Assembly: GCA_965648905.1 (NCBI GenBank)
Contig: CBFGIT010000003.1
Location: 64,001-128,000 of the forward strand
Length of the DNA stretch: 64,000 nt
DNA from: a candidate division WOR-3 bacterium
Lineage (GTDB): Bacteria; Hydrothermota; Tepidihabitantia; Tepidihabitantales; Tepidihabitantaceae
Direction: 5' to 3'
Shown: one piece after another, positions 1 to 64,000 of the stretch
Numbering within the stretch: the first letter of the stretch is position 1
Layout: every line of letters starts with the position of its first letter
Program-made: the position numbers and the translations under genes
The notes under the pieces: generated by a model
The model's input: only the letters and a program-made list of their open reading frames with translations
Databases searched by the model: none
Told to the model about the DNA's origin: nothing

Positions 1-235
1 GCCCGACCGTTGTCACAACATAGCTCTTCTTGGTCACACCGAAGTCCAGGTCGAGTACGACCCCGAGCCTGCCGCTCACGAGGATGTAGAACTTGTTGGC
101 CGGCTGGCCCTGAACGTCAATCAGTTCATTGGCCTTGGCCTGGCCGACCCGGGCAATGGCGGACGCCCGTTCGAGGTCCTCGTCGCGCAGTTCGCTGAAC
201 TCAGGAATTGACTTGAGGAACGACTTCACGTCCAT
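1..235 (-). CDS. Cyclic-nucleotide-binding (Crp/Fnr-type) domain protein, runs off the window edge
   Basis: Manual translation (not in ORF track): GGAGG RBS then MDVKSFLKSIPEFSELRDEDLERASAIARVGQAKANELIDVQGQPANKFYILVSGRL..., a typical cNMP-binding N-terminus. Confidence 0.75.
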   Translation of the reverse strand, partial: MDVKSFLKSIPEFSELRDEDLERASAIARVGQAKANELIDVQGQPANKFYILVSGRLGVVLDLDFGVTKKSYVVTTVG

Positions 236-370
236 ACAGACCTCCAATGGTCAGAATACTCTCTCCCCAAACTACCCGACCGGCTGCCACTTGTCAAGCT
301 CGCGCTCGTGTCGGCGTAGAAACGGTCAGTGCCGCCAGTGACTTCTAATGAACCATCGGCTCGGCGTTGA

Positions 371-398
371 TTGACTTAGGGCACGGGCGTGCTATCAT
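371..398 (+). promoter_or_regulatory. Sigma70-like promoter for the 493..813 gene
   Basis: TTGACT (371-376), 16 bp spacer, TG-extended TATCAT (393-398). Confidence 0.5.
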
Positions 399-492
399 TA
401 GGTTGGACGCGAAGAACGTCCACGGTTACGTCTTGAGATGAACACAAAGGGGCGGGGCTTTGAGGGCTCCGCCTGCATTTTTCGGAGGCACC

Positions 493-813
493 ATGCGCGG
501 TCCTTATGCACTGCGGCCACTACAGGTCGACATATCGGTTCCCTGCCGGGTCGGCGGCGTCTACTGCCTCGGCCGGGAGCCAAGACAGATTGCGTACATT
601 GGTCGGGCTGAACGCGACCTGCGCGAAGCCTTGAAGGCGCACGCGGCCGAGTACTTGTACTTCTGGTATGAACCGGCCCTGACCCCGCGTGAGGGATTCA
701 TAACCCAGTGCTACGAGTACCATCGATACGCCGAGCGAGGTGAGCTCAAGGATGTTAGTCACCCCGTGGCACCGGACCGGGTTGAACAGAAGTGCCCGAT
801 TTGCGGCAAGTAG
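493..813 (+). CDS. Small GIY-YIG-like protein with C-terminal CxxC
   Basis: GGAGG RBS before ATG 493; GVYCL...YIGRAE motif; ends CPICGK. Confidence 0.6.
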   Translation: MRGPYALRPLQVDISVPCRVGGVYCLGREPRQIAYIGRAERDLREALKAHAAEYLYFWYEPALTPREGFITQCYEYHRYAERGELKDVSHPVAPDRVEQKCPICGK

Positions 814-1041
814 CGCACCGGCCGACTCGGCCGTCGTTCTGGACGCCTGATCTTCCCGCCTGCCGGCGCTGATTGGCACAACTCCCCGCCAGCGGCACGA
901 CCGTGAGGGCAGTTGTTGACATCGCGCCTGAGGGGATATAATTACTGGTCGAACTCATGGTTATCGAGAGCGACATCGCCACCACCATTCGGGATGGCGC
1001 TGTCAAGTCTGTCATTACACTCTTACCTTAAGGAGGTCCGC

Positions 1042-4000
1042 ATGCACAGCGTGAGCGTTCTCGCTCTGGTATTCGCCGTCTCTCTCGGCTTTGCCGGCAA
1101 CGTGACTCAGACGTTTTCCTATTCGTCCGAGGCGTTGAAGCTCGGCACCGAGAGCGGCTACACAACCGTCGGCTTTGCCGGCTATCCTCATATCGACAAA
1201 CTGGGCGCACCCGACCTGCCCGTGGTCCCGGCCCAGGTCGTGATTCCTGCCACCGCCGAAGTCACTGGCATTGACGTTCTGGAATTACGTGAGGAACCGG
1301 TTCCCGGCAACTACACCGTTGTTCCGGTCCAGTATCCGCAACCGTACATGGAGAACCCGCCGCAATTCCCGTTTGTTGAACCCAACTCTTCCTACTACGG
1401 TATTGACGGCCCGTTCCCGGCTCAGGCTGCCGAATTTGTTGCGGTCGGGACCAAGTCCGGCTATCGACTGGCGGCGTTACGGGTTTTCCCAGTCCGCTAC
1501 AACCCGGTCACCAGGACTCTTTCGGTCGTCACCCGGCTTGTGGTGCGGGTGAACTATGTTGAAGGCAAGGTTCACGTCGCCCGGCGCAGCGAGTTGCAGA
1601 TTGCGATGCACGGCAGCGAGGTGAAGCACTTGGTGCTCAATCCGCAGGATGTTGACCGCTTTGCTCCACCCAAGAAGACCCATGAATACGGCTCGGCCTT
1701 CCTCCCCGCGGGCACGTACGAACACGTCATCCTCACCCATCGCGGCTACCGCGACTCGCTCGTCGGCCTGCGCGACTGGCGCACCCGGCAGGGCTGGCGC
1801 TCCAGGATTGTTGAGATTGACTCGGTCTGTGCGACTTATCCCGGTGTTGACACCGCGGACAAGATGCGCAACTTCTTGAAGGACGCCGAGACGACCTGGT
1901 CAACGGTCTTCTGTTTCATCGCCCGCAAAGACTGGCCCGCCAACCAGTTCCGCCGCGCCTACGGGAACGTGTCGGGCTACCCGGTCGAGAACATGCCGTC
2001 CGACATGTACTTCTCGTGCCTCGACGGCTCTTGGAACGCGGACGGCGACAACATCTGGGGCGAACCGACCGACTCGGTCGACTGCTACGCCGACATCCAC
2101 GTCGGCATGGTCACGCTCGATGGCGTCGGCGAGATGCAGCGGTACCTCGCCAAGGTCTTCCGTTACGAATTCACGCCCGATACCGGCTGGTTCTGCAAGG
2201 CACTGCTCGGCAACGATGTCACGTTCTCCAACGAATTCAACGATTCGATCGCCGCGGCCACGCCGACTCCGCCCTGGTTCGACCTGAAGATGTACACGAC
2301 CGGCGGCATGGTCACGCCCTCGGTCCAACGCTACGTCGACTCGCTCCAGTCCGGCTATCCGATAACCGCGGTCATTGCTCACGGCTCAATCGACCTGTAC
2401 GGCATGGGCGGTAACGTCACTTCGCCGATTATGAACGCCCTGACCAACGTCAACAAGCTATCGATGATCACCGCGGTCTGCTGTCACACCGGCGAATGGG
2501 ACGCGACCGGCAACACCAACGGCGACTGCATCGCCGAGAACATGGCTTTCCACGCACCCAACGGCTTCATCGGTGTAATGAAGAACGTCCGCTACGGCTG
2601 GGTCCGGGTCGCCGAGTACTTCAACTACTCCATCTGCTACGGCCTCCTGGGCTACCGCACACCCCGCCGCATCACTCAGGGCGAGGCGCTCTCCTATGGC
2701 AAGGACTACTGGTACCCTCTGGTTGCGGTGACGACCGACACCTCGAAGTTCCGCTACGAGGCATACGAGCGGACGCTCTTCGGCGAGCCGGCCGTACCCA
2801 TCTGGACCGGACGTGCCTACAGTGCGTCGGTCACCAAGCCGGCCGCCATCAACATCGGCTCCGGGATTCCGGTGAACATTACGGTGACCGATGGCACCAA
2901 CCCGGTTGACTCGGCCATGGTCTGCCTGGTCAAAGGCGAGGAGACTTTTGCCCGTGGATTCACCGACATGTCGGGCCAAGTCACCCTGCTCGTCTCGCCC
3001 CTGACCCCAGGCATGATGCAGCTCACCGTCACGGGTGCGAACAACTACCCGTACCTTGATTCCATCGTGGTCATGGCCGCGGGCAAGTTCGTCTCGTACC
3101 TGCGCTCATCGGTCAACGACTCGGTCGGCGGCAACGGCGATGGCATCATCAATCCGGGTGAGTCGTTCCGCCTGCCCACCTGGGTGAAGAACTACGGGAC
3201 CCAGACCGCGAACAACGTCACCGGACGGCTGATTACCCACACCGCCGGTGTCACAATCACCGATTCGGTCAAGTCATTCGGCAACGTCGCCGGCGGCGAT
3301 TCGGCCTACAACAGCCAGGGGTTTGGTCTGACCGTGGCCACCGGCCTGCCCAACGGCTATGCCATCCCCTGCTCACTCGTCTGCAAAGACAACCTTGACT
3401 CGACCTGGGTCTCTTATCTTACGCTCCGCGTCGGCGCGCCGGTGCTCGCGTTCGTGTCCAAGGACATCCGCGACTCGCTCGGCCGCAACCCGAACGGCAA
3501 GCTCGACCCGAACGAAACCGCGGACTTAGTCGTCACCATCCGCAACGCGGGACTGGGCAACGCCTACAACGTCCGGGCCGTGCTGCGCTCGGGTGACTCG
3601 CGCCTGACCGTGCCCGATTCTGAAGCGGTCTACGGCACGGTGCTGCGCGATTCAAACGCCACCAACCACGCTGACCACTTCAAGGTCACGGCCAGCGCCT
3701 CAATACCGATGGAGACTCCGATCTCGTGCACTCTTGACATCTATGCCGACGCCGGCTACTCCGGCAGTCAGGTCTTCACGATTATCGTTGGCGAAATCCG
3801 CATCTGCGACCCGATTCCGGACGGTCCGCGCCAGCCGGCCCTGTACTGGGCGTACGACGACGTAGACTCCACCTACACCGAGTGTCCGCGGTTCGCCTGG
3901 ATCGAGTGTCGTGACCGCGGCACGCGTCTGACCCTTTCCGACGACCAGACGGTCGTGGTCAGTCTGCCGACCGGTTTCGGTGCTCGATACTACAACCAGA

Positions 4001-4788
4001 ACTATACCCAGGTTTCCATCTGCGGCAACGGTTGGGTTGCTTTCGGTTCGACTACGACTTCGGCCTATTCCAATACCAGCCTGCCGACGACCACGGTTCC
4101 GATGCCGACCCTGTTCATCAACTGGGACGACATCTATCCGCCGACCGGTGGCGGGGTCTGGTACTTCCACGACACCGTGAACCACTGTTTCGTGGTCGAA
4201 TGGGATTCGGTCGCGTACTACTCCACCCGCACGAACTTCGACAAGTACGAAATCGTTATCTTTGACACGACCGTGGCGGCTGCGGACGGCAACTCCGAAA
4301 TCCTGTTCCAGTACCTGACCGCGGTTCAACCCGGTACGTCGGCGACCGTCGGTATTCAGGACCCGAGTCAGCAGATTGCTATCCAGTGCATCTTCGACGG
4401 AACATACACACGTGGCGTCTCACCCTGGATTCCCAACCATGCCGTCAAGTTCACGACTGACGCACCGAGTGTCGGTTTCGCCGAACCCGAGCTTGGAGCC
4501 AGCCGTATCCCGAAGGCCCTCAGTCTGACCGCATCGCCCAACCCGGTGCGACGCAGCGCAGCACTGCGCTGGCAAATGCCCTTTGCCGGCCGGGTCCGGC
4601 TTTCGGTCTACGACGTCAGCGGCCGGGTTGTCCGCGTGCTGGCCGAAGGCACCATGGACGCCGGCACCTACTTCACTTCCTGGGACGGCAGGGACGAGGT
4701 TGGCCGCTCCGTCGCCACTGGCACCTACCTGTTCAAGCTCGAAACCGAGTCCGGGCTCAGGACGGTCAAGTCGGTCCTGCTGCGCTAG
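1042..4788 (+). CDS. Secreted gingipain-like C25 cysteine peptidase with propeptide, Ig-like repeats and FlgD/T9SS-type C-terminal domain
   Basis: AAGGAGG RBS before ATG 1042; signal peptide; propeptide GAPDLP; PSDMYFSCLDG; catalytic IAHG and AVCCHTG; LFGEP; C-terminal SPNP...VYDVSGR...GTYLFKL; TTGACA/TATAAT at 916-942. Confidence 0.85.
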   Translation: MHSVSVLALVFAVSLGFAGNVTQTFSYSSEALKLGTESGYTTVGFAGYPHIDKLGAPDLPVVPAQVVIPATAEVTGIDVLELREEPVPGNYTVVPVQYPQPYMENPPQFPFVEPNSSYYGIDGPFPAQAAEFVAVGTKSGYRLAALRVFPVRYNPVTRTLSVVTRLVVRVNYVEGKVHVARRSELQIAMHGSEVKHLVLNPQDVDRFAPPKKTHEYGSAFLPAGTYEHVILTHRGYRDSLVGLRDWRTRQGWRSRIVEIDSVCATYPGVDTADKMRNFLKDAETTWSTVFCFIARKDWPANQFRRAYGNVSGYPVENMPSDMYFSCLDGSWNADGDNIWGEPTDSVDCYADIHVGMVTLDGVGEMQRYLAKVFRYEFTPDTGWFCKALLGNDVTFSNEFNDSIAAATPTPPWFDLKMYTTGGMVTPSVQRYVDSLQSGYPITAVIAHGSIDLYGMGGNVTSPIMNALTNVNKLSMITAVCCHTGEWDATGNTNGDCIAENMAFHAPNGFIGVMKNVRYGWVRVAEYFNYSICYGLLGYRTPRRITQGEALSYGKDYWYPLVAVTTDTSKFRYEAYERTLFGEPAVPIWTGRAYSASVTKPAAINIGSGIPVNITVTDGTNPVDSAMVCLVKGEETFARGFTDMSGQVTLLVSPLTPGMMQLTVTGANNYPYLDSIVVMAAGKFVSYLRSSVNDSVGGNGDGIINPGESFRLPTWVKNYGTQTANNVTGRLITHTAGVTITDSVKSFGNVAGGDSAYNSQGFGLTVATGLPNGYAIPCSLVCKDNLDSTWVSYLTLRVGAPVLAFVSKDIRDSLGRNPNGKLDPNETADLVVTIRNAGLGNAYNVRAVLRSGDSRLTVPDSEAVYGTVLRDSNATNHADHFKVTASASIPMETPISCTLDIYADAGYSGSQVFTIIVGEIRICDPIPDGPRQPALYWAYDDVDSTYTECPRFAWIECRDRGTRLTLSDDQTVVVSLPTGFGARYYNQNYTQVSICGNGWVAFGSTTTSAYSNTSLPTTTVPMPTLFINWDDIYPPTGGGVWYFHDTVNHCFVVEWDSVAYYSTRTNFDKYEIVIFDTTVAAADGNSEILFQYLTAVQPGTSATVGIQDPSQQIAIQCIFDGTYTRGVSPWIPNHAVKFTTDAPSVGFAEPELGASRIPKALSLTASPNPVRRSAALRWQMPFAGRVRLSVYDVSGRVVRVLAEGTMDAGTYFTSWDGRDEVGRSVATGTYLFKLETESGLRTVKSVLLR

Positions 4789-4807
4789 TCCGCACAGCAC
4801 TTCTCAG

Positions 4808-4840
4808 GCAGGGGCGGGCATAGCCCGCCCCTGCTGTTTT
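4808..4840 (+). terminator. Rho-independent terminator
   Basis: 12-bp perfect stem GCAGGGGCGGGC-ATA-GCCCGCCCCTGC followed by TGTTTT. Confidence 0.8.
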
Positions 4841-4923
4841 CGTTGTCAGCACCGACGCAGACTCGGTGCTTGATGGTAAGCTGTTCTTCGCAGGGCACAC
4901 GTCGCCAACGTCAGCCGGTCACG

Positions 4924-4951
4924 TTGACAGTGCCCGAGGACGCCCTATAAT
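4924..4951 (+). promoter_or_regulatory. Consensus sigma70 promoter
   Basis: TTGACA (4924-4929), 16 bp, TATAAT (4946-4951). Confidence 0.7.
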
Positions 4952-5098
4952 TCTTTGTCGGACGGCTTGAGCTGTTCCGACAATTGCTGATGAGAACACC
5001 GCGAGACTGGCGAATCTGTCGAGCACCGTTGGCAGGCTTTTCGGCTCCAGGTCCTGACCTGGACCGCGTGAGTGCTGCAGGCCTGCGAGGAGGATGTA

Positions 5099-8000
5099 AT
5101 GCGTAAGCTGGTTCTTGGATTGACTCTGGTTGCCGCAGTCAGCAGCGGCTACACGCTGCTGAGCGAAAGCTTCGATTCCACCTGGACCCCGAACTCACCG
5201 CCGGCTGGCTGGCGGATTTTCCACACCGACACAACGAACGTCGGCGACGATGACTGGCACCGTGATTCGGCGCGGGCACCTTGGGACAATCACCCGACGG
5301 CTTTTGCTGCCATCCTGCCGAGCGCAACGCCGGACAGTACGCCGGATTCGTTGATATCGCCGGTCATTGACTGCCGTGGGTACGAGCACGTAACATTGCG
5401 CTGCAGCACGAATTTCTTGCCCGTGCTGGCGGGCCCATCGACGGCACGGATCGTCTATTCGATAGACAGTGGCGTCACTTTCCCCTACACGGCTCGGAAC
5501 TACAACGATACGACCGGCACGATTGCCGAGTCACTGTTCCTGCCTCAAGCCCGGAACCGGGCTGGCGTGGTTATCGCTTGGGTATTCGATGGTGATCTGA
5601 ACGACATCGGCTGGTGGTACCTCGACGACCTTGTGCTGACCGGCGACTCCATACCGGTAACCGATATCGCCTGCACAAGGATTTCCGTACCCTTCGATTC
5701 GATGACACCGGGCGTGATGTTTCCGCACGTCTGGTACCAGAACCTGGGCGACACGAACCAGTACAATATCCCGGTGGCGTGCAGCCTGTACGACGCGGCG
5801 ATGAATCCGCTGTTTGCATGGAGTGATACCGTTGACTCGCTTGTGGCTGGTGCACCCGAGCAGGAAATGGTTTTCAGCGTGCCGTGCACGCTGGTTGCAG
5901 GCAGCTACTATTTCAAAGCATGGCACAGATTGGCGGCCGATGACGACCGTTCCAACGATACTCTCGACTTGAACTTCACGGCCGTCTGGCGAACCGACAT
6001 CGCCTGCACCCGAATCACATCGCCGCCGCCGGTCATGCCTCCCGGTGTGTTGACACCGCGGGTCTGGTTCCAGAACCTCGGTGACACCACGTTATACAAC
6101 GTGCCTGTGGCATGCAGTCTCTATGACAACGCGATGAACCCGCTCTTCGAATGGATCGGCACGATTGACAGCCTGGCGGCTGGCGCGCCGGAACAGGAGC
6201 TTGTGTTCGCTGCCCCCTGTACCCTGGGGCTGGGCGACTACTATTTCAAGACTTGGCACGAAGCTCCGTTCGACGACGACCGCAGCAATGATACTCTGGA
6301 CTGCAACTTCACGGTCGCACCCAGAACTGACATCGCCTGCACCCGAATCACATCGCCGCTTCCAACCATGCGCCCCGGCAGTCTATTCCCCAGGGTCTGG
6401 TTCCAGAATCTAGGGGACACGACTCAATACAACGTTGCTGTTGCCTGCTCGCTCTACGACAGTACGATGACCCCAATCAACGGCTGGAGTGGTCTGCTCG
6501 ACAGTCTCCTAGCTGGTGCGCCCGAGCAGGAAGAGGTACTTACGCCGGCCTACATGCTTACCGTCGGCAGTTACTACTTCAAGGCCTGGCATGAAGCTCC
6601 GTTTGACGACGACCGCAGCAACGACACCCTGGGTCTCAGCTTCGTGGTCGCGCCGCCGGGCAACGTCGTCTTCGCCGAGGACTTTGATGCGTTCTGGTCA
6701 ACCAATGCCCCGCCGCCGGGCTGGCGCATTTTCCACACCGACACGGCTAACAAGAACACCGATGACTGGCACAGAAAGAACGCCGGCTTCTCGCCGTGGA
6801 TAAACCACCCGACCCCATTTGCGGGCATTTACCAGAGCGCCAGCCCTGACCCGACGCCTGATTCGCTCATCTCCCCGGTCTTCAGTTGTGCCGGCTACCG
6901 GAACATCGTCCTGGTCTGCAGCACCTATTTCTGGCGTCTGCCCGGAGCAGCTTACCGTGCCGAAATCCGCTATTCGACCGACGGCGGACTCACCTTCCCG
7001 AACGCGCACACCCTTCGCCAGTACCAGTTCGGCAGCAGCAGCTTCCCGGTTCAGGAGTCGTTCCGACTAAGAAATGCTGCTGGTCAACCTAATGTTGCGC
7101 TCGCGTGGATCTTCGAAGGCGACCTCGGTCAGATTCAGTGCTGGTATCTGGACGACGTCGAGGTCATCGGAGAACCAGCGCCAGAGTACGACATCGCCTG
7201 TACACGGATTGTCGAACCGCTGCCGATGATGTTCCCGGGTGACCTGACGCCCCGGCTGATGTTCGCAAACCGGGGCGACAGCGACCAGTACAGCGTACCG
7301 GTGGCGTGCAGCCTGTACGATGCCGCGATGAACCCGCTCTACGGCTGGACCACGACAGTCGATACCATGCTTGCGAACTCGCCCGAGATTGAAGTCACAC
7401 TGGCTCCGCCCTATCCGCTTCCCCTGGGAGACTACTACTTCAAGTGCTGGCATGAAGCCGCGCTCGACGAGAATCGGGCCAACGACACGCTTGAGCTGGA
7501 CTTCTCCGTCTCGACGCTGAGCATGATGCACTACGACGACGGCTATGCCGCGACCTATCATTCCTGGCCGGTCGGACACTGGGGTTGGGGCGTCAAGTTC
7601 ACGCCGACCGCCTATCCGGTATACATCGAGTCCCTGATGGTGTATCTGGCCGCACCGGCCAACCCGAGCCACTGCCGGTACCAGTTGGCCGTGGTTCGGC
7701 CCGACAGCATGGGCCGTCCCGGTGAGATGCTGCTCAAGACACCGGTGCTTGATGCGACTCCGTCGGCCACCGGCTGGCAGGCAACGTTCATGGCCGACGT
7801 CGGCGAGCACCTGGTCATCGACTCGGGCAGCTTCTACGTATTCTATCTCCAGGTCGGCGAACCACCCGAATGTCCCAGACTCGGCCGCGACAGCGCTCGG
7901 ACTCCGGGCGTCACGTACTGGCAGTGCCGCGGCGGCAACTACCGGCCCGACTCAACCAACGGCGACTACATGATTCGGGTCTGGCTCGACAACACCTCAA

Positions 8001-10663
8001 TCACCCCGCCGAACTACGACCTGCGCACCCTGGACGTGGAGTTCCCGGAGTACGACTTCGTGCGGCGACCGTTCAACCGGCCGATGTCGGTTGCGGCGCG
8101 GATTCAGAACTTCGGCACCACCGACCTGATTGGACTCAGCCTGCCGGTATCCTGCACCATCTTCGGCGTGACGAGCGGGCAGTTGTATGCCAACACTCAG
8201 CGCCTGCCCGACCTCCGGTCTGGTGAAGACGTCCTGATTACGTTCCCGCCCTGCACTCTGACCGTTGCCGAGCAGTGCTCGGTGATCGTCTCGGTCTACA
8301 ACGCATCCGCACCGGACGACGAGCCGGAAAACGACAACAAACGGTTCACAACCGACGTCCTCAAAGGAGCCTACACCGGCTCAAGCCCGCTCAACTATTC
8401 CTGGATCGACTCGGATACGACCTTTGGACCGGCCTACTCTTGGATTGACACGGCCGGCTTCAATATCGCCCCGAACCTCGGCGACGAACTCCGCATCAAC
8501 ATCCCGACCTACTTCTACTTCCCGTTCTACGACAGTATCTACAACTATGTCTTTGTCTCGGCCAACGGCTGGCTGTCGATGGGAACCAGCAACCCGGGCG
8601 GGACCGGTGACTCCCTGCCCCGACGCCTGCCCGACGCGCCCGCGCCCAACCTCGCGGTCTACCCATACTGGGACAACCTTGCCATGGGCCCGGGGTTTGG
8701 CAGCGGGTATGTGTTCTACAAGACGTTCGGAACTGCACCCAACCGGTACTTTGTCCTGACGTTCCAGGACATGAACCGGGTCGGCACGGACACAACCGAC
8801 AAGGTCACATTCCAGGTCATCATCAACGAGAACGGCATCATCACCTTCCAGTACAAGGATGTCACCTGTGGTGACCCGACATTCGACTACGGTCGCATGG
8901 CCAGCATCGGTCTTGAGAACGGAACCGGAACCGACGGGCTCTGCTACCTCTATGCCCGGCCCCCGATGTCCACTGCGGTCAATGACCTCGCCAATCGGCT
9001 CACTCCCGGTCGAGCAATCAGCCTGTTCCGCATCCGGCGCGACGCTGCCGCGCTCGAGGTCGTCACACCAGAAGCATTCGACTTCCCAGGGCCGCTCACC
9101 CCAAGAGTCAAGATACAGAACTACGGCACGGTCACGGACTCAATCCGCGTGTTTGTTCGCATCAACCCGGTCTACTCCTGGAACACGACCATCACCGGAC
9201 TGGCCCCGGGCGAAAGTCTGGTGATCCCCTGCTCGACCTGGTACGCCACGGTCGGCACTTATACTGCGGTCTGCTCAACCGGTATGGTCGGCGATGTGGA
9301 CAGCTCCAACAACGTGGCGAGCAAGTACTTCACCATCTCGAACTGGGCGCAGCGACCGGACATTCCCGCAGGCTGGCGTCGGCGTAGGGTCAAGGACGGC
9401 GCTCTTGCCTGGGCCTCGACCACACGCCGGGTCTACGCGATGAAGGGTGCTAACTCCAACGAGTTCTGGTACTATGACCCAGAAACCCGCATCTGGGACA
9501 CACTTGCGCCGATGCCGACCGAACCTTCGGGCAGCCGGGCCCGCGACGGCAATGACCTTGCCTTCGATGGCACGTTCGGCTCTGACGGCCGGCTCTGGGC
9601 CATCAAAGGTGGCGGCCGGACCGACTTCTATTACTACAATATCGCCCGCGACAGTTGGGCGCCATGTAGACCGATGTTCGTCAACAACCGTCAGCTCGGC
9701 CGTATCTCGCGTATGCCCAAGAAAGGCGCGGCAATCGCCTTTGTGCCCGGCCACTCTGCTCTGGGCGAAATCTACGCCATCCCCGCCAACGGCACCAACG
9801 ACTTCCTCCGCTACGATGCAGCCGGCGACACTTGGAACTTCATCTACGACGGTACAGGCAACGTCATCGATATCCCATCATTCGGGGCCGGCCGGACCAA
9901 GTGCAAGTTCGGCTCAGACTTGCGATACGACCCGGACCACGACAAGTTGTATGTCGTCAAAGGTTCCAACACCCTCGAACTCTACGGCTACGACCTGGCG
10001 CTCGGTGCCTGGACCGACACGCTCGACCAGGTCACGCTTCTCGGCCCGACCATGCGCAAGGTCAAGTCCGGTGCGTCGCTCGCCTACTACAACAACCGTC
10101 TGTTCCTGTTCAAGGGCGGCAACACTCAGGAATACTGGCGCTACGAGATAGCCTATGACAGTTGGACCCGGATGACCGACATTCCGCGTGCGCTTGTCGG
10201 ACGCCGGGTCAAAGTCAAGCGCGGCTCGTCCCAGGCTGTGGCTGATTCGACCATCTTCTGCCTCAAGGGTTCTTTTGGGCTTGAGTTCTGGGAATACCTG
10301 CCCGCGGGCGACTCTTACCGGCCACCGATGATGCTGGCCGATGCCGGCCGCGAAGGGGTCATGGCCCGGCCCGCGAGACTGAGCCTGACCCGGCCGTTCC
10401 TCACCGCGTATCCGAACCCGATGCGCTCCAGCCTCGTGCTTGAGTACAACCTGACCAGTCCAGCCCTTGTTCGACTCCGGGTCTACGACGCAGCCGGACG
10501 CACCATGCGTCACCTGGTCGATGCACCCCGACTCAATGGTCTGCATCGGATCCGCTGGGATGGCTGCGACGGTCGTGGCCAGGTTCTGGCCGGCGGCATC
10601 TACTTTGTTGAACTAAAGAGCGGCGATGTCCGTCTGACCGAGAAACTGGTTATCCAGCGCTAG
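5099..10663 (+). CDS. Large secreted modular protein with duplicated beta-sandwich domain, CARDB-like repeats, Kelch-like propeller and FlgD/T9SS-type C-terminal domain
   Basis: GAGGAGG RBS before ATG 5099; signal peptide; PPxGWRIFHTDT domain x2; DIACTRI...SNDTL domain x4; KGxNTxE repeats; YPNP...GIYFVEL C-terminus. Confidence 0.8.
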   Translation: MRKLVLGLTLVAAVSSGYTLLSESFDSTWTPNSPPAGWRIFHTDTTNVGDDDWHRDSARAPWDNHPTAFAAILPSATPDSTPDSLISPVIDCRGYEHVTLRCSTNFLPVLAGPSTARIVYSIDSGVTFPYTARNYNDTTGTIAESLFLPQARNRAGVVIAWVFDGDLNDIGWWYLDDLVLTGDSIPVTDIACTRISVPFDSMTPGVMFPHVWYQNLGDTNQYNIPVACSLYDAAMNPLFAWSDTVDSLVAGAPEQEMVFSVPCTLVAGSYYFKAWHRLAADDDRSNDTLDLNFTAVWRTDIACTRITSPPPVMPPGVLTPRVWFQNLGDTTLYNVPVACSLYDNAMNPLFEWIGTIDSLAAGAPEQELVFAAPCTLGLGDYYFKTWHEAPFDDDRSNDTLDCNFTVAPRTDIACTRITSPLPTMRPGSLFPRVWFQNLGDTTQYNVAVACSLYDSTMTPINGWSGLLDSLLAGAPEQEEVLTPAYMLTVGSYYFKAWHEAPFDDDRSNDTLGLSFVVAPPGNVVFAEDFDAFWSTNAPPPGWRIFHTDTANKNTDDWHRKNAGFSPWINHPTPFAGIYQSASPDPTPDSLISPVFSCAGYRNIVLVCSTYFWRLPGAAYRAEIRYSTDGGLTFPNAHTLRQYQFGSSSFPVQESFRLRNAAGQPNVALAWIFEGDLGQIQCWYLDDVEVIGEPAPEYDIACTRIVEPLPMMFPGDLTPRLMFANRGDSDQYSVPVACSLYDAAMNPLYGWTTTVDTMLANSPEIEVTLAPPYPLPLGDYYFKCWHEAALDENRANDTLELDFSVSTLSMMHYDDGYAATYHSWPVGHWGWGVKFTPTAYPVYIESLMVYLAAPANPSHCRYQLAVVRPDSMGRPGEMLLKTPVLDATPSATGWQATFMADVGEHLVIDSGSFYVFYLQVGEPPECPRLGRDSARTPGVTYWQCRGGNYRPDSTNGDYMIRVWLDNTSITPPNYDLRTLDVEFPEYDFVRRPFNRPMSVAARIQNFGTTDLIGLSLPVSCTIFGVTSGQLYANTQRLPDLRSGEDVLITFPPCTLTVAEQCSVIVSVYNASAPDDEPENDNKRFTTDVLKGAYTGSSPLNYSWIDSDTTFGPAYSWIDTAGFNIAPNLGDELRINIPTYFYFPFYDSIYNYVFVSANGWLSMGTSNPGGTGDSLPRRLPDAPAPNLAVYPYWDNLAMGPGFGSGYVFYKTFGTAPNRYFVLTFQDMNRVGTDTTDKVTFQVIINENGIITFQYKDVTCGDPTFDYGRMASIGLENGTGTDGLCYLYARPPMSTAVNDLANRLTPGRAISLFRIRRDAAALEVVTPEAFDFPGPLTPRVKIQNYGTVTDSIRVFVRINPVYSWNTTITGLAPGESLVIPCSTWYATVGTYTAVCSTGMVGDVDSSNNVASKYFTISNWAQRPDIPAGWRRRRVKDGALAWASTTRRVYAMKGANSNEFWYYDPETRIWDTLAPMPTEPSGSRARDGNDLAFDGTFGSDGRLWAIKGGGRTDFYYYNIARDSWAPCRPMFVNNRQLGRISRMPKKGAAIAFVPGHSALGEIYAIPANGTNDFLRYDAAGDTWNFIYDGTGNVIDIPSFGAGRTKCKFGSDLRYDPDHDKLYVVKGSNTLELYGYDLALGAWTDTLDQVTLLGPTMRKVKSGASLAYYNNRLFLFKGGNTQEYWRYEIAYDSWTRMTDIPRALVGRRVKVKRGSSQAVADSTIFCLKGSFGLEFWEYLPAGDSYRPPMMLADAGREGVMARPARLSLTRPFLTAYPNPMRSSLVLEYNLTSPALVRLRVYDAAGRTMRHLVDAPRLNGLHRIRWDGCDGRGQVLAGGIYFVELKSGDVRLTEKLVIQR

Positions 10664-10784
10664 AAGTCCAGTCGCGGGATTGGCCTGCGGCGCACTATCC
10701 TTGCGGGGCGGCCTCCAGGCCGCCCCGCGCGTATAGACCCGGGTCAGATTGACGGCCGTAGCTGGAAGCGATAGGATTAGCCCA

Positions 10785-11435
10785 GTGCGACTAGCTATCG
10801 CGTTCGCGTCCGTACTGCTCTTTGCCTGCGGCAGCCGCAGCGCGAAGCTGCGCGCCCAACTGGCCGACCCTGACCCTGACGTGCGCATCACTGCGGCCAA
10901 AGCTTTGGGCGAAGCCCGGGACACCGCCGCGGTGATGAAACTGGTCGAGATGCTCAAGGACTCGATCCCTGACGTCCGCAAAGAAGCAGCCCGAGCTCTG
11001 GGCAGAATCGGCGACCGACGCGCGGCCCGACCTTTGGCCGACTTCTACGAGCAGGAAAGAATCGAGGACGTAGCCGATGCTGGAGCGCGGGCTCTGCTTA
11101 GCCTCGGTCATGCTGCGGTTGATGAGTTCATCCGCCTGACCCGCTCATTCCGGCCCGGCATCCGGGCCGGTGCGGCGCGCGGTCTGGGCAGACTCGGCAG
11201 CCGGGCCGGAGTGGACCCGCTCATTCGGCTCCTCGACGACCGTGAAGAAGACGTTCGAATTGCCGCGATTCACGGACTGCGTCAGATTGGTGACGCACGC
11301 GGGCTCGATGCAATCGCCCGCAAGGTCGCGGATGAAGACGAGGATGTCGAGTCTGCGGCCGAACGCGCGCTGAGCGGCCAGGGGTACGAAGAAGAGCTGA
11401 ACCGCACCCGTCGCATCGTCCGCCGCTTCCGCTGA
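10785..11435 (+). CDS. HEAT-repeat lipoprotein
   Basis: Lipobox LLFAC; repeated VRxxAAxALG motifs; GTG 10785 chosen because TTGACG-17-TAGGAT lies just upstream. Confidence 0.8.
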   Translation: MRLAIAFASVLLFACGSRSAKLRAQLADPDPDVRITAAKALGEARDTAAVMKLVEMLKDSIPDVRKEAARALGRIGDRRAARPLADFYEQERIEDVADAGARALLSLGHAAVDEFIRLTRSFRPGIRAGAARGLGRLGSRAGVDPLIRLLDDREEDVRIAAIHGLRQIGDARGLDAIARKVADEDEDVESAAERALSGQGYEEELNRTRRIVRRFR

Positions 11436-11441
11436 ACCGCG

Positions 11442-11993
11442 ATGACAGCCGGCAAACGGCAACGCACGACTATTGGCCGCTGGCTGTATCGCTGGCGCGC
11501 ACCGCTCGGCGTGCTCGGATATCTGGCTGCCCTTACTCTGAGTGATTTCTCAGTCACCGCGCTGGTCTTCGGTCTGCCGCTGGTCTTGTCGGGGCTGGTC
11601 CTGAGGTTCTGGGCCGCAGGTTACATCGGCTCGCACGGCCGGGGGAAGGAAATCCGGGTCGTTGAACTGGTGCAGCGCGGGCCATACCGTTGGACCGCCC
11701 ATCCATTGTATCTGGGCAACGGTCTACTGGTTGCTGGGGTGCTTGTGGCGCTTGCGCCGCCGTGGTGGCTGAGACTGGCCATCGTTGTGTTCTTTGTCAT
11801 CGAGTACTCGCTGATTGCGCAGGTCGAGAACGAGGAACTCCAGGCTTCGGTCTTAAGTCGGCAGACAGAAGTGGAAACGTGGCACATGCGTCGTGCCGTG
11901 GGCGAATGGCAGACCCTTGCCACCACAACTGCCGCCCTGCTGCTTGCTGCGTTCGTTGCCTGGCTCAAAGCCAGACCAGCCGTGCCTGCCTAG
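11442..11993 (+). CDS. Isoprenylcysteine carboxyl methyltransferase/PEMT-family membrane protein
   Basis: LVQRGPYRWTAHPLYLGN motif; several TM segments. Confidence 0.75.
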   Translation: MTAGKRQRTTIGRWLYRWRAPLGVLGYLAALTLSDFSVTALVFGLPLVLSGLVLRFWAAGYIGSHGRGKEIRVVELVQRGPYRWTAHPLYLGNGLLVAGVLVALAPPWWLRLAIVVFFVIEYSLIAQVENEELQASVLSRQTEVETWHMRRAVGEWQTLATTTAALLLAAFVAWLKARPAVPA

Positions 11994-13318
11994 CGCGGCA
12001 GAATCCTGAGTCTGGCGGTAAGTGAGACGGTCCGGTCCAGCTCAAGGTCGCGCACACGCGCGACAATCAGATAGCTGCCGGGCCGCAGGTTCATGGTGTG
12101 GAGCCGCTCGACCACTGTTGCCGAAGTGCCCGGTCCAGAGACAAACCGAGGCGGGGTGGCTGCAAACGCAAGCTGGCGGCTTGACTCCTCGATGAAGTCG
12201 TACTCAATCTGGAGCCGGTGCCGGCCACTCGAATCCTGGCCAAGGTTGTAGACCTGGTACAGAACATAGCACGTTCTTCCGCTCTCGATGCTCGGTTCGA
12301 CCATCGGCACGAGCCGCTGCCAGCCATGCCCGACAAACTGGGGGCTCTGGAAAGCCGAGTCGGCCAGTGAAAAGAATACCACGTCTGATGACAACTGAGC
12401 CCGTCGAACATAGTCGAGCAGGTTCAGCTCCCGGTTCACAACCGACCCTGCTCTGCCGTCAACGGTCACGGCTGAGACCCGGACTGTGTAGACGTCGACC
12501 GGCAGGACCAATGCCTCACGACCAACCGCCAGCCTCGAGCCCACGCTCTCTTCCGGCACCGACGTGCCCAACCAGGAAGCGACTGTCCGGCGTGCGCCTT
12601 TGCCCCGCGGCACGAACTCAGCAGCAAGATGGATTAGCGGCTGCGACCGGCCGAAAAGCCGCGCCAGTTTGGCAAGCGGTACGCCAAAGTGCAGCTCGAC
12701 CTGAACCGAGTCGTCCTTCTGACCAAGGCGGCCCAGCGCGACCGCCAGATTCAACTGCTCGGCACCCGCGTTCAACTGAGGCGGAGTTCGGCCCAGGTCA
12801 ACCGGTTCAAGCGCCGGCATCGTGACGCGCGGCCCAAACTCCGAGCTGCCCACAGCCCGGTAAGCAACACCGGTCTTGACATAATCGAACTGCAGCCCAA
12901 GGCTGTCGTAGGTCCATACCTCTGCTGCTGGAACCACGACGGTGAGTGACTCGGTACGGGTCGTCTTCGGCTCAAAGACCTCACGCCGGGCCGGGCCGAA
13001 CCTGATGTAGGTCTGAACCCGCTCATCACCGAACAGGTCAAGCTGCCCGTAGAATCTCCGGGCCTGAACTGCTCTCTCCTGATACAGGCTGCGGTCTGCG
13101 GCAAAGGGCGACTGCTTCCAGAACCAGCTAAGGTAGTCGGCCCGGCCCGCCTTTGTTCCTGCTGTCAGATAGGCTGCGCCTGCCTCAGGCGCGATGCTCG
13201 CAAGGATGACGTACTCAAGCTTCTCGGCATCAGCCAGCGCATCACCAGGCGTGAGGGTCTTGACCTGAGAGCAGGCAAAGGCCAGCAGCCAGCAGACGCT
13301 GGGTAGTACGCGCATCAC
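11990..13318 (-). CDS. GWxTD-like domain lipoprotein
   Basis: Lipobox LAFAC; YLSWFWK...ERAVQARRFY...DERVQTYIRFGP resembles a degenerate GWxTD domain. Confidence 0.55.
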   Translation of the reverse strand: MMRVLPSVCWLLAFACSQVKTLTPGDALADAEKLEYVILASIAPEAGAAYLTAGTKAGRADYLSWFWKQSPFAADRSLYQERAVQARRFYGQLDLFGDERVQTYIRFGPARREVFEPKTTRTESLTVVVPAAEVWTYDSLGLQFDYVKTGVAYRAVGSSEFGPRVTMPALEPVDLGRTPPQLNAGAEQLNLAVALGRLGQKDDSVQVELHFGVPLAKLARLFGRSQPLIHLAAEFVPRGKGARRTVASWLGTSVPEESVGSRLAVGREALVLPVDVYTVRVSAVTVDGRAGSVVNRELNLLDYVRRAQLSSDVVFFSLADSAFQSPQFVGHGWQRLVPMVEPSIESGRTCYVLYQVYNLGQDSSGRHRLQIEYDFIEESSRQLAFAATPPRFVSGPGTSATVVERLHTMNLRPGSYLIVARVRDLELDRTVSLTARLRILPR

Positions 13319-13330
13319 TAGTCGGCGCAG

Positions 13331-15037
13331 CTATTCAAGCATCGGGATTCTGATGCCATGCTCTCGCGCCACCTCTCGCGCGTCTTCATACCCGGCATCA
13401 GCATGGCGGCAGATTCCAGTGCCCGGGTCGTTCGTCAGCACGCGCTTCAGGCGCTCGTCCATCTCGGGCGTGCCGTCACAAACAATCACCTGACCAGCGT
13501 GGATTGAGTAGCCGATACCAACCCCACCGCCATGATGGATTGAAACCCAGGATGCACCGGACGCAACATTGAGCATCGCATTGAGCAGCGGCCAGTCTGC
13601 CACTGCGTCCGAACCGTCCAGCATCGCCTCGGTCTCGCGGTTCGGCGATGCGACCGAGCCGGTATCAAGATGGTCCCGGCCGATAACAATCGGCGCCTTG
13701 ATTCGGCCCTCGCGCACGGCTCGATTGAACGCCAGCCCGGCTCGTTCCCGCTCGCCGTACCCGAGCCAGCAAATTCGGGCCGGCAGCCCCTGAAAAGGTA
13801 TTGCCTCGCCTGCTTTCTTCAGCCAGTTGAGTAGCGGTCGGTTGTCCGGGAACAACTCGGCAACAATCCGGTCAGTCTCAGCGATGTCTGCCGGGTCACC
13901 AGAGAGCGCGACCCAGCGAAACGGCCCCTTGCCCTGGCAGAACAGGGGCCGAATGTACGCCGGAACAAAACCCGGATACTTCCATGACCCGACCTTGCCC
14001 GGAGTCCTGATTTCTGCCTCAGGCAGAAGCCCGCCCTCGACCGCCTTGCCCCGCAGATTGTTGCCGTAGTCGAAAGTCACTGCTCCCATCGACTGAAGTC
14101 TAAGCATCAACCGGACGTGCTCAGCCATGGTCTGGTACGAGGCTTGGCGGTATGCGGCCGGGTCTGCCTGACGGAGTCTTAGCGCCTGCTCAAAAGACAT
14201 CCCAACCGGCACGTACCCGTTCAGCTCGTCATGGGCTGATGTCTGGTCTGTAAGGATGTCAGGCACAACCTGGCGGCTGACCAGACGCTTGAGCAGGTCC
14301 ACAATGTTTCCGCACCAGGCAACCGACCATGCCTGACGTCTTGCCTTCATATCCAGCGCACGGTCAATCGCCCTGTCCAGGTCATCAATCCGTTCGTCAA
14401 GATAGCGCGGTTTCTGGCTTGCCATCCGGCGTGCTATCCGGCTCGGGTCAACCTCAGCGCCAAGATAAGCTGCACCGGCCATGGTTGCAGCCAGGGGCTG
14501 GGCTCCGCTCATCCCGCCCAGACCGCCTGAGACGACCAGCCGGCCCGAAAGGTCACCTGACCCAAAGTGCCTCACGCCCGCCGCCACGAATGTCTCGTAT
14601 GTCCCCTGCAGGATTCCCTGAGTCCCGATATAAATCCACGACCCGGCGGTCATCTGACCGTACATCATCAGACCGGCCTGTTCCAGCTCATCAAAGTACG
14701 GCTTGGTCGCCCAGTGCGGTACGAGATTGGAATTGGCAATCAGCACGCGCGGTGCGTGCGGCGCAGTACGGAACACGCCGACCGGCTTGCCTGACTGCAC
14801 CAGCATCGTCTCGTCGTTTTCGAGCGAACGCAGCGTGCGTACCAGCGCATGAAAACAGTTCCAATTCCGGGCGGCGCGGCCGGTTCCGCCGTAGACTACG
14901 AGTTCCCTCGGATTCTCGGCTACCGACTCATCCAGATTGTTCATGAGCATCCGCAAGGCCGCCTCCTGATGCCAGCCCTTGCAGGACATGGTCAGGCCGC
15001 GCGGCGCGGTGACGGGTCGATATTCAGCGTTCGTCAT
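13331..15037 (-). CDS. hutU: Urocanate hydratase
   Basis: [56 protein letters not shown]. Confidence 0.97.
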
Positions 15038-15259
15038 CAGTGATACCTCGACAGATGATAGACAGCGCCCAGGTCAATGCAAGCCGGACGAAACCGCTTG
15101 ACCGGTCCCCCGGTCATCACTCCTCGCCAACTCCTTTGCTTGACAGCACGTCTGGTTTCGGTTAAATCATGTCCAATTGACTGCTGCCGGTCCGGTCGGC
15201 TGTGGCCGCGCCGCCGGTCTGCTGGCTGGTCAACAGAGCAAGACCGAGCTTAAGGAGGT

Positions 15260-16249
15260 TTGATGCACTCGACGTTTGATGAAGGTAAGCGGAAACGCAG
15301 TGGCAACAGAAGCCTGGCCTTAGTGCTGGTGCTGGCTGTTGTCGCCCTGGCAGTTGTGATTGTCGTGCTAGTAGCCAAGTCCGGTGACGGTCGGACGGTC
15401 AAAGTGCCGGAATTGAAAGGCAAGGACATGACTGCGGCAGCCGAGCTTGCCGCCAAGAGCAGTCTTGTTGTCAAAGAACAAGCTCGGGTGAAGCACGACA
15501 CTGTGCCGGTTGGATGCGTTGTTACCCAAGTTCCAGACCCAGGCACCAAGGTTGAGAAAAACGACACTATCTTGGTGACGGTCAGCCGGGGCCGGATGAG
15601 CAATGTCCCGGCTCTGGCCGGGTTCAAGAAAGACGATGCACCCGCCGAACTGGGCCGGGCTGGGCTGTCTTTGGGCAAGGTGAGCGTGGCCTCGTCGAAC
15701 GAGTTCCCGGCGGGCAGAATCATCAGCACGAGTCCGGAACCGGGAACTGAGGTCGAGCCAGACAGGCCGGTGGACATTGTTGTCAGTTCCGGGCCCAAGG
15801 TCGTGCCGCCACCGCAGGTTCCGACGTCGTTCCTCCGACCCGGGATGCGGCTTTCGTCAGTCGAGTTGAAAGAGCCGGACAGCCGCGGGTTCAACCTCGC
15901 AGTCGGGGTCGAGGTCGACAATCCCAATGCCATTGCCGGCGCAGTCAAAGGCTTCTACTACAAGCTCGAGGTTGACACCTTCTTCCTGGGCGACGGAAAG
16001 TATCTCTGCAACGTACCACTGAACCCGAACGAGAAGACGCAGGTATCGATTCTTGTCAACATCCGGCATGACCATATCGGTCCGGCCGCGGTCGCGCTCC
16101 TACGTCAGGGTGCGGTTGACTACCGCGTCCGCGGCTACTACGTCCTTGAGGCCCAGGGCGGCCGCTCATTCGAGTCCGTCTCCGCAAGCGGAACCTTCAA
16201 CCTTGCCGACAAACTCGGGCCGTATCTGAGGAGGATCTATGGCAACTGA
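15260..16249 (+). CDS. Membrane-anchored protein with two PASTA domains and a C-terminal LEA_2 (WHy) domain
   Basis: TM helix; VPELKG...VVTQVPDPG and VPALAG...IISTSPEPG PASTA repeats; VDNPN...DYRVRG LEA_2 pattern; AAGGAGG RBS. Confidence 0.75.
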   Translation: MMHSTFDEGKRKRSGNRSLALVLVLAVVALAVVIVVLVAKSGDGRTVKVPELKGKDMTAAAELAAKSSLVVKEQARVKHDTVPVGCVVTQVPDPGTKVEKNDTILVTVSRGRMSNVPALAGFKKDDAPAELGRAGLSLGKVSVASSNEFPAGRIISTSPEPGTEVEPDRPVDIVVSSGPKVVPPPQVPTSFLRPGMRLSSVELKEPDSRGFNLAVGVEVDNPNAIAGAVKGFYYKLEVDTFFLGDGKYLCNVPLNPNEKTQVSILVNIRHDHIGPAAVALLRQGAVDYRVRGYYVLEAQGGRSFESVSASGTFNLADKLGPYLRRIYGN

Positions 16250-16736
16250 AGATACTCGTTGCTCATCACTCATGACTCCTCACTCATCACTCATCTTCCT
16301 CTGCTCATTACTCATCGCTCTGTCTCTTTTCACCGGCTGTGCCACGCTGATGAGGGGTACAGCCGGTGCTATCCTGCTGCAGATGGCGCCGATCGGGCTC
16401 GAGCTCTTCGAGCTGCCGGCCAAGCTCGACCTGAAGGTCACCAACCCGTACCCGGTCAACGTCCGCATCTCCAACGTCAAGTACGAGGTGCTGATTGAGG
16501 GCAGGTCTATTGCCCGGGGCGAGCAGGCGAGTGAAACCATCGTACCCAAGGAAGGCTCGGTCGTGCTCTCAGTACCGCTGTCCATCAGTGCCGGTGAGGC
16601 GCTCTCCGGCATCAAGACCACACTGACCCGGCGCGGGGTCAAGTACCAGGTACGCGGCTCCTACACGGTTGCGTCTGAAACCGAGAGCGAGTTCCGGGTT
16701 TCGTCGCTTCTGAAACCGCTGCTCAGGCGAAAGTGA
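16239..16736 (+). CDS. LEA_2 (WHy) domain lipoprotein
   Basis: Lipobox LFTGC; LKVTNPY...YEVLIEG...YQVRGSY. Confidence 0.7.
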   Translation: MATEDTRCSSLMTPHSSLIFLCSLLIALSLFTGCATLMRGTAGAILLQMAPIGLELFELPAKLDLKVTNPYPVNVRISNVKYEVLIEGRSIARGEQASETIVPKEGSVVLSVPLSISAGEALSGIKTTLTRRGVKYQVRGSYTVASETESEFRVSSLLKPLLRRK

Positions 16737-16772
16737 AATGAGCATACCCGGGCGGGCGACAAGTTGTCGGCC

Positions 16773-18122
16773 ATGATTGGTTCAACTGTCGGGGACTACC
16801 GTGTCACCGAGAAGCTCGGGGCCGGTGGGTTCGGCGTTGTGTACAAGGCCGTGCACCGCATGTTGGAACAGGAAGTCGCCATCAAGACCCTGGACCCGAT
16901 TCTCACCCGCGACCCCAAGTTCCGCCAGCGGTTCTTTGACGAGGCCCGGACCCAGGCCCGGCTCAAGCACCCGAACATCGTCGTACTGCACAACTTCTTC
17001 GAGTACGACGGCCAGTACTTCATCGTGATGGAATACGTCGAGGGCGTGAATCTGGCCGGCGGCCAGTTCGCCCGCACCCTTTCCGACCTCATCAAGCCGG
17101 GCCCGATTCCGGAACCACGAATCATCGCCATTGCCCGCCAGATTCTCGACGGTGTAGGCTGTGCCCACGAACACGGCGTGCTCCACCGCGACATCAAGCC
17201 CCTGAACGTTCTCCTGACCGAGAAAGGGCTGGTCAAGATTGCCGACTTCGGCATCGCCAAGATTGTCGGTGGCGACACGAGCGTATCGGTCTCAGGCACG
17301 CGGGTCGGCACTGCGCCTTACATGTCGCCCGAACAGGTACTGAACGAACCGCTCACCCGCGCGTCAGACATCTACTCTCTCGGCATCACCCTGTATGAGA
17401 TGGCCGTAGGCGAAATTCCGTTCAAGGCAACCTCGACCGAGTCGATTGAGAAACAACACCTGTACGCGCCGCCGCCGCCCCTGCGCAAACGCAACCCTTG
17501 GATTTCCGAGAACTTCGAAGCCGTGGTCCTCAAGGCACTGGCCAAGAAGCCGGAGGAACGGTTCCAGACCTGCGAAGAGTTTTCTGCCGCTCTTGAGGGA
17601 AGAGGCACGGCACCGCAGCCGCGACCTGTGTCTCAACTCGAAGTCACCCGGCCCGAGCCGCCTGCGCCGCGCTCTGAGCTGAGTACTCCGCGCTCTTCGC
17701 CCGTCGATTCTCGCGACCCCGCATCCCGAAACCGCCGTCGGGCCGGGTTGTACATCGGACTGGCAGCAGCAGCTATTGCCGCAGCCGTGGGCATTGGCCT
17801 GCTGCTCAGGCCGAAGCAGGCGCCACTGCCAGAGTCGGGGCCGGCCCGCGTCGAGATGCCCGAGCTTGCCGGCATGGCACTTGCGGACGTGCAGGATGCA
17901 GTACGGCAAAGAGGACTGGTTCTGGTCGGGGTAGACAGCATTCTGACTGACGACGTTGCCAAAGGCAGGGTCGTTTCCTTTTCGCCGGGTGCCGGCACCA
18001 GTGTCATGCGGGGCGACTCAGTACGCATCACCTATTCCTGGGGTCGCAAGACCTGTCCGGACTGCAGCACCCCCCGAAACAAGACTGCCCGATTCTGCAC
18101 CAAGTGCGGGTACAAGTTCTAG
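16773..18122 (+). CDS. Transmembrane Ser/Thr protein kinase with PASTA domain and C-terminal zinc ribbon
   Basis: GAGGFG, VAIK, HRDIKPLN, DFG, YMSPEQ; TM helix; PASTA; CPDC...CTKC; ATG 16773 (MIGSTVG) parallels the start of the second kinase. Confidence 0.92.
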   Translation: MIGSTVGDYRVTEKLGAGGFGVVYKAVHRMLEQEVAIKTLDPILTRDPKFRQRFFDEARTQARLKHPNIVVLHNFFEYDGQYFIVMEYVEGVNLAGGQFARTLSDLIKPGPIPEPRIIAIARQILDGVGCAHEHGVLHRDIKPLNVLLTEKGLVKIADFGIAKIVGGDTSVSVSGTRVGTAPYMSPEQVLNEPLTRASDIYSLGITLYEMAVGEIPFKATSTESIEKQHLYAPPPPLRKRNPWISENFEAVVLKALAKKPEERFQTCEEFSAALEGRGTAPQPRPVSQLEVTRPEPPAPRSELSTPRSSPVDSRDPASRNRRRAGLYIGLAAAAIAAAVGIGLLLRPKQAPLPESGPARVEMPELAGMALADVQDAVRQRGLVLVGVDSILTDDVAKGRVVSFSPGAGTSVMRGDSVRITYSWGRKTCPDCSTPRNKTARFCTKCGYKF

Positions 18123-18261
18123 CGATGAACCGCTGACGGCTCACAGCCGACAGCCTACAGCAATCAGCGAATGCCCTCTCCCTCGACGGGCGCTGCGCCA
18201 GCTACGCGCCGGGTCGTCTGCTTCCTGTTGACACGGCACAGCAGTCAGCTACATTTGACCG

Positions 18262-19776
18262 GTGCCGCAGACATATCCTGCTCCGCGCTCATCACCCGCT
18301 GCTCGTCGTTCATCCCTCGCTCATCGTCTTGTCCTCATCTCCCTTCACTCACTACTCATCACCCTCCTCCTTTTTTCGCTCGCCGCGAAGAAGTGCCCGC
18401 AGTGCGGCCGGGAGTACGACGACAGCCAGAACTTCTGCGCCGAGTGCGAGGATGCTGAAGGCAGGCCGGTGCGGCTCAGGGCCGTGCCGGCAAAGCCCAG
18501 GGAGAAACCGAAGGTGCAGGGAACCGTGATTCTGTCCGGCGACACCCTCGTTGTTTTGTCGACTCCGTCCGGTGCCGCAGTCAAGGTTGATGACCGGTAC
18601 GTGGGTAATACGCCGGACACTCTGGTCGGTCTGGGCCTCGAAGTGGGCGTGCACTCAATCCAACTGAGCGCACCCGGCCATACCGACTTCACGACCGAGC
18701 TCGAAGTCCGTCCGGTCGTACCGGTCGCAGGCCGGGTTCTTGCTGCTCCGGAAAGCCTGTTCTTCTTCTCCGAACCAGTCGGTGCCGAAGTGCTGCTCGA
18801 CGGCAGACCGGCAGGCAACACGCCGGACACTGCGGTCGGGCTCAAGCCGGGCAGGCACGTCGTGGTAATGAACCTGACCGGCTTCCTGCCCTGTACCACC
18901 GAGGTCGAGGTACCCTTGCCGGTCAAGGTCTTCCTCGGCCGAACCACTGCGGGCCACGAAGAGTGGCTCTGGCTCAAGGATTCGTCAGTAATGGTAAGAA
19001 TCCCGGCGGGCGAGTTTGAAATGGGCAGCGCAACGGCCGACGACCCACGTGACGAGCGACCCCTGCACCGGGTATACCTTGACGAGTACCTCATCGACAA
19101 GTACGAAGTCACCAACCACCAGTTCGAGAAGTTCGTGACCGAGACCGGATACAAGACCGAGGCTGAGAAAGCCGGCGTTGGCTGGTACTTTGTGACTCAG
19201 ACACCAAAATGGGAAGCAAGAAAAGGAATAAGCTGGCGGACTTTCTTCACGCCGGAAAGGAAAGACCATCCGGTCGTGCTCGTTTCGTGGAACGACGCCA
19301 GGGCCTACTGCGACTGGGCTGGCAAGAGACTGCCAACCGAGGCTGAGTGGGAAAAGGCAGCGCGTGGCACTGGTACGAGGACATTTCCCTGGGGTGAGGA
19401 ACCACCAGACGCAGGCGGTGTGAACCGGGTCAACTGGGGACGGGGCATGAGACGGGAAGACCTTCTCCGTGACGGCTACGAACATACTGCGCCGGTCGGT
19501 ACCTTCCCTGCCGGCTCGTCGCCTTATGGCTGCATGGACATGGCCGGCAATGCTCAGGAGTGGTGTAACGACTGGTACGACCCGGACTACTACAGCACCT
19601 CAAGAACCACAGGCCGGAATCCGGCCGGGCCGGACTCAGGCTCAGCCCGGGTCCTGCGCGGCGGCTCGGCCTACAGCCAGACAAACGAACTCCGCTGTGC
19701 CGACCGCTTCTTCTGCCCGCCTGCTGCTGCCTATGACATCATCGGGTTCCGCAGCGCAGCAGGCACTGCCAAGTGA
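18262..19776 (+). CDS. Secreted zinc-ribbon + 2x PEGA + FGE-sulfatase (CLec-fold) domain protein
   Basis: Signal peptide; CPQC...CAEC; STPSGAAVKVD/SEPVGAEVLLDG PEGA repeats; KRLPTEAEWEKAARG, DMAGN, RVLRGGS, GFR. Confidence 0.85.
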   Translation: MPQTYPAPRSSPAARRSSLAHRLVLISLHSLLITLLLFSLAAKKCPQCGREYDDSQNFCAECEDAEGRPVRLRAVPAKPREKPKVQGTVILSGDTLVVLSTPSGAAVKVDDRYVGNTPDTLVGLGLEVGVHSIQLSAPGHTDFTTELEVRPVVPVAGRVLAAPESLFFFSEPVGAEVLLDGRPAGNTPDTAVGLKPGRHVVVMNLTGFLPCTTEVEVPLPVKVFLGRTTAGHEEWLWLKDSSVMVRIPAGEFEMGSATADDPRDERPLHRVYLDEYLIDKYEVTNHQFEKFVTETGYKTEAEKAGVGWYFVTQTPKWEARKGISWRTFFTPERKDHPVVLVSWNDARAYCDWAGKRLPTEAEWEKAARGTGTRTFPWGEEPPDAGGVNRVNWGRGMRREDLLRDGYEHTAPVGTFPAGSSPYGCMDMAGNAQEWCNDWYDPDYYSTSRTTGRNPAGPDSGSARVLRGGSAYSQTNELRCADRFFCPPAAAYDIIGFRSAAGTAK

Positions 19777-20282
19777 AGTTCATTTCTCCCGCTCACGACC
19801 CATCGCCCTCGGCTCCTCGCTTCCCTCTCAGCACCCTCCATTCATTACTCATCACTCTCTTCTTCCTTTCCGGCTGCAATCTACTGCTCAAGCCGGCCGA
19901 GGTCGAGCTGGTCGGACTCGCGTTCTCGGGCGAGCGGGTGGTTGACTTAAGCGTCAGGATTCGCAACCCCAATGCAGTCGCAGTCCGGGCGTCAGAGGTG
20001 GAGTACACGGTAAACATCGGCCCAGAGGTCATCGGCCAAGGCAGGACATCTGAAGTCATCAAGCTTGGGCCCAGGGGCTCGGTGGTCACCCGGTTTCCGC
20101 TGAGCTATGACCTGGCAGCGATGGTGCGGGCCATACCGCAGCTTACCCGTGACACGGTTGTCTGCCAGGTGCAAGGCAGCTACCGGCTCGAAGCACTCCT
20201 GTTCCGCCCCAAGCTCAGGTTCGCAGTTGAACGGCGCGTGGCAGTGAAGCATGAGTTGCTCAACATCCTGAGAGGCAAATGA
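19773..20282 (+). CDS. LEA_2 (WHy) domain lipoprotein
   Basis: Lipobox FLSGC; VRIRNPNAV...YTVNIG...IGQG. Confidence 0.7.
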   Translation: MKFISPAHDPSPSAPRFPLSTLHSLLITLFFLSGCNLLLKPAEVELVGLAFSGERVVDLSVRIRNPNAVAVRASEVEYTVNIGPEVIGQGRTSEVIKLGPRGSVVTRFPLSYDLAAMVRAIPQLTRDTVVCQVQGSYRLEALLFRPKLRFAVERRVAVKHELLNILRGK

Positions 20283-20295
20283 GACAGACAAGCAG

Positions 20296-22764
20296 ATGAC
20301 GAAGCTGAAAGTACTCATTGGCCCGAACCCGGGTCAGGAAATCGAAGTCACGGGTGCGGGCGTGCTGTTCGGCTATCGCGGTGAGAAGCTGAGGGCCGCG
20401 GCTGCGAACCGCGCTGCGTATGGCCTGCCCGAATCGGGCGAACTCAGGCTCGTTGAATACCAGGACCCAGGCCATACGTTGTCCGGCCTGCATGCCTGGG
20501 TCGGGTTCAACCGCCAGGGCGAGCTTGTGGTCCGGGACCTGGGCTCAAGGAACCACGTCTATGTCGGTTCAAGCGACGAGCCGGTCAAGGAGGCGCGGCT
20601 CAGGCACGGCGACAAAGTCAGGCTTTGTCGCGGCGGGGCAGTGACCTTCTCGGTCGAACTCGAAGAGCAGCCTGCCTGTGGCGCGACAATCCACGGCCCA
20701 GTGCCGTGCCCGGCGCCCGGGCAGCCTGCGGTCGTGAAGATGCCCGGCAACGTGCTCACCATCGGCCGGGCCCCGGACAACGACCTTGTGCTCGACTTTC
20801 CCCAGGTGTCGCGCCACCACTGCCGGATTGTGCGCCAGGACGACGGCACGCACATTCTTGACCTGAACTCGACCAACGGCACTTTTGTCAACGGCCATCG
20901 GGTGAAACAGGCCCGGCTTGCGGTCGGCGATGTCATCAACCTCGGTTCCTACGCGCTCTGCTTTGAGCAGGACCGGCACTTCAGCCAGGCCAGCCCAGCC
21001 GGTCGTGCCAGCCTTGTCTGCCACGACATCCGCAAAGCAGTCAAAGACAAGGTCATTATCCAGGGCATCTCGTTTGTCTCCTGTCCGAGCGAGTTCACCG
21101 GCCTTGTCGGTACCTCAGGCTCGGGCAAGACCACGCTCCTGAACGTCATCACCGGCTACGACAACACCGCGACCGGCCAGGTGCTGCTCAGCGGGGTTGA
21201 CCTGTACGAGCACTACGATGCTCTGCGCGGCAATATCGGCTACGTGCCGCAGGATGATATCATCCACCGGACTTTGACTGTGGAACAATCGCTCTACTAC
21301 ACTGCCCGGCTCAGACTGCCGGAAGACACGACCAAAGACGAAGTTCGGCGCCGGGTGGACAAGGTGATTGCCGACCTTGGTCTGGAAGGCTGTCGTCACG
21401 TGCGCATCGGTGACCCGGTGAAGCGCGGCATTTCCGGGGGCCAGCGCAAGCGGGTCAACCTTGCTCAGGAACTCATCACCGAGCCGGCCTGTCTTTTCCT
21501 GGACGAGCCTTTGTCCGGGCTCGACCCCTCGACCGCGGTTGAAGTTACCGAAGTCCTTGCCGACGCGGCCCGCAGCGGCCGGAGCGTCATTCTCACCACG
21601 CACAACGTCGAGTCGCCCCGCACCTTTGAGGTGCTCGGGCTGGTGCTCCTGATTCATGCCGGCCGCCTGGTCTACTATGGCCCGGCCCGCGAGGTCTTCG
21701 ACTACTTCGGATTCGGCCGCGACTACCCGCCCACTGTCCTTTCTCATCTCCAGGGCAAGTACTGTCCCAAATGCGACCGGGCGTTTGTCAAAGCCACAGG
21801 CCCGGTGCGCGACTGCCCGGGCTGCCACGAAGACCTCTACAAAGACCCGGAGTACTGGGAAACGAAGTTCCGCAATTCTGCCTGGTATGCAAAATACGTG
21901 GCCGGCCGAATGGAGGTGAGAAGCGTCAGCACCGGGGTCGGCCGCAAGGTCAAGCGCCAGCAGGCCAACGGACTGCGCCAGTGGTGGATACTGGTTCAGC
22001 GCTACTGGAAGATGAAACTCGCCGACACTGCCGGCACCGCGGTCCTGATGGCCCAGGCCCCGGTCATCGCCGTGCTCATCGGCCTGGTGTTCGGCAACAA
22101 AGGCTACCAGTACATGGGCGGGGTGCTGTTCATGATGGCACTCGCTGCCATCTGGTTCGGCGCAACCAACTCCTGCCGCGAAATCGTGGCCGAGCTTTCG
22201 GTCTACCGCCGCGAGCGGATGGTCAACTTGAAGATTGCGCCCTACATCCTTTCCAAGGCATTTGTCCTTTCGGTCTTTCTGCTGGTCCAGTGCCTGGTGC
22301 TTGCTACCATCGTCAAGCTGATGGTCAAACAACTGCCCGGCAGCATACCGGGTTTCACTGCGGTGCTCTTGCTCGGCGCGGTTGGCGGCTCAAGCATGGG
22401 CCTGCTCATCTCGGCCCTGCTCTCCTCGACCGAAGGCGCGATGGGTCTGGTCCCGGTCACACTCATACCTCAGGTCCTCTTTGCCGGCATGGTTGTGTCC
22501 TTGCCTCAGCTCGGCCCGATGAAGTTCCTGGCCAACTTCATGGTCTCGCGCTGGGTCCTTGATGCGCTCTCTCATTTCAGTACCAGGACCACCGGCGAGG
22601 TCATCACTGCTCTGGCCGCGACCGAAAAGGGCGGAGCAATCTTCTACTGGTTCGACGAGATGCCGAGCCTCGGCATGTCGCTCGACGTCCTCATCCTCCT
22701 TGTGCTCACCGTAACCTTCACCATCCTCACCGGCATCGCGCTCAAGGCGAAGGACATAGTTTGA
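20296..22764 (+). CDS. FHA-FHA-ABC ATPase-permease fusion exporter (Rv1747-like architecture)
   Basis: FHA motifs (LSGLHA...DLGSRN; IGR...VSRHHC...STNGTFVNG); Walker A GTSGSGKT; ISGGQ; LFLDEP; C-terminal TM domain; CPKC...CPGC insert. Confidence 0.9.
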   Translation: MTKLKVLIGPNPGQEIEVTGAGVLFGYRGEKLRAAAANRAAYGLPESGELRLVEYQDPGHTLSGLHAWVGFNRQGELVVRDLGSRNHVYVGSSDEPVKEARLRHGDKVRLCRGGAVTFSVELEEQPACGATIHGPVPCPAPGQPAVVKMPGNVLTIGRAPDNDLVLDFPQVSRHHCRIVRQDDGTHILDLNSTNGTFVNGHRVKQARLAVGDVINLGSYALCFEQDRHFSQASPAGRASLVCHDIRKAVKDKVIIQGISFVSCPSEFTGLVGTSGSGKTTLLNVITGYDNTATGQVLLSGVDLYEHYDALRGNIGYVPQDDIIHRTLTVEQSLYYTARLRLPEDTTKDEVRRRVDKVIADLGLEGCRHVRIGDPVKRGISGGQRKRVNLAQELITEPACLFLDEPLSGLDPSTAVEVTEVLADAARSGRSVILTTHNVESPRTFEVLGLVLLIHAGRLVYYGPAREVFDYFGFGRDYPPTVLSHLQGKYCPKCDRAFVKATGPVRDCPGCHEDLYKDPEYWETKFRNSAWYAKYVAGRMEVRSVSTGVGRKVKRQQANGLRQWWILVQRYWKMKLADTAGTAVLMAQAPVIAVLIGLVFGNKGYQYMGGVLFMMALAAIWFGATNSCREIVAELSVYRRERMVNLKIAPYILSKAFVLSVFLLVQCLVLATIVKLMVKQLPGSIPGFTAVLLLGAVGGSSMGLLISALLSSTEGAMGLVPVTLIPQVLFAGMVVSLPQLGPMKFLANFMVSRWVLDALSHFSTRTTGEVITALAATEKGGAIFYWFDEMPSLGMSLDVLILLVLTVTFTILTGIALKAKDIV

Positions 22765-22803
22765 TGACCGCCACCAGCTCACAGCCGACAGCCCACAGTT
22801 AGT

Positions 22804-23169
22804 ATGCGGGACATCAGAAGCTATGCCGTGTTCAAACTGGCAGACAGACTGGTGCTGGACGTGTACCGGGCCACCGCGCGATTCCCGAAAAGCGAGCTGT
22901 TTGGTCTGACATCCCAGATGCGGCGGGCAGCGTACTCGATTCCCATGAACCTGGCTGAAGGCGCGGCCCGGCGAAGCCAGAAGGAGTTCGCCCGAGCGGT
23001 AGACATTGCTGTCGGCTCTTGCGAAGAAGTGCGTTACCAGCTACATCTCGCGGCCGAACTCGGCTACCTGGAGCGTACGATTGCCCACAGAATCGATTCT
23101 GAGTATGAACAAGTCAAGAAGATGCTGTCGAAGCTCTTGCAGCGGCTGTCCGAGACCCCGGAGCTGTGA
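22804..23169 (+). CDS. Four-helix-bundle protein (23S rRNA IVP / Avd-related family)
   Basis: FPKSELFGLTSQMRRAAYSIPMNLAEG...GSCEEVRYQL signature. Confidence 0.88.
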   Translation: MRDIRSYAVFKLADRLVLDVYRATARFPKSELFGLTSQMRRAAYSIPMNLAEGAARRSQKEFARAVDIAVGSCEEVRYQLHLAAELGYLERTIAHRIDSEYEQVKKMLSKLLQRLSETPEL

Positions 23170-23193
23170 GCTGTCGGCTGTAGGCGGTCAGCG

Positions 23194-25140
23194 ATGATTG
23201 GCTCCACCGTCGGCAACTACCGCCTCGTCGAGGAAATCGGCCGGGGCGGAATGGGCACGGTGTACAAGGCTGTGCACGTGCGCATCGCGGAACAGGTTGT
23301 TGCCGTGAAGCACCTTGCGCCCCTGCTCATCTTCGGCGACTCAGGCGCGGCCCAGCGGGCCAAAGAAGAAGCCAGCTCTCAGGCCCGGCTCAAAGACCAC
23401 CCCAACATCGTCTCGCTCTACGACTACGTCGAGACCGGCGAGGGGCTGTTCCTGATTATGGAGTACGTCCGCGGAGTCCAGGGCATGCGCAACATGGCCG
23501 AGCTGGTCCGGCGCTGCGGGCCTCTGCCTCTGGACGAGCTGAAGCGACTGTTCGGCCAGGTTCTCTCCGCGGTCGGGTTCGCGCACAGACAGGGCATCAT
23601 CCACCGCGACCTGAAGCCCCTGAATATCATGCTCTCCGAGTTTGGGGCCAAGGTCGGCGACTTCGGTATTGCGCGGATTGTGTCCGGCGACACCAGCGTC
23701 TCGGTCTCGGGCCACCGCGTCGGCACTCCGGCCTACATGTCGCCGGAGCAGGTGCTGTACAAGAAACTGACTCGGGCGACCGACATCTACTCGCTTGGCT
23801 GCACCCTGTATGAACTGGCAACCGGCAGGCTGCCGTTCAAGGCTTCGGAAACCTCGTCCTTCTTCGAGGCGCACTTACAGGACCCGCCAATTCCGCCGCG
23901 CTCGGTCAACCCGGCGCTTCCTGAGCGGCTTGAACAGGTCATCCTCAAAGCCATGGCCAAGAAACCGCAAGACCGGTTCCAGACCTGCGAAGAGTTCGCC
24001 GCGGCGCTCCAGAGAGTGGGTGTGGCTTCGCAACCGCGGCCCGAACCGGCTGAACCACTACCAGACAAGACCAGACCCGAGCCGGAGCCGACCCCGAAGC
24101 CCCAGCCCGGACCCCTGCCTGAGTTGCAAGACGAAGCGCGAAGGCCCAGGCGCGGCCGCCGGGCGGGGTGGCTGATTGGCCTGAGCCTTGCCGGCGTGGT
24201 CGCGATTGCCGTGACTGCGGCCTTGGTCCGCGCTCCTCGCTCCTCGCCCAGCGTTCAGCATTCCTATTCCTCCCCGGGCCGTGAGCTGTCAGCGGAAAGC
24301 GGTTGGCGTTCTCTGGGCCGCAACGCTCAGGGCTATGACGAAATCCTCTGGCTCAAGGACTCGTCGGTGATGATACGAATCCCGGCCGGTGAACTCTGGA
24401 TGGGCAGTGCTGAGGGCGAAGGTGCCAGCGACGAGCGGCCGCAACACAAGGTCTACTTGAGCGAGTACTACATCGACAAGTACGAGGTGACGAACGAGCA
24501 GTTCGAGCGGTTTGTGAAAGCGACCGGCTACCAGACCGATGCCGAGCGGCTCGGGTCAGGCTATGTCGATGACAAGGGCTCCTCGAAATTGATAGACAAG
24601 AAAGGCGTGAGCTGGCGCACTTACTATGGCTACGCCACGAGAAACCACCCGGTTGTGCTCGTGTCGTGGAACGATGCCAAGGCCTATTGTGACTGGGCGG
24701 GCAAGCGGCTGCCGACCGAGGCCGAATGGGAGAAAGCAGCGCGTGGCACTGACGCGCGCAAGTATCCCTGGGGCAACAGCGAACCCGACGGAAGTCGGTG
24801 CAATTACGCAGACAAGAACACCGACTTCTTCTGGCGCGATGCCAACGATGGATACGCTCAGACTGCGCCGGTCGGCACGTATCCTGCTGGTGCTTCGCCC
24901 TATGGCTGCATGGACATGGCAGGCAATGTCTGGGAATGGTGCAATGACTGGCGTGACGGAGACTACTGCAGCACAAGCCCGAGCAACAACCCGGAAGGGC
25001 CGTCGTCTGGCTCGTTCCGCGTCCTCCGTGGCGGTTCCTGGGCCCTCGATGCCAGGTTCCTGCGCTGCGCTCGTCGGGCCGGGGGCGTTCCATCGCTCCG
25101 GACCTACTTTCTGGGCTTCCGTTGTTCCTTGCGTCAGTAG
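23194..25140 (+). CDS. DGR target 1: Ser/Thr kinase - TM - extracellular FGE-sulfatase (CLec) domain with variable C-terminus
   Basis: GRGGMG, HRDLKPLN, DFG, YMSPEQ; TM GWLIGLSLAGVVAIAVTAALV; FGE motifs; 3' end aligns to TR. Confidence 0.93.
   Translation: MIGSTVGNYRLVEEIGRGGMGTVYKAVHVRIAEQVVAVKHLAPLLIFGDSGAAQRAKEEASSQARLKDHPNIVSLYDYVETGEGLFLIMEYVRGVQGMRNMAELVRRCGPLPLDELKRLFGQVLSAVGFAHRQGIIHRDLKPLNIMLSEFGAKVGDFGIARIVSGDTSVSVSGHRVGTPAYMSPEQVLYKKLTRATDIYSLGCTLYELATGRLPFKASETSSFFEAHLQDPPIPPRSVNPALPERLEQVILKAMAKKPQDRFQTCEEFAAALQRVGVASQPRPEPAEPLPDKTRPEPEPTPKPQPGPLPELQDEARRPRRGRRAGWLIGLSLAGVVAIAVTAALVRAPRSSPSVQHSYSSPGRELSAESGWRSLGRNAQGYDEILWLKDSSVMIRIPAGELWMGSAEGEGASDERPQHKVYLSEYYIDKYEVTNEQFERFVKATGYQTDAERLGSGYVDDKGSSKLIDKKGVSWRTYYGYATRNHPVVLVSWNDAKAYCDWAGKRLPTEAEWEKAARGTDARKYPWGNSEPDGSRCNYADKNTDFFWRDANDGYAQTAPVGTYPAGASPYGCMDMAGNVWEWCNDWRDGDYCSTSPSNNPEGPSSGSFRVLRGGSWALDARFLRCARRAGGVPSLRTYFLGFRCSLRQ
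25008..25132 (+). repeat. DGR variable repeat VR1
   Basis: Ungapped 125-bp alignment to TR with 24 mismatches, all opposite TR adenines. Confidence 0.95.
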
Positions 25141-25191
25141 TCTTATCTGTGAATCTGGTAATCTGGGAATCTGAATATCTGGTCTTCCTAC

Positions 25192-25212
25192 AGCGGCGGC
25201 GAAGCGGCCGCT
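25192..25212 (+). promoter_or_regulatory. DGR target-recognition hairpin downstream of VR1
   Basis: AGCGGCGGC-GAA-GCGGCCGCT (9-bp stem with one G-G mismatch, GAA loop). Confidence 0.65.
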
Positions 25213-25225
25213 CGCGCGCATTTCT

Positions 25226-25576
25226 ATGGCAAAGACTGAGTTCCTGGTGATTCAGCGGAGCTACGATTTCACGAAATGGCTGCTTCAGCACACGCAGAAG
25301 TTTCCTAAGTCGCTTCGCTTCTCACTGGCGGTCAGAATGGAGAACCGTATGCTGGAGGCGCTGGAGTCAGCAGTGGTTGCCAACATGAAGCGGGACAAGC
25401 TCACGTTGCTGGCGCGGGCTGATGAGGCATTGGAGTCGCTTCGGATACTGGTGCGGCTCAGCTTTGAGATGAAGGTGCTGGCCGCCAACTCCTACGAGTA
25501 TGCGGCCAGGGAACTGGATGAAATTGGCAAACTTCTGGGCGGCTGGATACGGCAGCAAAGCCGGCCGACCGGTTGA
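25226..25576 (+). CDS. avd: DGR accessory variability determinant
   Basis: 116 aa; YDFTKWL...KFPKSLRFSL...LRILVRLS...EIGKLLGGW; lies directly upstream of TR. Confidence 0.92.
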   Translation: MAKTEFLVIQRSYDFTKWLLQHTQKFPKSLRFSLAVRMENRMLEALESAVVANMKRDKLTLLARADEALESLRILVRLSFEMKVLAANSYEYAARELDEIGKLLGGWIRQQSRPTG

Positions 25577-25591
25577 GGGCACAGGCAGAAA

Positions 25592-25716
25592 TGGCTCGTA
25601 CCGCGTCAACCGTGGCGGTTCCTGGAACAACGATGCCAGGAACCTGCGCTGCGCTAATCGGAACAGGAACGAACCATCGAACCGGAACAACAATCTGGGC
25701 TTCCGTTGTTCCTTGC
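25592..25716 (+). repeat. DGR template repeat (TR)
   Basis: AAC-rich copy of both VRs (reads GSYRVNRGGSWNNDARNLRCANRNRNEPSNRNNNLGFRCSL); 29 adenines, 11 AAY codons; diverges from the VRs after TTGC (IMH*/IMH boundary); GC hairpin follows at about 25748-25769. Confidence 0.95.
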
Positions 25717-26046
25717 AGCAGTTGCAGCATGACCGCCGAACTGATGCCGCCGGTTCACGGACCGGCGGACTGCGGCGAGCGGCTACTGAAGTGCCTGTTT
25801 CCTGAGTCTGCGCCACTCTTCCCGCCGTCTTTGCGAGGGCTGCGGATTGAGGCGCGGTGTAGACCAAAATGGAGGAGTCCGGGTGCCGGCAATTGAGCGG
25901 TCTTCGTCAGCCAAAGTCGGCACCCGGGCGCTGACGCCGGCGACCCCTCATTACATGAGGGACACTGGGGAAGCAAGCAGGGCGTTCAGGGTGACTCGGC
26001 GGTGTTGTGTTCTCGAGCCGCCGGCTAGGGGTCGTCGGGCCGGGCA

Positions 26047-26319
26047 CCGGCGACTCCTCGGAGACCCTCGGAGTGACAGCCCCTCTGTCATTCCGAGGAA
26101 CGAAGCGACGAGGAATCGCCGGGCTGCAGAGCAACTCGGAGTGACAGCCCTTCTGTCATTCCGAGGAACGAAGTGACGAGGAATCGCCGAGCTGCAGGAC
26201 AACCATGAAACAGTATTACGTCCCCCCTTCCGCCTTCCGCCGACCGGCGACTCCTCGGAGAACCTCGGAGTGACAGCCCCTCTGTCATTCCGAGGAACGA
26301 AGTGACGAGGAATCGCCGG
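26047..26319. repeat. Three palindromic REP-like repeats (26047-26122, partial 26135-26189, 26244-26319)
   Basis: Core CTCGGAGTGACAG-CCCYT-CTGTCATTCCGAG-GAACGAAGYGACGAGGAATCGCCG present three times. Confidence 0.85.
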
Positions 26320-26322
26320 CCG

Positions 26323-27372
26323 ATGCCGCCCAGTCTTAGCGGGTTGTTCGACCGACTGACGAGCTTCGACAACCTGCTGGCCGCGTTCCTGAAGGCCCGA
26401 CGCGGTAAGCGCCTCAGACCGGCGGTCGCTGCGTTCGAGTTGGACCTTGAACACGAGCTTCTCCGGCTGCAGGACGAACTGACTGCCGGCACCTGGCGGC
26501 CCGGCAGCTACCACAACTTCTACGTCCACGACCAGAAGCGCCGGCTGGTCACCGCAGCATTTTTCCGCGACCGGGTCGTGCACCATGCTCTGCTGAACGT
26601 ACTGGAGCCGGTGTTCGAGCCTTCGTTTCTCTACGATTCGTATGCCTGTCGCCGCGGCAAAGGCCAGCATCGAGCGATTTGCCGCTACCAGCGCTGGTCG
26701 CGTGGACACCAGTACGTCCTGCGCGGCGACATACTCAAGTTCTACCCGAGCGTTGATCACGCGATTCTCCTGCAGTTGCTGAGCCGGAAGATCCGAGACC
26801 GAAGAGTCCTTGCCCTGTGCACGATGATTGTCCGGAGTGGGACCGGAATCCTGGACTCGGAGTATCGGATTACCTGGTTTCCGGGTGATGACCTGTTCTC
26901 GCCCCTGGGGCGACCGCGCGGCATTCCCATCGGCAACCTGACCAGCCAGTTCTTTGGCAATGTCTACCTGAATGAGCTGGACCACTTCGTGAAAGAGCAA
27001 CTGTGCTGCCGGTGCTACCTACGGTACATGGACGATGTCGCGGTGTTCGGGGATGACCCGAGGTCACTGGCGCTGGCAAAGCGGCGTATCAGCGAGTTTC
27101 TGGCCGGCCTGCGGCTGACCCTGCGCCCGGAGAAGACGCGCGTCTGGCAGACCGGCGACGGAGCCGAATTCCTCGGGTTCCGCGTATTCCCCGGGCATCG
27201 GCTGGTGCGTAAGGCCACGGCCTATCGGTACGGCCGGCACCTGAGACGGTTGAGTCGCAGGCAGGTGCGTGCATCTCTGACTGCCTGGTTCGGGCACGCC
27301 TGCCACGCCGATTCGTTCCGACTGAACGCCGAGCTTCTGAGACGGGCCGGGCTGCTCGCCGTGTGGTGTTGA
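26323..27372 (+). CDS. DGR-class reverse transcriptase
   Basis: FRDRVVHHAL, DSYACRRGKG, DILKFYPSVDH, GIPIGNLTSQFFGNVYL (SQ motif typical of DGR RTs), YLRYMDD, FLGF; ATG 26323 preferred because the GTG at 26302 lies inside the repeat. Confidence 0.95.
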   Translation: MPPSLSGLFDRLTSFDNLLAAFLKARRGKRLRPAVAAFELDLEHELLRLQDELTAGTWRPGSYHNFYVHDQKRRLVTAAFFRDRVVHHALLNVLEPVFEPSFLYDSYACRRGKGQHRAICRYQRWSRGHQYVLRGDILKFYPSVDHAILLQLLSRKIRDRRVLALCTMIVRSGTGILDSEYRITWFPGDDLFSPLGRPRGIPIGNLTSQFFGNVYLNELDHFVKEQLCCRCYLRYMDDVAVFGDDPRSLALAKRRISEFLAGLRLTLRPEKTRVWQTGDGAEFLGFRVFPGHRLVRKATAYRYGRHLRRLSRRQVRASLTAWFGHACHADSFRLNAELLRRAGLLAVWC

Positions 27373-27402
27373 CAAGCCTGTCCTGCTTGCTAGATTTACC
27401 GC

Positions 27403-28431
27403 ATGCAAAGGCAGACGAGGAGCGGGTTCCGCGTTTCGCGTTTGGTGCTCATCGTTCTCCTCGGTCTTTTCGTCCTCCTCTCCCTCGCCGCGAAGAAGTG
27501 CCCCAAGTGCGGCAAGGAGTACGACGACGACCAGAACTTCTGCGCGATGTGCGAGGACTCCGCGGGCGGGCCGGTCCGGCTCAAGCCGGTCGAGAAGCCC
27601 AGACCCAAGCCCAAGGCGCCAAGAGCCGAAAGCTCACAGCCGCAAGCTCCGGCCGGGACACAGTATGTCTCGCGGGGCCGCAACGCTCAGGGCTATGACG
27701 AAATCCTCTGGCTCAAGGACTCGTCGGTGATGATACGAATCCCGGCCGGGGTCTTCACGATGGGCTCAGATGACGGAGGGAGCGGCGAGAAGCCGGTGCA
27801 CCAGGTCTATCTCGATGAGTACTACATCGACAAGTACGAGGTGACGAACCGCCAGTACAAGAAGTTCTGCGACGCAACCGGCCGGAGTTATCCGCCTGAC
27901 CCGGACTTCCTTGCCATGGCTAATTACATCACGAACTACCCATCTTACCCGGTTGTCAATGTCTCATGGGAAGACGCCAAGGCCTACTGTAACTGGGCCG
28001 GCAAGCGGTTGCCGACCGAAGCCGAATGGGAGAAAGCAGCCAGAGGAACAGATGCGAGGAAGTATCCGTGGGGCAATTCGGAGCCGAATGCCGGCGGAAT
28101 CTACCGGGCGAACTACGACCCCGGGAGCTACACCGAAGACGGGTATGCCCGGACAGCCCCAGTCGGCTCCTTCGAGCGCGGCGCGAGTCACTACGGCTGT
28201 CTGGACATGGCAGGCAACGTCTGGGAATGGTGCAATGACTGGTATGACGAGAACCACTACAACGCAAGCCCAAGAAACAACCCGCAAGGCCCTTTGTCTG
28301 GCTCGTACCGCGTGCTCCGTGGCGGTTCCTGGGGCATCGATGCCAGGTACCTGCGCTGCGCTTATCGGTTCAGGCTCGATCCTTCGTACCGGAACTACTA
28401 TCTGGGCTTCCGTTGTTCCTTGCGTCAGTAG
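27403..28431 (+). CDS. DGR target 2: secreted zinc-ribbon + FGE-sulfatase (CLec) domain protein
   Basis: Signal peptide; CPKC...CAMC; FGE motifs; 3' end aligns to TR; own promoter-like TTGACA-16-TAGATT at 27369-27396. Confidence 0.93.
   Translation: MQRQTRSGFRVSRLVLIVLLGLFVLLSLAAKKCPKCGKEYDDDQNFCAMCEDSAGGPVRLKPVEKPRPKPKAPRAESSQPQAPAGTQYVSRGRNAQGYDEILWLKDSSVMIRIPAGVFTMGSDDGGSGEKPVHQVYLDEYYIDKYEVTNRQYKKFCDATGRSYPPDPDFLAMANYITNYPSYPVVNVSWEDAKAYCNWAGKRLPTEAEWEKAARGTDARKYPWGNSEPNAGGIYRANYDPGSYTEDGYARTAPVGSFERGASHYGCLDMAGNVWEWCNDWYDENHYNASPRNNPQGPLSGSYRVLRGGSWGIDARYLRCAYRFRLDPSYRNYYLGFRCSLRQ
28299..28423 (+). repeat. DGR variable repeat VR2
   Basis: Ungapped alignment to TR: 16 mismatches at TR adenines plus one synonymous C>G near the 5' end. 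Confidence 0.95.
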
Positions 28432-28482
28432 TCTTATCTGTGAATCTGGTAATCTGGGAATCTGAATATCTGGTCTTCCTCT

Positions 28483-28503
28483 AGCGGCGGCGAAGCCGCC
28501 GCT
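28483..28503 (+). promoter_or_regulatory. DGR target-recognition hairpin downstream of VR2
   Basis: Perfect AGCGGCGGC-GAA-GCCGCCGCT. Confidence 0.75.
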
Positions 28504-28520
28504 CGGCCGCAAAAAAGGGG

Positions 28521-28597
28521 GCAGCCTGCAGCCGACTGCGTGCAGCCAACAGCCGACAGCTTACAGCCATCAGCCGCCAGCGTACAGTTATCAGCCT
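28521..28597. repeat. Degenerate heptamer array (nCAGCnn x11)
   Basis: gcagcct gcagccg actgcgt gcagcca acagccg acagctt acagcca tcagccg ccagcgt acagtta tcagcct. Confidence 0.75.
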
Positions 28598-28969
28598 GTG
28601 GCTGAATGAGTTAGACGGCTTCGCTCGGAACGGACCAGTAAGCCTCGAACTGACGATGACTTGCCTGAGACCTGGGTCAGGGAGGGGCCGTACCCTACGC
28701 CGTAACTACGTCTCCGACTCAAAGTGCGGTTGAGCTGGCGCTTGCCTTTGTCTTACCCGGTCTTATGCCGCGCGATGTTGCCGAGGCCTTACTTCACATG
28801 TTGTCTTGGGTGCTGTCTCGACCGATGCCGCGGGCAGAAGCTCAAGCAGCAAAACAGGCAGCAGCTCGTGCAGGTAGTCAGGCAGTTACGTCAGCGGGTC
28901 TCTGAGCGTCGATGTCGGCGACTTGGCCGGCGTCAGCCCGATAATCACGCCCGGTTTCATGCAGGTATT

Positions 28970-31318
28970 CTACCGGGCGAAAACGAGCTTCGTAACGGTC
29001 GTTGATGCCGACCGGGTGCGGAGAAAGTAGACGCCCGGGGCAAGTCGGCCCAAGTCGTTTGAGCCGGACGAAAGGTCCACGACCTTGCGGCCGTCTGCGG
29101 CCAGGAGTGATGAGCCGTGTTCGGTGACAAAGAGAAGCCGACGTGCGACGACAGTTCTCGCTCCAGGCGTCGGCCCTTGCCGACGGTTCTCGGCCAGCGC
29201 AGCCGCGGTCGTGTCGCGGATAACCGTGATGCTCGAACCCGTGCTGTTTGCGACGTAGACTCGGCCGCGGTTCTGGTTGTGCGCCAGACCAATCGGGCCG
29301 TAGCCGACCCCAAGCGTCTGTTCCACGGTGTTGGTAGCGCAGTTGATGACCGTGACGTTGTCGCTTAGGGAGTTGGCGCAGTAGACCCGGTTGTGCGGGC
29401 GGTCGTAAAGTAGTGCGTTCGGGCCGTCGCCGACCGAAGCCGCAGCGACGACTGCGAGCGCGGCCACGTCTACAACCGAGACCTGGTCGCTGCCGTTGTC
29501 GGCGACGTAGACCAGAGGCCCGGGGCCGCTTGTGAGCGCGCTTGGCATCAGGCCGACCGCAACCGTGCCGAGCACGCTGTCACCGGCCGCGTCGATCACC
29601 GAGACGCTGGCGCCACCGTTGTTGGCACACGCAATTCGGCCGGTCGGCTGGTTCAGGCAGAGGGCATCCGGTCGAATGCCGGTAGTGATGGTCGTGCGCG
29701 GCTGGTGCGTCAGGGCGTCAATGACGGTGACGGTATTGGAAGAGGTGTTGGCGCAGTAGACCTTGTCGCCATCCGGCCCGACAAGGAGTGCCCGCGGACG
29801 TGAGCCGACCGGAACCGTGGCGATGACCGAGTCAGTCCGGCAGTCTACGACCGAGACTGTACCCGAAGTGTTGTTGGCGCAGTAGACCGCGCGTTCAGTC
29901 TCATTGGCGACGAGGGCGGTTGGTTTGCCGCCGACCGGAATACGGGCAACGACTGTGTCGGCCGACCCGGCGATGACCGTGACTTGGTTGTCGGTTGCGC
30001 AGGCGGCATAGACCTTATCCATGCCGAGCGCGAGCGCGGTCGGATTGACCCCGGTGCGGACCGTCGCAAGGACACGGTTGTCTTCGCCGCTGATGACCGA
30101 AACCGTGCTGCTCCACTGGTTGGCCGAGTAGACTTTGTTCTGTTCGGCGTGCCAGACGACCGCTCCGGGCCAGCATCCGAGCGGGACCGTCGAGCGCACC
30201 GCGCTGGTCGCCGCATCAATGACTGTCACGTCGCAACTGTGCCAGTTGACGCAGTAGACCCGACCCGCACCTGGGTCACAGGCAATCGTCCAGGGATAGT
30301 CGCCGGCCAGAACCGTGGCGATGACCGAATCGGTTCTGGTGTCAATCACCGACACACTGCCCGCACTCTGATTGGCACAGAAGACCCGGCTCGTGGTCGA
30401 ATCAAAGCACAGGGCGACCGGTCGGTCCCCAACCCGCACCGTGGCGAGCACGCTGTCGCCGAGCGCGTCAATCACGGTTACATCGTCGGTGTTCATGTTG
30501 GCGCAGTAGACCTTGCCGGCCGGGCCGGGAATGAGTGCCCGGGGCGTGTTGCCGACCGGTAGAGTCGCGACCACGGTGTTGGTCAGCGCGTTGATGACCG
30601 TGACCGAGTTGTCGAGCGCATTGGCACAGTAGACCCGGTCGCCGGCCGCGTCACAGCAGAGCAGCCGCGGGGTCAGGCCGACCGGAATCGTGGCCAGGAC
30701 CGTATCGGCTCTGGCGTCCACTACCGTTACCGTGTTGTCTGTCTCGTTCGCGACATATATCCGATTCAGCCTGCTGTTGCCGGCGACAAAGCAGGGTCGA
30801 GCGCCGGTCCGGACCGTGCCGAGCAAGGTGTTGGTCACGCCGTCAATCACGCTCAGACGGCCCGCAGTGTACATCGCGCAGTAGACTTTGTTCCCGGTCG
30901 CGTTGACGGCCAGAGCACAGGCCGACCAGCCGATACTGATATCCGCAAGGACCTCAAAGGTCGCGCCGTCAATCACGGTGAGCAGGTTGTCGTAGTAGTT
31001 GGCGCAGTAGACCTTGTTGGCGGCCGGGTTGTAAGCCGCGTCAATCGTGAAGTAGCCGGAGCGCACCAAGGCGAGCTTGTCGCCCCGGATGCCGTCAAAG
31101 ACGATGGTGCGCTCGCCTTCCTGGCCACTGACAAAGACCGCATTGTTGGCGGTATTGACCGCGATTGCCCGCGGACTCAGGAGCCCGCCGAACGAGTCGG
31201 GCAACGTGATGGTTGTCTCAAGGAACTGGGCCGACCCGACCGAGACCGCAAACCACCACGCGGCCAACCGAACGGTGACCACCAAAGCTTCAGGAGCGGA
31301 CCGGCACCAGGGCATCAC
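28970..31318 (-). CDS. YncE/YVTN-repeat double beta-propeller secreted protein with C-terminal sorting-like domain (start uncertain)
   Basis: About 14 KVYCANxxSxTVTVID...VGxxP repeats; ends LAPGVYFLR...TKLVFAR. Confidence 0.85.
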   Translation of the reverse strand: MMPWCRSAPEALVVTVRLAAWWFAVSVGSAQFLETTITLPDSFGGLLSPRAIAVNTANNAVFVSGQEGERTIVFDGIRGDKLALVRSGYFTIDAAYNPAANKVYCANYYDNLLTVIDGATFEVLADISIGWSACALAVNATGNKVYCAMYTAGRLSVIDGVTNTLLGTVRTGARPCFVAGNSRLNRIYVANETDNTVTVVDARADTVLATIPVGLTPRLLCCDAAGDRVYCANALDNSVTVINALTNTVVATLPVGNTPRALIPGPAGKVYCANMNTDDVTVIDALGDSVLATVRVGDRPVALCFDSTTSRVFCANQSAGSVSVIDTRTDSVIATVLAGDYPWTIACDPGAGRVYCVNWHSCDVTVIDAATSAVRSTVPLGCWPGAVVWHAEQNKVYSANQWSSTVSVISGEDNRVLATVRTGVNPTALALGMDKVYAACATDNQVTVIAGSADTVVARIPVGGKPTALVANETERAVYCANNTSGTVSVVDCRTDSVIATVPVGSRPRALLVGPDGDKVYCANTSSNTVTVIDALTHQPRTTITTGIRPDALCLNQPTGRIACANNGGASVSVIDAAGDSVLGTVAVGLMPSALTSGPGPLVYVADNGSDQVSVVDVAALAVVAAASVGDGPNALLYDRPHNRVYCANSLSDNVTVINCATNTVEQTLGVGYGPIGLAHNQNRGRVYVANSTGSSITVIRDTTAAALAENRRQGPTPGARTVVARRLLFVTEHGSSLLAADGRKVVDLSSGSNDLGRLAPGVYFLRTRSASTTVTKLVFAR

Positions 31319-31372
31319 GCCAAGAGCGGGCGGGGACAGAACGCAACATCCCGCCCGCTCAGTTCATGAGTC

Positions 31373-32140
31373 CTATCTCAGGACTGAGGTTGTCACGCGA
31401 CTGGTCACGGCTCCGCGTGTCAGTTCGTAGATGTACAGGCCGCTGGCAACCGGTTGGCCTGAGTCGTCAGCAAGGTCCCACTGGACCGTGTTCGCTCCGG
31501 CCGGCATTGTGCCCGTAACCAGGGTCCGTACCAGCCGGCCTGCGGCCGAGCAAACGCGCAGACTGACCGGCCCGGCCTGGGGCAGCACAAACCGCACCGC
31601 ACTCGCGTGGGTAGCCGGATTGGCTCGGGCCAGCGCCAGCCCGAGCGGAACGGGTGGCTCCGGCTCAGCAACGCTGACCAGATAGGGCTCGATCCAGGAC
31701 CGGATGACGTACTCGTCAAATCCTTCCATGCCACCGACCACAATCATTGCCGTGTCAATCACGTAGTTCAGCGGAATGTAGCCGTTGATGCGATACTGGT
31801 TCCAGGCTGTGCCGTTGTCACCAAAGAATGGGAAGCTGAACTGACGGGCGTAGTAGCGAACCGTGGTCATGTCGTCCCAAGCGTTGATTGCCATCGGCAG
31901 GAACCCCTGGTCGCGGTAGTCGTCGTACATCGCCTGGACTCGCGGTAACTCCGCGAGGCAGCCCTGTCAGCCCGAATACCAGAAGAACAGTTGAATTGTC
32001 AGACCTTGGTAGGAAGAGAGATAGTGGTAGTTGCCGGCCGTATCCGGAATGTAGAAGTCCGGGGCCGGGTCGCCCGGGTTGGGCCCGGCAAGAAGCAAGA
32101 CCGGAGAAAGGACAAGGAGTGCGAGCAGCTTGTCGCGCAT
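31373..32140 (-). CDS. Secreted TlpA/redoxin-like selenoprotein (U58-x-x-C) with FlgD/T9SS-type C-terminal domain
   Basis: ORFs 31967..32149 and 31373..31930 join in frame through TGA 31967-31969: GDPAPDF...LFFWYSG-U-QGCLAELPRVQAMY; SECIS-like hairpin follows. Confidence 0.85.
31939..31957 (-). promoter_or_regulatory. Candidate bacterial SECIS element
   Basis: CTCGCGG-AGTTA-CCGCGAG perfect 7-bp stem starting 9 nt after the in-frame UGA. Confidence 0.7.
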
Positions 32141-32227
32141 TACGACCACCTCCTGGGTGTCGCTTGTTACCTGACGGACAGTGCCTCGACGCCTAATTGT
32201 AGCGATGCCCGCTGCTCAGTCAATCAA

Positions 32228-33583
32228 CTAGGGCACGACGGCAAGTTTCTGTGTGATTGAACAGCCGGCGCGGTCGAGTCGAATCAGGTAGACCCCGGGC
32301 AGCATGGCCCGGAGGTCCAGTTGCAGGGATGACGCCAGAATGTCGCTCGACGACTGCCGGACGCATCGGCCTGAGGCATCGAAGATGCTGACCTTCACCG
32401 GGCCACCGGCGGGCTCGTCGAGACCGGTCATTCTTAACGTGACAAGACCGGCTCGCGTCGGGCTGGGGCAGTGAGCCGCGCGGCCGGGTCCCGGCCTCGG
32501 CCCGAACTCGCTCGAGCCGACCGGCGGTCCCAGCCGTGCCCGGAACACCGCGCCCGACGGACCAGTCGTGGCGTAGATGAAACTGGTGTCGCCGGTCCGC
32601 ACCTCGAGTAGTCGGAAGACGGTGCTTGCGCCCGGGAGCCGGCCCTCACTGGTCCAGGTAATGCCGGTATCAGCCGATGAGAAGACCTCGCCGTTCGGCG
32701 TGGTTCCAGCATAGAGGCGGCCATCGCCCGCCCAGAGCAGTGAGCGGACACCGGTTGTCGTGCCGAGACTGCCGTAACCGACTTGGTACCACGTTGTTCC
32801 TGAGTTTGAACTCGTGAACACGCGCCCGATGTTCTCCTGCGGCGCGGTCTTGGGATACGTCCCGCAGAAGATGAGCCCGGCCGGTCCCTGCACCAGGGTC
32901 GTCGCTCGGCCTGAGTCGAACATCGTGTCGGTCTCGGTCCAGGTCAGGCCGTCGTCGGTTGAGCGGTACACGAGCCGGCGTTGAGCAGCCCAGGTGCCGA
33001 CATAGAGGTTACCGTCGGCAGCGGCGAGCAGGCAATACTCCGAGATTGGCGAGTACTGGGTCTGACGGACACCATTCTGCCACGTTGTACCCCGGTCGGT
33101 CGAGTAGACCGGCACGGCTGAAGAGTGAAACGAGAGCCAGTCTATGCCCGCAACGAGCCCGAGGTCCGGCCGCTCAAGCAGCGCCCAGACCGAAGACGCG
33201 CTAACCGGAGTAGGTATCGTACCGAGCACGGACCAGGTTGCACCATGGTCGTCTGACCGGTACACGCGGGGCTGCCATTGGCTGCCGTTCCAGGAGCTGC
33301 TGCCGGCAAAGATGGTATCACCCGCGCCGCTGACCAGTACGAAGACGCCAGGCTGGTCGCCCGGCAGGTCGGAGCGTTCCCAATTGACGAAGTCCGATGA
33401 GACAAAGACCGTGCCACTATCCAGGCCACCGGTATCAATCGTCGCCCCGGCATAGAGTCGACCGCCCTGGTCTTGGACAAGGTCGAAGACAAACTTGGCT
33501 CGGGCAAGCTGACCGGTGGCGCTCCAGTCAAGTGCCCTGGTGACCGCCGCGAGCAGAACCATGATGGTTAGACATCTGATCAC
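32228..33583 (-). CDS. Secreted BNR/Asp-box beta-propeller protein with C-terminal sorting domain
   Basis: SDDHGATW, STDRGTTW, STDDGLTW, SADTGITW repeats; IFDASGR...GVYLIRL. Confidence 0.8.
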   Translation of the reverse strand: MIRCLTIMVLLAAVTRALDWSATGQLARAKFVFDLVQDQGGRLYAGATIDTGGLDSGTVFVSSDFVNWERSDLPGDQPGVFVLVSGAGDTIFAGSSSWNGSQWQPRVYRSDDHGATWSVLGTIPTPVSASSVWALLERPDLGLVAGIDWLSFHSSAVPVYSTDRGTTWQNGVRQTQYSPISEYCLLAAADGNLYVGTWAAQRRLVYRSTDDGLTWTETDTMFDSGRATTLVQGPAGLIFCGTYPKTAPQENIGRVFTSSNSGTTWYQVGYGSLGTTTGVRSLLWAGDGRLYAGTTPNGEVFSSADTGITWTSEGRLPGASTVFRLLEVRTGDTSFIYATTGPSGAVFRARLGPPVGSSEFGPRPGPGRAAHCPSPTRAGLVTLRMTGLDEPAGGPVKVSIFDASGRCVRQSSSDILASSLQLDLRAMLPGVYLIRLDRAGCSITQKLAVVP

Positions 33584-33595
33584 AGGACCTCCCTA

Positions 33596-35170
33596 TCAGT
33601 TCTGAATCACGAGTTTCCCTGCCATTGAACAGCCGGCCCGGTCGAGTCGAATCAGGTAGACCCCGGGCAGCATGGCCCGGAGGTCCAGTTGCAGGGATGA
33701 CGCCAGAATGTCGCTCGACGACTGCCGGACGCACCGACCCGAAGCATCAAAGATGCTGACCTTCACCGGGCCGCAAGACCACTCACCACTCATCCCGAGC
33801 ACGACAAAGCCTGCCCGTGCCGGGCTGGGGCAGAAGATAGACCCGTTACCTGCCGCAGGCCTGGGCGTGAATGGACGCTCAGCCAAGCCGACGACAGCAA
33901 CTTGAGGATAGTGGAAGCCCATGTCAAGCTGCTCCTGGTCCGGGACCGAGTCGGTACGCGTGGTCCACGAACGGAGCAGGGAGTCAAGGTTCAGAGGCCA
34001 GGTCCAGAGCAGCGTGTCGCCTGCGTCCACGCAGGGACTTGTGGCGGGCTGGCCTGCTCCGGTGTGGCTCAGGTAGTAGGAGCCGAGTGTGCCTGAGGCA
34101 AACAGCGGGTCGAGCGAGATGTCGCCTGGCCCGGGCGCACAGCCCGAGTAGTTGCCGCCCGGGTTGTTCCAGACGTCGTTGCAGACGAGATAAGGGAATC
34201 CATTGTAGTTGTAGACTCCGCCGCCGCCCGCGGCCGCATTCTGAACGATGATGTTGTTCTTGATGAGTGCGGAATCCTGGTAGTCCACGAAGATGCCGCC
34301 GCCGTTGGCCCAGGTTCCACCCTGGCAGGCGTTGCCGACAATCGTGTTGTTGATAATCGCCGCAGTACCTGAAACCTTGATGCCGGCGCCATAGTTCCAG
34401 AGCCCGCTCCGGTTCCGGTTGTTGACTATCAGGTTGTTGAAAATGAGGGCCCGGGCCTGAGTCTCAACGTGAATGCCGGCGCCGTGGCCCCGGTCGCCGA
34501 GCGTGTCGAGGTTGTTCATGATGACGTTCTGGTAGATGAACGGGCTTGACCGCAAGCCGCAGTAGATCCCTGCGCCGTAGTTCCAGTACCCTTCAGCGCA
34601 GACATTGGCGGCAATCAGGTTGTAGCAGATTTCCGCGGTCGAGTTCATGTCGAGGTAGATGCCTGCGCCGTAGTTCCAGGTGTTGGTGTCGGAGCAGACG
34701 TTGGCGCTGATTTCGTTGCGGGTGATGAGCGGGCTGGCGTAGGAGCCGCACAGGATACCGCCACCGTAGTTCCGCTCGCCGTGCGCCTCGTTGCCGCAAA
34801 TGCGGTTGCCGACAATCGAGGGTGAACCCGGGCAGTAGATGCCTGCGGCTGACGACGCCTTGCCGCCGCTGATTTCAAAGCCTCGAATCTCGGTGGCACG
34901 GGTCAGCCCCGAGCCCATGGTAATCACTCGGCCGTTGCCGCCGCCGCTGATGACCGTTGAGTCCGGCCCGGCCTGTGAGTACAGCTTGATGCCGTCCGTG
35001 CCCGGCCAGGTAATATTCTCTTCATAGCGACCCGGTCTGGCCAGCACCGTATCACCGGTGCGTGCCATACCTAAGCCCACGCTGATGGTTGCGGCTGAGT
35101 CGGGCACGATAATGACCCGTGCCCCGGCCCCAGCCGCCACGATAACCAGCAACAGAACGATTCGATTCAC
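33596..35170 (-). CDS. Secreted right-handed beta-helix protein with C-terminal sorting domain
   Basis: NYGAGIYC repeats, IxxNxIxxN pattern, DPLF, SPCVDAGD. Confidence 0.8.
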   Translation of the reverse strand: MNRIVLLLVIVAAGAGARVIIVPDSAATISVGLGMARTGDTVLARPGRYEENITWPGTDGIKLYSQAGPDSTVISGGGNGRVITMGSGLTRATEIRGFEISGGKASSAAGIYCPGSPSIVGNRICGNEAHGERNYGGGILCGSYASPLITRNEISANVCSDTNTWNYGAGIYLDMNSTAEICYNLIAANVCAEGYWNYGAGIYCGLRSSPFIYQNVIMNNLDTLGDRGHGAGIHVETQARALIFNNLIVNNRNRSGLWNYGAGIKVSGTAAIINNTIVGNACQGGTWANGGGIFVDYQDSALIKNNIIVQNAAAGGGGVYNYNGFPYLVCNDVWNNPGGNYSGCAPGPGDISLDPLFASGTLGSYYLSHTGAGQPATSPCVDAGDTLLWTWPLNLDSLLRSWTTRTDSVPDQEQLDMGFHYPQVAVVGLAERPFTPRPAAGNGSIFCPSPARAGFVVLGMSGEWSCGPVKVSIFDASGRCVRQSSSDILASSLQLDLRAMLPGVYLIRLDRAGCSMAGKLVIQN

Positions 35171-35215
35171 AATGCCTCCTTACAGTATTTCGAACTTCTC
35201 AGCGGCCCGGGCCGG

Positions 35216-35698
35216 TTACTGCTTGTACCCGATACGACGGAGAAAAGCCCGGCGCTCAGCCTGGTCTGATTCGGTCTCAACGCCCTTGGGTTGCTCGCCA
35301 TCAATCACGCCCATGATGCCCCGGCCTTTGCCGTCATCAGCAATGACGACCGAGACCGGATTGGCCGTGGCACAGAAAACCGAGCATACCTCCTGCAGGT
35401 TCTTGAGCTGAGGCAGGACGTTTATCGGGTACGCGCCGCGCAGGAGCAGCACGAAAACATGGCCGGCCCCGATTGAGCGGGCATTCTTCACCGCGAGCGC
35501 TTCAAGCTCAGGGTCAGTCCCCGAGTGCCGAACCAGACACGGACCTGATGCCTCATTGAAGGCCAGGCCGAACCTGATGCCCGGCACGGTCGTGACCATC
35601 AGTTCGTGAATGTCCTCAACCGTCTTGATGAAATGGGTCTGGCCGATGATGACGTTGGCGTCGTCCGGCCGCTCGACCGCCACGCTCTCGAACTTCAC
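35216..35698 (-). CDS. Adenosine-specific kinase-family (DUF355) protein
   Basis: NVIIGQTHFIKTVED, FGLAFNEASGPCL, FCATANP, GRGIMGVIDG. Confidence 0.85.
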   Translation of the reverse strand: MKFESVAVERPDDANVIIGQTHFIKTVEDIHELMVTTVPGIRFGLAFNEASGPCLVRHSGTDPELEALAVKNARSIGAGHVFVLLLRGAYPINVLPQLKNLQEVCSVFCATANPVSVVIADDGKGRGIMGVIDGEQPKGVETESDQAERRAFLRRIGYKQ

Positions 35699-35707
35699 GA
35701 GCCGCTC

Positions 35708-37144
35708 CTATCGGGCAACAAGGACCTTGCGGGTCTCGGAGTAGCCTGAGCTTTCAACCCGGTACAGGTAGGTCCCGGCCGGGACGTCCTGTCCGCCCTC
35801 GTCTTTGCCGTCCCAATGGGCTGCGAATCCAAGTCCGGGCGCAGGTGTCATGCTCAAACTGCGTACCAGCTCGCCCGAGGTATTGAAAACGTTGATTGTC
35901 GCCCGCTCGACTCTCGGATAGGAGAAGTAGAACGTGGTCGTAGTCCCGAACGGGTTGGGCGATGCCGTAAGCCCGAGCTGGCCGGGTAGCACGACGCCCG
36001 ACTCACTCACGCCCACGCCCGAGACGTTGAACGTCACCATCGTGCTCTCGGGCGAGCAGACCGGCCAGGTGGTCCAGAACTCGATATCCCGGGCCAGCGA
36101 GAAGCTGTCCATTGCCCAGACATAGTAGTCCACCCTAGCCGGCGGCGTTACCGCGGGAATCGTGAAGTAGAAAGTATCACCCCGGGCCGAGTCCTCTGCG
36201 GTCGCAACCCAGGCGCCCGAGTTCACCCGGTAGCAGAGCGACTCAGCACCCCGGGCATGGTCGTCGGTGATGACCGACCAGACCGCATACGGGCCGGCAA
36301 AGGTTGTGTCCGGCCAGACCCGGGTATTGCTGAACGCGGGCGGAACCAGGTCCCAGTCCGGGACATAGCAGGACGAGAGTTGCATGAAGGTCTCGACGTT
36401 GATGAAGTCCGGGGAGGCGCCATTCTGACTCATTGCCGCGGCCACGCCGTTTGCGCCGACAAAATGGCCGGGCACAACCCACTCGTAAATCCAGCGCCGG
36501 TCGTTCGTACCCAGGTTGTCGGTGAACACCATATTGTCACGGATAACAAGACACGGCCAGTAGTACTCGCCCGACATCGGCACCTTGACCTTGCCCCTGG
36601 CCACAATCCGTTTGGTATGCTGTTCGACCGCCTGATACGGCACGCCCGGGATGATTTCATACTGCCAAGAGACCGCGCTGATCCAGCCTGCGCCATAGTA
36701 CATCGGCGTGGTGTAGACGTTACCGTCCGGCTGATAGTTGCCGATGAAGCGGAAGGTCTGCTGGGTGAAGTCGATGCCGTCAATGTAGAGCCCAAACTCG
36801 TCCTTGTCCTCGTAAATCCACTGGACCGAGTTCGAGCCCAGGGTGTCGATTTCCATGATTGACGGCGCGGGTGGGTCGGTCGCCATCGACTCTGGCGCGG
36901 GCGGTCGGCCTTCGGTCGGCGAACGCAGGCCGACCCGGGCCCACTGGCCGCCCGGATACTGGGTCAAGTTCCAGTGTTGACGCGTCGAGTCGAACGGCGT
37001 CCACATGAACAGGCTGCGGTTCTGCTGGAACCGGCCATAGGTATCGATTTCGAGCGGGATTTCACCGCTTCCAATCATCAGATTGTGCGCCGGAAACGAT
37101 GCCCCGAATCCGGCAAGGAACAGAAGGACTAAAGTCCGGTACAT
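35708..37144 (-). CDS. Secreted protein with FlgD-type C-terminal domain
   Basis: Signal peptide; SPNPF...WDGKDEGG...GTYLYRV. Confidence 0.75.
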   Translation of the reverse strand: MYRTLVLLFLAGFGASFPAHNLMIGSGEIPLEIDTYGRFQQNRSLFMWTPFDSTRQHWNLTQYPGGQWARVGLRSPTEGRPPAPESMATDPPAPSIMEIDTLGSNSVQWIYEDKDEFGLYIDGIDFTQQTFRFIGNYQPDGNVYTTPMYYGAGWISAVSWQYEIIPGVPYQAVEQHTKRIVARGKVKVPMSGEYYWPCLVIRDNMVFTDNLGTNDRRWIYEWVVPGHFVGANGVAAAMSQNGASPDFINVETFMQLSSCYVPDWDLVPPAFSNTRVWPDTTFAGPYAVWSVITDDHARGAESLCYRVNSGAWVATAEDSARGDTFYFTIPAVTPPARVDYYVWAMDSFSLARDIEFWTTWPVCSPESTMVTFNVSGVGVSESGVVLPGQLGLTASPNPFGTTTTFYFSYPRVERATINVFNTSGELVRSLSMTPAPGLGFAAHWDGKDEGGQDVPAGTYLYRVESSGYSETRKVLVAR

Positions 37145-37271
37145 AAGACCTCCGGGCTGGTTGCTTCAGGTTATTCTAGGCAATCGACGGCCCGGGTCAA
37201 GGCCGGTTTCGCTTGACAGGCCCCAACGAACGGCTACTATCCAGACCAGCAACGTAACCAAAGGAGGTTCG

Positions 37272-38915
37272 GTGAGATACGTTGTCCTTACCCTGGTCAT
37301 GTGTGGCCTGGCAGGGGCGTACACGACCAGCTCGTTCCGCAGTCAGGCGACCGCCGGGCTGTGGAGCGATGACTATGACCTGCTGTTCGAGCCGGCGCGA
37401 ATCCCGCTCATCGCCGGCAGCCGGGTGTATACCGGGCTGTCTAACCTGGTCACCGGCCAGGAAGAACAGTTCGGAAGCCGAACCGACAACTTCTACTTTG
37501 TCGGCGGCTCAACCGGGCTCGGCGCGTTCCATCCCGGCCTCGTGTTCGACCGCTTTGCTGCCCGGATTCCGCAGTTCACCGGCATTACCCGCGAGTACGG
37601 TGACTCGCTGTTCGGCTCGGCGCAACTGGTCGAGACCGAACTCGAAGACCTGGATTCCAACGGGACCTACGACTACAAGCGCGTCGATGTCACCAGGGTC
37701 GAAGCCTGGGACGAAGACGCTCAGACCGACTACTATCTCGGGCTCGGCCTCAAGGCCGGCTCGCTCCGGCTCGGCGCCGGCTTTGCCCGAGCCGATAGAG
37801 AGACCGAGAACTGGAACCCGTGGGCAAACCGGGTCTGGGAGCGACGAGACACGAATCTTGTCGACTCCCGGCTGGTTTTCTGGGAAAAGGACAGCGGCCG
37901 CGGTTCTGCGCGGTCGAGCGTCGCCGACAACCGCATCATCGCCAACGCCTGGTACGACCTGGAGTTCGTCCGGGTCGGACTCCTGGCCGACTTCTCACTA
38001 TTGGGTACGAAGTACGGCTATGACGGACACCGGCAGCGCAAGGTTGACCGCAGTCCGGCTGACCCGCTGATTGCCGACTACGTCAACGAGCGTGTCACCG
38101 ACACGGTAGCCCTGCCGTTCTCGGGCAACCGGATGTCGGCAACGCTCTCTCTCTTCTACGTGCCGAGCGAGCAACTGGAGAGCCGGTTCTACCTCTCGGC
38201 CGCGAGCCGAAGCAGCTCAGCCGCGTCCGATGCAGCCGGGCTCTACGCGTACCTGGCCGACAGCGTGACCCGACCCGGCAAGGACACGGTATGCGACTCA
38301 TCGCTTGTCCGGTACTCAGGCAAACAGGCCGGCACAAACCTGAGCTTGAGCACCCGCCAGCTTATCACCGTGACCCCGGCGTTCCGGTTCGGCTTTGGGC
38401 TTGGGTTCTCGACCGAGACCGCAAACGACTCCCTGGTCGGTGCGTGGACTGAGCGTTCCTTCGCCGCCCACAACAACGGCGACACCATTGCCGGCCGCGA
38501 GGACTGGCGCCGCCGGATCTGGTCTTCTGAGCAATGGCTCGACCAGATCACCTCGAGCACGAACACCATCAGCTTGCCGGTCGGGCTTGAGTATCGGGTC
38601 ATTCCCGCGGTCGCATTGCGCCTGGGCTTCAGCCACTTCATCACCTGGAGCGACCGGACCTGGGTCGAGCAACTGGTCGGCTCGTCACCCGAGCTTACCC
38701 GAATCGACTACGGCGACGGCTCCTACTTCGAGTACTTAGGCTCGGCCGAAACCACACCCGGCCAATCCGAAACCCAGCGCCGCACCACCCACACGACCCG
38801 CTACACCTATGGCATCGGGTTCAACCCGATTGACAACCTGCAGATTGACTTGATGGGCTTTGCCCGGCTGACCGACCTCACCAACTGGCGACTGTCGGCC
38901 ACGCTCAAGTTCTGA
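37272..38915 (+). CDS. Probable outer-membrane beta-barrel protein
   Basis: AAGGAGG RBS before GTG 37272; signal peptide; amphipathic strands; C-terminal LSATLKF. Confidence 0.7.
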   Translation: MRYVVLTLVMCGLAGAYTTSSFRSQATAGLWSDDYDLLFEPARIPLIAGSRVYTGLSNLVTGQEEQFGSRTDNFYFVGGSTGLGAFHPGLVFDRFAARIPQFTGITREYGDSLFGSAQLVETELEDLDSNGTYDYKRVDVTRVEAWDEDAQTDYYLGLGLKAGSLRLGAGFARADRETENWNPWANRVWERRDTNLVDSRLVFWEKDSGRGSARSSVADNRIIANAWYDLEFVRVGLLADFSLLGTKYGYDGHRQRKVDRSPADPLIADYVNERVTDTVALPFSGNRMSATLSLFYVPSEQLESRFYLSAASRSSSAASDAAGLYAYLADSVTRPGKDTVCDSSLVRYSGKQAGTNLSLSTRQLITVTPAFRFGFGLGFSTETANDSLVGAWTERSFAAHNNGDTIAGREDWRRRIWSSEQWLDQITSSTNTISLPVGLEYRVIPAVALRLGFSHFITWSDRTWVEQLVGSSPELTRIDYGDGSYFEYLGSAETTPGQSETQRRTTHTTRYTYGIGFNPIDNLQIDLMGFARLTDLTNWRLSATLKF

Positions 38916-38921
38916 GGAGGA

Positions 38922-40124
38922 ATGATGAAAAGACTATTCCTGCTTGGTGCTCTGCTGCTTGCCGTGGCCTGCCAGAAACCGGCCAATGAACTCGACGTCG
39001 ACACGAATCTGCCGCTTGAGACCGGGGCCGGGAACCTGCCTCGGGTCTGGTCTGTGACCCCGTCGTTGCGGGGAATGCTCCAGGACGATAACCCGGACGT
39101 CGCCGGGGTCCAGGCCACGGTCATGGTCCGGTTCCGCGACTTCATGGACCCGGCTTCGGTCACCGACAACGTCAGCGTGCTCAACACAACCACCAACCTG
39201 CTCCTCAACGGACTGGAAACGTGGTACAATGCCGATGCCCGCACCCTCTATCTCCGGCATTCGAACTGGGCCCAGAGTAGCGCGTACCTCCTGACCATCG
39301 GCACCGGCGGCGCCCGGAACCGCTGGGGCAAGCCGCTCGACGGCAACGGCAACCGGACCGAAGAAGGCACGCCCTACGACGACTTCCTGACCACGTTCTA
39401 CACCTCAGGCACGACCCCGGACAGTTGCGTCTCGACCATGCCGCCCGTGGTGCAGACGTTCGACCCTGATACCGAGGCGATTGACGACACGATGCCTGAT
39501 ATCACCATCAGCTTCTCCGAGTTGATGGACACAACCACGCTCACCACGGCCAACTTCCTGCTCAAGGATACAACCGGTTCATCAGTGCCGCTGGAGCGTG
39601 TCTGGGTGAACGACATGGCCGTCTGCTTCCGGCCGCGCGCCGGCTCGCCCCTGCTCTACGGCATGAAGTACACGATGACCGTGACGAGCAGCGCCGTGCG
39701 TGCCCGCGGCCTGCCGCGCACGCCCGGCCATGTCCTGCTGCTTGATGCCGACGCCGACGGGCCGGAAGAAAACGAACCCGACTACCTGAGCTACTTCCTC
39801 TGTGATACGCTCGACGCCCCAAACGTCGACGGCATCACCCCGACGAACAACGGCCTGCTCTTCGACTTCAACGACGACATGGACGAGACCACGTTGACTT
39901 CGGCGAACGTCCGGGCGTTCGACCGCGATGGTTATGTCCCGGGTACGTTCGTCTTCATGCGGGTCTCAGGCGACACGCGCCTGGCGTACTACTTCTCGCG
40001 GCCGGTGAACGGAACCCTGCGGGCGTTTGTGTCGAACGAGGTCAAGGCGAAGAATGGCCGACGCCTCGACGCAAACGACAACGGTATCGGCGGCGAGCCA
40101 CAAGACGACTACTGGTGGCCGTAG
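38922..40124 (+). CDS. Lipoprotein with bacterial Ig-like (Big_5-type) repeats
   Basis: Lipobox LAVAC; three F-x-x-x-MD repeats with LDGNGN/LDADAD loops. Confidence 0.7.
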   Translation: MMKRLFLLGALLLAVACQKPANELDVDTNLPLETGAGNLPRVWSVTPSLRGMLQDDNPDVAGVQATVMVRFRDFMDPASVTDNVSVLNTTTNLLLNGLETWYNADARTLYLRHSNWAQSSAYLLTIGTGGARNRWGKPLDGNGNRTEEGTPYDDFLTTFYTSGTTPDSCVSTMPPVVQTFDPDTEAIDDTMPDITISFSELMDTTTLTTANFLLKDTTGSSVPLERVWVNDMAVCFRPRAGSPLLYGMKYTMTVTSSAVRARGLPRTPGHVLLLDADADGPEENEPDYLSYFLCDTLDAPNVDGITPTNNGLLFDFNDDMDETTLTSANVRAFDRDGYVPGTFVFMRVSGDTRLAYYFSRPVNGTLRAFVSNEVKAKNGRRLDANDNGIGGEPQDDYWWP

Positions 40125-40184
40125 TGCACCCCTGATCCGATTCCGGGCCCTGGGCTTTGTCCGGGGCCCGGTCTGTTTGCCGCG

Positions 40185-40934
40185 CTACTTCTTCAGCGCG
40201 GCCTTGGAGAAGATGTAGTCCGGGATATCAACGTTGAACCGGACCGAGTCGAGCTTGAACTCGGTCCCGAGCCCGGCCTTGAGCACGTCGCGGAACACGG
40301 CCTTCCGCGCCAGCCACCGGCCGTCGAACTGCCCGACTTCCTTCACTTCCATGGTCTTGAGCAGCTTGCCGCCTTTGGAGTACCGCTCGTCCCGAAGCAC
40401 CAGGTCACGTTCCTTGTCCACCCAGAGCTTGCGCTGCTGGTAGGCGACGTCGGCCGACTTCGCCACGAGCTCAAGCTGCCAGACCGGCCGGCCTGCGACC
40501 GTATCCGTGCCGGTGACAGCGGCATCGTAGCTGCTGGCCAGGGTGCGGTCTTCAAGCAGGTCCTCATACGAAAGGTCTGACCCCGAAACTGACTGGCGCA
40601 GCATGTGGCCGGATATCAGTATTGTCCGGTCGCTGGCCGGCGAGTAGGTCCAGAGCTGGCTGCCGAGCTTGAGCATCTTGGTGCCCTTATCGCGCTCCGG
40701 AGCCAGGTACTCGCTGAACGACCGGTCCGCGCCGCTGACCCAGGACCTGGTTCTGATGGTACGCGTGCCCCGGCGGCCGTGAATCGTCATCTCGCCCACC
40801 ACCACCTTGTTGCCTGCGACGGCATTGGCATCGATGCGCTCAAGCAGGGCCTTGCCGTCGGGCAGCTCTGCTGCCAGACACAGACCCAGGAGTAGAACAC
40901 ATGCCGCCCCCAGACGTTGGACTCTCGACTTCAT
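40185..40934 (-). CDS. LolA-like outer-membrane lipoprotein-sorting protein
   Basis: APERDKGTKMLK...LWTYSP...GSDLSYEDL. Confidence 0.85.
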   Translation of the reverse strand: MKSRVQRLGAACVLLLGLCLAAELPDGKALLERIDANAVAGNKVVVGEMTIHGRRGTRTIRTRSWVSGADRSFSEYLAPERDKGTKMLKLGSQLWTYSPASDRTILISGHMLRQSVSGSDLSYEDLLEDRTLASSYDAAVTGTDTVAGRPVWQLELVAKSADVAYQQRKLWVDKERDLVLRDERYSKGGKLLKTMEVKEVGQFDGRWLARKAVFRDVLKAGLGTEFKLDSVRFNVDIPDYIFSKAALKK

Positions 40935-42199
40935 CCTGAAAACTCCTTTGCCAGCACTGCGGTCTGGCGTCGGTATACCCCGAGTCCGGAGATGGCCGCG
41001 CCGATGAACGTTGCAAGTAGTCCGGGCACAAGACCGATGACCGCGCTCTGCGGCTCGATGCGCGCGCGCAGCACGTCGTCAATCACCATCGTCGCATTGG
41101 GCATCATGCCCGAGATATTGATGCCGACCTCCTGCAGGTACAGGCTGAACCCGAGCCCGACCAGAGTGCCGGCGGCCGAGCCTGCAATCCCGATGACCAG
41201 CGCCTCAGCCAGAAGCGACCGGTACACCTGCCATTTCGACTCGCCGATTGCCAGCCGGATGCCGATTTCGCCGTAGCGCCGCAGACTGCCCATCAGCCCG
41301 GCATTCCAGAGCACCACTGCCATTGCGGTGACGAATATCCCGACAATCAGCGCGGTCGCCGCACCGATAAGGTCGAACATCGAACCCAGGCCGCTGGCAA
41401 CCCGCATCGTCTGCATCTCGGGTGCGAATTCGTCCTCGCCCGCGTGCGCACGGTTGAACCGGGCTGCCAGTTGCGCTGCCTGCCGGTCGTCATAACCCGC
41501 GCCAGGCAGAAACCCGAGCACCTCGTCTGCCGCGTCGTTCATGTCCAGGGCCTGCTGGATGTCGTGGATGTCAGCAACCAGGGCGGCCCGGTCCATCGCC
41601 GACACGCCGAACCGCACCGTGCCCGACAAGGTGAAGTTCTGCACTGCCATGCTGCCGTACATCGTCGAGGAGATGAGCGTCACCTGGTCCCCGGGCCTGA
41701 CCCCGAGCCGGTGCGCAAAGGCGTCGGACAGAAGCACCTCGCCCGGCTTCTGGGGCAGTTGGCCCGAGGCAAGCGACTGCTCGAGCCGGAGGACGCGACG
41801 CTCAGCGCTGCCTTCGGACAGGTCCACGGCCAGACCCGCAGCCGGCGACTGCACGCGCGTGCTGCCGGTCGAGTCGGGCACATCGACCAGGCCGCCGAAA
41901 CGGGTGCGCGGGGTCCAGACTGCTTCCGGAAAGTCGCGCCTGAGCTCGCCGATGACTTCGTCCAGGCCGAGCAGGGCGAGTTCGTTGGTCGCATCAGTGC
42001 CGGCCCGGGCCCGGGCACGCGTCGTCACCTGCACGTGGCCGGTGACGAAGTTCGCGGTTGCCTGGAACATCGCGTCGGACGCGCCGCGCAGATAGTTATC
42101 CATCAGGACGACCAGCGACACGCCGATCGCCACGGTCAGGAACGGAAACAGACTCCGGCTCCGGTCGCGCATCAGCCCCTTGACCAGGAAGCCAATCAT
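40931..42199 (-). CDS. ABC transporter permease (FtsX/LolE-like)
   Basis: RDRSRSLF...; RRYGEIGIRLAIG; large periplasmic loop; start MIGFLV (the upstream extension is a heptamer array). Confidence 0.85.
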   Translation of the reverse strand: MIGFLVKGLMRDRSRSLFPFLTVAIGVSLVVLMDNYLRGASDAMFQATANFVTGHVQVTTRARARAGTDATNELALLGLDEVIGELRRDFPEAVWTPRTRFGGLVDVPDSTGSTRVQSPAAGLAVDLSEGSAERRVLRLEQSLASGQLPQKPGEVLLSDAFAHRLGVRPGDQVTLISSTMYGSMAVQNFTLSGTVRFGVSAMDRAALVADIHDIQQALDMNDAADEVLGFLPGAGYDDRQAAQLAARFNRAHAGEDEFAPEMQTMRVASGLGSMFDLIGAATALIVGIFVTAMAVVLWNAGLMGSLRRYGEIGIRLAIGESKWQVYRSLLAEALVIGIAGSAAGTLVGLGFSLYLQEVGINISGMMPNATMVIDDVLRARIEPQSAVIGLVPGLLATFIGAAISGLGVYRRQTAVLAKEFSG

Positions 42200-42257
42200 G
42201 ACCGCGTCCCCACATTCTGCATTCTGCACTCTGCACTCTGCACTCTGACTTCCCGCC

Positions 42258-43448
42258 TCACGTCATTCTCCCGGACAGCGCCTCGGTCGGCTTGAGTTTG
42301 GCAATCCTGCGCGTCGGTATCCACGAGACGAACGTGGTCACGACAAAGACGAGCACGGTCGTGCCCAGAATCAGGCTCGCGGTGAACGCCGGGTACAGCC
42401 TGTCACCCATGGCAAAGCCCCAGGTGTCGCCGCCCGGCAACGAGAAGCCGTTGCGTTCAAGGTAGTAGAAGAACGGCCCGCCATAGGCGAGTCCGAGCAG
42501 GGCGGCCAGCACGCTGTGCAGGCCACCTTCAAGTGTGAACATGACAATGACCTGGAGTCGGGTCATGCCCAGGGCGATGAGCATGCCGATTTCCCGCCTG
42601 CGTCGGAATATCGAGAGCACCTGGGTGTCGAACATCGCCAGCATCGCCAGCAGGAACAAGACCGTGAACATGATCGACTGGCCCACGGTCTTGGACCGAA
42701 CCATCATTCGCAGGTCCGAGAGCAGGTAGGCGGGCGTGCGAAAGGTCCAGCCCGCACGGGACATGACCGAATTGTCCGGCAATTCGGATCGTGTCCCAGG
42801 CCCCTTAGCCACGGTGACAACCGTTGCCTGGCCCGGCATTGCGGCGAGCTCGCGCAGCTTATCAAGCGGCACCCACACCTGGCCGTGGTCAACCGTAGCA
42901 ACGCTGGTCTCGAAGACTTCCACGACCCGTCCGTCGCGCGCGTCAAACGCGCCGCTGGCGTCGCGCCACTGCACGGTCACGACGTCGCCAAGCCCGAGCC
43001 CGGCCGACCTCGCCATCCGGCGGCCCAGAAGCACAGGCAGGTCCTCGTCCTCGGCCAGCCTCGCGGTCGGGATGGAAAGCACCTTCTGAGCCGGGTCGAT
43101 GCCCTTGATGAACACCGGCATCAGGCGGCCCTGCGGGTAGATGCTGCCCTGGACAATGAGTATCGGCGCGGCCTTGCCCGCCTCAACCAGCGCCGCAAGC
43201 TCGCTCGGCACCACGGCATGGGCATCGGCCAGGGTCAGCGGGTCAAACGGGTCGTAGCCCTGGGCCCAGTACTGGCCGCCGCCGACTTCGAATGCGATTG
43301 ACGAATCCTCGGCCTGCTTGTTCACGCCGCGCAGCATGCCCTGGCCGAAGATGATGGCGACGAACGCGAACGACAGGGCCAGGGCGTTGAGAAACGTCCT
43401 GATGCCCGCCCCGCGCAGATTCCGAATCGCGAGCCTGAGGACAATCAT
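42258..43448 (-). CDS. ABC transporter permease (FtsX/LolE-like)
   Basis: LAIRNL; RRREIGMLIALGM; KLKPTEAL. Confidence 0.87.
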   Translation of the reverse strand: MIVLRLAIRNLRGAGIRTFLNALALSFAFVAIIFGQGMLRGVNKQAEDSSIAFEVGGGQYWAQGYDPFDPLTLADAHAVVPSELAALVEAGKAAPILIVQGSIYPQGRLMPVFIKGIDPAQKVLSIPTARLAEDEDLPVLLGRRMARSAGLGLGDVVTVQWRDASGAFDARDGRVVEVFETSVATVDHGQVWVPLDKLRELAAMPGQATVVTVAKGPGTRSELPDNSVMSRAGWTFRTPAYLLSDLRMMVRSKTVGQSIMFTVLFLLAMLAMFDTQVLSIFRRRREIGMLIALGMTRLQVIVMFTLEGGLHSVLAALLGLAYGGPFFYYLERNGFSLPGGDTWGFAMGDRLYPAFTASLILGTTVLVFVVTTFVSWIPTRRIAKLKPTEALSGRMT

Positions 43449-44170
43449 GATATCAGACCCGTCTGACTCGGCTGATTGGTCTGGGTCCGGTCATCGACCA
43501 CCGCGCCGTCAATGAGCGATATCTTGCGCCTCAGGTAGCCGATGACCTTCTCGTCGTGGGTCGAGAAGACAAAGGTCGTGCCCAAATCGCGGTTCAGCTC
43601 GACCATGGTCGCGAGTATCTTGTGCGAGTTCTCGGCATCAAGGTTCGCGGTCGGCTCGTCGGCAAGGACAATAGAAGGCCGCTTGACCACGGCCCGGGCA
43701 ATCGCGACGCGCTGACTCTCGCCCCCGGAAAGCTGGGTCGGTTTCGACCTGGCCCGGTCGGCCAGACCGACCCATTCCAGCGCGGCCATCACTGCCTTGC
43801 GCCGCTCAGCCGGGCTCATGCCCAACAGCAGCAGAGGAAACTCGACGTTCTCATAGGCCGTGTACACTGGCAGCAGATTGAACGTCTGGAATATGAAGCC
43901 AATCTGGCGCGAGCGCAGGGCCGCAGCCTCGCGTGCGGACAAGGTCTCCACCCGATGACCCAGCACGGTCGCGCTGCCCGAGCTCGGCGTGTCGAGCGTG
44001 CCGATGATGTTGAGCAAGGTGGTCTTGCCCGAACCCGACGGCCCGACCAGCCCGGCAAACTCGCCCTTGTGGAACGTCAGGCTGATGCCTTTCAGGGCCA
44101 CAAGCTCGGTCCGGCCCATCGGATACTTCCGCACCAGATTCTCGGTGCTAATCACCACGCCGTCATTCAT
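43445..44170 (-). CDS. ABC transporter ATP-binding protein (LolD-like)
   Basis: GPSGSGKTT, LSGGESQRVAIARA, LADEPTANLD; the N-terminal extension in the ORF track is a heptamer array. Confidence 0.92.
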   Translation of the reverse strand: MNDGVVISTENLVRKYPMGRTELVALKGISLTFHKGEFAGLVGPSGSGKTTLLNIIGTLDTPSSGSATVLGHRVETLSAREAAALRSRQIGFIFQTFNLLPVYTAYENVEFPLLLLGMSPAERRKAVMAALEWVGLADRARSKPTQLSGGESQRVAIARAVVKRPSIVLADEPTANLDAENSHKILATMVELNRDLGTTFVFSTHDEKVIGYLRRKISLIDGAVVDDRTQTNQPSQTGLIS

Positions 44171-44240
44171 CACTGCCTCCGATTCCTCTTCTGCCTTCTG
44201 CACTCGGGCTTCTGCCTTCTGCATTCTGCCTTCGTCCTTC

Positions 44241-45290
44241 TTAATGGTTGTACCCCACCATCACCTGCACGCCCCTGCCCTGGCTCGAATTGGAAACGCG
44301 ATTCTGCATCGTGTCTCCGCCTGGACCCCAGAACGCGGAGAAGTAGAACATCCATCGGTCCAGCGTCCGCTGCCAGCCGACATGGCTGTAGACGTCCTTG
44401 TTGCTCCAGTCGTACATCACGATACCGCGCAGGTTGTCCAGAAGCCCGAGCGGATAGCTGACCATCAGTGCCGAGAACTGCCGGCCTTCATCCGACTCCA
44501 CCCCCTCGGTAAAACTGCCGACAACCATGTGCTCGGCCACCACTGCCAGCCCGTTGCCGACGCCGAAGGTGTAGTCCAGGCCAACAGTCGCCGACCACTG
44601 CCACCAGTCCGTGTCTGCGAACCTGTGAACAGCTTGCCTCATGGTTGTTCCTTCGAGCCACAGGCCCACGCCGACGTCCCATTTCCCATCAATTCCCAGC
44701 CGGTCTTCGTCCATCTGCACCTGCACCGGGAAAGGGCTGATTGCGGTATCCTGCGTTCGGCGGTGGTGATAGCTCGCCGCGAGTTCGCCACGCGGCACGG
44801 GTAACTGCGCCCGGCCGCCGAACTCAGGCCTCCAGCGCTCAGAGCCGATATACTCCCAGCCCTTGGGTTCGGAGTTGCCGACCAATCCCCATGCCCAAAG
44901 GTTCGCGTTGTTCTGGAAATAGTAGCGGCCGAGCAGGCCATACACGCCATCGGTCAGACCCAAGGGGTCGCGCGGGTCCAGTCGGTCAAACCACATCAAA
45001 GGCCGCAGCAACGTGGCCGAGCCGAAATTGATTTTCTGCAAGCCTGCCCGCGCCTCAAACCTTGCGGTCGAGTACCGCACCCAGAACCGGTACGGCCTCA
45101 CCTTGACGTGCGTGCTGATGCTGTCCACTGAATGCGCCATTGCCGAGGCAAAGGCGTTCACCGACGCCTCGGCATCGAACCGCCCAAACTCAGCCTCCAG
45201 TTCCGGAATCAAGCGCAGCCCGGCCGGCACTGTCAACGGCGAAAGTCCGAGCCCGAGCCACCCCGCGAGCATAATGGGGACGCTACCCAT
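44241..45290 (-). CDS. Probable outer-membrane beta-barrel protein of the ABC/LolA cluster
   Basis: GLQKINFG...WFDRLDPRDP; amphipathic strands; start uncertain (45290 or 45272). Confidence 0.65.
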   Translation of the reverse strand: MGSVPIMLAGWLGLGLSPLTVPAGLRLIPELEAEFGRFDAEASVNAFASAMAHSVDSISTHVKVRPYRFWVRYSTARFEARAGLQKINFGSATLLRPLMWFDRLDPRDPLGLTDGVYGLLGRYYFQNNANLWAWGLVGNSEPKGWEYIGSERWRPEFGGRAQLPVPRGELAASYHHRRTQDTAISPFPVQVQMDEDRLGIDGKWDVGVGLWLEGTTMRQAVHRFADTDWWQWSATVGLDYTFGVGNGLAVVAEHMVVGSFTEGVESDEGRQFSALMVSYPLGLLDNLRGIVMYDWSNKDVYSHVGWQRTLDRWMFYFSAFWGPGGDTMQNRVSNSSQGRGVQVMVGYNH

Positions 45291-46003
45291 TTCCCCGCCT
45301 CGCTCTGCCGCGCGGCAGCGCGCGCAGGCGTCGCCCCGCCTGCCGCTCCAGTTCGTCAACGAAGCTCGCGCTGCCCATCGGCCGCCCGGTGCGCGTGCGC
45401 ATGCGCAGACGCTCCAGTTCCTCGCTGTCGTCCTCTGTCTTCAGCCACTCGGCCCAGTCCTCGATGGATGACAGCAGACCGCGCCTGTCTGAGAGCAGCG
45501 GGTCATGCCGCACGCCGGTGTGGCCTGCGGCGCTGCTCCACAGGTAGTCCTGAGCAGCGCGCACCATTCCGGCCCGCACCGGGTTCTGCTCGACGTACCG
45601 CACCGCCAGCAGGGTGTGCACCGGGTCCATCGGGCACGAGAAGAACCGCTCCTGCCACAGCCGTCCGCTCCAGCCCTGAGTCTTGTTCACATGCTGGGCG
45701 TAACGCAGGTTCACCGGTTTCAGCACCCGGGCAAGCGAGCTCTCGTGCTCGGGCACCACGACCAGATGGAGATGATTGTCCATGAGGCAGTAGGCCAGAA
45801 GCTCCAGCCCGCAGTCCTGCGCGTAGGCGTGCAGCAGGCTGAGGAACCGTCTGCGGTCGTTGTCGGAATAGAATATCTCAGTTCGTCGGTTACCGCGCTG
45901 GGTTACATGGTGCGCAACACCGGGCACGACCAGCCGGGCGATTCTGGCCACGGGCTATCATACGACGAGGCTGACAGGCGTCAAGTAAATAGGTAGCGTC
46001 CCC
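45276..46003 (-). mobile_element. RAYT/IS200-like Y1 tyrosine transposase gene (45283..45951) between 17-bp inverted repeats
   Basis: HHVTQRGN, YCLMDNHLHL (HUH), LWQERF, YVEQNPVRAG; GGGGACGCTACCCATTT (45276-45292) vs AAATAGGTAGCGTCCCC (45987-46003), 16/17 inverted match. Confidence 0.85.
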
Positions 46004-46004
46004 T

Positions 46005-48878
46005 TCAGGGTTTCCTGAGCAGCGGTTTCAGGTAGCGGCCGGTGTGGCTGCCCGCGGTGGCTGCGACCTGTTCAGGTAAGCCCTGGGCAATGATGCGGCC
46101 GCCTTCGTCCCCGCCTTCCGGCCCTAAGTCGACAATCCAGTCCGCACACTTGATGACCTCAAGGTTGTGCTCGATAACTACCACTGTGTTGCCCCGCTCG
46201 ACCAGCCGGTCAAGCATCCCGAGAAGCAGCCGCACGTCCTCAAAGTGCAGGCCTGTAGTCGGCTCGTCGAGCAGGTAGAGCGTGCGACCCGTGGCAATCT
46301 TCGATAGCTCGCGCGCGAGCTTGATGCGCTGGGCCTCGCCGCCCGAGAGCGTCGGCGCGGGCTGACCGAGCTTGATATAGCCCAGCCCCACATCCTTCAG
46401 CAGCTTCACCTTGCGCTCAATCACCGGCACGTTGGCGAAGAACTCGACCGACTGGTCCACGCTCATGTCGAGCACCTCGGCGATGTTCTTCATCTTGTAC
46501 TTGACGTCCAAAGTTTCGCGATTGTAGCGCCGGCCCTTGCAGACCTCGCAGGTGACATAGACGTCAGGCAGGAAGTGCATCTCGACCTTGATGATGCCGT
46601 CGCCCGCGCACGCCTCGCACCTGCCGCCCCGCACGTTGAACGAGAACCGGCCCGGCTTGTACCCGCGCATGCGCGCGTCCTTGGTCCGGGCAAAAAGCTC
46701 GCGGATGGGCGTGAACGCATTGGTATAGGTCGCCGGGTTGGAGCGCGGGGTCCGGCCAATCGGCGACTGGTCGATGTTCACGACCTTGTCGACCCGCTCG
46801 ATGCCGGTAATCCGGTCGTATGCGCCCGGCTTCTCGCTTGAGCCGTAGAAATGGCGGGCCAGGGCCCGGTACAGGATATCGGACATGAACGTACTCTTGC
46901 CTGAGCCGGACACGCCGGTGATGCACACGAACCGGCCCAAGGGTATGGCAATGTCCACATTCTTCAGGTTGTTCTCACGACAGCCGATTACGGTCAGCCA
47001 GCCTGAGTCGGCGCTCCGCCGCTGCGCCGGCAGCTCAATCCTGCGCTTGCCCGACAGATACGCGCCGGTCAGCGAGTTGGCGTCGCGTCGAATCTCATCG
47101 GGCGTACCCTGGGCCACGATTCTGCCGCCCTGTTCGCCTGCACCCGGGCCTAAATCGATGACATGGTCCGCCTCAAGAATCGTCTCCTCATCGTGCTCGA
47201 CCACCAGCACGGTGTTGCCCAAATCGCGCAGGCCCGTGAGGGTCGATAGCAGTCTCCGGTTGTCGCGCTGGTGCAGGCCGATTGAGGGCTCGTCCAGGAT
47301 GTAGACCACGCCCACCAGCCCGGACCCAATCTGGGTCGCCAGCCGCACCCGCTGCGCCTCGCCGCCGCCCAGGGTCTCGGCCGTACGGTCGATGGTCAAG
47401 TAGTCCAGTCCGACCGAGACCAGAAACCCCAGCCTGCGCTTCAGCTCCTTGACAACGTCGCGGGCAATCTGCTCGTCGCGCGGCGAGAGCGCGAGTTCCT
47501 CGGAAAAGTACCGGTTCGCGGCCTTGATTGACATCCGCGTCATGTCCGCGATGTTCAGCTCGCCGATGCGCACGGCCAGGGCCTCCGGCTTCAGCCGCCT
47601 GCCCTGGCACGCCGGACACGGCAGCACTGACATGAACCGCTCGACCCACTCGCGCCTCCCTTCGGACTCGGTCTGCTTGTGGATCCGCTCCAGATACGGC
47701 ACTGCGCCCTCATACTTCCCGTCCCATTCCCACTCCCACTTGTCGTTCGCCACCTTATAGTGGAACTCCTCATCCGAGCCCTGGAGAATGATGCGCCGGG
47801 CCGACGCGGGCAGGTCTTTCCACGGCGTGGTCAGCTTGAACTTGTACCGCCGGGCAAGAGACTGCAGCTTGGCGAGAAACCACTCGCCCCGCTCAGAGAG
47901 GTCGCCCCACGGCTTCAGAGCGCCGTCCAGGAGCGACAGGTTCGGGTCGGAAATCAGCCGGTCCGGGTCAATCTCCATCATTGTGCCCAGACCATGGCAC
48001 TTCGGACATGCGCCGTGCGGCGAGTTGAACGAAAACAGCCGGGGCGTGATTTCCTCAAAGCTGAACCCGCAATCCGGACACGCCAGTGCCGCAGAAAACA
48101 CCCGGTCAGCCCCCTCATTCTCGCTTCTCGCTTCTCGCTTCTCGCTTCTGCCTTCGGCATTCTGTACCGCGACCACACAAAGCCCATTTCCCTCTTTGAG
48201 CGCCAGCTCCACCGAATCGGCCAGCCGCTTCCTCACCTCAGGCTTGACCGTAAGCCGGTCCACCACCAGCTCAATCGTATGCTTCTTGTACTTCTCCAGG
48301 CTCGGCACTGCCTCGATTTCGTACAGCTCGCGGTCCACGCGCACGCGGATGAAACCTCTCCGCTTCGCCTGAGACAGAAGCTCCTTGTACTCGCCCTTGC
48401 GGTCCCGCACCAGGGGCGCAAGCACGACAAGGCTCATGCCCTCGGGTTCGGCCAGCAGCGCGTCGACAATCTGGTCCGTGGCCTGGGACGAAATCGGCTT
48501 TGCGCATTTCGGGCAGTACGGCTTGCCCACCCGGGCAAACAGCAGCCTCAGGTAGTCGTAGATTTCCGTGACCGTGCCCACGGTCGAGCGCGGGTTCCGG
48601 GCCGAGGTCCGCTGCTCGATGGCAATCGCGGGCGAAAGCCCGGAGATAGAATCGCAATCCGGCTTCTCAAGCATCCCGAGGAACTGCCGCGCATAGGCAG
48701 AAAGCGACTCGATGTAGCGGCGCTGGCCCTCGGCATAGATGGTATCAAACGCCAGGGACGACTTACCCGAGCCGGAAATCCCGGTGATGACCACGAGCTT
48801 GTTGCGCGGGATTACTACGTCGATGTTCTTGAGATTATGCTCGCGTGCGCCACGAATCCTGATTACGTCATCTGTCAT
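46005..48878 (-). CDS. uvrA: Excinuclease ABC subunit A
   Basis: [24 protein letters not shown], zinc fingers, second ATPase [16 protein letters not shown]. Confidence 0.98.
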
Positions 48879-48982
48879 GGGAGACGGCAGAGTATAGACC
48901 GACGCCGGGCGGAATCAAGCCGCCCCTGGCAACTCGGGCCATTGGGCGGGTCCCGAGACTCAGTAGGGTCTTCTGCTGCTGG

Positions 48983-50479
48983 CTACTCTACCTTCACTAC
49001 CCTCGCGAAGGCCGTGCACCTGCCGGCGTCGAGCCGGCAGAAGTAGGTCCCGGCTGGAAGCGCTGTCGGCGAGTCGCTTCCGGCGTCCCAAGTTAGCGCG
49101 TGCAGACCCGGCGACTGCCTGCCTCGAAAGAGGGTCGCCACGTATCTGCCGGCTGCGTCGTACGCACAGAGAGCCACGTCAGACTCACCCGGAAGGCTAT
49201 ACCTGACGGTAGCTCGCCGGTCAGCCACGCTCGGCGAAACGGTGAGCTGACATCCGCGTGATGGGCCCTGACTCTCTTCTATGATTCCAGGGGCAACTGT
49301 TCGGCGCGCAAGTCGCAGATAGCGAAGGTCATCGACAAAGCACACATACAGAGTCCCGGCCGGGTCCTGAGAAAACGATGGGCCTATCCCTCCCGGCGAT
49401 GGAATCGTCTCATGAGTCCAGCCGGGCGGGGTGCGGTATGAGTTGTAGAGTGGGTCCATGGTCGAACTAGCGGCAATGTGGGGAACACCTCCGACGAATG
49501 CCAGGTCCGCGGCTTCCTCTCCTCGTCCAAACGGGCCACGAACCAGTTCCACCGTCCAGCTATCCGGGACGCCGACTCGGTAGTAAAGTCCCCAGTCCGA
49601 TGTGTACGCCAGATGGTCGCGACCGTCCGGGCCAATCTCGGCGGCGTACGGCTCGTAGCCCGACATCCACAGCCTGCCCACGGTGTCCCACTGCCAGGTG
49701 CCGGCCACTCTGGAAGCCAAGAGAAGCAGACCTGTGTCGGTCGGCCCTTCATCGGGTACGCCGAGCCAAATGGAAACACGGTTGGCTGGCCCGGCCGCCA
49801 GCACAGGCGTCGGCACGTAGAACCAAGCGCCGTGTTCAGTCCTGGACCAGATGGTCTCCTTCGTCCAAGTGTCGCCGACTCGCTCGGCAACGCGAATCTC
49901 GTAAGTTGACTCGCTGTTCACGCGAGCGTAGGCCACGATGCAGGCACCGCTGGAACTCACGCGGTAGCTCGGTCTCCGGCTGGATATCACGCGGCTGAAC
50001 CAAGGGCCGCTGTCAACACAGGTCGTCGTCCAACTTGAGCCGGCGTAATATGCGTGGTGAAGCTGCCAACTATCCTGCTGCACGCCGAAATGCTTGGTGT
50101 AGGCAAGACTCGGCCGGCTTGCAGCGTCACTCCGAATTGCGGATGGGTAGGGTCCCGAATACGTGGCACTGTCCACGATGCAGAATCTCCAAGTGGAGTC
50201 AAGGCGAAAGGCGTGACGCAGCAGGCTGCCGTGATGACCTGCAAGTTCGCAGGCGTATGCGAGGTGTGTTCCTCGTTCCCCGAGTGCCAGTACTCGACAC
50301 TCCTCTATCCAGTTGCTACTATCAACGGTCTCAACGGCCCAGTTCTGGCCAAGGACGAGAGAGGCGAACGCGGCCGTGCAGAACACGACCGCGCTCGAAT
50401 GACTTGAGAAAGCTCGTCGCACTGAGGACGACATCCTACTCGACCAAGGTGAGCTTGGTTGTTCTTCTCTCACCTCCAA
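48983..50479 (-). CDS. Secreted beta-propeller-like protein with FlgD-type C-terminal domain (true start probably downstream of 50479)
   Basis: WxxExVD repeats; YDAAGR...WDAGS...GTYFCRL. Confidence 0.65.
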   Translation of the reverse strand: MEVREEQPSSPWSSRMSSSVRRAFSSHSSAVVFCTAAFASLVLGQNWAVETVDSSNWIEECRVLALGERGTHLAYACELAGHHGSLLRHAFRLDSTWRFCIVDSATYSGPYPSAIRSDAASRPSLAYTKHFGVQQDSWQLHHAYYAGSSWTTTCVDSGPWFSRVISSRRPSYRVSSSGACIVAYARVNSESTYEIRVAERVGDTWTKETIWSRTEHGAWFYVPTPVLAAGPANRVSIWLGVPDEGPTDTGLLLLASRVAGTWQWDTVGRLWMSGYEPYAAEIGPDGRDHLAYTSDWGLYYRVGVPDSWTVELVRGPFGRGEEAADLAFVGGVPHIAASSTMDPLYNSYRTPPGWTHETIPSPGGIGPSFSQDPAGTLYVCFVDDLRYLRLARRTVAPGIIEESQGPSRGCQLTVSPSVADRRATVRYSLPGESDVALCAYDAAGRYVATLFRGRQSPGLHALTWDAGSDSPTALPAGTYFCRLDAGRCTAFARVVKVE

Positions 50480-51186
50480 CTAGCAGAACGACATAGTAGG
50501 AGCCGGCGGACAGGGCTGCGCTCAGTTGGTCAGCGTCAACAGCGTGATAGCCCGCCGTTTTGTACCTGTTGACCAAGGTTCCTACATGACGGCCCGAGAC
50601 GTCCCACAGCTCCAGACAGACATTGCCGTTCTCCGGCAGGCCGTACCGGATGGCGGTCCCGCCACCGCGACGGGCAATCTTCTTTGCAGCAAGTGACACC
50701 GTGCGGGGCAGCGAAGTGACCTCTCCCGCAGAACCGCGAAGCGCCTCAATCCCGACACGGCAGGTCGTTTGCCTAGGTAGATACTGGTCGTAGCAAACAC
50801 CCATGTAGTCGTCGACGCTCGGCCTCGGCTTGTAGCAGGTGACTTCCAGTATGCCCTCAGTGGCGGGGGTCACCAGGAAAGTGACCGTTCCGCCAGCACC
50901 AGTCCAGCCGACGGCGTAGACGTCGCCGTCCTTGTGAAGGCAGACGCGCACCTCTGGCAGCCCGTCCCCGGCTACTGTCCGAACGACCACGGTGAAACGA
51001 GTAGTGACACCCACGGGTATGTACCCTGGGTGTTCCGCGATTATGTTGCACGGCTCGTTAATCCACGGTTCGAACTCGGGCGTCCCAAACAGGTTGTGGG
51101 CATGCGAGACGTACCATTTGTACGAGACGCCGGGTACGGTGCTCAAGAGGATTTTCGATGCGGCCTCGACGCCGGAAAGTGTGAAG
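50436..51186 (-). pseudogene. C-terminal fragment of a C25 peptidase-like gene cut off by the IS
   Basis: HNLFGTPEFEPW...RVCLHKDG...GTVTFLVTP aligns by eye with the post-catalytic part of the 1042..4788 protein; the ORF-track N-terminus lies inside the IS. Confidence 0.7.
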
Positions 51187-51261
51187 TGAAATGTTTCACA
51201 GAAAGTGAGACAGAATTGGCTTCTGATTTGGGGAGGGTTATGATAGCGTAGAAAGGCGATA

Positions 51262-51567
51262 ATGGACCAAGAACCAAGAGCTGCAAGACGGGCGTTCAGT
51301 CCGCAGGAGAAGCTGGAAATACTGCTGGAGGGCGCGACGACCGGCAACGTTGCCGAGGTCTGCCGCCGCCGTGGGTTGAGGGTCAGTATGTACTACCGAT
51401 GGCGGGCCATGCTGTTCAAGCATGCCGGCGCTGTGTTCGCACATGGCAACGGCGGGACAGGCCAGTGTCAGGTCGCAGCACTGGAAGAGCAGTTACGCCG
51501 TAAGAACGCGGTGATCGCCGAGTTGACCCAGGAGAACCTGGACCTAAAAAGGGGGCGCTGGCATTGA
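51262..51567 (+). CDS. IS3-family OrfA (HTH)
   Basis: FSPQEKLEIL...VAEVCRRRGL...YYRW; coiled-coil tail ENLDLK. Confidence 0.85.
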   Translation: MDQEPRAARRAFSPQEKLEILLEGATTGNVAEVCRRRGLRVSMYYRWRAMLFKHAGAVFAHGNGGTGQCQVAALEEQLRRKNAVIAELTQENLDLKRGRWH

Positions 51568-52625
51568 GTGACCATCCCCGAGCTTTGAGCGAGAACTTCA
51601 ACCAGGTTGCCGCCTGGGTCGAAGCGACCCGGCAGCGCAGCGGCTGGCCGGTCCGCACTATTCTGGCCAGGCTGGGCATCACGCCGGCACGCTTCTATCG
51701 CCTGCGCGCCCGACAGGCGGTTGAGGTCGGCATCCGAGACGACGCGCAACTGGTGCGCCGCAGTGTCCGGGAACTGCTGCCTGAAGAGCGGATGCTGGTC
51801 CTGGACTATGCTTTGGCCTTTCCGGACTCACGTCATCGGGCACTGGCCTATGAGCTGGCTGATGCCGCTATCGTGTGCGCATCACCCGCGACAGTCTATA
51901 GGGTGTTGAGCGAGAAGGGGTTAGTTCCTGGCGGGCGGGCGGAGCGGGCGGCGGTGACAAGCGGGTCTGACCGTAGGCGGGCGCGACTGCCGGACGAGCG
52001 CTGGCTGTTGGACTGGACCTATCTGACGATCGTCAGGCGCTGGTGGTATCTTTTCTACCTGATGGACGAGTACTCGCGGTACGTGGTTCACTGGGAGCTG
52101 TGCTGGCGGATGGACGAGTCGGCCACGACCGCGGCGATTGAGCGTGCGCTGATGGTGCCGGGACGCAAGCGGCAGCCATCGATCCAGACGGACAACGGGC
52201 CGGCCTTCATCAGCCGTGACTTCAAGAGCTACCTGGCCGGGCATGGCATCAGGCACGATCGGATACATCCCAACTGCCCTCAGGAGAACGGGATTGTCGA
52301 GCGTGGCATCCGGACCTGCAAAGAGCTGGCTGGTGACGAGTTCGACGAGGTCGGACTGGCGCGGATTGAAATCGGCCGGGCGGTTGAGTACTATAACTGC
52401 GAGCGGCGGCACAGTGCGCTTCAGTATCTGCGGCCGATCGACTACTATCGTGGTGACCCAGAGGCTCTGCTGGTGGCACGGGCTCGGCGCATGGCGGCGG
52501 CCCGGGAACACCGCCGGCAGACTAACCTGGCCTTCAACCGCGCGTCACAGGACCGGTGGAAACGGGCCGCAAAACAGGCAGAGGACTCCCTAAATCCGAT
52601 GCCCGTTTTGTCTCATTTCGCGTGA
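51564..52625 (+). CDS. IS3-family OrfB DDE transposase
   Basis: WLLDWTYL, DEYSR, TDNGPAF, PQENGIVER, YYNCERRHSAL; -1 frame to orfA with TTGA overlap. Confidence 0.9.
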   Translation: MSDHPRALSENFNQVAAWVEATRQRSGWPVRTILARLGITPARFYRLRARQAVEVGIRDDAQLVRRSVRELLPEERMLVLDYALAFPDSRHRALAYELADAAIVCASPATVYRVLSEKGLVPGGRAERAAVTSGSDRRRARLPDERWLLDWTYLTIVRRWWYLFYLMDEYSRYVVHWELCWRMDESATTAAIERALMVPGRKRQPSIQTDNGPAFISRDFKSYLAGHGIRHDRIHPNCPQENGIVERGIRTCKELAGDEFDEVGLARIEIGRAVEYYNCERRHSALQYLRPIDYYRGDPEALLVARARRMAAAREHRRQTNLAFNRASQDRWKRAAKQAEDSLNPMPVLSHFA

Positions 52626-52802
52626 AGCAGTACAGACCATTATGCCGACGACGGCCAGTACGGCAGCGACAATGCGCTCAAACAGGACAGAACCGGAGCC
52701 TATGAGGTCACCCATATCCTGCCAGTCTACCCTTGCCGGTCTGCCTGTCAAGCTGGCGGCACCCGGCCCCGGGACCTCGGGTCGTCTGCCGCGCGGCCCG
52801 GC

Positions 52803-53000
52803 TCAGTTGTCGGGCTGGGATTTGTCGCGGACGACCGGTGGAAGCTCGCTGCTGCGCCGCCGGGCCCGCGACTCGGCGGCGCGCGTCCGGAGCTGCCGCA
52901 GCCACTCGTCCACGCTCAGCCCATCCCGAATCCGCTTCTCCTCGGCCTCGCGCCGGACCTTGTGCAGCCACTCCATCCAGTCCAGACCATCAATCTTCAT
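52803..53000 (-). CDS. Small charged protein, probable partner (antitoxin) of the upstream PIN protein
   Basis: 65 aa, overlaps the PIN gene end; position only. Confidence 0.5.
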   Translation of the reverse strand: MKIDGLDWMEWLHKVRREAEEKRIRDGLSVDEWLRQLRTRAAESRARRRSSELPPVVRDKSQPDN

Positions 53001-53471
53001 AGAGCACCACCTGTTCAGGCGTCCTGATATTCACAAACTGATACCCCTCGCGCAGGTTGACCGCATTGAGCCTGCGCTCGGCCCACTCGTTCGCCAGATG
53101 CCTTAGGTTCAGAGAGACGATGACGTCGGCGCGGCCGACAGTTGCGAAAGCGGCGTGCCGGGCATCCAGTACCTCGACCGGAGGGATGACTCCGTCTCGA
53201 ACGTACAACTCGGCCAGCCGGGTCACCTCCGCCTCATCCGCGTCGAGTACGTCCAGTTGGTCGAGCAGTGCGAGCAGTCTTGACCGCACGGGTTCGGCGG
53301 TCTGGCCGAGCTCCTCCTCAGCCAGCGGCGAGACCGCAGCGTTCAGCAGGCCCATCGATAGCTGTCGGAACATCGCCTGCCTGCTTCCCGTCGGACGGCG
53401 TTCCGTGGCTCCTCGTCGAAGTAGAAGCCGAAGACCGAAGTCTCGATGTAGTGCAGGGGCTGGTGTTCCAT
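52990..53471 (-). pseudogene. PIN-domain (VapC-like) gene with 1-nt frameshift
   Basis: ATG 53471 gives MEHQPLHYIETSVFGFYFDEEPRN...; the rest (DARHAAFAT...IVSLNLRHL...IRTPEQV) is in another frame from about 53375. Confidence 0.7.
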
Positions 53472-53768
53472 TGGCTCAGGATAGCCGGTTCCTCTCCGGT
53501 GTCAAGCGCATGGCGAGACTCTGAGTCCGAGGTTGAACCACCGTGGGCAGAAAGGAACGGACGCGGCCAGCAGTGAGAGCTTCCGGACTTCTGCGTTCTG
53601 GCTTCTCGCGTCCACCTTTGACCGGGCGCAGGTCACACCGGGCTCTGTGGCTGACCTTGTGTCGGCTCCAAGCCCGGCCTTTGTGTTCTTGGTGCGCTTG
53701 GTGGTTGAGTGCCGGAATCAGGAGAGCCGGCCCGAGTCGGGCCGGCTCTCGACACTGAAGCTGCCGGG

Positions 53769-54653
53769 CTAGTGGACCACGCGCAGACGCACGGTCTCGG
53801 TCTGCTCCGGGGTCCGAACCGTGCAGTAGTAGACTCCAGGCTGGTAGCCGGCAGTGTTGATGTTCAAGGACGAACCCTGAGCCTCAATCGTCTCGACCGC
53901 GCGGCCGGTCGCGTCCCGCACGGTCATGGTCATGGGGCCGGATGCGCCGTCAAGGCTGATTGCTGTCCTGCGGTCAGCCGGGTTGGGCAGGCATCGTACC
54001 GTCGGCACGGCACGGGCTGGCCGAGCTTCGCTGATGCCACTGACCGGCACAAGGGTGATGTCGTCGGCGGAGACCTCCGCCCACGGCGACCCTCAGCCGC
54101 CTGAGGTGCCGGCGTAAACCGACACCTTGAGCTTCTGGACAAAGCGAATCGGAACGTCGGGCAGGTTCTGGGTCAGTTCGTCGTAGACGTTTATCTGGAA
54201 CCGGTTCCATTCGGTGTTGGGCACCTGAATCAGATGGCTCGTGCCGGTGGAAACCCAGTTGCAGTACGGGCTGGGGTAGTAGAATCTGGTGTCGCCCTGA
54301 AAGGCGTTGTCACGGTCGTAGTAGCCGAGAATCACCGCCGAGACCGGCCAGCAGGTCGAGGAGCCGGCCCCGAGGTTCATTTTGGCCCAGAATGAGAAGT
54401 CGAGGTTGAGGTTCGTGACGCTGACCATCTGGTCGAGCGCGGTCGAGCCGGCCCCGAGATACTGCTGCAGGTATGCCTCATAGTCCGGGTCCGGGTGATA
54501 GCCGGTTCCCCGGTCAAAAGTGTGGGTTCCGGCCCCGACCGGGTTCTGGGTCCAGCCGACCGAAAGGTCCTGCTCAAAGTCACCGTTGACGAGCAGGTTC
54601 TGGCCCAGGGCAGACCCAAGCACAAGCAGCGCACATAATAGCAGTCTAGACAT
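53769..54653 (-). CDS. Secreted candidate selenoprotein (U187): carbohydrate-binding-like beta-sandwich plus C-terminal sorting domain
   Basis: GGAGG RBS before ATG 54653; signal peptide, NLLVNGDFE; TGA 54093-54095 reads through in frame (GTSGG-U-GSPWAEVSADDITLVPVSGISE) into LPNPA...DATGR...GVYYC; SECIS-like hairpin. Confidence 0.7.
54060..54092 (-). promoter_or_regulatory. Candidate bacterial SECIS element
   Basis: UGA + 11 nt + GGCGGA-GGTC-TCCGCC, lower stem GTCG/CGAC. Confidence 0.6.
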
Positions 54654-54793
54654 CGACGAACCTCCAGTTAGCATTGACACATGATAGCCGATGGCCGGCC
54701 CGAGTCAAACCGGGCTGCCATCCGTTCTTGACATGCTGCATCCGGACACTATCTTGGAGTCGTGCAGTCTGCCTCATTTGCCCCGGACCGCTG

Positions 54794-55408
54794 ATGAACT
54801 TACCGCTGCCGGCTCTCGGTCTATCGTTCCTGCTTGGTGCTCTTTCCGGGTCTATCCCGTTCGGCCTTCTGGCCGGCCGTCTGGCCGGCACCGATATCAG
54901 ACAACGCGGCTCCGGTAACATCGGCTTCACCAATGTCCAGCGCACGGTCGGCTGGAAATGGGCCTTGCCGGTTCTCGTGCTGGACATTGCCAAAGGCATC
55001 GCGCCGGTCCTGGTCGCGTCCCGGCTCGGGCTTGAGCCGGTTGCGGCCGGGCTTGGTGCAGTGCTCGGACACGTGTTCACTCCCTGGCTCGGCTTCAAGG
55101 GCGGCAAGGGTGTGGCGACCACGTTCGGAGTCGCGGCCCTGCTCTGCCCGAGAAGCTTCTGGCCTGACCTCGGTCTGTACTTTGTCCTTTTGCTCCTGAC
55201 CGGTTTCATCTCGGTGTCGTCCCTTGCCTTTGCCGCGACTCTGCCCTTCCTGACCGCGGTGCTCTACGCCGGGCACGTCCCGCTGCTCGTCTTTGCCCTG
55301 ACCGTCTCGGTCGTCATCATCCTGCGCCACGTTGACAATATCCGCCGTCTGGCCGCCCGCACCGAGCCGCGGCTTGGGCTCTGGAACCGGCTCTTCCGCA
55401 AGACATGA
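54794..55408 (+). CDS. plsY: Glycerol-3-phosphate acyltransferase
   Basis: GSIPFG, DIRQRGSGNIGFTN, DIAKG, GH...FKGGKGVAT, RHVDNIRRL. Confidence 0.95.
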   Translation: MNLPLPALGLSFLLGALSGSIPFGLLAGRLAGTDIRQRGSGNIGFTNVQRTVGWKWALPVLVLDIAKGIAPVLVASRLGLEPVAAGLGAVLGHVFTPWLGFKGGKGVATTFGVAALLCPRSFWPDLGLYFVLLLLTGFISVSSLAFAATLPFLTAVLYAGHVPLLVFALTVSVVIILRHVDNIRRLAARTEPRLGLWNRLFRKT

Positions 55409-56403
55409 GCGTCAAGGTTGCTTTTGTCGGAGCCGGGCGCTGGGCCCTGGCTCTTGCCGGTCATCTGCACCAGCAGGGCTGCGCCGTGTCGTTGTGGGAA
55501 GGGAAGGCGGCAAACCTGGAGCGGCTCAGGCGCACGCGCCGGCATCCTGACCTGCCCGACACCTTTGTGCTGCCCGAGCCGGTTATGGTATCGGGTGACC
55601 CGGCCCAGGTGTTTGCCGATGCCGGGCTGGCTGTTTTCGCCCTGCCGTCGGATGCGCTCGATGCCGTGGCCACCGGTCTGCGCAGCATCATTGCCGGCTC
55701 AACGACAATCGTGACCGTCACCAAAGGCATTGACCCGAACACGCACAAGCGCATGTCCGCGGTGCTCAAGGCCAGGTTTCCTGCTCAGCCGATTGTCGTC
55801 CTTGCCGGCCCGGGCATTCCGTACGACTTCGCGGCCGGCGACCCGACCTCACTCGTTGCCGCGTCCGACCACGAGCCGGCCACCGTGCTGGTCCGGGATA
55901 CCTTCAGCGGCAACAGCCTGCGCGTCTACTCTCATCCGGACGTTGTCGGGGTCGAGCTGGCCGCGGCAATGAAGAACGTCATCGCTCTGGCCGCGGGCAT
56001 CATCGACGGCATGGGCCTGGGCATCAATGCCAAGTCGGCCCTGCTCACGCGCGGGCTGGCTGAGACGATTCGTCTTGGCCTGGCGTTCAATGCCAATCCC
56101 TTGACCTTTGCCGGGCTGGCCGGCATGGGCGACCTTATCGTTACCGCCTTTTCCGAACACTCGCGCAACCACGCCTTGGGTGTCATGCTCGGCCAGGGCG
56201 AGAAGCTCGAAACCGCCCAGGCCAGGCTCAACGGCGTGGCTGAAGGTGTCGGCTCGACCCGGACTGCCCGCGCCCTGGCCGCACGCCAGCGCGTCGAACT
56301 GCCGATTACCGACGAACTCTGCCGGGTGCTCTACGAAGGTGCGGAGCCGCGCGAGAGTCTTGAACGCCTGCTGCGCCGCAGGCCCAGACCCGAGGTCTGG
56401 TGA
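55405..56403 (+). CDS. gpsA: NAD(P)H-dependent glycerol-3-phosphate dehydrogenase
   Basis: GAGRW, TKGI, GVELAAAMKNVIALAAG, GLAGMGDL, SRN. Confidence 0.93.
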   Translation: MSVKVAFVGAGRWALALAGHLHQQGCAVSLWEGKAANLERLRRTRRHPDLPDTFVLPEPVMVSGDPAQVFADAGLAVFALPSDALDAVATGLRSIIAGSTTIVTVTKGIDPNTHKRMSAVLKARFPAQPIVVLAGPGIPYDFAAGDPTSLVAASDHEPATVLVRDTFSGNSLRVYSHPDVVGVELAAAMKNVIALAAGIIDGMGLGINAKSALLTRGLAETIRLGLAFNANPLTFAGLAGMGDLIVTAFSEHSRNHALGVMLGQGEKLETAQARLNGVAEGVGSTRTARALAARQRVELPITDELCRVLYEGAEPRESLERLLRRRPRPEVW

Positions 56404-56723
56404 TGGCCGGAAGCAAGTACTACTCCGTAGTTCAGACCTGCCGAATGCTCGGGGTCAAGCCCCACATTCTCCGTTACTGGGAACGCCAGTTTGAAATCAA
56501 GCCCCGGCGCAACTCGGCCGGCCGGCGCATCTACTCGGCCGAGCAGATTGAGAAACTCCGCCTCATCAAACACCTGGTCCATACTGAGAGACTGACGGTC
56601 AAAGGCGCCCGTCGCCGTCTGGCCGGCATGTCCAGTGCCGCCCCGGCTGCCAAAGACCGCCGGACCACACTCCTCTGGATCAAGAAGGAGCTCGTCTCCA
56701 TTCAGGCGCTGCTTTCATCTTGA
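56400..56723 (+). CDS. MerR-family HTH regulator
   Basis: LGVKPHILRYWERQF...GRRIYS...LTVKGA. Confidence 0.88.
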   Translation: MMAGSKYYSVVQTCRMLGVKPHILRYWERQFEIKPRRNSAGRRIYSAEQIEKLRLIKHLVHTERLTVKGARRRLAGMSSAAPAAKDRRTTLLWIKKELVSIQALLSS

Positions 56724-57979
56724 GAGAACAGACCACCACCGCCCCATCGGGGGCAGAACTGGGCACTGCCGGCTCCAAGGTTTTCGGTACCAGCGCTCCC
56801 CGCAAACACGTCGCGCGGCCGAGCAGCGGTGCGCAGCGTCTGCTGATACTGAGTCCTGCCACCAGGGCAGACCTGGAGGAGCCACTCGACCGCTTCAAGC
56901 AGTTCCAGGTCTGGCACCTGTACGGTAGCCGGACCGGTGATACCGCTGGAGCCAGTGACTCGGTGCGTTCGGTTCGCTTCAGGGGGCCGGTTGATGCGCT
57001 GCTGAAGACCTTGGCGGTCAGACCGTCTCTTATCCAGGGCTCGGAACCCTACTATGTACTGACTGGCCTGCTGCTGTCCGCTGTCGCACTCCTTGCCGCC
57101 GGATTGCTCCGGGTTCCGTACTACTTCCCGATGTTCGAGAACATCGCGCCAGAGGTCAAGTTCAGGAACTTCAGACTGGGTCTACCGCTGGGATGGCTGG
57201 TGACGCCGCTGCTCAAGTGGTTCTGCCGGGTTTACGCTCAGCGGGCCAGTTGCATCTTTGCGCTGAACAAAGGTGCGGCCCAGAACCTACACGACTTGGG
57301 TATCCCCGAGCACAAGATCGTCAGGCGAATGTACGGTACGTGGGGCGTCGACGTCAATCGCTTCAGTCCTGAGCGCGACGGAACTGAACCATCCCTGGGG
57401 GACAGTACCATCCTCTTTATCGGGCGCATCGTCCCGGAGAAGGGCATCGCCGTTCTCCTGGATGCATTCACCGCGGTACGTCGTCAGGTGCCGACGGCAC
57501 GCCTCGTCCTGATCGGCGATGGCCCTGGCGTACCGCTGGTTCGCGACTTCACGGCCCGGCACTCGCTGCATTCGGTGGTATCCCTGCTGGGGGTCATTCC
57601 GAACTGCAACCTGCCCCGCTACATTCGTGCAGCCCGGGTCGTGGCCGCGCCGTCCCTGACCACGGCCCGGTGGATGGAGCAGGTAGGCATGGTAAACATC
57701 CAGTGCATCGCCTGCGGGACGCCGGTCGTGACCACCGATTCCGGAGCGATCCCGGAGTTCATAGACAAGGGCGTCACGGGACTGGTCGTACCTGAAGGGG
57801 ACTCGGCGTCGCTGGCCCGGGCGCTGCTCGCGGTCCTCTCCGACACCGAACTGCACGAACGGCTGTCACGGCAGGGCCGCGCAGCCGCGCTGCACTTCTA
57901 CGACATCGAGGCCAACATCCGCGCTGTTGAGTGCAAGCTCGTCGAGTTGCTCCGTCAGCGCCGGGTCACGGACGCGTAG
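56720..57979 (+). CDS. GT4-family glycosyltransferase
   Basis: LFIGRIVPEKG, IGDG, EQVGMV...ACGTPVV. Confidence 0.88.
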   Translation: MREQTTTAPSGAELGTAGSKVFGTSAPRKHVARPSSGAQRLLILSPATRADLEEPLDRFKQFQVWHLYGSRTGDTAGASDSVRSVRFRGPVDALLKTLAVRPSLIQGSEPYYVLTGLLLSAVALLAAGLLRVPYYFPMFENIAPEVKFRNFRLGLPLGWLVTPLLKWFCRVYAQRASCIFALNKGAAQNLHDLGIPEHKIVRRMYGTWGVDVNRFSPERDGTEPSLGDSTILFIGRIVPEKGIAVLLDAFTAVRRQVPTARLVLIGDGPGVPLVRDFTARHSLHSVVSLLGVIPNCNLPRYIRAARVVAAPSLTTARWMEQVGMVNIQCIACGTPVVTTDSGAIPEFIDKGVTGLVVPEGDSASLARALLAVLSDTELHERLSRQGRAAALHFYDIEANIRAVECKLVELLRQRRVTDA

Positions 57980-57988
57980 CGACCGTGC

Positions 57989-59131
57989 TCATCCACGCTC
58001 GGTCCTCAGCCAGTTGTACTTCAGCCGGCGGCCGAAGAAGTACTGCCCATAGCCAACCAGCAGCGCCAGATTGGCCCAGAGGAAATACTGCACCACCAAC
58101 AGCCTGCGCCAGCGGGCTCGAACCACCAACACTAGTGGTGTCGTCACTATGAACAGCGCCTGCACGACAGACAGGACGGCGAAGACCGCGACCGCTGAGC
58201 GTGCGATGCAGAGCAGTAGAATCGACAGCAGCATGAAGGGCACCAGCATTCGCAGGAACTTGTGCGACAGCATGATCCATGCCCTGACGCCCTGTGTCGG
58301 CAGCAGCAGCCCCGGCATTCTCAGCAGTATCTGGAGGCTGCCGCGGCTGTTTCTCGCCTTCCGCACGAACTCCACGCTGGCACTCTCAACTCTGGTCATG
58401 GATACCGCACGGGGTTCGTAGACGGCGGCGTACCCTTCCCTGAGGGGACGTGTGCCCAGCACGAAGTCGTCAAGAATCGTCTCGGGTGGAATCGGCCGAC
58501 ACAGCCGGCGGCGAACCATCATCGCCCAGCCGTAGGCCCCGACCGATGCCCCGAGTTCGCCTTCGAGGCCCTTGATCCAGTTCTCGTACCGATCCCAGAG
58601 GCCCTCAGCCGCGTGGCCATCCTTGCTTGTCCGCAGGTAGCGGAACAGCACGACCCCAACACCCTCGTCGCGAAACCTCGCCGCGCCGGCGCGCACCGAT
58701 TCCCGCGACAGCAGCACGTCGGCGTCCGTGAACAACACGACGTCGTTGCGCGCGGCGCGGATCAGCATGTTCAGTACGGCCGATTTGCCCAACCGCTCGT
58801 TGACAGAATGCAGTACTACCCCTCTGTCCGCGAAGCTTCCCACGATCTCGTCAGTCCGGTCGGTCACGGCATCAGTCCCGACCAGGATCTCGACCTTGTC
58901 CGGAGGGTAGTCCAATTCCAGGCAGTTCTGAAGCTTGGCGGAGATGTTAAGTTCCTCGTTCCAGGCGGCGATGGCAATGGTGATAGACGGCAGGTCGCCG
59001 GACGGCGGCGCGGGGTTGTCCCGTTTGAACAACCTTGCTGCCGCCAGGAGTAGCACAGGGAACCCGACCCAGTGATAGCACACGATCCCCATCGGAATCC
59101 AGAAGAAAATGATGTCCACGATTGCCGGCAT
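57989..59131 (-). CDS. GT2-family glycosyltransferase (IcaA/cellulose synthase-like)
   Basis: IAIAAWNEE, LDYP, GKSAVLN, FTDAD, DDF; TM segments; start MPAIVD. Confidence 0.88.
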   Translation of the reverse strand: MPAIVDIIFFWIPMGIVCYHWVGFPVLLLAAARLFKRDNPAPPSGDLPSITIAIAAWNEELNISAKLQNCLELDYPPDKVEILVGTDAVTDRTDEIVGSFADRGVVLHSVNERLGKSAVLNMLIRAARNDVVLFTDADVLLSRESVRAGAARFRDEGVGVVLFRYLRTSKDGHAAEGLWDRYENWIKGLEGELGASVGAYGWAMMVRRRLCRPIPPETILDDFVLGTRPLREGYAAVYEPRAVSMTRVESASVEFVRKARNSRGSLQILLRMPGLLLPTQGVRAWIMLSHKFLRMLVPFMLLSILLLCIARSAVAVFAVLSVVQALFIVTTPLVLVVRARWRRLLVVQYFLWANLALLVGYGQYFFGRRLKYNWLRTERG

Positions 59132-59312
59132 GGCTACGCTACGCCTGGACACCGGACCGGCAACACCGGTGCCGGGGAACGGCACGGCTCGCGACCGGCA
59201 TGCCCGTGAGCATCCGAGCGGAATGCGCGGTGGCGTTCTGTAGCTGGCCACTTCGTCGCGGGCACACAGTGAACACGGCTGCGGGTGGCGGACACGCCGG
59301 ACAAGCAGCTTC

Positions 59313-60305
59313 TCAGAGCACTACCTGCAGTCTCACTCCAACACCGCTGGAGGACACGCCGCCCGGAATCGAGTTCGTTGCCCAGTAGGCATGCCGGTAG
59401 CCGAGGATGAGTTTCAGCCGCTCGCCGGGGATATTGACATTGCCGCCCACGACCAGCGCAACGTCGTACCTGTCATCAACCTGTAGTTCGGCGTCAATGC
59501 GACCCGCGGGCTCCAACCACGGCAGCAGGACGCACGAACACTGAATGTATGCTCCGTTGCGCACGTACCGACCGATGACCGCATGCTGCACCTCCGCCGC
59601 CAGCCGGACTCTGGCACCTTCGAACCATGCCTCCCCGGCGAGGTTCGCAAAGGTTTCCCCCGCGTCACCCGTCCTGCCGTAGTAGCCGCGACAAGCCAGC
59701 CCGCTGCCGGGAAGCAGACCGGGCTTGAACACGACCCGTCCGCAGAAGTCCTTCCACACGTTGTTGTCCAACACTCCCTGGCCAACGCCGCTGCCGTTCA
59801 GACACGCGGCAGCGACCGCGAACCATTCTCGATCACAGGAGAGCATAACGCCCACGTCCTGGACGGACCGAGGTTTCAGCCAGCGCCGGACCGATGAGTA
59901 GTCCAGAAGCCTAAGCTGCTGCAACGGCGTGAGTGCCTCGTACCCAAGGGGCGGTGTCAACTGACCAGCCCGCACGCCGAGTCCATTGAACCAGTGCAGG
60001 TCCACGTACAACTCGCGGGCGACGGGCGTGAACAGGCGGGCTACATCCACCTGCATCCGCAGCGCGGCAACGGAACCCGCCTGCGCCGTTATTCCGAGAA
60101 GCGCCGTCGTCACGGCGAAGCTCTGTGCCCGGCTGGCGACACCGCTCACCCGGGAAGAGTAGTAGCTGCCGTCGACCCAAGTCAGGGCGTCCACCATGAC
60201 CTTGGCGTCAGCAGGTGTCACCGCTGCCTGGGTCAACGTCGGCGCCAACAACCAAGCCAGCACCAGCGCGACATTCAGCTTGCTCAAGTGTCCTCCATAT
60301 CGCAT
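59313..60305 (-). CDS. Porin-like (OprO/P-type) outer-membrane protein
   Basis: Signal peptide; VRAGQ..PLGYE, DVGVML, KDFCGRV. Confidence 0.65.
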   Translation of the reverse strand: MRYGGHLSKLNVALVLAWLLAPTLTQAAVTPADAKVMVDALTWVDGSYYSSRVSGVASRAQSFAVTTALLGITAQAGSVAALRMQVDVARLFTPVARELYVDLHWFNGLGVRAGQLTPPLGYEALTPLQQLRLLDYSSVRRWLKPRSVQDVGVMLSCDREWFAVAAACLNGSGVGQGVLDNNVWKDFCGRVVFKPGLLPGSGLACRGYYGRTGDAGETFANLAGEAWFEGARVRLAAEVQHAVIGRYVRNGAYIQCSCVLLPWLEPAGRIDAELQVDDRYDVALVVGGNVNIPGERLKLILGYRHAYWATNSIPGGVSSSGVGVRLQVVL

Positions 60306-60431
60306 ACGGTTTGCTTTGGGAGATTCTCGTTCCGTCCGCCTCGACGAACCGGTTGAGCGGCGATGGCCTCGTGCAGCACTTGATATCGACCGCAGGCGGT
60401 ACGAGACAGCGGGATCATCAAACTCGTCATG

Positions 60432-61646
60432 CTAGCTGCCGACCGGTGAGCGCGCACGGGCGCTCACCTGGCCGTACAGGGCGGCGAATGCCTGGGCCAC
60501 GCTGTCCCACGTGTAGCGGTTGGCAACCAGCCGTCTCCCGGCACATCCAAGCTTCTGCCGCCGTATTGGATCCCGCAGCAAACTAACAACGGCATCAGCA
60601 AACTCCTGAGGCTCGTCCGCGACCAGTATGTTCTCGCCGCTGACGAGCCCGTCAATCCCCTCGCACCCCATCGAGGTTGATACAACCGCCTTGCCTAGTG
60701 CCAGAGCCTCGAGGATCTTGACCCTGATACCGCTCCCGACCCGCGTCGGCACCACAAACACCGAACTGCGCTCCACAAGCGGACGTATGTCCGGCACGAA
60801 ACCGGTAACCACGACCCGGCGGCCGTCCGACCGGCGAACAATGTCGGAAGGCGGGTCGCTGCCCACAACACGACAGACGACGGTCGGCACCTGCACCAAG
60901 ACGCGGGGCACGACTTCATCGAGGAACCACCTTACGCCGACCGCGTTGGGTAGCCACCGCATGAGGGCGACCGAGATAATGGAGTCGGGTTCCTCAGGCG
61001 CCGGCTGCGCCGAACCTTCTGCCACGTCGACACCGACTCCGATGACGTCGACCGGCACCCCTCCACCAAGTCGCGACAGGATCGCCGCATCGACAGAGGT
61101 AACCGCCACTCGTCGGTCGAAGCGCGGCAAGTATTCCCTTTCGTAGGCCAGAAGACGGGCATGCTGGATGGCGGCATACGCCCGGGCGAACGGATTGACC
61201 TGACTGTCCCGGAACCTCGCCATCATCGTCGAGTCCACGTTCTGGGTTCTGAGGATCACCCCCAGCCGCAGCTCGCGTGCGATGGCGAGACCGTAGCGGG
61301 CCATGTGCAGGAAGTCAGTCTGAATCACGTCGGGTCGGAACTCCTGCGCCGCCCGCCGTACTAGATCCATGAATCCCCGGGGCTGGTTCTTACGGTAGGA
61401 GTACGGCACGCGGGAGAGGAGACTCACGATCATCCCACTGAAGTGCATCTTCATGTCCGCGGGCATGGCCCAGACCGGGAACTCCCGACTGAACTCGGGT
61501 GCGACCGTTTCTCCGACCTGCACCGGAAAGACGAAACCCACCTGGTGTCCGATGCGGGCCAGCGCCTGAGCCGCGCGGTAGACGGCGATTCGACCCCCAT
61601 CGACCGGCGGGTATGGGACATTCTGTACTATCTCGAGGATTCGCAT
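60432..61646 (-). CDS. GT4-family glycosyltransferase
   Basis: PYPPVDGG, GSGIRVKILEALALGKAVVST. Confidence 0.9.
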   Translation of the reverse strand: MRILEIVQNVPYPPVDGGRIAVYRAAQALARIGHQVGFVFPVQVGETVAPEFSREFPVWAMPADMKMHFSGMIVSLLSRVPYSYRKNQPRGFMDLVRRAAQEFRPDVIQTDFLHMARYGLAIARELRLGVILRTQNVDSTMMARFRDSQVNPFARAYAAIQHARLLAYEREYLPRFDRRVAVTSVDAAILSRLGGGVPVDVIGVGVDVAEGSAQPAPEEPDSIISVALMRWLPNAVGVRWFLDEVVPRVLVQVPTVVCRVVGSDPPSDIVRRSDGRRVVVTGFVPDIRPLVERSSVFVVPTRVGSGIRVKILEALALGKAVVSTSMGCEGIDGLVSGENILVADEPQEFADAVVSLLRDPIRRQKLGCAGRRLVANRYTWDSVAQAFAALYGQVSARARSPVGS

Positions 61647-61722
61647 GCGGCCAGCTTCCAGTAGTATGGAAGATGAGGTTCAACGTGCTGCTTATCCAGC
61701 ATAGGTATGACGCCACGAGCTG

Positions 61723-62898
61723 TCAAGAAACGCGGGGTATCGTCCGCGTGCCGCCGCTCGTGTACCGTCCTGCACTCCGTCGGGATTCAGCCAGTTGCCG
61801 GACCTCGCCGACGAACTGCTGTGCCGCTCGCCGGCAGTCGAACATCATAGCCCGCTCACGGCCTGCGCGCGCCATCATCTCCAGTTGCCCGGCATCCGCC
61901 AGCAGGGCATGCAGCCTCGCCGCCAAGTCCTGCGGGTCGCGCGCCCGGAAATAGCGAGCAGCCGCTCCCCCGACCTCTGGCAGGCTCGAGGTCCAACTGC
62001 ATAGCACGGGACAGCCACAGCTCATTGCCTCTGCTATCGGCAGTCCGAAACCCTCGTAGGCACTAGGGTACACCATCAGCGCGGCGCCGCGGTACAACGC
62101 GACGAGGTCGCCATCCGAGACCGGGCCGAGGCAGCGCGCGCGCCCACCGGCCTCGAGACGACGGATGCGTCTGAGTATCGGGCGGCATTTCCAGCCTGGG
62201 CTGCCCACGATGACCAGCAATGGGGTCGGCACTAGTTCGAGGGCCCTCAACAGAGTCCCATGTTCCTTGCGGGGCTCGATCGTGCCGACCGTCAACAGGT
62301 ATGAATCCGGAATGCTGTACTTACACCGGACATCGAGACCGTCGCTTGCTGCAGCCCGTCCGCGGAAGGCCGGATCTACGCCCTGGTAGAGGACGCGCAA
62401 CTTCGTCGCTGGCACCTGCAGGCAGAGCTGTGCCAAGCGCGCGGAGGCCTCCGAATCCACCAGCACCCGGTCAGCGACGCGGGCGACCCGCGCAAAATGA
62501 AGTCGTGCCGCGATTCTGGCACGCAGCGGCATCGTGCCCGGCATGACAACCGCGGTAAGGTCGTGGATCGTCAGCAGGCGGAGGCACCCGTCAAGACGAC
62601 CAACCGGTAACATGTGGTTCTGCCCCCAGAACACATCGATACGGTCCTCGCGCAGCATGTCCGGAACGTATCGCTGCAGCCAGTACATCGTAGCCCGACC
62701 CTCGCCGGGACGGGAGACCCTCAGCTGCCATCGCCCCGGGGGTAACGGTACCTCCACGGTGCGTGGCGAGTAGAGCACGACCTCAACGTCGCTTGTTTGT
62801 TCAAGGACGGCGGACAACAGGCCGACTATGTGCCGCGCGATGCCCGCCCGCGGCGCCCGGAAAACGCTGACATCAACGCCCAGCCGCAAGCTAGCCAA
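61723..62898 (-). CDS. GT4-family glycosyltransferase (MtfB-like)
   Basis: TIHDL, VGTIEPRK, YEGFGLPIAEAMSCG. Confidence 0.9.
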   Translation of the reverse strand: MASLRLGVDVSVFRAPRAGIARHIVGLLSAVLEQTSDVEVVLYSPRTVEVPLPPGRWQLRVSRPGEGRATMYWLQRYVPDMLREDRIDVFWGQNHMLPVGRLDGCLRLLTIHDLTAVVMPGTMPLRARIAARLHFARVARVADRVLVDSEASARLAQLCLQVPATKLRVLYQGVDPAFRGRAAASDGLDVRCKYSIPDSYLLTVGTIEPRKEHGTLLRALELVPTPLLVIVGSPGWKCRPILRRIRRLEAGGRARCLGPVSDGDLVALYRGAALMVYPSAYEGFGLPIAEAMSCGCPVLCSWTSSLPEVGGAAARYFRARDPQDLAARLHALLADAGQLEMMARAGRERAMMFDCRRAAQQFVGEVRQLAESRRSAGRYTSGGTRTIPRVS

Positions 62899-62958
62899 GA
62901 GTACTCGTCACCGCGGGGCGGCATTCACGTCCGAAGTCCAGGCTCAGGGACGGTCTGA

Positions 62959-64000
62959 CTAGCACAGGGATTTTGCCACAGGAGGCAGCCCCCGTGCTGA
63001 CGGTCGAGCGCCGGCCTTCATAATCCCGAGCACTTCCTCAGCGGCCTGACGGAAACTGAACTGCCGGGCCCGGGCCAGACCGGCAGCGACCATCGCCACG
63101 AGTTGTTCCTCATCGAAAAGCAGCTCCTCCAGCCTCCGGGCCAGATCCCGGCTGTCACCGGTCCTGAAGTAGCGGGCGGCAGAGCCGCCCACCTCCGGGA
63201 GGCTTGACGACCAACTGCACAGCACCGGACACCCGCAGGCCATCGCCTCGAGAACGGGCAGGCCGAAGCCCTCGTACACCGATGGGAACACAAACAGCCG
63301 GGCAGCTGCGTACAGCGCCGGAAGATCAACGTCATCAACCCGCCCCAAGTGCCGGACCCGTCCGGCCCGCTCCATCGCTGCGATCTCGCGCATCGCGCTC
63401 TCGGCCTTCCACCCTACGCCGCCGACAATCACCAGGAGCGGTGTCTGTGGGAGCAGAGCGAGTGCAGCCAGCAACGTCGTGTGGTGCTTGCGGGGCTCGA
63501 TCGTACCAACCGAGAGCAGATAGGTCTCGGGTAGTCCGTACTTCCCGGAGGCGACGTCCTTCGCCCGGGCGGTCGGTTGCGGACAGAACCGGTCGCTTGC
63601 GCCGAAGTAGACTCTCTTGACCTTGTCGGGCGCAACGCCCAGTAACCGGACGATGTCGCGGGCGGTCGAATCGGAGTCGGCGACGACCGCGTCCGCCGCA
63701 CGACAAGCCCGCGCCAAGTAGTACCGACGGGTCAGGACCGACGTGAACCGGAGCGTGCGGGGACATACGAACGGGACAAGGTCATGGACGGTGAGAATCC
63801 GGAAGCAGGGCCGCCGGAGGCGCAGAGGGAGCATGTTGTTCTGCCCCCAGAACACGTCCAGTCCGTCCTCCCGGGCCCACCTCGGAACCTGCGTCTGGAC
63901 CCACGGGTTCACGAACCGACCCTCCAACCCGGTGCCGGTCCTCAGACGCCAGCGGCCCGGCGGCAGCGCAATCTCGACCGGCCGCGGCGCGTAGAAGATG
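62959..64000 (-). CDS. GT4-family glycosyltransferase (MtfB-like), 5' end outside window
   Basis: TVHDL, VGTIEPRK, YEGFGLPVLEAMACG; paralogue of the adjacent gene; frame open to the window edge. Confidence 0.9.
   Translation of the reverse strand, partial: IFYAPRPVEIALPPGRWRLRTGTGLEGRFVNPWVQTQVPRWAREDGLDVFWGQNNMLPLRLRRPCFRILTVHDLVPFVCPRTLRFTSVLTRRYYLARACRAADAVVADSDSTARDIVRLLGVAPDKVKRVYFGASDRFCPQPTARAKDVASGKYGLPETYLLSVGTIEPRKHHTTLLAALALLPQTPLLVIVGGVGWKAESAMREIAAMERAGRVRHLGRVDDVDLPALYAAARLFVFPSVYEGFGLPVLEAMACGCPVLCSWSSSLPEVGGSAARYFRTGDSRDLARRLEELLFDEEQLVAMVAAGLARARQFSFRQAAEEVLGIMKAGARPSARGLPPVAKSLC

Follow-up and report, generated by a model that had tools for sequence, protein, structure and literature searches.

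An apparently functional chromosomal diversity-generating retroelement with a putative receptor kinase among its targets in a candidate division WOR-3 bacterium

Results

The window analysed here, a stretch of 64,000 nucleotides from a candidate division WOR-3 bacterium, carries what appears to be a functional chromosomal diversity-generating retroelement (DGR). All of its parts lie on the + strand, in the order given in a preliminary description of this DNA: target 1 (T1, 23194..25140), avd (25226..25576), the template TR (25592..25716), the RT gene (26323..27372) and target 2 (T2, 27403..28431). T1 encodes a Hanks-type Ser/Thr kinase that a Pro-rich linker and a single TM helix connect to an FGE-type CLec ectodomain; in T2, an N-terminal hydrophobic helix and a Zn-ribbon-like motif precede a Pro/Lys linker, which leads to an FGE-type CLec domain.

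TR is 125 nt long and contains 29 adenines, of which 13 are at first, 14 at second and 2 at third codon positions, with 12 codons being AAC or AAT. In this 125-nt frame, VR1 (25008..25132, + strand) differs from TR at 24 of the 29 adenines and at no other site (24/24 mismatches), whereas VR2 (28299..28423, + strand) has 17 mismatches, 16 at adenines and one a synonymous C>G change at TR position 25607 (GTC>GTG, Val>Val). The probability that 24/24 mismatches would fall on adenines is ~2e-20 (hypergeometric, 131-nt frame with 31 adenines). In the 131-nt frame the substitutions in VR1 and VR2 are unlike, with 18 sites differing between the two, 17 of them at TR adenines. The computed alignments thus bear out the adenine-restricted mismatches that had first been read from the sequence, and the proposed ceiling of 4^29 = 2.9e17 DNA variants is correct. 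At the protein level, the 17 variable codons allow 6.2e15 variants, and stop codons cannot be reached by mutation of any TR codon.

The element had been described as having two targets, a count that proved too low: contig C9 has a third gene, T3, whose VR3 (C9:86560-86684, minus strand) differs from TR by 19 mismatches, 19/19 of them at adenines, so that at least three VRs match this TR. Identity to TR at non-A sites is 96/96 for VR1, 95/96 for VR2 and 96/96 for VR3 (287/288 in total), whereas between targets the 108 nt directly upstream of the VRs show an identity of 82-91%; the contrast recurs at third-codon positions. Because the VRs are nearly identical to TR at non-A sites while their flanks have diverged, this comparison shows that the VRs of T1, T2 and T3 have evidently been rewritten from the window's TR since the genes diverged. 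The contigs from the sequencing runs contain pieces of the organism at ~3x depth, and 0 of them cover a VR.

The product of avd scores 111.3 bits against NF033474 DivGenRetAVD (cut-off 80) and matches PF22296 (2e-22). RT has 349 aa when counted from a Met with a homologous counterpart in genome G021, a relative from a different genus, and its reading frame is open from a GTG at 26302. The best PDB match of RT is 8ub7 (E 1.6e-56), whereas the top-scoring group II RT reaches 1e-23. With Brt of Bordetella phage BPP-1 it shares 37% identity over 94% of its length; in these similarity searches it therefore sides with the DGR RTs. The alignment to the PDB match reveals YMDD and IGNLTSQ, the latter an instance of IGxxxSQ, which we take to be a hallmark of DGR RTs. 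Together with the adenine-specific mismatches and an Avd score above the cut-off, this affiliation upholds the initial assignment of the locus as a DGR. The closest named relative of RT, at 52% identity, is from a Candidatus Eisenbacteria MAG. The whole genome (3.0 Mb, 99.6% complete) contains one DGR RT.

Downstream of TR, alignment with G021 and metagenome contig L082 delineates a conserved, non-coding, Sp-like RNA region (25717..25889, + strand). It contains a hairpin, CCGCCGG-TTCACGGA-CCGGCGG (25747-25768), in which 3/7 stem pairs carry compensatory changes, with 21/21 cells paired in the alignment, and a conserved box, GACCAAAATGGAGGAGTCCGGG (25862-25883). An insertion of ~390 nt (25890..26322, + strand), absent from both G021 and L082, sets the spacer apart from the start of RT. 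A 77-nt hairpin repeat (family D6) occurs in it three times (26046-26122, 26114-26190 and 26243-26319); the repeat core is scattered in 14/41 related genomes, and a search of Rfam matched no family. Its position between the spacer RNA and the RT start means that the insertion could impair RT expression.

The 3' flank of VR1 (25133..25212, + strand) contains an IMH-like divergence from TR (GTCAGTAG vs AGCAGTTG in TR), ATCTG five times at exact 8-nt spacing (25145-25181) and a GC hairpin, AGCGGCGGC-GAA-GCGGCCGCT (25192-25212), with one mispair. The VR2 flank (28424..28503, + strand) likewise has five ATCTG copies (28436-28472) and a hairpin, AGCGGCGGC-GAA-GCCGCCGCT (28483-28503), which is perfect. 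Flanks of the VR1 type are conserved 3' of VR2 and VR3, as they are in G021 and L082; the hairpin is present in 6/6 aligned flanks, with 53/54 cells paired and two pairs changing on both sides. Its 3-nt GAA loop and its distance of ~60 nt from the VR differ from the hairpins of the phage DGRs treated in the cited part of PMC3240598, which have a 4-nt GRNA loop 4-34 bp from the VR. The 8-nt ATCTG array and GCGAAGC-type hairpin offer a variant recognition flank for mechanistic work.

The segments of T1 are a kinase domain (aa 9-264; Pfam Pkinase, 8e-52), a TM helix (aa 327-345; nt 24172-24228) and the FGE-type CLec domain (aa 393-644). All of the kinase motifs are there, namely GRGGMG (aa 16), VAVK (36), HRDLKP (137), DFG (156) and SPE (183), and the domain looks like an intact Hanks kinase. 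A script based on hydropathy and charge was used for the topology of T1 and T2. Six K/R residues flank the T1 helix on the kinase side as against two on the far side, a positive-inside bias that puts the variable FGE domain outside the cytoplasm, in line with the kinase/TM/outside arrangement initially proposed. We infer that T1 is a hypervariable receptor kinase whose ectodomain is joined to the kinase via a single TM helix.

Pfam FGE-sulfatase matches T1 and T2 with E-values of 1e-69 and 3e-67, and in each protein the domain extends to the last 4 residues. Residues 185-341 of T2 align to Treponema denticola TvpA (PDB 2y3c, E 4.5e-21) in a match that spans the VR, consistent with the earlier reading of FGE-type CLec folds as the variable surfaces; the VRs sit C-terminally in these domains. 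The 17 diversified codons correspond to the former active-site region of the FGE-type C-type-lectin fold. Where bacterial FGE (6muj) has LCHDSYC, whose two cysteines we take to be the catalytic pair, T1 has ALDARF and a gap; by this alignment the T1 domain is an FGE fold and not an enzyme. The missing Cys pair rules out a catalytic formylglycine-generating enzyme as an identity for T1.

The hydrophobic helix of T2 (aa 11-29, 17-19 residues) is followed by a CxxC...CxxC Zn-ribbon-like motif and, further on, by the FGE-type CLec domain (aa 110-338). The n-region contains 3-4 Arg, a cleavage site could lie at LAA-KK, and no lipobox was found in the N-terminus. T2 had been called a soluble secreted protein. 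Export is supported by the N-terminal hydrophobic helix, but solubility was overstated, a membrane anchor being, on the same features, as possible as a cleaved soluble form. T2 and T3 would be kinase-less proteins with the fold of the T1 ectodomain, tethered or released by the N-terminal helix. The suggested likeness to a receptor paired with a secreted antibody fails because VR1 and VR2 were written independently: their substitutions are unrelated and nothing couples them. A given antibody, by contrast, has a common variable region in its membrane-bound and secreted versions.

Upstream of T1, all on the + strand, are two non-diversified paralogues, a kinase-TM-PASTA-Zn-ribbon protein (16764..18122) and a TM-Zn-ribbon-PEGA-FGE protein whose C-terminus no longer matches TR (18262..19776). 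They are followed by an FHA-FHA-ABC (G-type) half-transporter (20296..22764; two FHA stretches, ABC_tran and ABC2_membrane in Pfam) whose best PDB matches are ABCG transporters, and by a four-helix-bundle 23S_rRNA_IVP protein, a distant relative of Avd (22804..23169; PF05635 1.3e-34, TIGR02436). Inverted heptamer arrays bracket the IVP gene (22764-22798 and 23164-23198), which has the same position in G021 and in a further genome, G001. The IVP family has 9 copies in the genome and also occurs in relatives without the RT of this DGR; the gene is syntenic yet probably not part of the DGR. In G021, whose RT is 70% identical, the layout is the same: LEA_2, FHA-ABC, IVP, kinase-FGE with a VR, avd, TR, RT and ZnR-FGE with a VR. 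The FHA-ABC gene is found in 5/41 related genomes, with a Ser/Thr kinase gene beside it in 5/5.

Discussion

Taken as a whole, the locus is very probably a chromosomal DGR that rewrites the CLec tips of T1, T2 and T3, with T1 being a receptor kinase. By homology to BPP-1, an avd-TR-spacer RNA would be reverse-transcribed by RT-Avd with misincorporation opposite template adenines, and the cDNA would replace the last ~125 nt of targets with a matching 3' flank, here presumably the IMH-like junction, the 8-nt ATCTG array and the GC hairpin with its GAA loop.

The DGR targets of free-living bacteria are nearly all uncharacterised, and this locus offers a compact, well-defined case: the kinase, apparently intact, bears a hypervariable ectodomain, a shared template has written two further paralogues that lack a kinase, and a conserved candidate output, the FHA-ABC exporter, lies alongside. 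In Mycobacterium tuberculosis, PknF adjoins the two-FHA ABC exporter Rv1747 and regulates it positively, according to the cited parts of PMC3138270 and PMC3908365. The FHA-FHA-NBD-TMD architecture is identical here and a Ser/Thr kinase gene lies alongside, which suggests a PknF-Rv1747-like output for the T1 kinase via the adjacent exporter; the kinase here differs in having a hypervariable ectodomain, and the likeness is one of architecture and gene adjacency, the link from kinase to exporter being synteny only. By analogy, a tentative proposal, somewhat less likely than not, is that T1 phosphorylates the exporter, or makes phospho-docking sites for it. Together with the variable ectodomain and the kinase-less paralogues, such a candidate output makes the question of what a DGR-diversified receptor controls experimentally testable.

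A different reading casts the diversified proteins as "antigen sensors" in a conflict or immune system rather than environmental receptors that regulate an exporter. The term is reportedly used in this sense by Kaur et al. 2020, beside Dore et al. 2024. In favour of that reading, contig C51 carries a second avd-TR cassette whose VRs, three or more, lie in small FGE proteins with kinase-AAA, AAA+, Hsp70-like and HEAT genes around them, and the kinase matches the PADLOC phage-defence models PD-T4-6 and mad6, although those match any Hanks kinase. However, T1, T2 and T3 face outward and are without NTPase or effector domains, and their conserved partners are FHA-ABC exporter, LEA_2 and PASTA-kinase genes, so we regard antigen sensing as somewhat unlikely for them. 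The two readings are not mutually exclusive. It is also conceivable, if rather doubtful, that the one RT serves two Avd-TR cassettes, one for the T1-T3 surface set, with T1 gating the FHA-ABC exporter, and one for the cytosolic C51 set (avd2, TR2). In that event one enzyme would diversify both outward sensory and inward conflict-system repertoires, and through the receptor kinase a newly evolved ability to recognise a ligand would lead to phospho-FHA-controlled export.

VR3 is a probable trans target of the window's TR and RT. Directly 3' of T3 are a TR-type fragment of 63-67 nt with all adenines kept and the 3'-terminal ~32 codons of an RT gene, which imply that the C9 locus formerly had its own machinery; VR3 could accordingly be the frozen product of that now deleted cassette. 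At the 5 non-A sites where the C9 fragment and the window's TR differ, however, VR3 carries the window base at 5/5 (7/7 in a wider frame), its non-A sites match the window's TR without exception, and the ATCTG array and a perfect hairpin are retained behind it. The agreement would also be seen if the C9 fragment had mutated only after disablement, and on balance we consider an origin from the local cassette unlikely.

The three VRs may, alternatively, have been written in the past by an element that no longer works, for instance because the insertion uncoupled RT from its RNA or promoter. The three hairpin repeats between spacer and RT, found at this position in this genome only, are consistent with such a recent fossil, as are the single non-A change in VR2, the mispair in the VR1 hairpin and the decay that has already overtaken the sister cassette on C9. 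Against this, RT, Avd and TR are all uninterrupted, the catalytic motifs of RT are there and an SD-like GAGGA lies 11 nt upstream of the RT ATG. Moreover, with all but one of the non-A VR sites matching TR despite flanks that differ by 9-18%, any silence would have to be very recent, and we think it improbable that the element is dead. Whichever holds, turnover is on view in the decayed sister cassette, the probable trans target and the hairpin-repeat insertion within the element.

A cytoplasmic location of T2 and T3, with the ribbon binding zinc inside and the helix acting as an N-out anchor, would suit Zn ribbons, which are mostly cytoplasmic, and an ambiguous charge rule (three K+R N-terminal to the T2 helix and four C-terminal to it), but is very unlikely given the short N-terminus with its Arg residues, the PEGA domains that follow the ribbon in the paralogue at 18262-19776 and in G021 T2, and the similar CxxC...CxxC behind the PASTA domain of the paralogous kinase at 16764-18122, which by analogy is outside because the PASTA domain of PknB-type kinases is extracellular.

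The favoured reading of the locus as a working DGR leaves the established picture of these elements unchanged and makes it a clean example of a system type already described. It shares with the BPP-1 prototype (mtd-avd-TR-Sp-brt) an Avd, the related RT, a structured spacer after TR, adenine-specific mutagenesis, a VR at the 3' end of a CLec-fold gene and, as far as the cited part of PMC3240598 goes, a GC-rich hairpin after the VR. It differs in being chromosomal, with three targets split between two contigs, in its FGE-type rather than Mtd-type fold, and in the ATCTG array that separates the distant triloop hairpin from the VR; no phage genes were found near the locus.

Novelty had been claimed for the paired layout. 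That claim does not stand, as two-target cassettes make up 50/372 catalogued DGRs and the combination of kinase and FGE is category b12 in the catalogue portion cited from Wu et al. 2018 (PMC5758913). Published precedents exist for kinase-CLec targets, for two-target cassettes, for remote targets and for degenerate loci alike. Category b12 and the variable proteins with a Ser/Thr kinase that Vallota-Eastman et al. 2020 (PMC7517822) describe in cyanobacteria, to the extent of the parts cited, also combine an N-terminal Hanks kinase with a C-terminal diversified CLec domain and have kinase-bearing and kinase-less paralogues genome-wide, with some remote targets. Most of the cyanobacterial proteins are predicted there to be cytosolic, whereas T1 has one TM helix and its VR outside the cell; the host here is moreover from an uncultured lineage, and the conserved neighbour is the FHA-ABC exporter.

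Thiohalocapsa PB-PSB1, in the cited portions of Dore et al. 2024 (PMC10907252), likewise has a complete locus besides degenerate loci lacking RT or TR, trans targets inferred from a VR-TR match at all non-A sites, and MITE-like hairpin-repeat arrays inside its DGR loci. The genome here differs in being small, with a single DGR RT, and in that T1-T3 are surface receptors and not of the STAND/NACHT type, to which the C51 cassette is closer. TvpA, described in passing in PMC10907252 as an outer-membrane lipoprotein, likewise belongs to the FGE-type CLec variable proteins that lack FGE chemistry, and the T. denticola DGR also has multiple non-adjacent targets (PMC5758913, in the part cited). T1 differs from TvpA in being a receptor kinase, and T2 and T3 in having a helix and Zn-ribbon N-terminus in place of a lipobox.

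Organization of the cassette

The diversity-generating retroelement (DGR) lies entirely on the + strand in the order target gene 1 (T1, 23194–25140), accessory gene avd (25226–25576), template repeat (TR, 25592–25716), reverse transcriptase gene (RT, open from 26302, with a probable start at ATG 26323, and ending at 27372) and target gene 2 (T2, 27403–28431). This is the order given in the preliminary description, whose mismatch counts were likewise reproduced exactly on the computed alignment. A repeat search identified a 131-nt family with three copies in the window, at 25008, 25592 and 28299, of which the middle copy is the TR, with 29 adenines on a 125-nt frame. On this frame the variable repeat of T1 (VR1) differs from the TR at 24 positions, all 24 of them TR adenines. 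The repeat of T2 (VR2) has 17 mismatches. Sixteen are at adenines; the other is a synonymous C>G (GTC>GTG) at TR 25607. The probability that chance alone would put all 24 VR1 mismatches on adenines is ~2e-20, computed on the 131-nt frame with 31 adenines. The TR adenines occupy codon positions 1, 2 and 3 in 13, 14 and 2 cases, respectively, and give 17 variable codons, 12 of which are AAC or AAT. Stop codons are unreachable from any variable TR codon, and 6.2e15 protein variants are available per VR.

The Avd protein scores 111.3 bits on NF033474, the NCBI DGR-Avd equivalog model (cut-off 80); a PDB sequence search with Avd gave no match at E ≤ 0.01. The best solved relative of the RT is the 328-residue RT of PDB entry 8ub7, which we take to be a Bordetella enzyme (E = 1.6e-56, versus 1e-23 for the best group II intron RT), and in the alignment to it the RT carries YMDD and IGNLTSQ. 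Together with 37% identity over 94% of length to brt in the record of Bordetella phage BPP-1, these scores bear out the earlier assignment of the RT to the DGR type.

In this genome alone, compared with the related genome G021 and metagenome contig L082, a conserved box (25862–25883) is followed by an insertion of ~390 nt. Within it, a 77-nt hairpin repeat found nowhere else in this genome occurs three times (26046–26319); the ~35-nt core of the repeat also occurs, dispersed, in 14 of 41 related genomes. MITE-like arrays within DGR loci have been described (PMC10907252). The likely RT start, ATG 26323, is homologous to the G021 Met and lies just past the third repeat copy, which also supplies the Shine–Dalgarno-like GAGGA 11 nt before it. 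With this start the RT open reading frame is complete, yet it now lies farther from the template RNA.

Target proteins and their topology

T1 combines a Pkinase domain (aa 9–264, E = 8e-52), in which the Hanks motifs GRGGMG, VAVK, HRDLKP, DFG and SPE are retained, with an FGE-sulfatase domain (aa 393–644, E = 1e-69). T2 has an FGE-sulfatase domain at aa 110–338 (E = 3e-67), and the Treponema variable protein TvpA (PDB entry 2y3c) aligns to T2 residues 185–341, VR included (E = 4.5e-21). When T1 is aligned with a bacterial FGE, the stretch LCHDSYC, which holds the catalytic cysteine pair, is replaced by variable residues and a gap, and for this reason the FGE-type domain of T1 is regarded as a binding scaffold, not an enzyme.

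A Kyte–Doolittle scan of T1 detects a single hydrophobic helix at aa 327–345, flanked by six Lys/Arg on the kinase side versus two on the other. This charge difference across the one helix would place the FGE domain outside the cytoplasm, in agreement with the receptor topology proposed earlier, with the kinase inside and the variable domain outside. T2 consists of a short Arg-rich N-terminus, a hydrophobic stretch of 17–19 residues, a CPxCG...CxxC Zn-ribbon-like motif, a Pro/Lys linker and the FGE domain. Paralogues of T2 carry PEGA domains after the ribbon, and a paralogous kinase (16764–18122) has a similar Zn-ribbon-like motif after its PASTA domain, a domain that would be extracellular by analogy with PknB-type kinases. 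These paralogues argue that the part of T2 after the helix is outside the cell. Of the description of T2 as a soluble secreted protein, export is thus upheld by the N-terminal hydrophobic helix and "soluble" is unsupported. The accompanying analogy to a receptor and its secreted antibody fails, since VR1 and VR2 arose independently of each other and their substitutions are unrelated.

In the linker of T1, 37 nt (24272–24308) just before the region common to T1, T2 and a third target, T3, are 76% identical to the heptamer array before T1 (23157–23193). The likeness could be a trace of the kinase–FGE fusion or due to chance.

A third target and a decayed cassette

The genome assembly comprises 3.01 Mb in 60 contigs and is 99.57% complete. 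A BLAST search of the TR against it, the means proposed in the preliminary description for finding remote VRs, located VR3 on the minus strand of another contig (C9:86560–86684); the count of two targets was therefore too low. All 19 mismatches between VR3 and the TR are at adenines. The corresponding gene, T3, is flanked by genes for a subtilase and a serpin and encodes 372 residues that end in VR3, with an N-terminus like that of T2 and an FGE domain 80% identical to that of T1.

Downstream of T3 is a TR-type fragment of 63–67 nt, with all 18 adenines of the stretch kept, joined to the final ~32 codons of an RT gene. This locus is a cassette that deletion has stripped of its machinery. Five non-adenine positions (seven on a slightly wider frame) distinguish the fragment from the window TR, and VR3 has the window base at all of them. 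Identity to the TR at non-adenine sites is 96/96 for VR1, 95/96 for VR2 and 96/96 for VR3, while the 108 nt directly upstream of the VRs are just 82–91% identical between targets; third-codon positions are identical at 28–33 of 36 sites upstream versus 39–40 of 40 within the VR. Because the non-adenine sites match the TR almost fully while the upstream flanks have diverged, the three VRs appear to have been repeatedly overwritten from one template, and VR3 is a probable trans target of the window TR. Dore et al. inferred trans targets by the same reasoning (PMC10907252).

The subtilase upstream of T3 has 964 residues, and a HEPN-domain gene and the serpin gene adjoin the decayed TR/RT remnant (L001 6071–7883, on C9). 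We also considered an upstream paralogue in the window (18262–19776) as the bearer of a fourth VR and rejected it, as its C-terminus gave no meaningful alignment to the TR.

Target-recognition flanks and spacer

Homology between TR and VRs stops at CCTTGC, which is followed by GTCAGTAG in the VRs versus AGCAGTTG in the TR. The 3′ flanks of VR1, VR2 and VR3 are 93–97% conserved (71–74 of 76 nt). Between the VR end and a hairpin, each contains five ATCTG units at an exact 8-nt spacing (25145–25181, 28436–28472, and behind VR3 on C9). The array recurs in flanks of G021, L082 and G019, a further related genome, and is conserved across genera. It was not seen in five more distant DGR loci (L005, L006, L007, L009 and L011) and is therefore not regarded as general among related DGRs. 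We know of no described role for it.

The hairpin, AGCGGCGGC-GAA-GCCGCCGCT, lies ~60 nt from the VR end behind all three VRs, with one mispair behind VR1. In an alignment of six flanks (three of this genome, two of G021 and one of L082), 53 of 54 stem cells pair and two of nine pairs change on both sides; these numbers are small but mutually consistent. GCGAAGC is a very stable DNA mini-hairpin. The element required for homing in BPP-1 is described by Guo et al. 2011 as a GC-rich 7–10-bp stem with a 4-nt GRNA loop, 4–34 bp from the VR (PMC3240598); the hairpin found here is a variant of it, with a GAA loop and a distance of ~60 nt.

The ~170 nt downstream of the TR are conserved with G021 and L082 and include a second hairpin, CCGCCGG-TTCACGGA-CCGGCGG, in which three of seven pairs show changes on both sides while all 21 of 21 cells remain paired. 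This stretch fits a structured spacer RNA of the BPP-1 type. No Rfam family matched within 22500–29000 at E ≤ 1.

A second Avd–TR cassette

Contig C51 of the same genome (locus L079) carries a second cassette. Its accessory gene, avd2 (670–1098, minus strand), scores 101.7 bits on NF033474, with a product 37% identical to Avd, and its template, TR2 (529–658, minus strand), has 130 nt and 33 adenines. At least three VRs belong to it (1123–1214, 5523–5631 and 12536–12665); 16/17, 16/17 and 17/18 of their mismatches are at adenines. They form part of small FGE proteins, whose neighbours are kinase-AAA, AAA+, Hsp70-like and HEAT genes. The place of the ATCTG array is taken by another 8-nt repeat, TTTGCTGC. 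A search of 40 relatives did not find Avd2, the sole other match being the Avd1-type gene of G021.

Another FGE gene starts ~190 nt after TR2, leaving no space for an RT there. The assembly (99.6% complete) contains no second DGR-type RT; the sole other RVT_1 match, on contig C31, is a group II intron RT/maturase by its score on TIGR04416 (358 bits versus a cut-off of 300) and was rejected on that ground as the enzyme of this cassette. Either the assembly has a gap where a second RT would be, or both cassettes are served by the window RT. A CGGTYCACGGAC motif at the same offset in the spacers of both cassettes (12 nt, E = 0.5) is a weak hint.

Activity and relation to known systems

We examined three hot-spring metagenome runs of one study, as Logan contigs. 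One run contains exact pieces of the locus of 289, 220 and 148 nt, with 0–2 differences and ~3x depth. The three runs gave 514, 362 and 158 matching contigs, mostly other organisms' kinase, FGE or RT genes, of which 331, 232 and 111 are less than 90% alike. None spans a VR, so these contig-level data, ~3x deep, carry no VR sequence. The element is real and well formed and is probably active or only very recently silenced.

Systems of this kind are already known, and the window element adds an example. In one survey, two-target cassettes account for 50 of 372 catalogued DGRs, and the same catalogue includes remote targets as well as category b12, kinase+FGE (PMC5758913). Ser/Thr-kinase targets are frequent in a survey of metagenome-assembled genomes (PMC11661182), and kinase–CLec paralogue families are described in cyanobacteria (PMC7517822). 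New here are a third target, written in trans, a sister locus that has decayed and the variant target-recognition flank, as well as a conserved neighbour, a two-FHA ABC exporter gene (FHA-ABC), as a testable output.

Relatives and conserved neighbourhood

Among the 41 genomes of the same order that were searched, seven have RT matches at E ≤ 1e-20, and the DGR RT is present only in this genome, in G001 (same genus, 72% identity) and in G021 (another genus, 70%). Matches in the other four are ~30–33% identical, in open frames of 764–907 residues, and G001 has a further match of 31% in a 752-residue frame. G021 shares the layout LEA_2, FHA-ABC, IVP (a 23S_rRNA_IVP-family gene), kinase–FGE with VR, avd, TR, RT and Zn-ribbon–PEGA–FGE with VR. 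Upstream it has one more VR, the third; judged by eye, the mismatches of this VR to the TR of G021 appear to lie at adenines. The downstream target of G021 has an in-frame TAG at the VR start (L003 9217–9219), produced by one non-adenine change, C>A; the gene is a pseudogene or the consensus is wrong at this site. Downstream of the RT, G001 has LEA_2, FHA-ABC, IVP and kinase genes, and a TR search gave no match; because the RT is at the contig start, the avd/TR/VR region is probably unassembled. A scan for TR/VR pairs in 10 of 60 related loci, the top-listed ones except L010 and L012, found an adenine-biased pair in six.

The two-FHA ABC transporter occurs in 5 of 41 genomes, with a Ser/Thr kinase beside it in all five. 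In G037 this is a kinase–PASTA gene in place of kinase–FGE. In G019 a 730-residue kinase–FGE gene with a VR-like end and an ATCTG array lies near FHA-ABC (L080, G019:C16, 12700–14940, minus strand). The 15 kb examined around it yielded neither avd nor RT, and no DGR-type RT was found in the G019 genome; the gene is an orphan or relic target. By synteny, the window kinase and FHA-ABC resemble the PknF–Rv1747 operon, where an ABC exporter with FHA domains is under positive control by the kinase (PMC3138270, PMC3908365). A full-text literature search found no paper with both "diversity-generating retroelement" and "forkhead-associated".

The IVP gene, upstream of T1, was rejected as a second DGR accessory: its family has nine copies in the genome and, in the two relatives checked (G007 and G005), is present without the RT of this DGR. 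The gene is bracketed by imperfect inverted repeats of ~32–35 nt made of heptamer arrays (22764–22798 and 23164–23198), also seen at L003 3760–3791/4233–4264 and L002 4231–4262/4730–4761; the heptamer sequence differs in G001 and the inverted arrangement is kept. Against 300 random loci, the inverted repeats around four of the nine IVP loci here exceed the 99th percentile. The bracketing recalls those IVP genes that are located within excised rRNA stem-loops.

A tandem paralogous module lies upstream (15260–20282), composed of a PASTA protein, LEA_2, kinase–TM–PASTA–Zn-ribbon, TM–Zn-ribbon–PEGA–FGE (not diversified) and LEA_2. Since a kinase followed by a Zn-ribbon–FGE protein thus occurs twice in the window, the arrangement suggests an ancestral gene pair. 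Beyond T2, on the minus strand (28970–31318), is a gene made of ten ~126-nt repeats that encodes a 782-residue beta-propeller protein (YNCE/lactonase-like).

Follow-up and report, generated by a model that had tools for sequence, protein, structure and literature searches.

An in-frame UGA very probably read as selenocysteine in a family of CBM-like proteins with predicted export from a candidate division WOR-3 bacterium

Results

A reading frame that continues through a TGA codon

The window analysed here, a stretch of 64,000 nucleotides from the genome of a candidate division WOR-3 bacterium (assembly GCA_965648905.1, contig CBFGIT010000003.1, positions 64,001 to 128,000), carries on its minus strand a gene whose reading frame is crossed by a single TGA codon. 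The features of this gene, numbered from the first letter of the window, are as follows.

53769..54653, minus strand: putative selenoprotein gene of 294 codons, from ATG 54653 to TAG 53771..53769; read from the sequence, with a start that agrees with the N-termini of homologues
54661..54665, minus strand: putative Shine-Dalgarno-like GGAGG, 7 nt 5' of the ATG; read from the sequence
54603..54653, minus strand: predicted Sec-type signal peptide, MSRLLLCALLVLGSALG; judged by eye, with low pLDDT over residues 1–20
54045..54602, minus strand: predicted CBM-like jelly-roll beta-sandwich, residues 18–203; AF2 model and Foldseek
within 54045..54602, minus strand: predicted last strand of the jelly-roll, WAEVSADDITLVP, coded 3' of the UGA; AF2 model
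54351..54353, minus strand: codon for Cys101 of GSSTCW, candidate partner for Sec187; near-invariant in alignment A4 and missing where a Cys adjoins Sec
54093..54095, minus strand: UGA very probably read as selenocysteine (Sec187); TGA column conserved in paralogues and relatives, and present in an independent contig
54066..54081, minus strand: candidate SECIS core hairpin GGCGGA-GGUC-UCCGCC, 16 nt; spacer of 11 nt from the UGA, loop beginning 17 nt after the UGA
54091..54106, minus strand: stem CCUCAG-GCGG-CUGAGG enclosing the UGA; present in this copy, not conserved
53784..53987, minus strand: T9SS type A C-terminal sorting domain, residues 223–290; TIGR04183 and PF18962 above their cut-offs

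The TGA (54095..54093) is codon 187 counted from the ATG and codon 196 counted from a GTG at 54680. The first-pass annotation, which was made from the letters of the window and a list of its open reading frames, had observed that the gene is split at 54093-54095 while its frame goes on, and we found the frame to be open as far as the TAG at 53771..53769. The peptide over the TGA reads ...YAGTSGG-U-GSPWAEVSADDITLVPVSGISE... and, with its downstream part, TSGG-U-GSPWAEVSADDITLVPVSG. The copy in the window is a short form, consisting of the Sec domain and the sorting tail only. Its gene neighbours encode PlsY, GpsA, a MerR-type regulator, a PIN-like protein and an rve transposase, and no functional link emerges from them.

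The part coded after the TGA is predicted to complete a beta-sandwich and carries a sorting domain

An AF2 model that reads through the TGA, built from a 40-row alignment, had a mean pLDDT of 90.6 and placed strands at residues 174–184 and 191–203, on either side of a turn that contains residue 187. The initial proposal that the post-TGA part supplies the last strand of the domain thus agrees with the model, in which strand 191–203 is predicted to fill this position. A low-confidence linker (residues 207–216) follows, and then a second beta domain, which corresponds to the sorting tail. The top match of the model among PDB entries searched with Foldseek was the CBM4 structure 3k4z (E = 5.8e-10), the CBM16 structures 2zew and 3oeb matched with TM scores of 0.63–0.66 normalised to the CBM16 chains, and other jelly-roll modules came next. 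Profile searches with the N-terminal 200 residues found no Pfam or NCBIfam family, and no CBM family at E values up to 1.

For the part after the TGA, TIGR04183 scored 34.4 bits (cut-off 23) and PF18962 scored 28.6 bits (cut-off 27). The C-terminal sorting domain that had been recognised by its likeness to neighbouring secreted proteins is therefore of T9SS type A, above both curated cut-offs. The genome also encodes a SprA homologue that lies above cut-off when its scores are summed (456 bits); its PorV-like barrels are all below cut-off, the best reaching 77.5 bits against 250. Given a signal peptide and a T9SS type A sorting domain, export to the cell surface or the medium is predicted: the protein should leave the cytoplasm via the Sec translocon and then be carried outward by type IX secretion. 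Termination at the UGA would deprive the product of both its last strand and its sorting signal, and dependence of export on the supply of selenium, as suggested at the outset, is a reasonable inference.

The TGA column is conserved in paralogues and relatives

A six-frame search of the genome, run through stop codons, recovered eight paralogues that cover the domain, and all eight (8/8) have one TGA each, at the same column and with conserved flanks. Six more matches comprise the sorting tail only and lack the TGA. With U written for TGA, the translated paralogues follow the pattern ...G-U-GxPWA(E/K)V(S/F)ADD... Longer paralogues of 616 (contig C1), 640 and 706 aa likewise begin with the Sec domain and carry a sorting tail, which is their only part with a match in Pfam; the regions in between match no family there. 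When the search was extended to 272 genomes of the phylum, TGA was present in 150 of 150 among the matches listed, with 354 further matches, and a pattern scan of genome contigs gave at least 16 loci. The column is thus occupied by a conserved TGA rather than by Trp, Arg or Gly, with conservation on both sides, which answers the check on homologues that the first-pass annotation had proposed.

Database proteins present the same column from the other side. In a word-indexed search covering lengths of 166–531 aa, the 58 homologues found were all 181–198 aa long and ended at the same column. A profile search of 1.84 billion representatives returned 211 family proteins at E values up to 0.001, equivalent to about 211 clusters at 50% identity, and 160 of the 205 that were scored stop at the U column. 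In the underlying DNA, the frame stays open for 107–534 codons past the TGA at 39 of 40 distinct sites; the exception is a short paralogue that terminates 27 codons beyond the TGA. The real stop codon is itself TGA in 11 of 35 complete family genes, and so TGA occurs within the frame without a global reassignment of this codon. Finally, a contig from a public sequencing run, 96% identical to this locus, spans 53763-54588 and shows no listed difference across 54066-54095, so that independently assembled DNA retains the TGA. An RNA run (X3) and a DNA run (X2) yielded no sequence matching this stretch, and none of the runs listed as containing the gene was an RNA run.

These data bear on the simplest alternative, namely that the TGA is a true stop, in a pseudogene or through an assembly error, with a 186-residue product followed by a relic or a separate gene. 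All public annotations do end the protein at the TGA, and the codon serves as an ordinary stop elsewhere in the family. A true stop, however, is hard to reconcile with a TGA at one column in every paralogue and in all relatives among the matches listed, with a downstream frame that is open, in frame and conserved at all sites but one, with a downstream product that forms the last strand and a sorting domain above cut-offs, and with retention of the TGA in the independent contig. Together, the conserved TGA, the open frame and the second contig practically exclude sequencing error, recent nonsense mutation and an altered code, and we regard a true stop as almost certainly wrong.

A conserved hairpin lies directly downstream of the UGA

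The first-pass annotation had described two RNA structures at this site, a hairpin GGCGGA-GGUC-UCCGCC beginning 11 nt past the UGA and a CCUCAG/CUGAGG stem containing the UGA itself. The hairpin is present at 54081..54066 and is a property of the family. The stem exists in this copy but is poorly conserved: across 40 relatives, 54.2% of its cells can pair, compared to 99.6% of those of the downstream 6-bp hairpin, and we rejected it as a conserved element. RNAalifold, applied to the 40 aligned sequences, predicted only the 6-bp stem.

With divergent members included, 69 of 70 distinct sites had a stem with an NGUN loop, defined by at least 5 of 6 pairs plus this loop; the exception is the divergent member L068, which has no such hairpin. 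The spacer between UGA and hairpin was most often 11 nt (44 sites), less often 14 nt (20 sites) or 17 nt (4 sites), and one site (L039) was mis-picked at 8 nt. The loop reads GGUC at 62 sites and AGUU at 5. Leaving out L039 and L068 gave an alignment of 68 sites, in which pairing was 100%; this value is partly circular, as the hairpins were chosen by the finder, whereas the compensatory changes and the synonymous pattern are not. Changes on both sides of the stem occurred in 4 of 6 pairs (36 cells), a result reached by 0 of 500 shuffles. The alternation between E-V-S and K-V-F in the peptide corresponds to GAG/UCC versus AAG/UUC in the RNA, which turns a G-C pair into an A-U pair, and a silent GCA/UCU variant makes the same conversion at the neighbouring pair. 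Third-codon-position entropy was 0–0.40 bits in codons +4 to +9 compared to 0.83–1.95 bits in the flanks; Ala +9 is encoded by GCC in 38 of 38 sequences, whereas Pro +3 uses all four of its codons.

The loop begins 17–23 nt past the UGA across family sites, which falls within the range of 16–37 nt that the accessible text of PMC10778597 gives for the distance of the apical loop from the UGA in bacterial SECIS elements. Several other tests were uninformative or negative. The local fold of this copy was not unusual relative to shuffles (z = −1.14), the longer lower stem of its MFE fold pairs in only 70% of cells, and Rfam returned no significant match, only chance-level ones with E of 1.2 or more. 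This type of hairpin was not seen downstream of the TGA in either of the genome's two selD genes; the downstream folds of selD differ from it, and selD is therefore uninformative as an internal SECIS control. A crude search of the whole genome for a TGA followed by a hairpin picked up 7 of the 8 paralogues, and its 51 matches, mostly noise in this GC-rich genome, led us to reject it as a census of the selenoproteome. Taken as comparative evidence, the placement of the hairpin, its compensatory changes and its synonymous constraint strongly support a role as a SECIS element.

Selenocysteine machinery and its co-occurrence with the family

The genome (3.01 Mb, 99.6% complete) encodes the machinery expected of a selenocysteine-using bacterium, which had been named as a check on the initial reading: selA (560 bits), selB (348 bits), two selD genes with an in-frame TGA in each, and a tRNA-Sec with anticodon UCA. 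Among the 272 genomes of the phylum, a domain-only query detected the family in 106 and selA was detected in 122. selA was present in 100 of the 106 family-bearing genomes compared to 22 of the 166 genomes without the family, counts that are descriptive only, because related genomes are not independent. Five of the six family-bearing genomes that lacked selA were rechecked, the sixth (G160) falling outside this recheck; selB was above cut-off in three of the five, and three had selA fragments, of which two lie at the end of a contig. Where selA is missing from an entire family of the phylum (for example f6, 0/11, and f15, 0/14), the protein family is missing too. All five genomes with the most divergent members have selA, two of the five being already included in the count above.

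Relatives that read across the column, and a candidate partner cysteine

Forms that read across the U column are rare, 13 having been examined among the 211 family proteins. When these 13 were aligned, the U column was occupied by Cys in P0061 and P0075 and by Val in P0088, while several of the others had a Cys close by or lacked one. Read-across relatives show a relaxed AEVSAD peptide, which fits a constraint on the RNA that would act solely where selenocysteine is used.

The first-pass annotation had described the protein as lacking a redox motif and had offered the cysteines of GSSTCW or SPYCNW as possible partners of Sec187. The absence of a redox motif holds for this copy, in which no Cys neighbours Sec, but fails for the family, since CU, CxxU, UxxC and UxxxC arrangements occur in relatives. 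As to the partners, GSSTCW is conserved (>90% of A4 rows), whereas the Cys of SPYCNW is often Ala. Among the 160 database proteins truncated at the U column, the TCW Cys occurs without a Cys at U-1 in 67, and the U-1 Cys, which gives a C-U dipeptide, occurs without the TCW Cys in 77; 2 have both and 14 have neither, with CxxU in 3 of these 14. At the read-through sites, a Cys at TCW or at most 4 residues from U is present in 69 of 70: the TCW Cys alone at 46, the TCW Cys together with a nearby Cys at 3, and only a Cys at most 4 residues away (C-U, CxxU, UxxC, UxxxC or C-U-xxx-C) at 20, leaving 1 with none. The invariant columns of the alignment hold no other conserved cluster of Cys or His. 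Mapping the two cysteines onto a FastTree phylogeny (144 proteins) gave only 4 changes for the one at TCW and 9 for the one at U-1, and only 2 independent pairs lie on supported branches; with so few evolutionary events, the mutual exclusivity of the two cysteines is not statistically testable. The retention pattern itself suggests that Sec would work with one cysteine.

The UGA is very probably decoded as selenocysteine

The remaining alternative for decoding is read-through that is stimulated by the hairpin and places a standard residue such as Trp or Cys at the UGA, by way of a near-cognate tRNA. The identity of an inserted residue is not decidable from sequence alone, and a short hairpin with a conserved stem of 6 bp would suit such a mechanism. 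Insertion of a standard residue would leave unexplained, however, why the family is nearly confined to genomes with selA (100/106), why the spacing of the hairpin and its GU-containing loop are those expected for a bacterial SECIS, why two relatives have Cys at this very column and why a partner Cys is retained at 69 of 70 sites. We therefore consider this alternative very unlikely, if less so than a true stop.

We conclude that the UGA at 54095..54093 is very probably decoded as selenocysteine and that the locus is one intact gene for a selenoprotein of 294 residues that is predicted to be exported. The conserved TGA column, the Cys forms, the independent contig and the selenocysteine machinery all favour the Sec187 reading put forward in the first-pass annotation. 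In the mechanism we propose, the UGA would be translated as selenocysteine when the 16-nt hairpin 11 nt downstream acts as a SECIS and recruits SelB carrying Sec-tRNA(Sec). The predicted product would comprise a signal peptide, a CBM-like jelly-roll and a T9SS type A sorting domain, and Sec187 would lie in the turn that leads into the final strand of the jelly-roll. Sec187 would pair with Cys101 of GSSTCW in this copy and, in relatives, with a Cys that adjoins it or lies up to 4 residues off. The family is very probably decoded by the ordinary bacterial Sec mechanism.

Discussion

What the selenocysteine may do

The likeliest reading of the site, which we hold with modest confidence, is that Sec187 and one Cys form a selenenylsulfide or constitute a thiophilic centre. 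The main functional rival, possible but clearly less probable, is that the Sec/Cys site binds a thiophilic metal or metalloid without a redox-cycling selenenylsulfide. In its favour, database members show CU more often than any other arrangement (77/160), and the accessible parts of a preprint on CU-motif selenoproteins describe CU as rare and tied to interaction with heavy metals, including in proteins exposed outside the cell (bioRxiv 10.1101/2022.07.06.499078). This copy and 67 of the 160 relatives, however, have a distal Cys instead of CU, and no further Cys/His cluster appears in the invariant columns. A purely structural Se-S bond, whose role would be to stabilise the final hairpin of an extracellular domain, is rather improbable. 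The protein is predicted to be exported, and the candidate partner in this copy is far from Sec187 along the chain, as is usual for structural disulfides; but roughly half of the family would have a partner that is adjacent or 3–4 residues off, where an Se-S bond would be unable to cross-link distant elements, and selenocysteine is costly for a role of this kind.

Returning to the selenenylsulfide or thiophilic centre, its setting allows a broader and more speculative proposal. A Sec-Cys centre on a CBM-type beta-sandwich, displayed by T9SS, either alone or at the head of varied cargo and in 8 or more copies per genome, may represent a new extracellular selenoenzyme module for selenium-dependent chemistry on substrates outside the cell, some of them perhaps insoluble, for example sulfur or polysulfide, metalloids or polymers. 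We advance this idea tentatively and consider it, on balance, doubtful. If it is true, much of the secretome of an uncultured phylum hangs on the supply of selenium.

Implications

Known bacterial selenoproteins are mostly cytoplasmic redox enzymes, many of them with Cys-containing relatives. The present family stands apart in being predicted to be exported, in its non-thioredoxin, CBM-like fold, in occurring nearly always in the Sec form and in its many copies per genome. Because nearly every database entry of the family stops at the UGA, there are systematic errors in the gene catalogues of the phylum, in the sizes given for its selenoproteomes and in predictions of its secretome. The regular hairpin and its peptide imprint, A-E/K-V-S/F-A, provide a simple handle for searches, and the element is compact enough to be testable in E. 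coli. Should the Sec-Cys site prove catalytic, it would open extracellular selenium-dependent chemistry in anaerobes to direct testing.

Comparison with known systems

The family is large, secreted by prediction, CBM-like and uncatalogued in the sources searched. The initial remark that the protein matches no recognised selenoprotein family held good in the catalogues that could be searched. None of four family motifs occurs in the supplement of deep-Sep (4 files, among them a 108-row table of known families, first 400 characters per cell), and NCBIfam in its June 2026 release offers no model of this domain. The available text of a 2026 review (PMC13188914) contains no wording with 'secret', 'carbohydrate' or 'sorting'. 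Literature searches found no work joining selenoproteins with WOR-3 and, judged by title and abstract, nothing on this family among work on selenocysteine and type IX secretion. The family was thus not found in the catalogues or papers searched, among which BSepDB was represented by its species table and not by its family list.

The closest parallel in annotation history is with the CU-motif selenoproteins of the SAO system and HgcA, which, in the accessible parts of the preprint by Haft and Gwadz (bioRxiv 10.1101/2022.07.06.499078), appear as database entries cut off at a perfectly aligned Cys before the UGA, some of them being exposed outside the cytoplasm. Like these proteins, many members of the present family end in C-U (77/160). 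Unlike those described there (MerB-like, ABC substrate-binding and others), the family has an unrelated fold and no common gene neighbourhood, and this copy has GG-U-G plus a distal Cys in place of CU. Selenoproteins of the thioredoxin fold with UxxC or CxxU motifs (Trx, Prx-like and DsbA-like, as treated in the available text of PMC13188914) share CxxU or UxxC with some relatives; in contrast, the present fold is an all-beta jelly-roll, and its motif varies in position and lies in a beta-hairpin turn. The all-beta jelly-roll model places the protein outside the thioredoxin-fold redox selenoproteins.

The family shares the beta-sandwich jelly-roll with CBM4, CBM16 and CBM22, and it has an N-terminal NGDFE and a C-terminal ADD strand, features that are typical of CBM-type modules. 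It differs from the CBM families in carrying Sec within the domain and in matching no Pfam CBM model; to our knowledge, no known CBM contains selenocysteine.

For decoding, the reference is the SelB-SECIS system of E. coli fdhF, in which the minimal element is a 17-nt stem-loop located 11 nt after the UGA, with a G and a U that are essential in the loop. Compared to SECIS elements of the fdhF type, the family core is just a 6-bp stem with a 4-nt loop, in which no bulged U was seen and the lower stem is not clearly conserved. The two systems nevertheless have in common an in-frame UGA, a hairpin within the coding region directly 3' of it, GU in the loop and the selenocysteine machinery.

Sec machinery genes in the genome of the window

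The genome of the window (G000) carries two selD genes, the locus L008/L009 pair, each with one in-frame TGA, which makes each selD a selenoprotein in its own right. The copy on contig C8 is directly adjoined by selB.

C4:87631-88554, selD, one in-frame TGA
C8:88040-88942, selD, one in-frame TGA
C8:89013-90884, selB

Separately, a member of the protein family lies ~0.3-6 kb from selA or selB in several genomes belonging to different families of the phylum (for example, genome:contig G131:C137, G133:C1, G197:C14, G198:C133, G113:C48, and G162:C37).

Neighborhood and arrangement of family genes

In the window, the selenoprotein gene is preceded upstream by plsY, gpsA, and a gene for a MerR-type regulator, all on the opposite strand, and two features lie just downstream of it.

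51564-52625, + strand, rve-type transposase (70 bits)
52990-53373, - strand, PIN-domain ORF (weak match)

Tandem or divergent pairs are frequent among family genes (loci L032, L033, L052, L059, L060, L091, and further places), and the usual pair consists of a short form of ~300 aa beside a long form of ~650 aa. One of these further places, G146:C5, has three family copies.

Divergent and long family members

The most divergent family member (L068:3104-3150, + strand; 23% identity, context CGGR-U) keeps the TGA at the family column, and the canonical GGC...GCC hairpin is absent from this locus. The contig coordinates of another locus, L063, whose record is titled Candidatus Latescibacterota, are those of G161, a genome of the window's phylum set; thus, the label given in the public record conflicts with the taxonomy applied to the genome set. 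The middle regions (350-450 residues) of L014, L016, and L019, the long paralogues in the genome of the window (contigs C1, C14, and C30), matched no Pfam family. A conserved region, WVEIR...SICGNGW..., is common to the C14 and C30 forms.
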